A stretch of DNA of 39,205 nucleotides from Bacteroidales bacterium (GTDB lineage Bacteria; Bacteroidota; Bacteroidia; Bacteroidales; Tenuifilaceae): assembly GCA_043743775.1 (NCBI GenBank), contig JAYTVX010000397.1, positions 1 through 39,205 on the forward strand, in the 5' to 3' direction. A model generated the notes under the pieces. That model was not told the origin of the DNA. It worked only from the letters and a program-made list of their open reading frames with translations, and searched no databases. The position numbers were made by a program, and so were the translations under genes. Each line of letters starts with the position of its first letter. Positions within the stretch are counted from its first letter, which is position 1. This document shows positions 1-39,205 of the stretch, piece by piece.

Positions 1-96
1 CGGCGGGGACCCACCCCTTCCCATCCCGAACAGGGACGTTAAGCCCGCCAGAGCCGATGGTACTGCGAAAGCGGGAGAGTAGGACGTCGCCACCCA
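1..96 (+). rRNA. rrf: 5S ribosomal RNA, 3' portion (5' end lies outside the window)
   Basis: Conserved bacterial 5S core is readable: CCCATCCCGAACAGGGACGTTAAGCCCGCC...GATGGTACTGCG...GGGAGAGTAGGACGTCGCCACC. An intrinsic terminator follows. The exact 3' end is approximate. Confidence 0.85.
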
Positions 97-100
97 TCAG

Positions 101-132
101 AGCCTCTAGACTTGTCTAGGGGCTTTTTTTTT
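101..132 (+). terminator. Rho-independent terminator of the rRNA operon
   Basis: Hairpin AGCCTCTAG-ACTTGT-CTAGGGGCT (9 bp including one G-U pair), followed by a run of 9 T. Confidence 0.8.
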
Positions 133-208
133 GATCTTTAGCACTCTTTAGCTTGCATTTAGGCCATTCAAAACGCATCAGGTTTAGGTAGAATAAGATT
201 ATTTGGAC

Positions 209-216
209 TATATTTG
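209..216 (+). promoter_or_regulatory. Candidate Bacteroidota -7 promoter box (TAnnTTTG)
   Basis: TATATTTG lies 8 nt upstream of the ATG at 225, so the mRNA would have almost no leader. This is a motif match only. Confidence 0.3.
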
Positions 217-224
217 TATTCCAA

Positions 225-2273
225 ATGAAAAGAAAGTTTAAGCTAAAAATATTACCTCTATTAATTGTTATTCTTCTTTCCCAGAGGTTATTGTTGGCTG
301 GTGAAATAAATAATCACCAGATAGCTGGATTGCAGGTATCTGATACAATCCAAAAGATAGCTCATAAAATTGTAGTCAGAGACACTGCAAAGATTGATTC
401 TAGTTCAACAGGAAAGATATCCTCAAGAAACATTCTCAATATCCTTAATGGTGTTGATACTTCTAGTAGATTTGTAGCGTGGCGATTGGACTTAAAAACA
501 TTTGATTTAGATGTAGTAACCAGTGTTGATACATCCTTATACTTCCCTCACCTAGTTACACCTACTCAGAAAAGATTGGAGACGATCACTTCTTTAGGAA
601 ACATGGGTTCGCCATTACAATCCGATCATTTTTTTAATCGAAGCAGAAACTCAATTTTTCTTTTCTCAAAAAATTATATTGATTACTCATCAGGATTTGC
701 TGATCATAAACAGTATCATGTTCGAAAACCTTTAACCCTTATCAGTTATACAAAAGGGGGGAAAACTAGCGAAGCTGAACAAACCATTTCAGTGCTTCAT
801 ACTCAAAATGCAAGTAAATATTTCAACTTTGGGTTAACCTACGATAATTTAGGAACAAAGGGGATGTATAAAAATCAACTTACAAAGGATAACTTTTTTT
901 CATTATTTGCAAGTTATTACAAGAATCGCTTATCGGCTCAAGGTGTATTTTCCTATAATCGTATTCGTAATCAAGAAAATGGTGGATTGAAATCAGATTA
1001 TGATATTCAAGATACTACCATAGAATCGGCATTGATCCCATTCAAACTCATTGGTGCATCCAGTGAGGTTAAACAAAAGTATTTTTCAGGAGTCTTTGGA
1101 TACAACGTTATAAACCGGTGGGTGATGGCGAAGGATAGCAAGGGTAATCAAGCATTAATTAAGAGGCCCGTTTTTACCCTTAAGGCGATGTTTGAAGCTA
1201 ATCAGCAATCGAGAAACTATATAGATGCTGACACATCAAATTATAAAAACTATTATATAATTAAAGGAATTACCCATGATTCCGCTATGATTTTAACCTA
1301 TGAAACAACAATTCTAGGGGAGATAGATCAACTGGCAAAATTCCCTGGTCTTCCTGGATTTAGGTTTTGGATCACCAATACTAGAGGAAAATACTATTAC
1401 TTTAAACCCAGTGATTTTATTTTTAAAAGATCTGATGATAAAATCTCCACGAGCCATTTCGGGGTTGGCATATTCAGCTATTCGTCCTATTTATCGTACA
1501 GCGGATCGCTGAGAATGTATTTAAATGGTTACCGATCCTCTGATAAAGAGCTATTAGGACAAATGGTGGTTTCACCATGGAAATCGAAGGAGTATCCTTA
1601 TGTAAAGGCTAAAATTGAAGTATCCGATAAAGAACCTGATTTATTTGTACAGAACTACTTTTCTAACCATTTTAAATGGAATAACCATTTTGTGAAAGAG
1701 AAGTGGTTTATGCTTGGGGGTTCTATTGGAGCTGATAAATGGAAATTTGAGGCTGGATACAATCTAGCCCGAATCAACAACTTTGTCTATTTTGATACAA
1801 CCGGAATCCCCAAACAGGCATCGGGTGTTACAATCACGTCAGCATTCGTTCAAAAAGGATTTAAATTAGGGAGATTTTATTCAACAAACAGAGTTGTTTG
1901 GCAGGCATACAACAATAAAGGAGTCATAAATCTGCCCACCTTTTCAATTTTTAGTTCACTATTTTTTGAGTATGAGTTGGTGAAAAATGTTCTAATGGCA
2001 AGAATAGGAGCCAATGTATTCTTCAGGACAAAGTTTTATGCCGATGCATACTCACCTGCAACAGGACAATTCTACAACCAAAAAGTTAAACAAATTGGTG
2101 ATTATCCAGTTATTGATGCTTTTGTTGACCTTAAGTGGAAACGAGCGATAATATTCTTCAAGTTTGACCATATAAATCAGGGAGTGCCTAATAATGAATA
2201 TTTTTCGGCGTTACACTACCCTTTAAACCGCAGGATTTTTAAGCTGGGTATATCATGGATTTTTTATGATTAA
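225..2273 (+). CDS. Outer-membrane beta-barrel protein, Bacteroidota 'putative porin' type
   Basis: 682-aa ORF with an N-terminal signal peptide (KLKILPLLIVILLSQRLLLAG). It is rich in Y/F/N/G with an alternating beta-strand pattern and an aromatic-rich C-terminus (GISWIFYD). The family name is from memory, not a search. Confidence 0.55.
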   Translation: MKRKFKLKILPLLIVILLSQRLLLAGEINNHQIAGLQVSDTIQKIAHKIVVRDTAKIDSSSTGKISSRNILNILNGVDTSSRFVAWRLDLKTFDLDVVTSVDTSLYFPHLVTPTQKRLETITSLGNMGSPLQSDHFFNRSRNSIFLFSKNYIDYSSGFADHKQYHVRKPLTLISYTKGGKTSEAEQTISVLHTQNASKYFNFGLTYDNLGTKGMYKNQLTKDNFFSLFASYYKNRLSAQGVFSYNRIRNQENGGLKSDYDIQDTTIESALIPFKLIGASSEVKQKYFSGVFGYNVINRWVMAKDSKGNQALIKRPVFTLKAMFEANQQSRNYIDADTSNYKNYYIIKGITHDSAMILTYETTILGEIDQLAKFPGLPGFRFWITNTRGKYYYFKPSDFIFKRSDDKISTSHFGVGIFSYSSYLSYSGSLRMYLNGYRSSDKELLGQMVVSPWKSKEYPYVKAKIEVSDKEPDLFVQNYFSNHFKWNNHFVKEKWFMLGGSIGADKWKFEAGYNLARINNFVYFDTTGIPKQASGVTITSAFVQKGFKLGRFYSTNRVVWQAYNNKGVINLPTFSIFSSLFFEYELVKNVLMARIGANVFFRTKFYADAYSPATGQFYNQKVKQIGDYPVIDAFVDLKWKRAIIFFKFDHINQGVPNNEYFSALHYPLNRRIFKLGISWIFYD

Positions 2274-2343
2274 AAACCGCAAAATCCATGATAATTAAAC
2301 AATTATAGTTTATTGGTGTTTCTGAATTAGGTAATCAAAAATA

Positions 2344-3765
2344 TTGCTGATGATAGTGTTTATCTTAAATAGGGTAAGGTATTTTGTTTTTATGGCATTT
2401 ATGCTCTTGTTCTCTTGCATCTTTAAGGATTCTGGCTTAAATAAGACTGTGAAAAAAACGAGAGATTTAGCGCAGATTTTAACCGAGGGTAAGATTGTTG
2501 CTGTAACTGATTTTACTTCAACAAACTATTTTATCTATAAAGGCGAACCTATGGGTTACCAGTATGAGATGCTGGTATCGTTAGCCGCAAATTTGGGGGT
2601 TAAGCTTGAACTCATTGCTGAAAATAGTCCTGAGGAATCACTTAGAATGCTTAGAAATGGGGAGGTTGATATTATTGCAAACGACCTTTCAAATATAAAA
2701 AGTAAAAAAGAGCAATTCAGATTTACTGAACCATACAGGCAGACTAAGCAGGTATTGATTCAGCGAAAAATATTTAACAAGAATGGAGAGGTTTCAAATC
2801 CTCTTATTCGCGACTTAAATGATTTAGCGAATGAAAAAGTATTTGTAAGGGGGAATTCTATACCAGCTAAGACATTAAAGGAGTTCTCGGTTGAGAATAA
2901 TATTCCAATTAATATTGAGTTAAACACAAAAGATGATACTGAGCATTTGATTGATCTTGTTGCTACTGGGTCTATTGATTATGCTGTTTGTGATTATACT
3001 GTTGCTAAAGTTCAAGCAACCATCTATTCAAATATTGATATTGAAACATCTATTGGCCCAAACCGAAATCTTGCCTGGGCTGTTAGTAAGGGATCACCAG
3101 ATCTTCTTCGGAAAGTAAATGAGTGGTTGAATACATTTACAAAAACTCAAGAGTATTCTAATATTAGCTATAGATATATAGATAATCCCTACATGGCGAT
3201 TATTAAAAAGAGCGACTACTTTTATTCAACAACGGGAAAACTTTCTGTTTTTGATGACCAGATTAAATCGGAGAGTAGTTTTATAAACTGGGATTGGCGT
3301 TTATTAGCTTCACTTATCTATCAGGAATCAAAGTTTAATCCCACGGTTAAATCTGAAAGCGGGGCTTATGGCTTGATGCAATTTATGCCTATAACAGCTG
3401 AATACTTTGGAATTGATAATGAGGCTGGTCCAAGCGTACAGCTTAAAATGGGAGCTCGCTACCTCAAAATGCTTGAGAAATATATGGCGGATATCAAAAT
3501 ACCTGAAAAGGAGCGATTGAAATTCGTTTTAGCTGCATACAACGCTGGTTACGGACATATTTTAGATGCAAGGAGTTTAGCTCGAAAATACGGGAAAGAT
3601 CCAAATGTTTGGGATAATAACGTTGCCTTTTTCATTCAGAATAAAGTAGTATTCTACAACGATTCGGTTGTTCGACATGGTTATTTACGAGGAGCCGAAA
3701 CCTATCGTTATGTGAATGAGATTCTGGATCGCTATGATCGCTACAAAAATATCGTTAAGCGCTAA
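2344..3765 (+). CDS. mltF: MltF-like membrane-bound lytic murein transglycosylase (solute-binding-protein-like domain plus SLT domain)
   Basis: C-terminal SLT motifs: LIYQESKFNP (catalytic Glu), GAYGLMQFMP, AAYNAGYGH. The N-terminal half resembles periplasmic binding protein family 3. The ORF track starts at a TTG; an ATG at 2350 or the lipobox-type start MAFMLLFSC at 2392 are alternatives. Confidence 0.8.
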   Translation: MLMIVFILNRVRYFVFMAFMLLFSCIFKDSGLNKTVKKTRDLAQILTEGKIVAVTDFTSTNYFIYKGEPMGYQYEMLVSLAANLGVKLELIAENSPEESLRMLRNGEVDIIANDLSNIKSKKEQFRFTEPYRQTKQVLIQRKIFNKNGEVSNPLIRDLNDLANEKVFVRGNSIPAKTLKEFSVENNIPINIELNTKDDTEHLIDLVATGSIDYAVCDYTVAKVQATIYSNIDIETSIGPNRNLAWAVSKGSPDLLRKVNEWLNTFTKTQEYSNISYRYIDNPYMAIIKKSDYFYSTTGKLSVFDDQIKSESSFINWDWRLLASLIYQESKFNPTVKSESGAYGLMQFMPITAEYFGIDNEAGPSVQLKMGARYLKMLEKYMADIKIPEKERLKFVLAAYNAGYGHILDARSLARKYGKDPNVWDNNVAFFIQNKVVFYNDSVVRHGYLRGAETYRYVNEILDRYDRYKNIVKR

Positions 3766-4395
3766 TCAACAATTAAAAAGCTCAATAAACTCCGAAATAA
3801 TCATTGCCGTAGCACCCCATACATCTTCGCAATCGACCTTAAAGTAGGGCGCTTCTATTGAATGCTCCCTAACTACAATTGTTTTATGTAGATGATTCTC
3901 AGAATTTTTCAGATGGCATATTGGAACTGTAATTGTAAACTCTACCTCTTGAAGGTTAAGGTGTAAAACGGGCTTTTCTCGAAGCAATCCAATTACTGGT
4001 AGTACCTCCATATTGCTGACTGGAATGAAGAGTGGCGTTAACGTTCCCAGAACCTCTACCTTAAACGGATCTATACCAACCTCCTCTTGTGCCTCACGAA
4101 GGGCTGTCTGTATTAGCGAACTGTCAAACTCCTCGAATTTTCCACCCGGAAAGCTTATTTGTCCGCTATGAACGCCATCATACGTTGCCCTCTTAATTAG
4201 CAGTGTATTAATTTTATTGTTTTCGGGGAATAGCGAGATTAGAACTGCACTCTGACGAACAGCCCTATTTTCATCGATAATCTTTAATAGTTCCCCTCTA
4301 TGCGAGGGTGCCATACGGAGCTGAACCGCATTACCAGGTAGGGGTTGCTGGAGGTTGTATCTTAATTCGGTTAATAGTTTGTCAGACACTAGCAA
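3766..4395 (-). CDS. Nudix hydrolase, CoA pyrophosphatase type
   Basis: Nudix box GGKFEEFDSSLIQTALREAQEEVGI is preceded by the CoA-type motif LLIKRATYDGVHSGQISFPGG. The start is a TTG and is uncertain. Its stop abuts the mltF stop with no spacer. Confidence 0.75.
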   Translation of the reverse strand: MLVSDKLLTELRYNLQQPLPGNAVQLRMAPSHRGELLKIIDENRAVRQSAVLISLFPENNKINTLLIKRATYDGVHSGQISFPGGKFEEFDSSLIQTALREAQEEVGIDPFKVEVLGTLTPLFIPVSNMEVLPVIGLLREKPVLHLNLQEVEFTITVPICHLKNSENHLHKTIVVREHSIEAPYFKVDCEDVWGATAMIISEFIELFNC

Positions 4396-4560
4396 TATGA
4401 ACTTTTTTAGTTACCCTAAAAATAGCATTAAGGATACATTTATTGTAAATTTGAATAACAAAATTTTTAATCGTTAGTTCTTATTTTCATCATTATTAAT
4501 TATGGATAAGGGCTTTTAAGCATGATATTCTTTCTCAGTGTTTAACTAAAAGCAGCTGCT

Positions 4561-4764
4561 ATGGAATATTTTTCAGCACAAAAACTTAGAGAGGAATGGG
4601 GAAATAAGCCCTGCAATCATCCTAAAATCGAAAAGGAGTACTATGCCGACACTCATACCCTTGATTATGTTTGTAGGCAGTGTGGTAAGGAGTTTACGCT
4701 TCTCGAGATGATCGAAACCAAGGACAATCAAAGGAAGAATCGAAGAGTCGGTGTAACGTATTAG
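4561..4764 (+). CDS. Small hypothetical protein with a C-x-H ... C-x2-C arrangement (possible zinc-binding)
   Basis: 67-aa ORF containing CNHP...CRQCGKEF. It stands alone in an intergenic region. No family recognised. Confidence 0.4.
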   Translation: MEYFSAQKLREEWGNKPCNHPKIEKEYYADTHTLDYVCRQCGKEFTLLEMIETKDNQRKNRRVGVTY

Positions 4765-5143
4765 ATTTCAGTAACCCGTTAGAGGAAATTAAGAGTTGCG
4801 AGTTGGCGAAATTTAACTTTCATCCAAACCCTAATTTGCATTTTGATAATTCTCTCGAACTCATTCTGGTACTTTGTATTCGTCATTTGATGCATCCCTA
4901 TTTTTTTTAATGATTTATATCACCATTAATTTATGGTTATCATAGCTCAAATTCTCGCTTATTAGTGTAAATTGTTTTGCATTTGAATATTTTGTAAATT
5001 ATTTGTTGAAAATTGGAATGGTTTGTAATTCTTAGTATTCTAAAATCATATTTGTTTTTAATATTCTTTTAGAAACGGTGTTATGGTGAATATTAAGTAA
5101 CTCATAGTAACGAACATTTATTAACTCACCTAAAATTGCGTAC

Positions 5144-8100
5144 ATGAGAAAAATTTACTCTTTTTTGATCGTAATGTTTCTTTGCAATTTATTCTCTTAT
5201 GGACAGGCACCCGTTATTACGATCAGCCCTGTTTCATTCAATGAGAATATTAGCGCAGGAGCTCAAAAGATTGTTACTTTTACCATTACTGATAATGGTA
5301 ATCGTGATCTAAAATGGCAATTCAAGCGGGATAGCGTTGAATTCACTAAAGCAGACAACGCGAATTCTCTACTTTCAGCAAATCAGGATAGGATTACCAA
5401 TTCTGTTTGGATAACCCGCGGTGATTATCAGGGCATATTTAACATTGCCCAAGAGGCATCGTTTCAGCATTATTTTTCTCCTGTTGGAACAGAATGGTCA
5501 AGTAATCCAACTTGGCTTTCATCCAAAAGTGACTATTCCGATTGGAACAGCAATGTAGGCGGGGATATGAGCACCGTCGATACCTTTTCGATGCATCTGA
5601 TTAATGATAATAAATACTATGATGTTGTTTTTCACAGCTGGACTAGTAGCGGAGGTGGAGGATTTTCTTATTCCCGTTTCGAAACGATAAAATGGATAGA
5701 TGCTTCAACCCATTCTGGAACTGTTCCTATTAATGGCAATGAAGAAGTATCGATTTTCATTGATGCAACAGATTTGACGGCTGGAGTTTACAATGCTATT
5801 TTACATATAGCAAGTAATGATCCCCTAAAAGGATTTGTTAACTTACCCATAGCATTAACTGTTACGGGGTCTCCTGATATTTCGTTTGATCCTGCAAATA
5901 TCGATTTTGGAGATCAATCAATAGGCGGGGATTACATACAACCCATTGATATTACAAATACGGGTTCGAGTGTGCTAAACATAACCGGTATTGCCGCTTC
6001 AACATCATTCTACACGGTAACCGAATCGAATATATCAATTCAACCTGGCAAATCGTACAAATTGAATGTGCATTTTTCTCCATTAGGTATCCAAACCTAT
6101 GCTGATAACCTTACACTAACTAGCAATGCAGCAGGGTCGCCTACCACTATTGGGTTAACCGGAAATGGAGTAGCTGCACCAATCATAACTGTTGATGTGG
6201 CTTCAATAAGCAAAGAGTTAATTTCGGGCAACAGTATCACTCAAACTATAAATATAGGTAACACAGGGAATAATGATCTTTTGTGGAAAATTAAACTTCA
6301 CGCCCCTCCAGTTACCTTTGTTAGACCCAATTATGTTGATTGGACCCTAGAACAATTTCAGGACAAAATCACACCTACGGTCAGTATTGCACGTCAAAAC
6401 AAAATGGGAATTTTCAATAGTGTTAATGAACCTTCCTACATACGTTATACATCACCTACTGGTACTCAATGGTCTTTAGGATATTCCGATGAGCTATCCC
6501 CTACAGATTATAAAGATTGGAAATATTCAATAACTGATTATGGATACAACCTTCCTGAACTGGTAAACAAACCCATGTCATTATTTTTAGCGGATAATGA
6601 TTTATATATTGATATTAAGTTTACGAGTTGGACTGGAAATGGTCAGGGTGGTGGATTTTCTTATACGAGAGATGGAGCCGTTTACTGGATTAGTCTATCC
6701 ATTAAATCAGGAACAACAGCAATGACTACCTCCCAAGCAGTTGATATTAATTTTGATGCAACTGGTATGAAAGCAGGGATTTATACTGGGGATATTATTA
6801 TTAAGAGTAATGATCCTGATCAAGGAGAAATTGTAATCCCAACAACGCTGAAAGTTACAGGCACACCTGTAATTGATGCCAATTCTTCCATCGATTTTGG
6901 AACCGTTTTGATTGGTAGTAGCAAAGTAATTGCCCTCGAAATTCTCAACACAGGGAGCGATACTTTAAAAAACATTACTCTCTCAAGCGATCAGGCTTAT
7001 TATACTTTTGGAGCTTACGGAAATAAAATTCTTCCCGGTAAATCAGAAATGGTCAATGTGATCTATACGCCTAGTAGTGCGGCAACCGAAACGGGGACAT
7101 TAACCATAAGTTCAAACGATCCTGTTAATCCTACTTATCTTGTATCCTTAACCGGTATAGGTAATTCACCACCTATAATATCCGTTGATCAAACACCTAT
7201 TACAGCAACTATTGCAGCAGGAACTACTCTTGATGTAGATGTAAGTATTAATAATACTGGAGTTGCTGATCTTGAAGGCGAAGTAAATTTTACGCAATCC
7301 AATAAGATAAGCTTTAATAAGGTTTCATCCTCTGATTGGTTACTTGTCGCGAATCAGGATCATATTACCGATAAAGTATGGATAACCCGAGCGAACCGAG
7401 AAGGGATTTTTAATATTAAGGCAGAAAATGATTATAATTCGGGAAGTTCTCCTGATGGAACTGAATGGGCTATGGGTAAAACAATAGATCTTACAGCTGG
7501 AGATTACACGAGTTGGAGGGATGCTGTATCTGGTGATCCCCTAAAAATGATTGGGCACGTTATATCAATGCATGCAATTGAGGAGGATAGGTATTTTGAT
7601 ATACTATTCGATAGCTGGACATCGGGTCATCAAGAAGGAGGTGGAGGTTTCTCCTATACTCGTATAGAGGTACCAAAATGGGTAAAGATGTTGGGGAGTT
7701 CTGGAACTGTGTCCGCTGGAGTACCTCAACTTATAACATTTACTCTTGATGCTACAGCTCTCAACAAAGGGGTATATACCGCTAATATGCATATTTTTAG
7801 CAATGATATAGTCACCCCAGAAGTTGTTATCCCAGTTACTTTAACTGTAACAGGAGCTCCTGTAATTGATGCAAGCACTCCCGTAAGTTTTAACGATACT
7901 CCGATTGGTGGTTCCACAACTGAAACACTTACAATTAGCAATACGGGAACAGATGTACTTACTGTATCGGGAATTACCCATTCCCTCACTGTGTATAATA
8001 TAAATTCAACGGGGTTCACTGTTAATCCTGGGCAAAGTGTTGATCTTGAGGTTACATTCTCTCCAACAGCAGCACAATTCTACAGCGATAATCTTGAGAT

Positions 8101-9646
8101 CTCCAGTGACGATGCATTGCAACCTGTTTTTGAGGTTGCCGTTTCGGGTACAGGAATTCAACCTCCAACAATTTTTGTAAGCAGGACATCCATAGATACT
8201 ATGTTGTATCCATCATCGGTAGAGACGTTTGATGTTGTCATCAAGAACAACGGGACAACCGAGCTTAATTGGAGCCTTGAAGGAGAAACTGTTGCTTTTA
8301 CTAAGGCCCTCAATGCTGATTGGAATCTACTTGCCAATCAGGATCGAATCACCGATAATGTTTGGATAACCCGTAAGAGCAGTCAGGGTCTTTTTAATAT
8401 TGCCAAAGAGAGCGGCTATACAAGTGTTTCTCCAAAGGATACAAAATGGGCTTTTGGGACAACAAGTTCTCTTTCCCCAACTGACTATAAAACGTGGATC
8501 CAAGCGGTTAACTCTGATCCACAGAGTATGATTGATCAGGACATGTCTTTATTCCTAGTCACCGACAAAAAGTACTACGATATAATGTTTAGTGGTTATA
8601 GCGGAGGCAGTACAACTGGTGGTGGTTTTGCATACACCAGAAAAGAGGTGATTCCAGGCTGGATAACTTTTAGTAATAACAACGGAACACTTAGTGCAGG
8701 GGCAGAAGAAACAGTTACAGTAACATTAGATGCTACAGGGCTAGATGGTAAGTACAGTACGAACCTAGTTGTGAAAAGTAACGATCCTGCACATCTTAAA
8801 ACACCTGTTCATGTCAACCTAACGGTGGGTGGAACGCTGGTTATAAGTCCAATTGCCGATATTAAGCTTAATCAGGGATTCATTTCTCATGACATTGACA
8901 TTGCCAATGTCTTCGAAAGTCCAGGTTCAATCACTATTTCAGCCTTCTCAGATAAAATAGCAGTTGTTACCTCAAGCATTATTGGGAATACTTTAACCAT
9001 TACTGAGGTTGGGTTAGGAACTGCTTTAATCACTCTAAGAGCTGAAGATGAAAATGGTCTCGTTGCCTATGAGGATTTCAAATTTACTGTTAACGCTGGG
9101 CCAGTAGTGGCCAACCCAATTGCTGATCTCGTTAAGAATGCAGGTTTTGGAACCTTTACAGTCGACTTGACGAATGTATTCACCGATATCAATGGTGATG
9201 TTATTACATTAAGTGCATCCAGCAATAATACAGCGGTTGCTACTGTTGCTGTAGTAGGAAAAACGCTTACGGTAACTGAAGTTGCTGCTGGTTCTGCAGC
9301 AATTACGGTATCGGCAAGTGATGGATTCGCTTTAACTCCTACAACAGATGTCTTCAATCTAACAGTTAATCCAGGAACCAGTGTGGAAGAGGTACTAAAA
9401 CAATCGATAAGTTTGTATCCTAATCCTACATCAGGTCTATTAACAATCAAGTTGAGTAATCCTTTAAAAGGAAACGTATTTATTCGTGTTTCTAGCATCA
9501 TTGGTGTCGAGGTATTGAACCAAAATGCTTCAGGTGCGAACGAATTAATACATCTTAATTTGTCGTCGCTTAACAAAGGGATATACTTTGTTCAGATTAT
9601 TGAGGACTCTAAGGTCATCTGTACGAACAAAATTATTTTCCAATAG
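5144..9646 (+). CDS. Large modular cell-surface or secreted protein, T9SS cargo (4 repeated modules, 2 Ig/cadherin-like domains, T9SS C-terminal domain)
   Basis: 1500-aa ORF with a signal peptide (MRKIYSFLIVMFLCNLFSYGQ). It has four ~330-aa modules, each starting P-x-I-(T/S)-(I/V). Two ~90-aa domains follow (PIADI...NVF...TLTITEVG...), then a T9SS sorting tail. Confidence 0.9.
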   Translation: MRKIYSFLIVMFLCNLFSYGQAPVITISPVSFNENISAGAQKIVTFTITDNGNRDLKWQFKRDSVEFTKADNANSLLSANQDRITNSVWITRGDYQGIFNIAQEASFQHYFSPVGTEWSSNPTWLSSKSDYSDWNSNVGGDMSTVDTFSMHLINDNKYYDVVFHSWTSSGGGGFSYSRFETIKWIDASTHSGTVPINGNEEVSIFIDATDLTAGVYNAILHIASNDPLKGFVNLPIALTVTGSPDISFDPANIDFGDQSIGGDYIQPIDITNTGSSVLNITGIAASTSFYTVTESNISIQPGKSYKLNVHFSPLGIQTYADNLTLTSNAAGSPTTIGLTGNGVAAPIITVDVASISKELISGNSITQTINIGNTGNNDLLWKIKLHAPPVTFVRPNYVDWTLEQFQDKITPTVSIARQNKMGIFNSVNEPSYIRYTSPTGTQWSLGYSDELSPTDYKDWKYSITDYGYNLPELVNKPMSLFLADNDLYIDIKFTSWTGNGQGGGFSYTRDGAVYWISLSIKSGTTAMTTSQAVDINFDATGMKAGIYTGDIIIKSNDPDQGEIVIPTTLKVTGTPVIDANSSIDFGTVLIGSSKVIALEILNTGSDTLKNITLSSDQAYYTFGAYGNKILPGKSEMVNVIYTPSSAATETGTLTISSNDPVNPTYLVSLTGIGNSPPIISVDQTPITATIAAGTTLDVDVSINNTGVADLEGEVNFTQSNKISFNKVSSSDWLLVANQDHITDKVWITRANREGIFNIKAENDYNSGSSPDGTEWAMGKTIDLTAGDYTSWRDAVSGDPLKMIGHVISMHAIEEDRYFDILFDSWTSGHQEGGGGFSYTRIEVPKWVKMLGSSGTVSAGVPQLITFTLDATALNKGVYTANMHIFSNDIVTPEVVIPVTLTVTGAPVIDASTPVSFNDTPIGGSTTETLTISNTGTDVLTVSGITHSLTVYNINSTGFTVNPGQSVDLEVTFSPTAAQFYSDNLEISSDDALQPVFEVAVSGTGIQPPTIFVSRTSIDTMLYPSSVETFDVVIKNNGTTELNWSLEGETVAFTKALNADWNLLANQDRITDNVWITRKSSQGLFNIAKESGYTSVSPKDTKWAFGTTSSLSPTDYKTWIQAVNSDPQSMIDQDMSLFLVTDKKYYDIMFSGYSGGSTTGGGFAYTRKEVIPGWITFSNNNGTLSAGAEETVTVTLDATGLDGKYSTNLVVKSNDPAHLKTPVHVNLTVGGTLVISPIADIKLNQGFISHDIDIANVFESPGSITISAFSDKIAVVTSSIIGNTLTITEVGLGTALITLRAEDENGLVAYEDFKFTVNAGPVVANPIADLVKNAGFGTFTVDLTNVFTDINGDVITLSASSNNTAVATVAVVGKTLTVTEVAAGSAAITVSASDGFALTPTTDVFNLTVNPGTSVEEVLKQSISLYPNPTSGLLTIKLSNPLKGNVFIRVSSIIGVEVLNQNASGANELIHLNLSSLNKGIYFVQIIEDSKVICTNKIIFQ
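5207..8833 (+). repeat. Four tandem divergent protein-coding modules (~1 kb each) inside the 1500-aa gene
   Basis: Module boundaries are roughly aa 22-344, 345-675, 676-1005 and 1006-1230. Each holds a conserved subdomain (NQDRIT-x-VWITR...GIFN...GT-x-W...DY-x-W...YYDI-x-F-x-SWT...GGGFSYTR) followed by Ig-like beta-sandwich domains ending in SNDP motifs. Confidence 0.85.
9404..9643 (+). other. Type IX secretion system C-terminal sorting domain (CTD)
   Basis: SISLYPNPTSGLLTIKL...NLSSLNKGIYFVQIIE...KIIFQ matches the classic Por/T9SS CTD pattern (LYPNP-x-x-G, GIY-x-V-x-I). Confidence 0.85.
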
Positions 9647-9670
9647 GTAATTCATTACAAAACGAATGTA

Positions 9671-9700
9671 AAAAAGAGGTGGTAAATCCACCTCTTTTTT
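9671..9700. terminator. Bidirectional intrinsic terminator between convergent genes
   Basis: AAAAAGAGGTGG-TAAAT-CCACCTCTTTTTT is a perfect GC-containing stem with an A-run on one side and a T-run on the other. Confidence 0.8.
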
Positions 9701-9717
9701 ATTTGAATCAATAGGAA

Positions 9718-10143
9718 TTATGCCTTATTCTTTAGAATGATAACCTCAATAATCTTCTTTGACAGATCATCGGAGATTGACATTTTGCTTTTAAGCATTG
9801 CGATTACAACTTCCTCTTCGTTAGCTACAGTGCCATCTGCTAGAACGAAATCAACCGCATTGGTATAAACGGTAGCGCGCATTTCAGCAGGAATTTTCTC
9901 TACTGCTTTATCGATTAGGGCTTCAAGGCTTTTGGTTTCTTTTAGGATGCGCTGAATTTTTTTCATTGCATCGCGAAGGTCGAACTTACGAAATGTTGGT
10001 CTGCTTGCAAGAAGGTTTATTAGGTTAATCTCCTCTTCAGGGGCAATCTCACCATCAGCTGCCATGCATGCGAAAATCACTGCAAAAAAAGCTTCTTTCT
10101 CGTTGGAGATTTCTGCCGAACCTCCCATATTAAAAAGTCCCAT
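9718..10143 (-). CDS. TerB-like (tellurite-resistance TerB family) protein
   Basis: 141-aa, all-helical, acidic protein. The motif VIFACMAADGEIAPEEE and a second ADGTVANEEE are typical of the TerB/DjlA-N fold. Confidence 0.55.
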   Translation of the reverse strand: MGLFNMGGSAEISNEKEAFFAVIFACMAADGEIAPEEEINLINLLASRPTFRKFDLRDAMKKIQRILKETKSLEALIDKAVEKIPAEMRATVYTNAVDFVLADGTVANEEEVVIAMLKSKMSISDDLSKKIIEVIILKNKA

Positions 10144-10184
10144 AATAAATAATTTAAGTTTGTTTTGATTTTTTTAACGGAGGG

Positions 10185-10192
10185 CAAAAGTA
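10185..10192 (-). promoter_or_regulatory. Candidate -7 promoter box for the TerB-like gene
   Basis: The minus strand reads TACTTTTG (TAnnTTTG), 42 nt upstream of the ATG at 10143. Confidence 0.35.
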
Positions 10193-10373
10193 ACATTTTG
10201 GGCAGAACAACGCTTAAAAGAATGATAAAAAGAGTTAATTCTTTAGGGTTTTATGTGCAGCCGTGTCGTAGTTTAACAATTTATGTGTGATGCCAAATGC
10301 TGTAATGGTTGTGTTATTTTCTTTGATGTTGGATTATAGAGTTATGTTGTGATAATACTCAGTGGTGTAAATA

Positions 10374-10408
10374 GAAAAAGCCCCATCTACTGAAAGGTAA
10401 ATGAGGCT
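10374..10408 (-). terminator. Intrinsic terminator downstream of the 586-aa gene
   Basis: Minus strand: AGCCTCAT-loop-ATGGGGCT (8 bp with one G-U pair), followed by TTTTTCT. Confidence 0.6.
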
Positions 10409-10427
10409 TTTGCTTATCCATTAAAAT

Positions 10428-12188
10428 TTATGGAATTCGATAAATCGTTATCCCGTAATGCTCTTGATCGTAAGGAGGAGTATCGTTCCAATCGCGGTAG
10501 GAGTGAGAACCATCTGTTTCGTAGTAAACAGTATACTCACCAGCAGGAAGGAGAATCGTCCCATCAAACATCCTGTTCTTATCTGCTCCACCTGCTCGTT
10601 CACATGTTCTGTAGGTCATCTCCCAAACTATTTTATCGGTATTGCTATTCTTAATCCAGCCAAGGTCAACCAATTCATCGCCATCACCTTCACCGATAGC
10701 GAAAATCCGAATTTTCGTCTCTTTATCGAGAGTGAACGATTTCTTAATCCGCTCATCGTCTCCAACTTTAACAATTTCTGCAAGAATTTGACTATTTGAA
10801 CTTGCCGATTGAGCATCGGTTAAAACGAATGAATCCTTATCCTGATCAACGAGAATACTTAGACCCCAAAGTTCAGGGACTAAAGGAGGTGCTACATTCC
10901 AGCTACCAAAATCATGAGAATCATCGGTTACAAAGTAAGCGGCATAGTTTCCTTTTGGAAGTTCAACCTCTTGGTTAACAAGTCTGTTTTTTTCTCCACC
11001 ACCTGCATATTGCCCTTTTCGTTGTGTAAACTCCCAAACCTTGGTGTGGGTATCGGTATTTATTATCCAACCATAATCAGCCATATCAAAATCGCCAGAA
11101 CTTTCACCTTCGCTCAAAATCCTAATCTTCATATCCTTCTTAAGGGTAAAGCCTTGCGATAGGTATGCATTGTTCTTTGCTTTGTTAAGCTTTAGTACAA
11201 AAGGATCTTCTTGTTCAATGGTTTTCACATTTGATTTATCAACTTCGTCAGGCCATACTGTAATGCCCCAGAATTGAGGATCGTATGGAGGAAGAACATT
11301 CCATTTGTCGTAGGAATGTGAGTCGTCGGAGATATAGTAAAGCGTATAGGTTCCTTTTGGTAATTTGATGGTCTGAAAAGTTGATTTATTCTTACTCCCA
11401 CCACCTGCTTTTTTAAATCGAGTTTCGTTATTGGGCCATACCTTTTCATAGGTACTAGAATTTACAATCCAGGCGAAATCGTTGAGATCACCATCCGATT
11501 GCTCCCCAATTTCCATGATATTTAAATTGATATCGCTGGTTGTCGAAAAACTTTTCTTAATGCTCAAATTATCACCAGCACGAACCACTGAAATCAACGC
11601 ATTTGACGAGAACTCATTAACCTTTTTATCCCAAGCGATTTCAGTAAAATTAGCACTTGGGGCAGAAATTGACATGGAGAATTTTGAAGCATACTTACTA
11701 TTATACGGCTCTTTATTGTCATTAATATCATTGAAGATTAGGTTGAATAGCTCCCCAAGATCACTAATATGAAAATTATAATTATTTTTTCCGAATCGAT
11801 TGTCGTTCATACCTGCAGCATAATAAACTTCGTACTGACCTGCTGGCAGGGTGACCTCTTTCTTAAAGCTGAAACGACCAGGATCGGTCCGCTCAAAGAA
11901 TTTGTCGTTTGCATCGGCGAGTAAATTCCATACAACCTTTCGCGATTTACTATCGAGAATCCAACCATAAAACATCATATCGTTACCCAACTTCTCAAAT
12001 AGTCCACCATAACCTTCTACCATAATGGTAGTTTCTTTTGAGAGAACGAATGCTTTTATATCAATCCTCCCAGGTTTCTGGTATCCAACGGTGATTTTAC
12101 TTTCTTGATTTTGTGCAATCGTAACAATTCCTTGTAGCATTATTGCCATTAGAATTGCTAATGAGGTAATTAACTTTTTTGATTTCAT
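10428..12188 (-). CDS. Secreted hypothetical protein with a fourfold internal repeat
   Basis: 586-aa ORF with a signal peptide (MKSKKLITSLAILMAIMLQGIVTIAQN). The repeats are listed in the next feature. No family recognised. Confidence 0.8.
   Translation of the reverse strand: MKSKKLITSLAILMAIMLQGIVTIAQNQESKITVGYQKPGRIDIKAFVLSKETTIMVEGYGGLFEKLGNDMMFYGWILDSKSRKVVWNLLADANDKFFERTDPGRFSFKKEVTLPAGQYEVYYAAGMNDNRFGKNNYNFHISDLGELFNLIFNDINDNKEPYNSKYASKFSMSISAPSANFTEIAWDKKVNEFSSNALISVVRAGDNLSIKKSFSTTSDINLNIMEIGEQSDGDLNDFAWIVNSSTYEKVWPNNETRFKKAGGGSKNKSTFQTIKLPKGTYTLYYISDDSHSYDKWNVLPPYDPQFWGITVWPDEVDKSNVKTIEQEDPFVLKLNKAKNNAYLSQGFTLKKDMKIRILSEGESSGDFDMADYGWIINTDTHTKVWEFTQRKGQYAGGGEKNRLVNQEVELPKGNYAAYFVTDDSHDFGSWNVAPPLVPELWGLSILVDQDKDSFVLTDAQSASSNSQILAEIVKVGDDERIKKSFTLDKETKIRIFAIGEGDGDELVDLGWIKNSNTDKIVWEMTYRTCERAGGADKNRMFDGTILLPAGEYTVYYETDGSHSYRDWNDTPPYDQEHYGITIYRIP
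10431..12077 (-). repeat. Four ~115-120-aa protein repeats (the first is degenerate)
   Basis: Consensus: (A/G)WI-x-N-x-x-T-x-K-x-VW...AGG-x-x-KN...LP-x-G-x-Y-x-x-YY-x-x-D-x-SH...WN-x-x-PP...WGI. Units lie at aa ~38-150, 198-312, 330-447 and 465-586. Confidence 0.8.
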
Positions 12189-12354
12189 CTACATTTTAGT
12201 TTTAAGGTGAAGCAATATTATATCTGACTTTATATGACGCTTAACAATAAAATATGTTACAATTATTTATTAAGTAAATGTATGAATAACCTAAATTGGT
12301 CTCTTTAAATCAGTGAGACTTTAATTTTGTGAAACAAAATTATTTTGTCGAACT

Positions 12355-12472
12355 GATCCCGAGTATGGCCGAGGGATCTCTAGGGTTATATTGCCTTCGG
12401 CGAACTCGCAAGCTCGGTTGGCTTCGCCTAGCTCGTAAACTCGGTTCCCCGCCGCTTGCGGTTAGGTAGTCC
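12355..12472. repeat. GC-rich structured island with an internal direct repeat in an AT-rich spacer
   Basis: Hairpin GATCCC-N12-GGGATC. Direct repeat CTCGCAAGCTCGGTT (12405-12419) and CTCGTAAACTCGGTT (12432-12446), 13 of 15 identical. The sequence is much more GC-rich than the flanks. Confidence 0.5.
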
Positions 12473-12500
12473 ATTAATGCAAACAATTTAAACTGTAGAA

Positions 12501-13607
12501 ATGAAGATCTCCCCTTTTAAGCTTGAGCGTTACTTTGCTAAATACGAATTTTCAGCGAAATATATGCTTTCAAGTTCCGACTGCGATGGGTTTAGGATGA
12601 ATGATATTCTGAGCATGTCAACCATTGAAGAACTAAAAATATGGCAAAATCTACAGCTTGGATATACCGAGAGTCAAGGATTGCCGATACTTAGAGACGA
12701 GATTACTAAACTTTATTCTACGATCTCTTCGGATGATGTGATGGTATTAACACCCGAGGAGGGTGTTTTCGTTGCGTTGAATAGTATCCTTAGCAAAGAT
12801 GATCACGTAATTTGTATTGCTCCGAGTTACCAATCCTTGCATCAAGTTGTACGTAGCATTGGTTGTGATATTATTTTTTGGTTACCCGATGAGGAGAAGG
12901 GATGGTATTTCGATCCGAATGACATTGAGAAGGCAATACGCCCCAATACTCGCCTAATCATAGTCAATTTCCCTCATAATCCTACTGGTTACTTGCCATC
13001 ACTTCATGATTTCCAAAGAATTATTGATATTGCAAAGGAGAACAATCTAATTCTATTTTCGGATGAGATGTACCGCTACCTTGAGCATGATTCTGAGTTA
13101 AGATTACCATCGGCAAGCGATTTGTACCCTAATGCCGTTTCTCTATCTGGATTATCGAAAACATTTGGCTTGGCGGGTCTGCGCATAGGCTGGCTTGCCA
13201 CCAAGAATCAAGAGTTACTTCAAGAAATGCTTGCCTTTAAGGATTACACAACCATTTGTAATAGCGCTCCAAGTGAGGTTTTAGCTTTAATCGGGTTGCG
13301 CCATAAGGAGTCTTTAGTCGGTCATAACCTTAAAAAGATTAGGTTGAATCTAAATCTACTCGATGAGTTCATTCAGAAACATGCTCACATCCTATCATGG
13401 AATAAACCAAAAGCAGGTACTATTGGACTGGCAAAGCTGAATATTGATTTCCCCAGCGAAGTTTTCTGTGAAAGGATTGTTAAGGATACCGGAATAATGA
13501 TTGTTCCGAGCGAGGTTTTTGATTACGGGGATAAGCATATCCGACTTGGCTTTGGCAGAGTAAATTTACCTGAAGTCCTTGACCTCTTTAGCAAATCTAT
13601 CCGTTAA
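12501..13607 (+). CDS. PLP-dependent aminotransferase, class I/II
   Basis: 368 aa with NFPHNPTG (conserved Asn-Pro-Thr-Gly) and SLSGLSKTFGLAGLRIGW (PLP-lysine motif SxSK...RxG). Substrate unknown. Confidence 0.8.
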   Translation: MKISPFKLERYFAKYEFSAKYMLSSSDCDGFRMNDILSMSTIEELKIWQNLQLGYTESQGLPILRDEITKLYSTISSDDVMVLTPEEGVFVALNSILSKDDHVICIAPSYQSLHQVVRSIGCDIIFWLPDEEKGWYFDPNDIEKAIRPNTRLIIVNFPHNPTGYLPSLHDFQRIIDIAKENNLILFSDEMYRYLEHDSELRLPSASDLYPNAVSLSGLSKTFGLAGLRIGWLATKNQELLQEMLAFKDYTTICNSAPSEVLALIGLRHKESLVGHNLKKIRLNLNLLDEFIQKHAHILSWNKPKAGTIGLAKLNIDFPSEVFCERIVKDTGIMIVPSEVFDYGDKHIRLGFGRVNLPEVLDLFSKSIR

Positions 13608-13768
13608 TCACGATGGAGGATAACAAGTTGTAAAACAAGTTATTTTTCGCTTGAATATTATTGGGTTTTTTTAACTTGCCACCGAAATAGATAATACTTT
13701 TTAGCTCAGGGTAAACCTTTTAAACTGTCAGCAATCAAAAATAAATATTAACCACCAACAGTAAAGCC

Positions 13769-15874
13769 ATGAAACGAATTCCATTACTTTTTCTAGTAGT
13801 TTTAATTATGTTTGGATGTAAGCATCAGGAGGAAAAATCCTTGAATCCATTCTTTAGCGAGTTTAATACTCCGTTTAATGTACCCCCATTCGACAAGATT
13901 GATACGAGCCATTATGCCCCTGCTTTTATTAAGGGTATTGCCGATCAGCAAGCCGAAATTGATGCGATTGTAAATAGCACAGAGGTACCTACTTTTGAAA
14001 ACACCATCTATGCTCTCGATAAATCGGGAAAACTGCTTGGAACTGTTAGCCGAGTTTTTTATGCATTAAACTCTGCAAATACTGATTCCGCAATGCAAGC
14101 AATTGCTCAAAAGGTTGCTCCCTTAACTACGAAGCACAAGGATAATATATCACTCAACGAAAAACTTTTTCTGCGTATCAAGGCAGTCTACGAGAGCCGT
14201 GAAACGAGCAATTTAGATGCTCTTCAGAAAAGGGTTGTTTCGAAATACTACAACGATTTTGTGCGAAGTGGTGCAAACTTGAGTGAGGCCGATAAAGAAA
14301 AATTACGCGAAATCAACCAGAAGTTGTCTACCTATAGTCTTAATTTCTTGGAGAATCATTTAGCCGAAACAAGTTCTAACTTTAAACTGGTTATCGACAA
14401 TAAGGAGGATTTAGCGGGCTTACCCCAAGAGGTGATAGATGCAGCATTGGATACTGTAAAGTTGGATGCATCGTTTGGCAAATGGATTTTCACACTTCAA
14501 AAACCCAGTTTGATTCCATTTCTACAGTATGCCAAGAATCGTAGCTTGCGCGAAAAAATATATCGCGGGTACTATATGCGTTGCAACAACAACGACAAGT
14601 TCGATAATAAGGAAAATATTCTAAATATTGCAAATCTGAGAGCGGAGCGCTCAAAATTATTGGGTTATAAGACCTATGCTGAGTATTCTATTAGCGAGAA
14701 TATGGCCAAAACCCCCGAAAAGGTTTATGAATTCTTAAACAAGTTGATGGTTCCAGCTCAAAAGGTTGCCCGGAGAGATCGGGATGAGATGCAGAAAATA
14801 ATTGATAAAGAGGGTGGTAAATTCAAGCTCGATACCTGGGATTGGTGGTACTATGCCGAAAAACTCAGGAAAGAGAAATACGACCTCAATGAATCAGAGA
14901 TTAAGCCCTATTTTGCCCTAAATAACGTTCGCGATGGGATGTTCTATGTAGCCAATAAGCTTTATGGACTAACATTCACCAAGCTCACCAATGTACCTGT
15001 TTATCATCCCGATGTAGAAGCCTTTGAGGTAAAAGAGGCCGATGGAGCTCATGCAGGGGTAATTTACTTAGATTATTTTCCACGCGAGAGCAAGGGTGCT
15101 GGGGCATGGTGTGGCGCATTTAGAGATCAGTATTACGATGAAAATGGCAAAAGAGTAGCACCTGTTATTACTATGGTTTTGAATTTCACAAAACCAACCG
15201 CCGATGCACCATCCTTACTTACTTGGGATGAAACTAGCACATTATTCCATGAGTTCGGACACGCTCTACATGGTTTATTCACCGATGGAAAATATAGCCG
15301 AATTGCAGGCAATATCCCAACCGATATGATTGAACTCCCATCACAGGTAATGGAAAACTGGGTAGGTGTACCTGAAGTATTGAATGTGTACGCGAAGCAT
15401 TATAAAACTGGCGAAGTAATACCTCCAGCACTCCTTGCAAAGCTACAAAAGAGTTTAGTTTTTAATCAGGCGTTTGAAACTGTTGAATATATCGCAGCAT
15501 CCGTGCTTGATCTTGATTGGTATAGCATTCAAGAGCCTAAGAAGTTAGACGTACTTGATTTTGAAAAGAAATCGATGGAAAAGCTAAATCTGATGAAGGA
15601 GATCATTCCAAGATACAGATCGACTTACTTTGCCCATATCATTGATGGTTATGCCGCTGGTTACTATGTATACCTTTGGGCCGCGGTTTTAGATTCCGAT
15701 GCATTCCAAGCATTCGTTGATTCTGGCGATATCTACAATAAGGATCTTGCTGCCAAATTCCGGAAGTATATTCTAACCGAGGGTGGAAACAATGAGGGAA
15801 TGATACAGTATGATAAGTTCAGAGGTCAGGAACCATCATTAGATCCACTACTTAAAAAACGTGGATTGGAGTAA
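13769..15874 (+). CDS. dcp: M3-family peptidyl-dipeptidase (Dcp / oligopeptidase A-like), lipoprotein
   Basis: 701 aa with the zinc motif FHEFGHALHG, overall M3 architecture, and a lipoprotein signal (LFLVVLIMFGC). Confidence 0.85.
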   Translation: MKRIPLLFLVVLIMFGCKHQEEKSLNPFFSEFNTPFNVPPFDKIDTSHYAPAFIKGIADQQAEIDAIVNSTEVPTFENTIYALDKSGKLLGTVSRVFYALNSANTDSAMQAIAQKVAPLTTKHKDNISLNEKLFLRIKAVYESRETSNLDALQKRVVSKYYNDFVRSGANLSEADKEKLREINQKLSTYSLNFLENHLAETSSNFKLVIDNKEDLAGLPQEVIDAALDTVKLDASFGKWIFTLQKPSLIPFLQYAKNRSLREKIYRGYYMRCNNNDKFDNKENILNIANLRAERSKLLGYKTYAEYSISENMAKTPEKVYEFLNKLMVPAQKVARRDRDEMQKIIDKEGGKFKLDTWDWWYYAEKLRKEKYDLNESEIKPYFALNNVRDGMFYVANKLYGLTFTKLTNVPVYHPDVEAFEVKEADGAHAGVIYLDYFPRESKGAGAWCGAFRDQYYDENGKRVAPVITMVLNFTKPTADAPSLLTWDETSTLFHEFGHALHGLFTDGKYSRIAGNIPTDMIELPSQVMENWVGVPEVLNVYAKHYKTGEVIPPALLAKLQKSLVFNQAFETVEYIAASVLDLDWYSIQEPKKLDVLDFEKKSMEKLNLMKEIIPRYRSTYFAHIIDGYAAGYYVYLWAAVLDSDAFQAFVDSGDIYNKDLAAKFRKYILTEGGNNEGMIQYDKFRGQEPSLDPLLKKRGLE

Positions 15875-15897
15875 CTGTCGTTACGAATTAATTTATT

Positions 15898-15923
15898 AAA
15901 AGGGGCTTTTTTAGCCCCTTTTT
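15898..15923 (+). terminator. Intrinsic terminator after dcp
   Basis: AAAAGGGGCT-TTTTT-AGCCCCTTTT is a 10-bp stem ending in a T-run. Confidence 0.8.
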
Positions 15924-16203
15924 GTATTATACAAATAGGATTAAACTATTTATATTTATTATTTCACCTAGCCACTGGTACTGTCTAACAGTATTGATCA
16001 TCTCAAAATCGCATTAGAGTATGGACATAAATCCATGATCTTGGTTCAAAAGATTAGTGCAATTCCGTTAGAGAAATTTTGTCGTATAAACCCTTGATGC
16101 TTTGAAGGGGAATAACGGGCAGGTCTATGATATACTCGCGGGGTGAGGGTGAACGGTGCAAATTAATAGTGTAATGGAGTGGTTACGGTTTAATTCACTA
16201 AGT

Positions 16204-16458
16204 CTACCATTTATTCTGAGGACAGCTATCAAACTTTTGTCGAACCTTTGCCGAAAGAATACAGCCACAATCAGCGCACTTCAGGCCATCTATTTCTTTT
16301 ATTGTATCGTCAGGTAAAAGTTGTTTAAACTTTGTCTCCACAGCGAAACTACATACTGCACAAATAGCCGCTCGTTTCAATGCAAGTTCTTCAACCTCTT
16401 TATTTGGGAATACGTAATTTTTAAAACCTGAAATGATTGCTTTTAATCTTTTATCCAT
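16204..16458 (-). CDS. Small Cys-rich hypothetical protein (probable zinc-binding)
   Basis: 84 aa with the Cys pattern CAVC...CADCGC...C-P-x-x-KW at the C-terminus. No family name confidently recalled. Confidence 0.5.
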   Translation of the reverse strand: MDKRLKAIISGFKNYVFPNKEVEELALKRAAICAVCSFAVETKFKQLLPDDTIKEIDGLKCADCGCILSAKVRQKFDSCPQNKW

Positions 16459-16641
16459 TATTTAAAATTCTTATCAGCGAATACCAATACTAAAAGTACA
16501 ATTTAATTATGTTTTTAAACAGTTAATTTAAGATTTTGTTTACGCATTTGCGTTACAAAAGAAATCAAATCAAAAAAAATAATCCTTTGTGTAAAGGAAG
16601 TCTTAATAATCACTGAATATTATGATTTGCTTAAAAATATT

Positions 16642-16649
16642 TAACTTTG
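16642..16649 (+). promoter_or_regulatory. Candidate -7 promoter box
   Basis: TAACTTTG (TAnnTTTG) lies 36 nt upstream of the ATG at 16685. Confidence 0.4.
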
Positions 16650-16684
16650 ATATAATAAAATAGATTAATAAAAATCAACGTGTT

Positions 16685-18289
16685 ATGAAAAATATCTTGT
16701 GTTTATTTACTCTATGGGTAGCTGTAAGTGCTATAGTACTTGGTCAAAATCAATCCAATAAGGTTGATATCAAGTGGGGGAACGAAATTAAGTCCTCGCG
16801 AAAGAAAACCCTTAGCGGCATAGTTGCTCATGATGAATCAGGTTTTTATGCAATTCAAAAAGAGCGTAAAGGGCTGCTCGGTCTTTCTTTTGATCTCTCC
16901 ATAGATCATTACGATAATAATGCAAACCAAACCAAATCAATTGATCTGAAATTGGGGGATGGTAAGAAGGAGATGATTTATGAGAATATACTTCAAATAA
17001 AAGACAACCTTTTTCTTTTCACCACCTATCAGGATCAGAAGACCAAAATGAACTCCTTATTCGTGCAAACTATCGATAAAAATTCACTACTGCCCAATAG
17101 TGATGCTAAGAAGATTGCAGAAATTGATTACTCAGGTAATCGGAAGAGTAACAGTGGTGAATATAGTATTGGGACATCAAGAGATGGTAGTAAAATTCTT
17201 GTTTTTTATAATCAACCATATGATAAGGGGGAGAAGGAGAAATTCGGATTCAGCGTGTTTGATATTACGATGAACTTGATTTGGAGTAAGAATATTGTTT
17301 TGCCTTACAATGATGAGCTCTTCGATATTGAGAAAAAGAAAGTGGACAATCAAGGGAATATTTACCTTCTGAATGCTGTTTACAAGGAGAAGCGGCGTAA
17401 AAAACGCCATGGTGAGCCTAATTATCAGTACACAATACTTTCTTTTAAAAAGGATATTGAAAATGCTGAAGAATACCCGATTGATTTACCCGGTAAGTTT
17501 ATTACTGATATGCAATTTTCAATTACCGATAATCAGGACTTTGTTTGTATCGGTTTTTACTCCGATAAAGGTACTTTCAGTATCAAAGGTACTTACTATG
17601 TTTCCATTGATGGAAAGACCAAGGAGATTAAATCGCAAAGTTTTAAAGAGTTTTCCATTGATGTTCTGCGTGAAAATTTAACTGAGAGGCAACAAAAAAA
17701 ACTTGATAAAAAAATAGAAAAAGGTAAGCAGGTTGAACTCTACGAGTACGATCTGCACGAAGTTATACACCGCGATAATGGGTGCACAACACTTGTTGGA
17801 GAGCAGTACTATGTTGATATTGTAACTACAACTCAAACTATAGGTAACACAACCACTACTACCACTACTTTCTATTATAACTATAACGATATCATTGTTG
17901 TTAATATCGACCCGAAGGGTCAAATTGAGTGGGTGAAGAAGATTCCCAAGAGGCAGGTTACTACCAACGATGGTGGCTTTTACTCATCGTACGTGATGAG
18001 TATTACTAACGACAAACTCTACTTTATTTTCAACGATAACCCGAAAAATCTCTTGGAATCAACAACGGATTCAAAAAAATTCGCAACCTTTTCAAATCAA
18101 AAGGGCTCAGTAGCCGTTCTCGTTGAGGTGGATAAAGATGGCAATTATAAAAAAGAGCCACTATTCAAAACGGTTGATGCTGAGGTGATGATTCGCCCAA
18201 AGGTTTGTGAGCAGATATCGAGTAATGAGATGATTCTTTTCGGTCAAAGGAAGAAAGCAGAACGATTTGCTCGGTTAACATTCAAATAG
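16685..18289 (+). CDS. Secreted hypothetical protein
   Basis: 534 aa with a signal peptide (MKNILCLFTLWVAVSAIVLGQ). The composition is beta-rich, with a Lys-rich segment (ERQQKKLDKKIEKGK) and a run of seven Thr. No family recognised. Confidence 0.7.
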   Translation: MKNILCLFTLWVAVSAIVLGQNQSNKVDIKWGNEIKSSRKKTLSGIVAHDESGFYAIQKERKGLLGLSFDLSIDHYDNNANQTKSIDLKLGDGKKEMIYENILQIKDNLFLFTTYQDQKTKMNSLFVQTIDKNSLLPNSDAKKIAEIDYSGNRKSNSGEYSIGTSRDGSKILVFYNQPYDKGEKEKFGFSVFDITMNLIWSKNIVLPYNDELFDIEKKKVDNQGNIYLLNAVYKEKRRKKRHGEPNYQYTILSFKKDIENAEEYPIDLPGKFITDMQFSITDNQDFVCIGFYSDKGTFSIKGTYYVSIDGKTKEIKSQSFKEFSIDVLRENLTERQQKKLDKKIEKGKQVELYEYDLHEVIHRDNGCTTLVGEQYYVDIVTTTQTIGNTTTTTTTFYYNYNDIIVVNIDPKGQIEWVKKIPKRQVTTNDGGFYSSYVMSITNDKLYFIFNDNPKNLLESTTDSKKFATFSNQKGSVAVLVEVDKDGNYKKEPLFKTVDAEVMIRPKVCEQISSNEMILFGQRKKAERFARLTFK

Positions 18290-18310
18290 GTTGGATTAAA
18301 ATATAAATTC

Positions 18311-18347
18311 TAACGGTTAACAGTGGTCTGTTGATCGTTAGTTTTTT
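18311..18347 (+). terminator. Intrinsic terminator after the 534-aa gene
   Basis: TAACGGTTAACAG-TGGT-CTGTTGATCGTTA (13 bp with 2 G-U pairs), followed by GTTTTTT. Confidence 0.65.
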
Positions 18348-18371
18348 AATACACCATTCCTAAGTTTTTTA

Positions 18372-18433
18372 TTAAGGGCATCTCTAAAAGACAATCCTCG
18401 CAATGACGAATGGTTTTTTAGAAATGCCCTTAA
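18372..18433. repeat. Long imperfect inverted repeat (18-bp arms, 26-nt loop)
   Basis: The left arm TTAAGGGCATCTCTAAAA pairs with the right arm TTTTAGAAATGCCCTTAA with one mismatch. The loop contains CCTCGCAATGACGAATGG. Confidence 0.6.
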
Positions 18434-18475
18434 GAGCGGGGATCTCAAATTTGTGTTAAAAAAACAAAATTTAGG

Positions 18476-18835
18476 ATGTCAATAAATTATACTATCATCT
18501 TTCGATTATCTTTGAGGCAAGATATTAGTATGGTTAAAAAAAATGCAATCAAGTTCATAACTATTCTAACCATCATGATTTGCATGGAGGGGGTTAAGAC
18601 GTCTGCCCTCATTAACCATCAAATATACTGCGACCTTTATTTAGCTGATATCGAAGATTCTGCAATTTCTAACCACCACCATCTTTTTGACACATTCGAA
18701 CAAGAAAATTGGAATATGCCTAACTCCCAAAGCGATGCATTCCTACAAGGAGTAGCTGATAAGCAAATTATTTCTAAACCGCTTGTTAAACAGGAGCTCT
18801 GCAATTCAATCTGGCAACCCCCTAAGTTAGTCTAG
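18476..18835 (+). CDS. Small hypothetical exported protein with a His triplet
   Basis: 119-aa ORF. The more likely start is MVKKNAIKFITILTIMICM at 18530 (signal-like). It contains SNHHHLFD. The coding call is weak. Confidence 0.35.
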   Translation: MSINYTIIFRLSLRQDISMVKKNAIKFITILTIMICMEGVKTSALINHQIYCDLYLADIEDSAISNHHHLFDTFEQENWNMPNSQSDAFLQGVADKQIISKPLVKQELCNSIWQPPKLV

Positions 18836-18916
18836 TTTTCCTTTCGTAACATTTTCTACTTATCTGATAAACTTCGGATTGGTTCGATTTTTAATAACTT
18901 ATAGCAATTATTTGGT

Positions 18917-19771
18917 ATGGCAAATGAAAAAACGCGAGTGGCAGGTATTTCGGTTTTTGCCGCACTTTTCTTAACAGGTATTAAACTTGTTGTTGGTATT
19001 ATAACTGGAAGTCTTGGACTTTTATCGGAAGCGTTGCATTCGGGGCTCGATTTAGTAGCAGCTGTGATAACCTATTTCTCAGTAAAAATATCTGATACTC
19101 CGCCCGATAAAAAGCATCACTATGGACATGGTAAGATTGAGAATTTCTCAGCATTCCTTGAGACAATACTTCTTTTAATCACCTGTGCATGGATTATCTA
19201 TGAAGCTTTACACCGATTGATTTCAGGCAATACAGATATCGAGATAAATATTTGGAGTTACATCGTAGTTATAATATCAATCTTAGTAGATGTTACACGC
19301 TCCAGAGCATTGTATCGTGTCGCTAAGAAATATAATAGTCAAGCATTAGAGGCTGATGCCCTTCATTTCTCAACCGATATCTGGAGTTCTGCTGTTGTGC
19401 TTGTTGGTTTGATCTGTGCAAATTTTGGCTTCTTCTTTGCCGATTCAGTTGCTGCTCTTGTCGTTGCTTTAATCGTTATTGTTATCTCTTATAGGTTGGG
19501 TAAACGATCAATGAATGTACTTCTTGACTATGCTCCTGAGGATAAAGTTTCTACAATCAAGGATCTTATTGTTACAATCTCGGAGGTTCATGGATTTAAG
19601 GATTTACGGGTTAGGACTGCAGGAGCAGAGACTTTTGTTAAGGTAACAATCCTGTTAGATTCTAAGTTTACGCTAAGCGAGGTGCATGAAATCTGTGATA
19701 AAGTTGAGGGGGTAATTTGTTCAGAGATTGAAAGGTGCGATGTATCGGTACATGCCGAGCCGTTTGATTAA
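18917..19771 (+). CDS. Cation diffusion facilitator (CDF) family metal efflux transporter
   Basis: 284 aa with six predicted TM segments, HSGLDL and HYGHGKIE motifs, and a C-terminal cytoplasmic domain. Confidence 0.85.
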   Translation: MANEKTRVAGISVFAALFLTGIKLVVGIITGSLGLLSEALHSGLDLVAAVITYFSVKISDTPPDKKHHYGHGKIENFSAFLETILLLITCAWIIYEALHRLISGNTDIEINIWSYIVVIISILVDVTRSRALYRVAKKYNSQALEADALHFSTDIWSSAVVLVGLICANFGFFFADSVAALVVALIVIVISYRLGKRSMNVLLDYAPEDKVSTIKDLIVTISEVHGFKDLRVRTAGAETFVKVTILLDSKFTLSEVHEICDKVEGVICSEIERCDVSVHAEPFD

Positions 19772-19809
19772 TGGGAACGATTTCATGGTAGTTAATAATT
19801 GATAACGAT

Positions 19810-20085
19810 ATGGGACTTGATAATTTATTTGAAAATCACGACAAGCATAAAAGTCATCATCCTTACTGTGAACAGGGGCATCATGATAGCTATAATTATG
19901 CGGGTCGACATGCTGAATATAAGCATCAACAGCAGCAGTACATGAACTATTTTCTGTGCAAGGTTTGGAGTAATAGACAACTACGTTTGCTAGCAATTGT
20001 TTTTGCTTTTCTGGTGATTTTAATAGCGATTGTTCTAATTGCTGTTCTGATACCCTTACTGCATAAACTTGTCGATTTTTTATAA
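19810..20085 (+). CDS. Small His-rich membrane-anchored protein
   Basis: 91 aa with 8 His and 1 Cys in the first 40 residues (HDKHKSHHPYCEQGHH...H...H), then a single C-terminal TM helix (LRLLAIVFAFLVILIAIVLIAVLIPLL). Preferred over the overlapping minus-strand ORF 19721..19996. Confidence 0.5.
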   Translation: MGLDNLFENHDKHKSHHPYCEQGHHDSYNYAGRHAEYKHQQQQYMNYFLCKVWSNRQLRLLAIVFAFLVILIAIVLIAVLIPLLHKLVDFL

Positions 20086-20155
20086 GAGACTGAGTTTAGG
20101 GTGCATTTCTATTTCTTTCGAACAAAAAAAACTATTTAACTATTAAACGATAAGA

Positions 20156-20770
20156 ATGACTGTAATAAAAAGATTATACCAATGGGTTTTACACTGGGCA
20201 CAAACCCCTTACGGGCCAATTGCTTTATTCCTTTTAGCATTTACTGAATCAATATTTTTCCCTATCCCCCCCGATGTGCTACTTATAGTTCTGGTGATGG
20301 GGTGTAGCGCTAAAGCCTTTAGATATGCATTGAACTGTACAATAGGCTCAGTTGCAGGTGCATTTGTTGGTTACTCGGTAGGCTATTTTACCTGGCTGCA
20401 CTCAGATGGGAGTTTTACTGGATTTGCAAATTTCTTTTTTAATAATATTCCGGGATTTTCAGTTGGTTTATATGATAGTATCAAAGCATTATACGACCAA
20501 TGGGGGTTTTGGGTGATATTTACGGCAGGATTTACCCCGATTCCCTATAAGGTATTTACCATTACTGCTGGTGTATTTGACTTAAACCTTTTGATGTTCT
20601 TTCTTGCTTCGTTGATAGGTCGTGGCGCAAGGTTTTTTCTTGTAGCATTCCTAATCTGGAAGTTTGGACCAAGCATTAAGTTATTTATCCAGAAGTATTT
20701 TAACCTTCTAGCGTTGGGATTTACTGCATGCTTAATAGGTGGTTTTGTGGCAATAAAATATGTGCTGTGA
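20156..20770 (+). CDS. YqaA-family (DedA/SNARE-associated-like) inner-membrane protein
   Basis: 204 aa with WAQTPYGPIALFLLAFTESIFFPIPPDVLL, typical of YqaA, and multiple TM helices. Confidence 0.7.
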   Translation: MTVIKRLYQWVLHWAQTPYGPIALFLLAFTESIFFPIPPDVLLIVLVMGCSAKAFRYALNCTIGSVAGAFVGYSVGYFTWLHSDGSFTGFANFFFNNIPGFSVGLYDSIKALYDQWGFWVIFTAGFTPIPYKVFTITAGVFDLNLLMFFLASLIGRGARFFLVAFLIWKFGPSIKLFIQKYFNLLALGFTACLIGGFVAIKYVL

Positions 20771-20861
20771 TAGGTTCAGTATAAATATTAAAGAACAGAT
20801 TAATGGTTTAATTATAAACTTTTATCATTTAACCTTTGTTATAATATAAACCCTAATAACT

Positions 20862-21545
20862 ATGATCTCAGCCAAAGATAAACTCGCCGATATTATTTGT
20901 CGTAATATCGACCTATTACCAATTACCTTCAGATTTGGTATCAACTCAAACATTGGTCAAACTTCAATTGACGAGATATGTTCTGGAAAAGGGATTGATC
21001 TTGATTTCTTCCTATCAGTAATTAACACCTACAATTCGAGCAATTATTTTCCAAATACCGATACAATTAACCTTAAGCTTCTGACCGATTTCTTGACCAA
21101 AACACATGATTATCATAAGATTATTACTATTCCTCGACTTCGTGAGTTAATGCATGCATTAAAAAGTAAACTTCCCGATAAAGAGTTAATTGTTACACTT
21201 GAAAAATACCTCAATGAGTATATCAAAAAATTAATCGCTCATATAGATTTTGAGGAGAATAATATCTTCCCACTTGTTGATATAGTCAATTGTAAAGGGG
21301 CTGATAAAAGGGACAAAACCTCTTTGAGTAATCTTAAAAAATTATTTAGTCAACACGTTAATGTCGAGACCGAGATTGGCGATTTGATAATGATAATCAT
21401 TCAGCATATTCCTGAAGATTCGAGCGTTCAGCTGTACCACGAAATCTTACATACCTTATCTCACTTCGAAAAGGAACAGATTGATCATGCTCGTTTTGAG
21501 GATAAAATTCTTGTTCCAAGATTATTGAAACTGCACGCAATCTAG
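20862..21545 (+). CDS. Hemerythrin-like di-iron protein (RIC/ScdA-like architecture)
   Basis: 227 aa. The N-terminus (LADIICRNIDLLPITFRFGI) resembles the ScdA N-domain. His/Glu ligand-like motifs: THDYH, HIDFEENNIFP, QH...E, HFEKEQIDHARFEDKILVP. Confidence 0.55.
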   Translation: MISAKDKLADIICRNIDLLPITFRFGINSNIGQTSIDEICSGKGIDLDFFLSVINTYNSSNYFPNTDTINLKLLTDFLTKTHDYHKIITIPRLRELMHALKSKLPDKELIVTLEKYLNEYIKKLIAHIDFEENNIFPLVDIVNCKGADKRDKTSLSNLKKLFSQHVNVETEIGDLIMIIIQHIPEDSSVQLYHEILHTLSHFEKEQIDHARFEDKILVPRLLKLHAI

Positions 21546-21549
21546 ATTT

Positions 21550-22116
21550 ATGGCCTGTCGTAGCTGCATAATAATACATCAATCGCCTATTGTTCAGAAT
21601 GGGCTAAATGCTATTGTACAAACCCTTAAGATCGATCTTCGTGATGTTTTGGTTGATTATCCCAACTGTAAATTTTTATTGGAGTGGACAAATTCTATCG
21701 TGCTAATAGATACAAAGTATCAAGAATTTATCCAAAAGCACCTAAAATATCTACAAAAACGTAATAATGCGATTATTGGAATAGATTTTACCGAATCACC
21801 ACAATCCGATTTATCGGCTTTTGATGAGGTTGTTTTTAAAACCGATAGTCAAAGTACTATCTTCAGTAAACTCAGTAGGTTTACAGATAAGAGAATCGAG
21901 AAAGGAGCAAGTAATCAATTATCAATTCGAGAGCGTGAAGTACTTAGGTTGGTTGCTCAGGGCAATAGCAATAAGAACATAGCTGAAAAGTTATTCATAA
22001 GCATTCACACAGTCATTACTCATCGTAAACATATAACAAGTAAACTTGGTGTTAAATCAATATCAGGATTAACACTCTATGCTGCAATTAATAACATAAT
22101 AGATAAGCCTCTTTAA
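21550..22116 (+). CDS. LuxR/GerE-family transcriptional regulator with an atypical receiver-like N-terminal domain
   Basis: C-terminal HTH: LSIREREVLRLVAQGNSNKNIAEKLFISIHTVITHRKHITSKLGV. The N-terminus is REC-like, but the usual acidic pair reads HQ (IIIHQSPIV). The gene starts 4 nt after the upstream stop. Confidence 0.8.
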   Translation: MACRSCIIIHQSPIVQNGLNAIVQTLKIDLRDVLVDYPNCKFLLEWTNSIVLIDTKYQEFIQKHLKYLQKRNNAIIGIDFTESPQSDLSAFDEVVFKTDSQSTIFSKLSRFTDKRIEKGASNQLSIREREVLRLVAQGNSNKNIAEKLFISIHTVITHRKHITSKLGVKSISGLTLYAAINNIIDKPL

Positions 22117-22190
22117 TATACCTATAAATAGGGATTGTAGACCATTTATATTGCGATTTACTTTGCACTCAAACAAAACTTAAACGAATC

Positions 22191-23006
22191 ATGAGTGCAA
22201 TTAATTTATTCTCAAAGAACCTTGTTCTTTTTACCTTTTTGAGTTTACCCCTTTTACCCATGGCACAGGATCGGATTTTTACCTACACCTACCAGAGTGC
22301 AGTTCTTAATAAAGGTCAGCGTGAGCTGGAGGTTTGGAATACCCTTCGTTCAGGAAGAACTGATTATTATACCCGTTTAGATAATCGAACGGAGTTTGAG
22401 GTAGGACTTGGGAGTAAGCTACAAACTTCGTTTTATTTAAATCTTACATCAATAACTCAAACTGTTGAGGAGGCTGCCGTAAAATCCAACACAACTGAGC
22501 ATGAGATTAGCTTCTCAAATGAGTGGAAGTTGAAGTTGATGGATCCCGTTGCAAACCCAATTGGTCTTGCATTATATGCTGAATATGGGATTGGAAGTAG
22601 TGAGTATGAGTTTGAGGGTAAACTTATCCTTGATAAGAAGGTAAATAACCTTACTATTGCCACTAATGCTGTTTATGAAATGGAAATTGCCCCTGAATAT
22701 GTGAATAATAGTTCAGTGTGGAATAAAGAAAACAAACTTGATTATTATTTAGCTTTTGGATATGCATTAAGCCCAAAATTCCAACTTACAATGGAAAATG
22801 CTTTTAGGAATGTTTATGTGGAAAAGGAATTGGAGCATAGCGCCCTTTTCTCAGGTCTGGGTTTCTCTTATGTACAGGATAACTTTTGGTTGAATTTTAC
22901 TGTTCTACCTCAGATCAAATCGTTTAAAGGTGCAACCAGCAGTTTCTTAAATCTTAATGAATATGAAAAAATTCAGTTCAGATTGCTTTTCTCATACGCT
23001 TTCTAG
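22191..23006 (+). CDS. Small outer-membrane beta-barrel protein (hypothetical)
   Basis: 271 aa with a signal peptide (LVLFTFLSLPLLPMAQD), an alternating beta-strand pattern, and a C-terminal ...FRLLFSYAF with terminal Phe, typical of OMPs. Confidence 0.6.
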   Translation: MSAINLFSKNLVLFTFLSLPLLPMAQDRIFTYTYQSAVLNKGQRELEVWNTLRSGRTDYYTRLDNRTEFEVGLGSKLQTSFYLNLTSITQTVEEAAVKSNTTEHEISFSNEWKLKLMDPVANPIGLALYAEYGIGSSEYEFEGKLILDKKVNNLTIATNAVYEMEIAPEYVNNSSVWNKENKLDYYLAFGYALSPKFQLTMENAFRNVYVEKELEHSALFSGLGFSYVQDNFWLNFTVLPQIKSFKGATSSFLNLNEYEKIQFRLLFSYAF

Positions 23007-23298
23007 AAGATGGTTGGTAATGTGTCTATCAATTTTTTTAACAGGATTTATATACGCATGTGCTACCGCTTTATATATTCCATGCAAAAATCAAAGTGTT
23101 TCCAAAGAGAATTTACAGGAGATGATAGATGGACGGATTACCTATATTAATAAATGTGGAGGATGCCATTCATTGGTTGTTCCTGAAAAGTATAGTGCTA
23201 TAGAATGGTGTAAATGGGTTGATAAAATGGAACCTAAGGCGAAGTTGACTTCAAAAGAAAAGATCGATATCCTTAAATATTTATCAATGGGAAAATAA
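22957..23298 (+). CDS. Small lipoprotein-like protein with a c-type heme-binding motif (CxxCH)
   Basis: Contains KCGGCHSLVVP and downstream Met residues. The likely true start is MCLSIFLTGFIYAC at 23020. The ORF-track start overlaps the upstream gene by 50 nt. Confidence 0.55.
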   Translation: MNMKKFSSDCFSHTLSRRWLVMCLSIFLTGFIYACATALYIPCKNQSVSKENLQEMIDGRITYINKCGGCHSLVVPEKYSAIEWCKWVDKMEPKAKLTSKEKIDILKYLSMGK

Positions 23299-23331
23299 TA
23301 GAATTTCTGATCAAATAATAAGATAAAAGAA

Positions 23332-23354
23332 AATGCCCTTCTTTGAAGGGCATT
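23332..23354. terminator. Bidirectional intrinsic terminator between the cytochrome-like gene and gatD
   Basis: AATGCCCTT-CTTTG-AAGGGCATT is a perfect 9-bp stem. The minus strand continues with TTTTCTTTT (5 nt after the gatD stop) and the plus strand with CCTTTT. Confidence 0.8.
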
Positions 23355-23358
23355 CCTT

Positions 23359-24741
23359 TTATTTCCTAAATCTCCTTATAAATGCTTCCACTTCAGGAAC
23401 GCCACCCTGATAAATAAGATAACCATTGTACGGTTCTCTTTGGGTGATTTCATCGTTAATGGGGGTTAGCATCATTTTTTTCACCTCCTCACGGTCGTTG
23501 GTTTGGCCAAGAACCCAACCCAACTTGATATAGGCTGTTTCGGGGAGCATGTTTTCAAGAGGGACAATCCCTTTCGCCATTAGGTCGCGACCGGTATCGT
23601 AAACGTACATATGAACAAATCCCCAAAGGGTTTGCACGGTCATGAAGACATGAACGCCTTTCTTATAGGCTCGTTCAATTGCAGGGTAAAGCGGTTTGTT
23701 GATGTGTCCAAGTCCTGTTCCCGCAATAATAATCCCTTTGTAACCATTGTCCACTAAAGAATCAATGATATCGGGTTGCATGTTGGGGTAGTAGTAAACA
23801 ATGGTAACCTTTTCATCGAAAAAGGGCATTATCTTAACTTTTCTATCCTTTCGGCGATGGTTGTAATCCTCTTTAATTGGAACAACTCCTTTACGACTTA
23901 CTGTTGCAATGGGGGTGTCGCCAATGGTACGGAAGGTGCTTCGGTACGATGAGTGCATCTTACGTACACGTGTTCCCCTGTGTAAAAAACCATATTCATC
24001 GGAGGTTGGACCAAACATACATACCATCACCTCTGCGATATCGGAATGACCTGCAGCTGTAGTGGCATGCATCAGGTTAAGAGCGGCATCGCTGCTAGGG
24101 CGGTCGGAACTACGTTGTGAACCTACTAGAATAATTGGTACAGGAGGATTCTGAACCATAAACGTAAGTGCTGCTGCAGTATGGCTTAGCGTATCGGTTC
24201 CATGACCGATGATAATACCATCAATCCCGTTTTCGATCTCTTTACCAATGGCAATGGCAAGCGTTTTATACTGTTCAGGGCCCATATTCTCGCTGAAAAC
24301 AGCAAAAAGTTTATCCGTTGTCAGATTGCAGATATCGGCTAACTCGGGGACAGCACCATAAAGTTCACCAGGAGAGAATGCTGGAATAACAGCACCTGTC
24401 CTATAATCGAGACGGGATGCAATTGTTCCTCCAGTTCCTAAAAGTTTCACCTTTGGCAAATTCGGTGTGACAGGGAATTCCTTTTCAGGAATCTTGTAAG
24501 TAGCCTTGAAGTATCCAGTCTCTTTCATCCCCTTGATGGTAACAATATCGATCCCGATATTGTACCCAGTCTCAATTTTTAGAACGATATGCTGATCGTC
24601 ATCATTCTCGGAGCGGGGAAGGACAGTTCCTTTAAATTCACCACGGGTTGTATCAATTACCGCTTTACCCCAAACGCGAACATTATATTTTTTAAGCACC
24701 TCGAGGGCTTTGCCTTTATATCCTTGAAAAATATCTTCCAT
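23359..24741 (-). CDS. gatD: Glutamyl-tRNA(Gln) amidotransferase subunit D (archaeal-type GatD)
   Basis: 460 aa. GatD-specific N-terminal domain (GEFKGTVLPRSENDDDQHIVLKIETGYNIGIDI) plus an asparaginase-type domain with LGTGGTIAS, GHGTDTL, GSQRSSDRPSSDA and VRKMHSS. It aligns from memory along its full length with archaeal GatD and sits next to gatE. Confidence 0.9.
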   Translation of the reverse strand: MEDIFQGYKGKALEVLKKYNVRVWGKAVIDTTRGEFKGTVLPRSENDDDQHIVLKIETGYNIGIDIVTIKGMKETGYFKATYKIPEKEFPVTPNLPKVKLLGTGGTIASRLDYRTGAVIPAFSPGELYGAVPELADICNLTTDKLFAVFSENMGPEQYKTLAIAIGKEIENGIDGIIIGHGTDTLSHTAAALTFMVQNPPVPIILVGSQRSSDRPSSDAALNLMHATTAAGHSDIAEVMVCMFGPTSDEYGFLHRGTRVRKMHSSYRSTFRTIGDTPIATVSRKGVVPIKEDYNHRRKDRKVKIMPFFDEKVTIVYYYPNMQPDIIDSLVDNGYKGIIIAGTGLGHINKPLYPAIERAYKKGVHVFMTVQTLWGFVHMYVYDTGRDLMAKGIVPLENMLPETAYIKLGWVLGQTNDREEVKKMMLTPINDEITQREPYNGYLIYQGGVPEVEAFIRRFRK

Positions 24742-24782
24742 TGTTACAGATTTATGCAGTTAAATAGGATTGTAAATAATTA

Positions 24783-24849
24783 CCCCTCTTTGTCTCCCCT
24801 TGAAAAGGGGAGAATCCCCTCCTTTTTAAGGGAGGGGTTGGGGAGGTTG
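24783..24849. repeat. GC-rich double-hairpin (REP-like) element in the gatE-gatD spacer
   Basis: Hairpin 1: TCTCCCCT-TGAAA-AGGGGAGA (24793-24813). Hairpin 2: CCCCTCC-TTTTTAA-GGAGGGG (24816-24837). Poly-G/poly-C blocks contrast with the AT-rich flanks. Confidence 0.6.
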
Positions 24850-24894
24850 TTTTATTATCTAAGCAACATTTTCATATTAAAACAATAATTGGAC

Positions 24895-26898
24895 TTAAAC
24901 CTTAGCCAATTTTTTTTCGATGTTCTTCTTTAAATCTTTAAGGGCAACATTTCCGAGTGCTTGACGGTTGAGCTGTCCCATAACCCAGTTTAAGGGTATT
25001 TCTGGTGAGTTACTTTTTGAGAGTTTAATTTCCCTAAACTTCTCAAGAAGGTATTCAACTGGGGCAAGCAATTCATCGTTGGTGCGTCGTTTAAAGTTGA
25101 TACTTGTTAGCACCGAGTCGAAATCCATATTCGGGTGCTGGTAGATGGTGGGTAGCATCAATTTTGCAATCGAAGGCTGTAGCTTCTGCTTGTTGAGGAA
25201 ATCGAACATCTCAACAATTCGATTGTAGGTGAAATCGTTATGCTTCTCGATTTTTCCTTCAACGTATTTAAGTGAATGTCCAAGGAAGGTTCCGGCAAAT
25301 CGTCCTGTAATGCCTATTTTTACTAGCTGCTCAATTATGGGAACAAGATTCTTCTTAAGAAGATAGGTGTAGGTATCGGATGGTATATTCCAATCCTTCA
25401 TCTGCTTATACCTATCAGCAATATCCATTGGGATACGCTTTTCGAGCATGTCGATATAGCTTTGCTCGAGTGGGATAGGAGCAGAGTCAGTATCGGGGTA
25501 CATACGATCGGCACCTGGTAGAACTCTTTCGAATAGGGTCGTTCCATTGGATAGCGGTTGACGAGTTTCTCTTGGAACACCATCAAATGCCATCTTGCAA
25601 CGTTCCTGAATGACGTCTAAAGCCGTTGGAATATCACTTTCAATCCCCCAAATTAGAACAATCGCATCATCATCAGACGCGTTTAGTATTGTAGCTAAAA
25701 TATCAAGGTCTTTTGAACAAAGCGGGATATCCAAATCTTCGGAACTGGTGATGTTTGGTTTTTCTATACCGGCAATCACCTTTAATCGATCACTGAGCTC
25801 ATTGGTAAAACATTTGCCAGGTTGTGTAAAGTGAGAAAGAATCCCCTTGAATTGAGGTAGACAAATTGCATAAACCTTGAATCCATCATCAATGTAGCTA
25901 ATTACTAGTTCATTCTCAAGACCAATGTCACGAGGATCGATCTCAGCAGTCTTCATTGCCCAGCTAGCTGGTGTTTTAACCTTTTCGAGAAGAAGTTTTC
26001 GGACGTTAAGCAGCGCCCATTGCCGAAAGCACTCATTATGGGATAGTTCAGGAATCCATTTGATATGCGAAACCCCTTTTATCTCAACCCTAGTTCCTCC
26101 CTCGCAGCTAACGTTGGTGTCCTGGCGCGCAGCGCCCATACCTGTGCGAACCTTGCCCGTGCTTCGGTTTAGAAAGCGAATGTATTCGCCTGCTTCACGA
26201 AGCTCATCGGGGGTAAAGCATTCGGGGTGGGTAACCGTCTCAATCAAAGGCATACCCAACCTATCGGTTTTGTATATTCGTTGATGTCCAATATCTGAAA
26301 TCTCGCGGCACGAATCCTCCTCAATGCTGAGCTGTATTAGACCAACCGTTTTATTCTTAAGCTGAATTCTTCCCTCAACCCCAAGAATTGCAGTACGCTG
26401 AAATCCTGTAGGAATTGATCCATCGAGGTACTGCTTGCGCGTGATGTGAACCTCCCCAACGATATTGAGTTTGCTCAGTAACGAAATTTCAAGGGCAAAC
26501 TCCAACGCTTCCCGGTTAATGGGGAAAGGAGGAGTGTCGTCAATTTCGTATGTACATGTGGTTTGGTTATGTAAACGGTAGGTAATCTCCTTACGGGTTT
26601 TAAACTCCATTAACGCAGTACCATCGTACTCACCCATCTCGCTAAGCGTTGGCCGCATGTGACGGATAATCTCAGCATGGTAATCGTTGCTATTGTGGAA
26701 AATACCGGCAGGACAACGGCAGAAAAGTTTCTTCTTGGTTTTTAGCTGTTGGTGTACCTCCAGACCAGATTTAAAACCTATCCGCTTGTAATCTTCTGAC
26801 TTGGCTTTCAATCGGCTAACGTAACCGATAGATTTCATAGTGCTTATGTAGTTCTTATGCGGGTCGAACTTTTTAACGGGGGATGAACCTTTTTTCAT
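24895..26898 (-). CDS. gatE: Glutamyl-tRNA(Gln) amidotransferase subunit E (archaeal-type GatE)
   Basis: 667 aa. GatB/E cradle motifs: GLEVHQQLKTKKKLFCRCP, DDTPPFPINREALE, TGFQRTAILG, DRLGMPLIETVT, GAARQDTNVS...RVEIKGV. It also has the GatE-type ~150-aa insertion before the helical tail. It is far longer than GatB and is paired with an asparaginase-type GatD. Confidence 0.9.
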   Translation of the reverse strand: MKKGSSPVKKFDPHKNYISTMKSIGYVSRLKAKSEDYKRIGFKSGLEVHQQLKTKKKLFCRCPAGIFHNSNDYHAEIIRHMRPTLSEMGEYDGTALMEFKTRKEITYRLHNQTTCTYEIDDTPPFPINREALEFALEISLLSKLNIVGEVHITRKQYLDGSIPTGFQRTAILGVEGRIQLKNKTVGLIQLSIEEDSCREISDIGHQRIYKTDRLGMPLIETVTHPECFTPDELREAGEYIRFLNRSTGKVRTGMGAARQDTNVSCEGGTRVEIKGVSHIKWIPELSHNECFRQWALLNVRKLLLEKVKTPASWAMKTAEIDPRDIGLENELVISYIDDGFKVYAICLPQFKGILSHFTQPGKCFTNELSDRLKVIAGIEKPNITSSEDLDIPLCSKDLDILATILNASDDDAIVLIWGIESDIPTALDVIQERCKMAFDGVPRETRQPLSNGTTLFERVLPGADRMYPDTDSAPIPLEQSYIDMLEKRIPMDIADRYKQMKDWNIPSDTYTYLLKKNLVPIIEQLVKIGITGRFAGTFLGHSLKYVEGKIEKHNDFTYNRIVEMFDFLNKQKLQPSIAKLMLPTIYQHPNMDFDSVLTSINFKRRTNDELLAPVEYLLEKFREIKLSKSNSPEIPLNWVMGQLNRQALGNVALKDLKKNIEKKLAKV

Positions 26899-27070
26899 TT
26901 TGAATAGAAGTTAGAATTGCTAAAAATGCCCCAAAAAAGGCAGCTCTAAATTAGCTTTGTTTCTGGTGATTGCAAAATAAGTATCGGGTTACAAATGACA
27001 AATTATATAACAGGTGTTAAAAATGGAAACATTATTTAGGGTATTATTTTTCTTAATCCCTTAATTTTCA

Positions 27071-27078
27071 TAAATTTG
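27071..27078 (+). promoter_or_regulatory. Candidate -7 promoter box
   Basis: TAAATTTG (TAnnTTTG) lies 33 nt upstream of the ATG at 27111. Confidence 0.4.
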
Positions 27079-27110
27079 GTTTGAATTAGCGTAAGGGCAA
27101 TCATTTTTTT

Positions 27111-27881
27111 ATGTTATACAATAGAGTTTTATGTATTGCTATCATATTTCTAGGCACACTGAATTCCTGTTATCACAGGGAGTTACACTATTCGTTTGAA
27201 ACATCCTACGGTGGGGTTATCTCTGGTTCATCCTGCTACTATCTTGCTCATGTACGGGAGTTTCAGATGCCCAAGGGCATTAGTACATTACCAGATGGAG
27301 GAATGTCAAGGGATATTCGCCAGCTTTTCGGACTATTTAAAACCGACACCCTATCCAGCTCTACCATTCTTGTAACCCGACTAGGAGATGTTGTAGGATG
27401 GCCTTCCAGATATTCTACTCGACTAGACAATAATACTTCTTATTACAGTGCAATTGGTATAGAGAATATAACCCAAGCCGATTCGTTAAATGGGATTTAC
27501 CTTTATGGATTAAAGAGTGGCAAACTTGAGAAATACTCAAAGGAAGTTGCATTGCCTGCGTTGTCAAGCACTGGCTCATTGATAGCCTACTGCGTTAAAA
27601 ACAAACTCGTGGTTGAAGACTACTCATCAAAAACTAAACTTTTCTCGTACCTTCTAAACTTTGTACCTGTTTTTGTTACCTGGCGGAACGATCAAGAGAT
27701 TTGTATTTATTTCTCCGATCCGTTTAGAGTAAAGATTTTAAATATTTCCACAGGACAAGTTTCTAATTCGAGTTTGAAGTACATAAAGAATTTTGATCAA
27801 GAGGTTGATATCGACCAAATATCCCGAATATTTAAAGCTACACCCGCACAATCAAAGGAGATTCTGGATCGGTACTACTAA
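27111..27881 (+). CDS. Hypothetical exported protein
   Basis: 256 aa with an N-terminal hydrophobic or lipoprotein-like segment (VLCIAIIFLGTLNSC) and beta-rich composition. No family recognised. It is divergent from gatE. Confidence 0.6.
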   Translation: MLYNRVLCIAIIFLGTLNSCYHRELHYSFETSYGGVISGSSCYYLAHVREFQMPKGISTLPDGGMSRDIRQLFGLFKTDTLSSSTILVTRLGDVVGWPSRYSTRLDNNTSYYSAIGIENITQADSLNGIYLYGLKSGKLEKYSKEVALPALSSTGSLIAYCVKNKLVVEDYSSKTKLFSYLLNFVPVFVTWRNDQEICIYFSDPFRVKILNISTGQVSNSSLKYIKNFDQEVDIDQISRIFKATPAQSKEILDRYY

Positions 27882-29122
27882 TCGAATTTTATAGTTTTTT
27901 CAGGGCTTATCCTCGAAACTACCATCGATGGTACAACGAGCATTGCAATTGTAACAATGAAGGTGCCTATATTCAGCAGTAGGATATGAATAGGATTAAG
28001 GTAAATCGGTACGGTGGATAGGTAGTAGCTCGTCTCGTCGAGCGTAATGATTCCAAACTCTTTCTGAATAAGGCAGAGGGCTAGCCCAACTAGATTTCCA
28101 AATATTAGTCCACGAATTACTATAATCCCCGATTGGATAAGAAAGATTCTTCGAACAAGAGGATTAGCAGCTCCCATCGCTTTTAGTACTCCAATCATTT
28201 TAGTTCGCTCAAGAATAATAATCAATAGACCTGATATCATGTTAATCACAGCCACCACGATCATGATTGCAATCAGTATTATTGCGTTTAAATCCTGAAG
28301 GCCAAGCCAGTCGAATATTGTAGGGTATTTTTCGAGGATACTTTGAACTTTCAGCTTGGAGCCATCATCAAAGAAAATTAATCCAGCAACGTCATCAACC
28401 TGAAGGGCAAGATCCTCGATACGGTCAAAATCATCCACGAGGAGCTCAAATCCCGATATCTGATCATCCTTCCAGTCGTTGAGCTTGCGGACATGCCGAA
28501 TATCTCCTAGCACAAAAACCTTGTCGAATTCCCCCATTTTGGTATCGTAAATTCCCGATACAGTAAAAACTCTACCTCTAGGTGGTTGCTGAACAAAGTA
28601 CATTGAGAATTTATCGCCAACTTTCAGCATCAGTAGCGATGCTAACGTTTTTGAGATAATGGTTTTATTGGTTGTAGCGGTATCGGATAGCTCGAAGATT
28701 TCACCTGCAATTAAGCTCTTTTTAAAGAAACTCCAGTCAAAGTCGGGGCCAATGCCTTTTAGGACAACTCCCTGGATATCGGTATCGGTTTTAATAATCC
28801 CCGGTTTTAAAGCGAATACCTGTATATGGCGAATCCCTTCGATGGCTTTGATTTTAGGAATGCAATCCTGATTTTTGCTAATAGGACGAGTCTCGTACGA
28901 ACGATTACCATCGTAGTTGGTAATCTGGATATGGCTTCCAAAACCTATTATTTTTTCGCTAATCTCCTTTTTGAACCCAGTAACTATTGCTATTGAAATA
29001 ATCATAATAGCGAGGCTTAGCGCAATGGCAATGGTAGTAATGCGAATAAACGGGCGCGACAGGTTCCCGCTTCCGCTTTCCTTGCTCATCAGGCGCTTTG
29101 CTATGAAATTCTCGAGGTTCAA
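27878..29122 (-). CDS. FtsX-family ABC transporter permease, LolC/LolE-like
   Basis: 414 aa. N-terminal FIAKRLM...TM helix, a large periplasmic MacB-like domain, and a C-terminal FtsX 3-TM bundle (LKAMGA motif). TTG start. Confidence 0.8.
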   Translation of the reverse strand: MNLENFIAKRLMSKESGSGNLSRPFIRITTIAIALSLAIMIISIAIVTGFKKEISEKIIGFGSHIQITNYDGNRSYETRPISKNQDCIPKIKAIEGIRHIQVFALKPGIIKTDTDIQGVVLKGIGPDFDWSFFKKSLIAGEIFELSDTATTNKTIISKTLASLLMLKVGDKFSMYFVQQPPRGRVFTVSGIYDTKMGEFDKVFVLGDIRHVRKLNDWKDDQISGFELLVDDFDRIEDLALQVDDVAGLIFFDDGSKLKVQSILEKYPTIFDWLGLQDLNAIILIAIMIVVAVINMISGLLIIILERTKMIGVLKAMGAANPLVRRIFLIQSGIIVIRGLIFGNLVGLALCLIQKEFGIITLDETSYYLSTVPIYLNPIHILLLNIGTFIVTIAMLVVPSMVVSRISPEKTIKFD

Positions 29123-29157
29123 TGCTAAAATATTTAGTTGTAAAAATAATTAAAATT

Positions 29158-29460
29158 GACCGCAGACAACACGGATTAAACGGATTTGAACAGATTATTA
29201 TTTTCTTTCTAAATCAGCAAGTATTTCACTATGCTAGTGCGGACTTTTAATCTAGGCCTTAAAAGTCAAAAAAACAATCGCACGGATTACAAATCCGCAC
29301 GAGTGGGTTTGAAGAGAGGACGGTGTTTCATGGTGTTATGTAGTTTTGTTTTTTATAGTTTAAAATCAAAAAGATAAACACAGAGGCGCAGAGTTATGGT
29401 TTGCTTTTAATCTGTGATTATCAGTTTTTTCCGTGTCATCAGTGTTCCGTTTTGATTTTT
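29158..29460. repeat. Composite intergenic region of short ACGGAT/CAGAT-type motifs plus a perfect hairpin
   Basis: CGCAGACAACACGGATTAAACGGATTTGAACAGATT (29161-29196); CGCACGGATTACAAATCCGCACG (29279-29301); AACACAGAGGCGCAGAG (29377-29393); inverted copies AATCTGTGATTATCAG...CCGTGTCATCAGTGTTCCGT (29409-29450); perfect 9-bp hairpin GACTTTTAA-N8-TTAAAAGTC (29242-29267). Confidence 0.5.
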
Positions 29461-29495
29461 TTTTAACACCTACGTTAAAGTTAACAGATTAATCT

Positions 29496-30128
29496 CTACT
29501 TCCTCCCAAAATCTGCGGGTATTTCGCCCCAGATGATTGTTTCCCATTTCAGGATTGGATTTCTCCAGATATTCTCCTTGAGCCATTTCTCAGCCCGATC
29601 GAGCAGCTCGAAAAGTATTTCATTGTCGGGCGATTTTATCAGCTTTGTATTCGCTTTCCGATTTCGAACCCAGGCAATAGCGGTCATTGAGTCGGTATAG
29701 ATTGGTAGGTTGCTCTTTTCGCGCTTAAGCAAAGCAAGAGCATGAACAATGGCCAGAAACTCACCAATATTGTTGGTGCCATCGAGGTATGGTCCTTGAT
29801 GAAAGATTAATCGCCCGGTTTGGGCATCAACCCCTTGATACTCCATATCACCAGTTGCAGTATTCCACGCAGCATCAACAGCCATTGAAGGATACACAGG
29901 CTTGGGTTGATTTTCGTCTAACCCAAAAAGTCCATTACTCTTTGAACTCTTCGTTTTAAAGTCCTCGTAGTTGCCATTGAATGCTTTCTCAGCAGCAATA
30001 CGTGTTGGAAATCCTTTAAACTTTGCGTTGGGGTAGTTCTTGATCTGCTTCTGGCACTCCTCCCACGATTCATAAATGCCAGGTTTTAGACCCGACCACA
30101 CAACGTAAAACTTGCTAATTCTAGGCAT
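29496..30128 (-). CDS. Ribonuclease H1 with an N-terminal hybrid-binding (caulimovirus VI-like) domain
   Basis: 210 aa. HBD: FYVVWSGLKPGIYESWEECQKQIKNYPNAKFKGFPTRIAAEKAF. RNase H core: AVDAAW...TNNIGEFLAIVHAL...IYTDSMTAIAW (D-E-D catalytic pattern). Confidence 0.85.
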   Translation of the reverse strand: MPRISKFYVVWSGLKPGIYESWEECQKQIKNYPNAKFKGFPTRIAAEKAFNGNYEDFKTKSSKSNGLFGLDENQPKPVYPSMAVDAAWNTATGDMEYQGVDAQTGRLIFHQGPYLDGTNNIGEFLAIVHALALLKREKSNLPIYTDSMTAIAWVRNRKANTKLIKSPDNEILFELLDRAEKWLKENIWRNPILKWETIIWGEIPADFGRK

Positions 30129-30150
30129 TTATTCTTATTGATATATAGGA

Positions 30151-31332
30151 TTACTCGAAATCGGGGTAAAGTAGATATTTTTCTCGAATCTTTTCGAATT
30201 CGTTTAATGGCTTACGCCAACTTTTACTAATTGTCTCAGCATCGAGTCCTTGCTCAATCTGTCGTTTTAATTCAGGAGTACCCGATAGGTTGACGAAGAA
30301 ATTGTTGAAAAAAGTTTTTTTGTCGCTAAACATTTTGTAGGCGAAAATCAGCCATTCAAGGTTAATATTGGGATTATCCTTAAAATATTTTTGTGAATAT
30401 TCGCGGAGGTCGAAGCCATTGCATTCTTGGTTCTTGTAGGGTGGATTTTTGCTAGCTCCAACCTTTTCAATGGGGATAAAGGAGTATCCTGTTTTTTGTA
30501 ATGATGGATGTCCAAATATCTGGAAAGGGTAATCCGTTCCTCGCCCAACGCTAATGCATGTTCCCTCGAAAAAACCTAGTGATGGGTAAAGCAAAACTGC
30601 AGTTTGGTTTGGTAAATTGGGGGATGGACGAATGGGGAGCTGATACATCATTGTATGGTCATAGTTTTTGCAGGGTATCACTTTGATAGTGCATTGAATG
30701 CCATTCTTTAACCACTTCTCGCCATTTATCATTTGTGCATACTCACCAATGGTCATTCCATGCACTAGGGGGACAGGATGCATTCCCACAAAAGAGCGAT
30801 ATGCGGTATCGAGAACTGGTCCGTCAATATAAAATCCGTTGGGGTTTGGTCTATCGAGGATAATCAGGGTTATGCCCTGCTCGGCACAAGCTTCCATCAC
30901 GTAGTGCATGGTTGAGATATAGGTGTAGAAACGAACCCCAACATCCTGCATATCAAATATTACAACATCAATCCCTCTTAAGTCTTTAGGTGTAGGTTTC
31001 TTATGGCTACCATAGAGTGAAATAACCTGCAACCCAGTTTTTTTATCTATTTGATTTTTGATAACCTCCCCGGCATCCCCTTCACCCCGAAATCCATGTT
31101 CGGGACAGAATATCTTCTTAACTTTAATTTTAAGGTTCAAAAGACTATCCACCAGATGAACCATTCCAATGGTTGAGGAGTGATTTGCTACAACAGCTAT
31201 CTTTTTATGTGCTAAAAGAGGGACATACTGGCCGGTTTGATCTGCTCCTACCAGCAGCGTATCCTGCTGTGCGTATGTGAATTTGCCTATTAATAGGGCT
31301 ATTGCTAAGGTATAGATAGTACGTTTACTCAA
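30151..31332 (-). CDS. namZ: DUF1343 family protein (exo-beta-N-acetylmuramidase NamZ-like)
   Basis: 393 aa with a strong by-eye match to YbbC/NamZ: PEHGFRGEGDAGE, SLYG..KKPT, DMQDVGVRFYTYISTM, LDRPNPNG, HGMTIGE. Signal peptide present. TTG start. Confidence 0.75.
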   Translation of the reverse strand: MSKRTIYTLAIALLIGKFTYAQQDTLLVGADQTGQYVPLLAHKKIAVVANHSSTIGMVHLVDSLLNLKIKVKKIFCPEHGFRGEGDAGEVIKNQIDKKTGLQVISLYGSHKKPTPKDLRGIDVVIFDMQDVGVRFYTYISTMHYVMEACAEQGITLIILDRPNPNGFYIDGPVLDTAYRSFVGMHPVPLVHGMTIGEYAQMINGEKWLKNGIQCTIKVIPCKNYDHTMMYQLPIRPSPNLPNQTAVLLYPSLGFFEGTCISVGRGTDYPFQIFGHPSLQKTGYSFIPIEKVGASKNPPYKNQECNGFDLREYSQKYFKDNPNINLEWLIFAYKMFSDKKTFFNNFFVNLSGTPELKRQIEQGLDAETISKSWRKPLNEFEKIREKYLLYPDFE

Positions 31333-31412
31333 CGGTCAAAATTTAATCTTTACTAAAGTAGGAAAAATCGGACAGAAAAAAGCTTTTTCACCAATTGTAA
31401 ATGACATTCAAT

Positions 31413-31448
31413 AAAAAAATGTCATGGTAAAGTTACCATGACATTTTT
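31413..31448 (-). terminator. Intrinsic terminator after the aminotransferase gene
   Basis: Near-perfect palindrome ATGTCATGGTAA-AG-TTACCATGACAT, flanked by an A-run and a T-run. The minus strand ends in TTTTTTT. Confidence 0.8.
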
Positions 31449-31468
31449 GAAATTAATAGTTTTTATGA

Positions 31469-32668
31469 TTAGATCGTTCTACCTGGGTACTGTTTAAGCG
31501 CTTCCTCGAGGCATTTCATAGCGTTTTTCAGATCATCGATCTTGAGAACGTAAGCAATTCGAACCTCATTTTTGCCATAACCTGGGGTTGAATAAAACCC
31601 AGTAGCAGGAGCAAGCATTACGGTTTGATTATTGTACTCAAAGCTATCGAGAAGCCACTGAGCAAACTTATCGGAATCGTCGATTGGAAGTTTCACAACA
31701 GTGTAGAAAGCCCCCTTAGGTTTTGGGCAGTAAACACCCTCCATCTTGTTAAGGACTTCAACCATGTAGTTACGACGCTCAATGTACTCGTTGTAAACCT
31801 CATCGAAGTATTCTTTTGGAGTAGTTAAAGCGGCCTCAGCAGCAATCTGTCCGTAGGATGGTGGTGAAAGTCGAGCCTGAGCAAATCTCATGGCCGAAGC
31901 AATCACCTCCTTATTTAAGGAGATTAGCGCACCAATTCTAACCCCACACATGCTATAGCGCTTCGAAACGGAATCTAAAAGGATTACGTTGTTCTCAAGC
32001 CCTTTTAGCATCATTGCAGAGAAGTGGGTTTCACCGTCGTAGCAGAACTCGCGGTAAACCTCATCGGAAAAAAGGTACAGGTCGTGCTTTTTGATAATGG
32101 TTGCAAGCTGCTCAAGTTCTGCCTGTGAGTATAAATAGCCGGTTGGGTTGTTTGGATTACAAATTACAATCCCTTTGGTTTTAGGTGTAATTAGCTTCTC
32201 AAACTCAGCAACTGGAGGTAAAGCAAAATCCTTATTGATATACGAGGTGATAGGCTTAACAATTACCCCTGCCTGCAGTGCAAAGCTGTTATAGTTTGCA
32301 TAGAATGGCTCAGGAATAATCACCTCATCACCAGGATTTAAGCAGGTCATAAACGCAATGGTTATTGCCTCTGAACCTCCTGTTGTTGTTATTATATCGT
32401 TGGGGGTGATACTTATACCGATAGACTTATAGTAGTTCGCTAAACCCTTGCGGTAACTTTCGTTCCCAGCTGAGTGGCTATACTCAACAACATTTAAAGG
32501 ATTATTTTTAATAGCATCAAGGGCAATCTTTGGGGTAGGTATATCGGGTTGGCCAATGTTTAGGTGATATACCTTGCGACCCTTGCGTTTCGCCTCTTCG
32601 GCAAATGGAACAAGCTTGCGTATTGGCGAAGCAGGCATCGCTTTGCCCTTTTCTGAAATAACTGGCAT
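31469..32668 (-). CDS. PLP-dependent aminotransferase, class I (aspartate/aromatic aminotransferase-like)
   Basis: 399 aa with ICNPNNPTG and SVSKRYSMCGVRIGAL (PLP Lys). Confidence 0.85.
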   Translation of the reverse strand: MPVISEKGKAMPASPIRKLVPFAEEAKRKGRKVYHLNIGQPDIPTPKIALDAIKNNPLNVVEYSHSAGNESYRKGLANYYKSIGISITPNDIITTTGGSEAITIAFMTCLNPGDEVIIPEPFYANYNSFALQAGVIVKPITSYINKDFALPPVAEFEKLITPKTKGIVICNPNNPTGYLYSQAELEQLATIIKKHDLYLFSDEVYREFCYDGETHFSAMMLKGLENNVILLDSVSKRYSMCGVRIGALISLNKEVIASAMRFAQARLSPPSYGQIAAEAALTTPKEYFDEVYNEYIERRNYMVEVLNKMEGVYCPKPKGAFYTVVKLPIDDSDKFAQWLLDSFEYNNQTVMLAPATGFYSTPGYGKNEVRIAYVLKIDDLKNAMKCLEEALKQYPGRTI

Positions 32669-32694
32669 GATAAAAACTTTTAGATAGTAAGGAA

Positions 32695-33114
32695 TTACTT
32701 TGTAGGCTGTGGTTGAACTTGTGGATTAACTACGCCTTTTATGGTTAACACTACAGGGCTTGTGGTTGCATTTGAATACACCCTAATCTGTTTCTGAAAT
32801 GTACCTGGAATCATAGTATTATACTTAACGGTTATCTTGCCCTTATTACCTGGTTTAATTGGTTCTCTCGACCAGTCAGGAGTAGTGCAACCGCATGATG
32901 CCTGAACGTTGGTTAAAGTTAATACTTCTTTCCCTGAGTTTGTAAATTCGAATTCGCAGGTACCATTGGCACTATACTCAACTGTACCGTAATCGTGCTC
33001 AAGAGAGGTGAAAGTTATCTCGGTTTGGATAACCGTTGGTGTTGTTTCTACTGTTTGAGCGCTCAGCATTCCAAAGAAAAAAACTGCTGAAATTGAAAGG
33101 ATTATCTTTTTCAT
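32695..33114 (-). CDS. DUF1573 domain-containing secreted protein
   Basis: Start chosen at MKKIILSISAVFFFGMLSAQ (ATG at 33114) rather than the ORF-track start at 33228. The DUF1573 signature ASCGCTTPDWSREPIKPGNKGKITVKYN is present. Confidence 0.75.
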   Translation of the reverse strand: MKKIILSISAVFFFGMLSAQTVETTPTVIQTEITFTSLEHDYGTVEYSANGTCEFEFTNSGKEVLTLTNVQASCGCTTPDWSREPIKPGNKGKITVKYNTMIPGTFQKQIRVYSNATTSPVVLTIKGVVNPQVQPQPTK

Positions 33115-33344
33115 GGGGTTTGATATTTTTTTAATTATGGGTTCAAAGGTATAAGAAATTGATATTAATACGAATGATATTTCAAAAGGTTTTTGTTCTA
33201 ATCCTATAGATATAGTATAATTTAACACAATTAGGATGCCAGAAAGGGTGGGAGGTTAATCGGAGGTTAAAGAAATCAGAGAATATAATTTTTGGATATT
33301 CTTTCGACGATGAATTTTATTAACGATTTACTAATAACAATCAA

Positions 33345-34121
33345 CTATATATTGATGAGGAACTCATCGTAATTTCCAATAATCTCGAATCCCACTTTCC
33401 GATAGCAGCTAATGGCAGCAATATTGTCGGATTTCACATTCAAACCAATATAATTTACTTTTTTCGTAAGATCTAAGCACAAGTGGGCGGTTAATTTGTA
33501 TCCAATTTGTCGTCCACGATAAGCCGGATGTGTTGCAATGTTGCCAAGCGCAGCAACTTTATACCCCTCAGAGTAAACGTGTATGCCGGCAATGCCTAAT
33601 AGTTTGCTTTCAGCAAAATATCCAAAGTATTTTTGAGTTTCGAGCATCCGTTTATCGAACCAGTTATCGGGGTAAGAAGCGGAGTAGAACTCGTTAATTA
33701 TCGAAATATCGTTGATGTTTAAACGCTTGATATTGTCATCCGCGATCAGTGAGGGGTTCCTTTTAAGCGCCATTTTATAATGAGGTCCAAAAGATTCAAC
33801 GATACTCTGTTTCCCAAAAACATCAATAAGATTAGTACCGAGATGAGCGTAAAACTTGGTTGGTAGAATTGGTTTTACTCTTTGGAGTAGTTGATGGGTC
33901 GATTCACGGTCCTTATCATAAATTGCCAGCAGGGTGGGTGTTGACATCCCTACATAAAGCAATACGATGGATTTAATTTCATCGCCCTCTTTTAATGAAT
34001 ACCAAATTGTTTTAGGCCAAAAGAAATCATCCAAATCCCCGATGGAGTATACCTGAAGTTCAGGGGCGTTCATCAAGAACGTCAGTATTTCGGGTTTGCT
34101 ATGAAGGATATGGAGTTCCAT
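33345..34121 (-). CDS. GNAT-family N-acetyltransferase
   Basis: 258 aa with a C-terminal acetyl-CoA motif (HPAYRGRQIGYKL) and a terminal AISCYRKVGFE. Confidence 0.7.
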   Translation of the reverse strand: MELHILHSKPEILTFLMNAPELQVYSIGDLDDFFWPKTIWYSLKEGDEIKSIVLLYVGMSTPTLLAIYDKDRESTHQLLQRVKPILPTKFYAHLGTNLIDVFGKQSIVESFGPHYKMALKRNPSLIADDNIKRLNINDISIINEFYSASYPDNWFDKRMLETQKYFGYFAESKLLGIAGIHVYSEGYKVAALGNIATHPAYRGRQIGYKLTAHLCLDLTKKVNYIGLNVKSDNIAAISCYRKVGFEIIGNYDEFLINI

Positions 34122-34132
34122 TCAAACACTTG

Positions 34133-35524
34133 TTAGTACACCGATTTCCCTTTTACAACACCCTCAATGATCTCCCGTGAAATAATGTTTTCAACCTTTT
34201 TAATGGCCTCCTTGTATGCTTCTGAACCAGCCTGAAGGTAATCGAAATGCGCGCCCGTAATATTATCGAGTTGTTTGGTATAAACCTCTGCGCCTGTTCT
34301 ATCCTTTACTGAAATTGTCACACTTAGTGTTGTTTTCTTATAGTTTCCGGATTCACCTTTACTTTTGGTTGAGGCAATAATGCTGATTCTGTAATCTGCG
34401 TCGTCCTCTTTATCAGTGGTTGAGTACCCTCCTTCAAGAATTTTATGCTTAAGGCTCTCGCTTATAGGGGCAGGATTTAGCTTGCTATCTAAATTGGTTT
34501 CGTCGGAGGTGAAATAGAATAGCGGCTTAGTAACGCTAATGGTAATTGTTGCCTCAGGTGCACGGAATCGGGTGAATAGCTTGCGAATCACATAGTCCGT
34601 TGTAGCCTCGTTGGCAATACTCTCGAGATTTAGGGTTGTGTTTAACGTTTCGATATTCCTATTCGAACGAATAGCATCAATCATAAAAGATGCAAGCCCA
34701 TTATTATCGGTTTGAACTTTGCTATTCCGCAAAGGTTTTTCGGTAAAGGTAGCCGATAGCGTGATTCCATTTAATGGTTGTCCGTTTTGCCCCGATACCT
34801 TAAACTCAAGCAAACCAGCAGGGATAAGTTGACCCTGTTTCACCTTGATCTGCCTATTGCTTGCTACAATTCTAACGGATGATATAACCTGTGTGATTTC
34901 TCTAAACAGCTCATTTCCGAGGTATATGTCTTTACCCTGATATTGTACTAATAATGGGTCGGTAAAATAAGGCTTTAGCGGTTCTAAGGCCTTGATGAAG
35001 TTGAATAAAGCTAAATGAATATCACCTGTCTTCTCAGCAGTAACCCCTTTATCAAAAAGGTCGAGGGCTTTTGTTACAGCTTTTGATTTACGCTCCTCCT
35101 TGATTCGTTGATAATCGGTTTTTGAAAGTCTGAAGTAGACCCAGTAGCTATTTCCATCCTCATAGTTCCCAACGGTCTCATAGCCTTCTAGATCCTGCTC
35201 GGTTTGAGTTTTTATGGTCTTCGTGAAATCTTCGCTGAAGTTGAGGTTGCTCTCGAAAGTAGAAAGCAACGAGTTGGTCGAAATATTAACCGAAATATCG
35301 CTTGCCATATCCGAAAGAGCATTCTGCTTTGCAGTTTGCTGGGTTTGATTCATATCGGCTGTTTTTGTTGCTGAACCGATTCCAACATAATAGGTTGATG
35401 AAATTGGTCGATTTTGAATCCATGAAGGTGGAGGAGCATAAGTTGTTTCAACTTTTTTAGAACCACCACACCCAAACAGCAGTAGTGTTAGAGGCAGGAT
35501 AACAATTACTTTTTTTAGTATCAT
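34133..35524 (-). CDS. Lipoprotein with an LPP20-like N-terminal domain
   Basis: 463 aa with the lipobox LLLFGCGGS. The N-terminal YYVGIGSATKTADMNQTQQTAKQNALSDMASDISVNI resembles LPP20. The rest is unassigned. Confidence 0.55.
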   Translation of the reverse strand: MILKKVIVILPLTLLLFGCGGSKKVETTYAPPPSWIQNRPISSTYYVGIGSATKTADMNQTQQTAKQNALSDMASDISVNISTNSLLSTFESNLNFSEDFTKTIKTQTEQDLEGYETVGNYEDGNSYWVYFRLSKTDYQRIKEERKSKAVTKALDLFDKGVTAEKTGDIHLALFNFIKALEPLKPYFTDPLLVQYQGKDIYLGNELFREITQVISSVRIVASNRQIKVKQGQLIPAGLLEFKVSGQNGQPLNGITLSATFTEKPLRNSKVQTDNNGLASFMIDAIRSNRNIETLNTTLNLESIANEATTDYVIRKLFTRFRAPEATITISVTKPLFYFTSDETNLDSKLNPAPISESLKHKILEGGYSTTDKEDDADYRISIIASTKSKGESGNYKKTTLSVTISVKDRTGAEVYTKQLDNITGAHFDYLQAGSEAYKEAIKKVENIISREIIEGVVKGKSVY

Positions 35525-35530
35525 GATTAT

Positions 35531-36913
35531 TTATTCTTCAGGGTTATAGCTGTTAATCTTTTTGGCTACCCGATCAGCGATTCCATTAATCGCTTCGGCC
35601 TTTAGGGATTCAATTCCCTTGATGTTTTGACGTGCAGCTAAAAGTTTTTGTAAATTGTCGATATCGGTTGATGAATTATCAACCCTATCACTTGACGAAT
35701 CCTTATTGATACGCTCCCAGTAACCGGGTACAAGATTACTTCCGTTGCCATTGAAAACAGCATAGTTTACATGATCAGAGGCGTTGATCTCCATCGCATC
35801 CGAGACCATTATGCTTGAAGTTTCGGTAGAGGTTAATTGAAATTGGAATGAGCTTGTAACTTGGTTCGTTTGCTGGCACTCGGTGTAAATAACTTTATGA
35901 TACTTATACTCCTTTTTCTTCTTTCCTGTAGTTTGATCTGTAACGATAATTTCTTCCTTTAAATATCCGTGTCTATCATTCTTGCTAAGTTCACCTTTAT
36001 TTATTTCAAATTTAGTTAAAGTACCTGAAAGTAGTGCTTTTGCGGCGAGTATCTTGCCAATTTGAATATCGGAACCCTGATTTAAACCCTTTTGTTGTTC
36101 TTGTATTAGCTGGTTGGTATTCTGATTATCGATAACAGTTACAAAAGGGTTCTTAAGGTTATTCAATGAAGTTTTGATCTTGCTTTCGATAAGAGATTGA
36201 AGATTCTCATGGCTTGCTTTATCTTCAATTTTACTGATTGATATGGGTACTATACCTTTTGCTAAAGCCTCATCGCGCTGTTCCTTGACATCTTTGTATG
36301 ATCCTTGTTCCCGGATAATCTGATCGAAGCAGGCATACGATTTACGGTACATCCCGGTATTTAGAAATTCATTCCCCTTACGGTAGAGGGGCTCACATTT
36401 CGAAACTTTCAACAGTTCATCGGTATTACCATAGTTAGGTTCTAGCTGTTTTATTTCGGCAAACAGATCTTCGGATTGTTTAAACTTATCGTCTTCGAGC
36501 AGTAGCTGGGCTTCGTTGAATATTTTTTCGAGGTACTTGACTTTTGCATCTTTAAACAATTCAAGTGTTCTGTCAGACATGTTGAGCTCAACACCCAGTG
36601 TGGCAACCTGAGTCTGATAACTTTTGGCATCTAAATAGCTATAAACGGTTTTTTTATCATCGCTTGCATCGTATGCGTCTTGAACAGTAAGCACTTTTTG
36701 GTCGAGTAAACGCTGACCATTCTTCTTTAGCCCGATTCGGGCATTTATGTTATTCTGGTTAGCCTTTAGCGAACGGAAGTAGTTCTGAGCTGCCAAATCG
36801 TACATTCCGGCCTGCTCATACTTAAGCCCTCTCTTAGCGTATCGCTTCGATGCGCAGGACATTCCAAAAGCCACAAACCCAACAATGATAATAAAGAGTA
36901 GATATTTTTTCAT
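35531..36913 (-). CDS. Lipoprotein with TPR-like repeats and a CsgG/LpoB-like C-terminal region (tentative)
   Basis: 460 aa with the lipobox FGMSCAS. The N-terminal half has helical TPR-like repeats. The C-terminal IGKILAAKALLSGTLTKFE resembles CsgG-fold lipoproteins. Confidence 0.5.
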   Translation of the reverse strand: MKKYLLFIIIVGFVAFGMSCASKRYAKRGLKYEQAGMYDLAAQNYFRSLKANQNNINARIGLKKNGQRLLDQKVLTVQDAYDASDDKKTVYSYLDAKSYQTQVATLGVELNMSDRTLELFKDAKVKYLEKIFNEAQLLLEDDKFKQSEDLFAEIKQLEPNYGNTDELLKVSKCEPLYRKGNEFLNTGMYRKSYACFDQIIREQGSYKDVKEQRDEALAKGIVPISISKIEDKASHENLQSLIESKIKTSLNNLKNPFVTVIDNQNTNQLIQEQQKGLNQGSDIQIGKILAAKALLSGTLTKFEINKGELSKNDRHGYLKEEIIVTDQTTGKKKKEYKYHKVIYTECQQTNQVTSSFQFQLTSTETSSIMVSDAMEINASDHVNYAVFNGNGSNLVPGYWERINKDSSSDRVDNSSTDIDNLQKLLAARQNIKGIESLKAEAINGIADRVAKKINSYNPEE

Positions 36914-37048
36914 ACGGCAATATTTTAGAAACTTTAAGATTTACAAATCATATGCCCCATTGGACATTTTCAAACCCGACGAAGTTATAAATTCGTAGGA
37001 ATTTGGGCAAACTCTTTTAACTAACTTAGACTAGGTCATTCACATTTT

Positions 37049-37375
37049 TTACTTTAATACCCTTAAACCCACGATGCCAACAATAATAAGAAAGATAAAG
37101 AATAAACGGTAAATATCATAGGGCTCTTTGAATAGAATAATTCCTAGGATAACCGTACCAACCGCACCAATTCCTGTCCACACTGCATAGGCCGAGCCAA
37201 CAGGCAGTACCTTTAACGAGTATGTAAGCAATACAACGCTTATAAGCATTGTAATTGCAGTAAATGCGCTAGGCCAGAATTTGGAAAATCCATCGGAGTA
37301 TTTCATACCAATTGCCCATCCGGTTTCGAAAAAACCAGCGATTATTAGGATTGACCAAGCAAAGGATGTCTTCAT
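37049..37375 (-). CDS. sugE: SMR-family small multidrug resistance protein, SugE/Gdx subtype
   Basis: 108 aa with 4 TM helices. The N-terminal AWSILIIAGFFETGWAIGMKYSDGF carries the conserved membrane Glu, typical of SugE/Gdx. Confidence 0.85.
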   Translation of the reverse strand: MKTSFAWSILIIAGFFETGWAIGMKYSDGFSKFWPSAFTAITMLISVVLLTYSLKVLPVGSAYAVWTGIGAVGTVILGIILFKEPYDIYRLFFIFLIIVGIVGLRVLK

Positions 37376-37396
37376 GAGTGTTAAAATCTAGTTTAC

Positions 37397-37404
37397 AAAT
37401 CTAT
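37397..37404 (-). promoter_or_regulatory. Candidate -7 promoter box for sugE
   Basis: The minus strand reads TAGATTTG (TAnnTTTG), 22 nt upstream of the ATG at 37375. Confidence 0.4.
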
Positions 37405-37492
37405 TAAAGTTATCCTGATTGTGATGCTGTTTCGAGTTCCGAGTTTAGCGTTGAGAGTTCAATGTTTAAAATTTAATGTATCAAGTTGCAGA

Positions 37493-37516
37493 TTCACCCT
37501 TTCACCCTTTCACCTC
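37493..37516. repeat. 3 x 8-nt tandem repeat heading a ~60-nt pyrimidine-rich tract
   Basis: TTCACCCT TTCACCCT TTCACCTC, continuing as a C/T-rich sequence to ~37552 on the plus strand. Confidence 0.7.
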
Positions 37517-37595
37517 TTCTCGTTTCAATCTCCCGTCTTCTGACTTACTTCCGATTATCTTATGATTAACTTCTTTATTCTTCTTATTAATTTCT

Positions 37596-37603
37596 TATTT
37601 TTG
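37596..37603 (+). promoter_or_regulatory. Candidate -7 promoter box for valS
   Basis: TATTTTTG (TAnnTTTG) lies 38 nt upstream of the ATG at 37641. Confidence 0.4.
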
Positions 37604-37640
37604 CCAACTCTGTTTAAAAATGATAATCTAGTCGATTTAT

Positions 37641-39205
37641 ATGGAAATTCCTGCAAAGTATAATCCTGCTGAGGTTGAGGATAAATGGTATAAGTACTGG
37701 ATGGAGAATAAATTTTTCCGTTCGGTACCCGATGAGCGCGAGCCTTATTGTATAGTAATCCCCCCACCAAACGTTACGGGTGTCCTTCATATGGGGCATA
37801 TGCTAAACAATACACTTCAGGATGTACTAGTCCGCAGGGCAAGGATGACAGGGAAGAATGCTTGCTGGGTTCCCGGAACCGACCACGCATCCATTGCCAC
37901 TGAAGCCAAGGTTGTTTCTAAGCTTCGGGCCGAAGGGATTGATAAGAATTCACTTACCCGCGATGAATTTCTAGAACATGCATGGGAGTGGAAGGAGAAG
38001 CATGGCGGCATAATCCTTGAACAGCTTAAGAAGTTGGGTGCTTCATGCGATTGGGATCGCACCTGTTTCACCATGGATGAGAGTTTGTCGGGAAGTGTAA
38101 TCAAGGTTTTTAATGATCTTTACAATAAGGGATTAATATACCGCGGTGTGCGCATGGTAAATTGGGATCCCCAGGCCAAAACAGCAGTTAGCGATGAAGA
38201 GGTTATCTACCGTGAGGTTCAGAGTAAACTATACTACCTAAAATATTTAATCGATGGCGAGGATGGTTTTGTAACCATTGCAACCACTCGACCTGAGACA
38301 ATTCTGGGTGATACTGCCGTTTGCGTTCATCCCGATGATCCTCGGTATGCTCACCTTAAAGGGAAACGGGTAATTGTTCCTCTTATAAAAAGGAGCGTTC
38401 CGATTATCTTCGATGAGTACGTCGATATTGAGTTCGGGACTGGAGCCCTTAAGGTAACTCCCGCTCACGATATCAACGACTACATGCTTGGCGATAAGCA
38501 TAATCTGGAGACCGTCGATATCTTCAACGACGATGGAACCATGAGCGTTGCAGCGCAGCTGTATATCGGGTTAGATCGTTTTGAGGTTCGCAAGCAGATT
38601 GTTAAGGATTTGGACACTGCTGGTAATCTCGCAAAGGTTGAGGATTATCCAAATAAAGTGGGTTACTCCGAGAGAACTGATGCGGTGATTGAGCCAAAGC
38701 TCTCGATGCAATGGTTTTTGAAGATGCAGGATCTTGCAAAACCTGCATTGGATTCAGTTATTAATGGAGATATTCAGCTTTACCCACCTAAGTTTGTGAA
38801 TACCTACCGATACTGGATGGAAAATGTGAAGGACTGGTGTCTTTCTCGTCAGCTATGGTGGGGTCATCGAATTCCAGCATGGTATCTTCCCGAAGGCGGT
38901 TTTGTTGTAGCTGAGTCGGAAAAGGAAGCACTTGAACTTGCCCGCAAGAAAACGGGGAATAATAAGCTGACCATGTCAGATTTGAGGCAGGAGGAGGATG
39001 TTCTCGATACCTGGTTCAGCTCATGGCTATGGCCAATCTCTGTATTCGATGGAATCCGCTACCCCGATAATGCCGATATAAAATACTACTACCCAACCAA
39101 CGATTTGATTACTGCTCCCGAAATTCTTTTCTTCTGGGTTGCAAGAATGATAATTGCAGGTTATGAGTATCGCAACGATAAACCATTCAAGAATGTTTAT
39201 CTGAC
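37641..39205 (+). CDS. valS: Valine--tRNA ligase, 5' partial (continues past the window end)
   Basis: The ORF is open to the window edge and is absent from the ORF track because it has no stop. Translation: [20 protein letters not shown]...[13 protein letters not shown] (HIGH motif)...[13 protein letters not shown]...[15 protein letters not shown]...LFFWVARMI. Confidence 0.95.

Follow-up and report, generated by a model that had tools for sequence, protein, structure and literature searches.

A GatDE-type amidotransferase pair of probable archaeal origin in a Bacteroidales chromosome

Two tandem genes of a Bacteroidales bacterium (contig JAYTVX010000397.1) encode, as judged from sequence, a real bacterial GatDE whose copy is intact and strongly conserved in a bacterial chromosome. 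The pair is probably a functional enzyme of a bacterial lineage, archaeal in origin, that makes Gln-tRNA(Gln), and transamidation of Glu-tRNA(Gln) to Gln-tRNA(Gln) is, by analogy, its most likely function. In the textbook view GatDE is an archaea-only enzyme that forms glutamine on the tRNA itself. It is still called archaea-only in reviews up to 2022, and a literature search for a paper on bacterial GatDE found none. NCBI and JGI annotation already names these bacterial proteins GatD and GatE, and the pair described here is one member of a large bacterial GatDE branch that is annotated in databases and undiscussed in the literature.

The locus and its bacterial surroundings

The window, the whole 39,205-nt stretch that was analysed, carries both open reading frames on the minus strand, exactly at the coordinates and lengths first described: gatE, the tRNA-dependent kinase/transamidase subunit (24895..26898, 667 amino acids), and gatD, the asparaginase-type glutaminase subunit (23359..24741, 460 amino acids). 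The 39 kb around them are clearly of Bacteroidota type. The bacterial setting given in the preliminary description is borne out by a 5S rRNA (1-95), a T9SS-tailed cargo protein, MltF-like and LolE-like proteins, DUF1573 and a bacterial-type valS (37641-39203), and the window additionally encodes Porin_10 and NamZ. A search for tRNA genes across the window found none, and no integrase or transposase family gave a Pfam match in the 20 neighbouring ORFs scanned (out of 23 of at least 150 amino acids, the gatE and gatD pair not counted), in agreement with the claim that no such element flanks the pair. The GC content and codon usage of gatE and gatD are indistinguishable from those of aspC and other window genes, which bears out an earlier impression of host-like composition.

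The two genes are separated by a 153-nt spacer (24742..24894, minus strand), compared with ~30 nt in the closest relatives. The spacer holds about 110 nt of extra, genome-specific sequence with two G+C-rich hairpins, and its fold energy is -40.8 kcal/mol (z = -3.4). The extra sequence is single-copy in the window and was not found in the 94 loci compared. Directly 3' of gatD, a consensus scan revealed a terminator-like bidirectional hairpin with a 12-bp stem and a T run after it (23330..23356), which may serve as a terminator. The intergenic region 5' of gatE (26899..27110, minus strand) is common to the divergent orf27111 and is presumed to be the promoter region of gatE-gatD; sigma-70-like matches, in themselves no sign of function, lie at 27029-27002 and 27001-26974, from a scan whose consensus does not cover Bacteroidota promoters.

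Identity and catalytic residues of the two subunits

Family calls use NCBI curated equivalog cut-offs, and both proteins pass those of the archaeal-type subunits. On NF003107 (GatE) the 667-residue protein reaches 473.8 bits against a cut-off of 456, and on TIGR00134 401.7 bits against 319.6, whereas the highest score that any GatB model gives it is 126.7 bits, which fails the cut-off of 338. GatD clears NF003217 (GatD) with 502.9 bits, where 310 are needed, and TIGR02153 with 499.7 bits, where 324 are needed; it also passes the TIGR00519 subfamily model. GatE aligns over its full length to 2D6F_C (E 1.5e-87) and 1ZQ1_C, and GatD to 1ZQ1_A (E 1.3e-118) and 2D6F_A (E 3e-114). Foldseek searches with an AF2 model of GatE returned 1zq1_C and 2d6f_D/C first; GatE chains thus head the structural matches, at TM scores of 0.66-0.73 normalised to the target. 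The profile comparison called for in the preliminary description thus comes out for GatE and GatD, rather than GatB and an ordinary asparaginase, and the alignments and fold matches agree with it.

The core of the GatE cradle (catalytic) domain, located by alignment at 26239..26754 (minus strand), features the Mg2+-binding triad His49, Glu193 and Glu220, with codons at 26752-26754, 26320-26322 and 26239-26241 on the minus strand. These residues align with His15, Glu157 and Glu184 of M. thermautotrophicus GatE, whose mutation abolishes activity (PMC2330236). Wherever the positions align, the triad is unchanged in 39 bacterial and 85 archaeal representatives and in 3 GatB sequences, with a gap at the His in one fragment of each GatE set. 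GatD features a GatD_N domain (residues 33-67; 24541..24645, minus strand; PF18195 at 45.1 bits, cut-off 25.7) and Asparaginase N and C domains (23470..24453, minus strand; PF00710, E 1e-54; PF17763, E 2.4e-34). Its Thr106, Thr182-Asp183 and Lys261 align with M. thermautotrophicus Thr101, Thr177-Asp178 and Lys254, and all aligned bacterial-clade members retain the catalytic residues. The signature motifs first quoted for the pair are present and correspond to these known catalytic residues of archaeal GatE and GatD.

The Pfam GatB_N match covers GatE residues 44-482 and is interrupted because the GatE-specific insertion falls inside it. This AspRS/GAD-like domain occupies about residues 305-450 (25549..25986, minus strand). 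The insertion of about 150 residues was recognised at the outset, and in alignments residues 300-450 indeed fall on the insertion domain seen in GatE crystal structures. Several homologues carry a PF02938 (GAD) annotation; the AF2 model shows a confident alpha/beta domain whose fold matches to AspRS are weak. The YqeY-like helical tail (residues 544-664; 24907..25269, minus strand) aligns to the 2D6F_C tail and matches PF02637 (GatB_Yqey) at 24.4 bits, below the Pfam gathering score of 27; GatB_Yqey is recorded for many homologues. Additionally, the unusual basic N-terminal extension noted earlier is real. It comprises about 35 residues (1-35; 26794..26898, minus strand), with 9 Lys/Arg and 2 Asp/Glu, and is specific to and conserved in Bacteroidota. 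An alignment of the best 120 Bacteroidales homologues gives the motif F-[DN]-P-x-[KQ]-N-Y-x-x-T-x-K-x-I-G-Y-V-x-R-x-x-A, with its positions invariant or almost so. AF2 predicts helices at 13-24 and 34-40, with pLDDT 92-94 over residues 11-40. The extension was looked for in archaeal GatE and in other members of the bacterial clade and is absent from both.

Function, origin and conservation

GatDE is a heterodimer-type amidotransferase, which here would be assembled as an alpha2-beta2 tetramer. By analogy to the crystallised archaeal enzyme, a GluRS that also charges tRNA(Gln) would supply Glu-tRNA(Gln), which would be bound by GatE. The gamma-carboxyl would be phosphorylated by GatE with ATP and Mg2+ via His49, Glu193 and Glu220, while Gln or Asn would be hydrolysed by GatD via Thr106, Thr182, Asp183 and Lys261. 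The ammonia would then pass through an inter-subunit tunnel and displace the phosphate to give Gln-tRNA(Gln). We infer the substrate, the non-discriminating GluRS and a tRNA recognition re-tuned to the bacterial tRNA(Gln). Archaeal GatDE needs A1-U72 of archaeal tRNA(Gln), and bacterial GatCAB positively recognises U1-A72 in bacterial tRNA(Gln) (PMC2330236). The Bacteroidota-specific basic N-terminal helix is a candidate element for the re-tuning. In the surveyed genera of classical Bacteroidales glnS is always present and gatCAB always absent (Table S1 of PMC4206432; PMC3927822), and Bacteroidetes GluRS is classed as discriminating (PMC3927822). If the carriers share both GlnRS and a discriminating GluRS, GatDE would therefore have no Glu-tRNA(Gln) substrate. 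We lean slightly towards GatDE coexisting with GlnRS in the carrier lineages; that GlnRS was lost, with GatDE as the sole route to Gln-tRNA(Gln), is plausible.

Because classical Bacteroidales have GlnRS and lack GatCAB, a Glu-specific enzyme seems jobless there, and the bacterial GatDE may instead have shifted or broadened to Asp-tRNA(Asn), serving tRNA-dependent asparagine synthesis rather than glutamine formation. GatCAB plays that role in bacteria that already hold GlnRS. Archaeal GatDE rejects Asp-tRNA(Asn) by the tRNA, at its first base pair and at positions 19/20 of the D-loop, and not by the amino acid (PMC2330236), and some Bacteroidetes, such as Bacteroidales bacterium CF and Porphyromonas, lack both asnA and asnB (PMC4206432). 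The tRNA(Asn) of nearly all surveyed bacteria carries U1-A72, the pair that GatCAB reads in tRNA(Gln), so an enzyme tuned to U1-A72 could take both. We nevertheless consider this shift unlikely: we know of no GatDE that acts on Asp-tRNA(Asn), AsnRS is found in all surveyed Bacteroidales, both subunits lie above the curated equivalog thresholds, and one operon of the bacterial clade reads glnA-gatE-gatD, which points to glutamine.

The preferred reading, a GatDE of archaeal origin, draws on a GatE distance tree rooted with GatB, a remote outgroup. The wider bacterial clade includes Calditrichia, KSB1, Latescibacteria, Aminicenantes and Desulfobacterota (99% bootstrap), and the genomic contexts of its sampled members are all bacterial. 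GatD identity is 58-76% among bacterial phyla, compared with 44-53% to archaea. The clade is nested inside archaeal GatE, nearest to Asgard sequences, which points to an ancient transfer from archaea to bacteria with long vertical inheritance since then, and fits the domesticated inter-domain transfer first suggested. The pair would have been gained once by bacteria, long ago, and would then have passed, by spread or by descent, through several phyla, mostly of the FCB group. Placement of the donor near Asgard is weak, with Heimdallarchaeota as sister at 54% bootstrap only. Descent without transfer, from LUCA or a bacterial ancestor with loss in most bacteria, is improbable. GatDE in LUCA was proposed by Sheppard and Soll (as cited in PMC9499178), the bacterial sequences form a deep, diverse clade (39 clusters at 50% identity, in several phyla), and the composition of gatDE is fully host-like; however, archaeal GatE is monophyletic without the bacterial clade in 0 of 200 bootstrap replicates, the nearest neighbours are Asgard, both GatE and GatD are slightly more identical to Heimdall than to other archaea, and only a minority of phyla hold GatDE.

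The pair is not peculiar to its source genome and is widespread in Bacteroidales and several other bacterial phyla. Close relatives are encoded in at least 394 species-representative genomes, and the best 80 of these all belong to Bacteroidota, among them the closed chromosome of Tenuifilum thalassicum; closed isolate genomes with the pair are CP041345.1 and SHKN01000001.1. Across these 80 species identity is 75-96% for GatD and 59-89% for GatE, at least as high as that of the neighbouring housekeeping genes aspC, lolE and rnhA, a pattern of strong purifying conservation at the sequence level. gatE adjoins gatD in at least 59 of the 80 loci, and the order lolE..gatE-gatD-nudix-mltF-porin is kept down to 63% GatE identity, as if the environmental Bacteroidales families inherited the genes vertically, mostly as an operon in a conserved neighbourhood. 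The preliminary description allowed that the pair might be already widespread and characterised in Bacteroidota; it is widespread, but not characterised.

In ~16 Bacteroidota species gatE has no gatD within 3.6-10 kb. This unlinking, in ~20% of those sampled, and the same problem of a missing Glu-tRNA(Gln) substrate (GlnRS, no GatCAB, a discriminating GluRS) could speak for a non-translational role, for example that of a regulated glutaminase/asparaginase or of a kinase with a non-tRNA substrate, or for a redundant relic beside GlnRS. Either is very improbable, since GatE keeps its kinase/transamidase residues and both tRNA-binding domains, the insertion and the tail, GatD at 75-96% identity across families is incompatible with drift, and archaeal GatD is inactive as a glutaminase without Glu-tRNA(Gln) (PMC2330236). 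A chimeric contig, an archaeal mis-bin or a mistaken GatB and AnsA, favoured by nothing but the prior expectation that GatDE is archaeal, is refuted by GatB scores under cut-off, the GatD_N domain, host-like composition, and the recurrence of the pair, flanked by the same bacterial genes, in dozens of independent assemblies as well as in closed isolate chromosomes, which also settles that the chromosome is a real Bacteroidota one.

Comparison with known amidotransferases

The archaeal enzymes of Methanothermobacter thermautotrophicus (2D6F) and Pyrococcus abyssi (1ZQ1) have the same two subunits in the same domain order, GatD_N with asparaginase N and C in GatD, and cradle, AspRS-like insertion and YqeY-like tail in GatE. 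They align over their full length, have identical catalytic residues and give the best fold matches; however, identity is only ~30% for GatE and about 45-48% for GatD, and Bacteroidota GatE adds the conserved basic extension of ~35 residues. Archaeal GatDE requires an A1-U72 tRNA(Gln) (PMC2330236), whereas a bacterial-type substrate is expected for the Bacteroidota pair: the host is a bacterium, so its tRNA(Gln) should carry the U1-A72 read by GatCAB. The nearest named archaeal relatives are the Asgard GatDE of Heimdallarchaeota and Thorarchaeota. Heimdall GatE matches at 407 bits with ~36% identity over the full length, and Asgard GatE is sister to the bacterial clade in the rooted tree, at the 54% support given above. 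Asgard GatE lacks the extension, and the genes are divergent in the one Heimdallarchaeon examined, in contrast to the gatE-gatD operon of Bacteroidota.

Bacterial GatCAB works by the same overall chemistry, in which a glutaminase is coupled to a tRNA-dependent kinase/transamidase, and GatB and GatE are paralogues with a common cradle domain and Mg2+ triad. The pair differs from GatCAB in that GatB models score far under their cut-offs, an amidase-type GatA and a GatC are both lacking, the GatE insertion domain is missing in GatB, and the glutaminase is of the asparaginase type. Type I L-asparaginase (AnsA) has the same fold as the GatD catalytic domains; GatD differs from it in the extra GatD_N domain, in higher scores on the GatD equivalogs and in being encoded beside GatE.

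Identity of the GatD and GatE proteins

The two tandem minus-strand ORFs are exactly where the preliminary description placed them. The first, gatE (24895-26898, minus strand), encodes a protein of 667 aa, and the second, gatD (23359-24741), follows on the same strand after a spacer of 153 nt and encodes a protein of 460 aa. The products are bona fide GatD and GatE proteins with complete catalytic machinery, which are under strong purifying selection and are encoded by a stable chromosomal operon. Profile-HMM searches determined that the longer protein exceeds the GatE equivalog thresholds of NF003107 (473.8 bits, cut-off 456) and TIGR00134 (401.7 bits, cut-off 319.6). Residues 36-663 are collinear with residues 2-618 of 2D6F_C, the GatE chain of the Methanothermobacter thermautotrophicus GatDE structure (alignment E 1.5e-87), and the protein also aligns end to end with 1ZQ1_C from Pyrococcus abyssi. 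GatE features a cradle domain that is broken by an AspRS-like insertion and is followed by a helical and YqeY-like tail. The Pfam GatB_N match, stretched by the insertion, spans residues 44-482, and the YqeY-type tail falls just below its Pfam gathering score (24.4 vs 27); GAD matches were found in GatE homologues. The AlphaFold2 model has a mean pLDDT of 75 and its best fold matches are the GatE chains of 1ZQ1 and 2D6F, followed by GatB. Weak matches of the model to AspRS folds are consistent with an AspRS-like insertion domain.

The Mg2+ triad of GatE consists of His49, Glu193, and Glu220, which correspond to His15, Glu157, and Glu184 of the M. thermautotrophicus protein and are kept at every aligned position in 39 bacterial-clade and 85 archaeal representatives. 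Mutagenesis studies showed that this triad and the catalytic residues of GatD are essential in the M. thermautotrophicus enzyme (PMC2330236). The window GatD exceeds its own equivalog thresholds (NF003217, 502.9 bits, cut-off 310; TIGR02153, 499.7 bits, cut-off 324), and its GatD_N (PF18195) and N- and C-terminal asparaginase domains (PF00710 and PF17763) score above the gathering scores. It aligns over its full length with 1ZQ1_A (E 1.3e-118) and with 2D6F_A. By alignment, Thr106 occupies the position of the nucleophile and Thr182, Asp183, and Lys261 form the Thr-Asp-Lys triad; the four residues correspond to Thr101, Thr177, Asp178, and Lys254 of M. thermautotrophicus GatD.

Two other assignments were considered. 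A stand-alone type I asparaginase (AnsA) would account for the asparaginase domains of GatD, and the AnsA model TIGR00519 does score 373.6 bits, however, the GatD equivalog outscores it with 502.9 bits, a GatD_N domain is present, and the gene forms an operon with gatE. The assignment of GatE as GatB, the GatCAB subunit, is ruled out, since none of the six GatB equivalog models is reached (best score 126.7 bits, cut-off 338); no GatA or GatB genes were detected in the 1.57 Mb searched, which comprise the window and related loci. The choice of GatD/GatE over GatB and AnsA is thus upheld, and the preliminary account of the sequence is correct in every particular, from the equivalogs, domains, and alignments to the catalytic residues and the AlphaFold2 model. 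Every related locus is bacterial, like the window itself, which does not agree with the description of GatE as confined to archaea. That description is a literature statement about distribution and not a molecular criterion, so it is no argument against membership. This taxonomic feature is the only "defining" one that the pair lacks; all sequence and structure tests of membership place it in the family.

Genomic setting and distribution in Bacteroidota

The window is bacterial in content, as was noted before. It contains the 3' part of a 5S rRNA and encodes a Porin_10 protein, an MltF-like transglycosylase, NamZ, DUF1573 proteins, a LolE-like permease, a 1500-aa protein with a T9SS sorting tail, and the first 521 codons of a bacterial-type valS. 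The gatD and gatE genes have a GC content of 0.434-0.438 and resemble aspC and rnhA in GC3 and codon usage, all within the spread of the window genes, which bears out the compositional likeness to aspC seen by eye. The reported lack of a flanking tRNA or mobile gene also holds: the window is free of tRNA genes, and none of the 20 neighboring ORFs scanned against Pfam belongs to an integrase or transposase family. GatE was not found on bacterial plasmids in PLSDB. A mobile-element origin of the pair was rejected given the lack of carriage on PLSDB plasmids, of an integrase or transposase match among the ORFs scanned, and of a compositional anomaly. Chimeric assembly and archaeal contamination, which had been raised as ways in which the observation could be an artifact, are excluded by closed genomes and shared synteny, as is a recent insertion.

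Some features of the locus are particular to the window. The gatE-gatD spacer (24742-24894) is 153 nt long, compared with ~30 nt in the five closest relatives, and its extra ~110 nt consist of two strong G+C-rich hairpins, CCCCUCC...GGAGGGG and UCUCCCCUU...AAGGGGAGA (predicted MFE -40.8 kcal/mol, z -3.4). The hairpin-rich stretch was considered as a repeated element and rejected, being single-copy in the window and absent from 94 related loci; it may represent a small insertion element, or serve as an attenuator or processing site inside the operon. On the other side of gatD, a bidirectional terminator-like hairpin with a 12-bp stem (23330-23356) is common to gatD and to a small convergent ORF (22957-23298), which may encode a small c-type cytochrome because of its CGGCH haem-binding-like motif. 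In many Bacteroidales a Nudix/CoA-pyrophosphatase-like ORF directly follows gatD, and is itself followed by mltF and porin10. In the window this ORF is located at 3766-4395 and a gap of ~19 kb (4400-23350) separates it from gatD, as determined by comparison with related loci (L010, L019-L024, L026, L027, and L032). The 19-kb block, which holds the T9SS cargo protein, an M3 peptidase, a CDF transporter, a hemerythrin-like gene, and a LuxR-type regulator, sets nudix-mltF-porin10 off from gatD and thus indicates a lineage-specific rearrangement or insertion.

When 5.8 billion protein clusters were searched with the window GatE, relatives at 64-93% identity were obtained; among the best 120 listed, all those with an organism name are Bacteroidota, and the isolates include Tenuifilum thalassicum and several Ancylomarina species. 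The GatD matches listed (86-98% identity) show a like distribution and add T. osseticum. Scanning a single genome for each GTDB species identified at least 394 stretches that encode a GatE relative. The best 80 of these 394 are all from Bacteroidota, including two complete MAG chromosomes, and represent Tenuifilaceae, Salinivirgaceae, Marinilabiliales, Prolixibacteraceae, and Lentimicrobiaceae. In these 80 loci the identity to the window proteins is 75-96% for GatD and 59-89% for GatE, conservation that equals or exceeds that of the flanking aspC, lolE, rnhA, and namZ. gatE is followed by gatD in at least 59 of the 80, and the neighborhood lolE ... gatE-gatD-nudix-mltF-porin10 is kept down to 63% GatE identity. 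The pair is present in the closed T. thalassicum chromosome (CP041345.1, 3,195,778 bp) and in A. subtilis.

The linkage of gatE and gatD is common and not obligatory, since ~16 Bacteroidota species (loci L028, L034, L037, L038, L041, L042, L048, L058, L059, L065, L066, L068, L070, L075, L078, and L080) carry an intact gatE, N-terminal motif included, and no gatD within 3.6-10 kb downstream or in the fetched upstream flank of up to 10 kb. In these loci either the subunit genes are unlinked or gatD is missing.

The N-terminal extension of GatE that was described as unusual and basic is indeed basic, with 9 K/R and 2 D/E in 35 residues, and is conserved in Bacteroidota. The catalytic His is preceded by 41-49 residues in Bacteroidota GatE, compared with typically 14-16 in archaeal GatE. 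An alignment of the 120 best homologues reveals the motif F-[DN]-P-x-[KQ]-N-Y-x-x-T-x-K-x-I-G-Y-V-x-R-x-x-A, whose positions are invariant or nearly so. The extension is predicted to be largely helical (pLDDT 92-94), and other members of the bacterial clade have variable N-termini that do not feature the motif. A reasonable guess is that the extension contacts tRNA or GluRS.

Proposed function and the supply of Gln-tRNA(Gln)

By analogy with the archaeal enzyme (PMC2330236, PMC9499178), a GatD2-GatE2 complex would bind Glu-tRNA(Gln), and GatE would phosphorylate the gamma-carboxyl of the Glu carried by tRNA(Gln). Ammonia that GatD would release from Gln or Asn would then pass through a tunnel of ~40 Å to yield Gln-tRNA(Gln). 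Such a route would need a GluRS that mischarges tRNA(Gln), as well as recognition of bacterial tRNA(Gln). The tRNA(Gln) determinant is U1-A72 for GatCAB and A1-U72 for archaeal GatDE, which also reads the D-loop, does not accept Asp-tRNA(Asn), and has a glutaminase that Glu-tRNA(Gln) bound to GatE turns on (PMC2330236). The background in the order sits awkwardly with such a route: in two surveys from 2014 (PMC3927822; Table S1 of PMC4206432), the classical Bacteroidales genera all have glnS, have no gatCAB, and have a GluRS classed as discriminating. Parts 1-2 of Table S1 of PMC4206432 list no genus that is devoid of both glnS and gatCAB.

Three outcomes are possible: the families that bear GatDE have lost GlnRS and need GatDE, both routes coexist, or GatDE acts on another substrate, e.g., Asp-tRNA(Asn). 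A tblastn search with E. coli GlnRS and GluRS and Listeria GatA and GatB as queries revealed no glnS, gltX, gatA, or gatB in the 1.57 Mb of window and related loci, apart from GatE itself, and tRNA-Gln was absent from the window and from the 60 related loci that were scanned. The operon glnA-gatE-gatD of one clade member is a weak pointer to glutamine. A joint reading, which is possible and somewhat doubtful, is that Tenuifilaceae and related environmental Bacteroidales, perhaps also Calditrichota, KSB1, Latescibacterota, and Aminicenantes, depend on GatDE as their only and essential means of making Gln-tRNA(Gln), and that it has there displaced GlnRS and GatCAB. Under the same tentative reading, tRNA recognition would have re-evolved from A1-U72 to U1-A72, the basic helix at the N terminus of Bacteroidota GatE would belong to the new recognition surface, and the enzyme might also be dual-specific for Asn.

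Separately, a Bacteroidales GlnRS (Phocaeicola) was found in the plasmid collection. At least 27 listed plasmids of E. coli, E. fergusonii, and Salmonella (~75-96 kb) carry a glnS, e.g., NZ_CP029365.1 at 84390-86048, that is ~99% identical to the chromosomal E. coli gene. Plasmid glnS records at ≥95% identity number 105 in all, and some of these plasmids are larger.

Origin of the bacterial clade and comparison with archaeal GatDE

Searched exhaustively with HMMER, 1.84 billion cluster representatives yielded 594 matches at E ≤ 1e-30. The full-length representatives fall into two groups, one at 36-51% identity, to which the window protein belongs, and the other at ~30%. Named members of the closer group come from a Deltaproteobacteria MAG and a CSSED10-310 bacterium, and a profile of this group adds Calditrichia, KSB1, Latescibacteria, Krumholzibacteria, Aminicenantes, Candidatus Desulfaltia, and a "Clostridiales bacterium" MAG. 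The named proteins outside the group are from Heimdall-, Thor-, and Hodarchaeales, Thermoprotei, and DPANN archaea. Seven non-Bacteroidota contexts of the bacterial clade were sampled and all carry unmistakably bacterial genes, such as HAMP/HisKA kinases, sigma-54 activators, RND pumps with OEP, LolA, Lnt, MurC/MurD/MraZ/RsmH, HPr kinase, BamD, and a T9SS tail. gatE is directly followed by gatD in six of the seven. No recurrent functional neighbors such as gltX, glnS, or tRNA genes were found in these contexts, the one exception being a glnA-gatE-gatD operon.

Individual loci show further arrangements. In the Deltaproteobacteria MAG (GCA_016938035.1, locus L087, 8584-13326), a gap of 4 nt separates the end of glnA from gatE, and gatE and gatD overlap; the three genes make an apparent glnA-gatE-gatD operon that links the supply of the amide donor to the amidotransferase. 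Locus L097 (7369-11965) encodes a bacterial-clade GatE with ~40% identity to the window protein and no adjacent gatD; it adjoins a T9SS-tailed protein, Lnt, BamD, and ResB and represents a further FCB-group lineage with unlinked subunits. A haloarchaeal GatE lies unannotated on a 987-kb replicon of Natrinema thermotolerans (CP031304.1, ~2989-4890). Its match is in two pieces with a longest ORF of 448 aa, probably the result of a frameshift, a pseudogene, or a sequencing error.

A neighbor-joining tree of GatE (200 replicates, rooted with three GatB sequences) recovers the 39-member bacterial clade with 99% and its Bacteroidota subclade with 100% bootstrap. Archaeal monophyly that excludes the bacteria occurs in 0 of 200 replicates, and Heimdallarchaeota are sister to the bacterial clade in 54%. 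The GatD identities fit this pattern, at 58-76% between bacterial phyla vs 44-53% to Heimdall, Pyrococcus, and Methanothermobacter. The nesting of bacterial GatE in Archaea agrees with the inter-domain transfer suggested in the preliminary description, and confirmation is needed. The best reading of this distance-based tree with its remote outgroup is that both genes passed once, in the distant past, from archaea to bacteria, where they have resided for a long time; the donor was possibly Asgard-like.

GatDE has been called an archaeal signature protein, found in Archaea only, in reviews from 2008, 2021, and 2022 (PMC2330236, PMC8007984, PMC9499178). Keyword searches of ~8.3 million full texts found no mention of bacterial GatDE. 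The NCBI and JGI pipelines already name hundreds of these bacterial proteins GatD/GatE, and the finding is ordinary for annotation because those names are correct. The earlier proviso that the pair might be widespread and characterised in Bacteroidota therefore holds for its first half (hundreds of proteins, already annotated) and falls for its second, as no literature report was found. Bacterial GatDE is real, biologically meaningful, and unrecognised in the searchable literature, although it represents no new mechanism and is not confined to the window.

The archaea-only distribution of GatDE underlies arguments on the translation apparatus of LUCA and on the absence of GlnRS from Archaea. 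A bacterial clade of hundreds of Bacteroidales species and several phyla changes this picture, and its breadth and conservation would surprise a specialist in aminoacyl-tRNA synthesis. The clade indicates that GatDE can work with the tRNAs and the GluRS of a bacterium, or is at least retained there under strong constraint. Its presence in cultured bacteria (Tenuifilum thalassicum, T. osseticum, and Ancylomarina) makes the co-evolution of amidotransferase and tRNA(Gln) identity directly testable. Surveys such as those in section 17 of PMC3927822 and in Table S1 of PMC4206432 score gatCAB only and read its absence as a defunct indirect Gln pathway, a rule that would misclassify genomes with GatDE. 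The pair is a clean and old case of a core translation component that moved from archaea to bacteria, with a donor that was possibly Asgard-like. Gene orientation differs between the loci compared: at the Heimdall locus, which carries archaeal ribosomal genes, gatD and gatE are divergent, whereas in the window gatE and gatD are in tandem.
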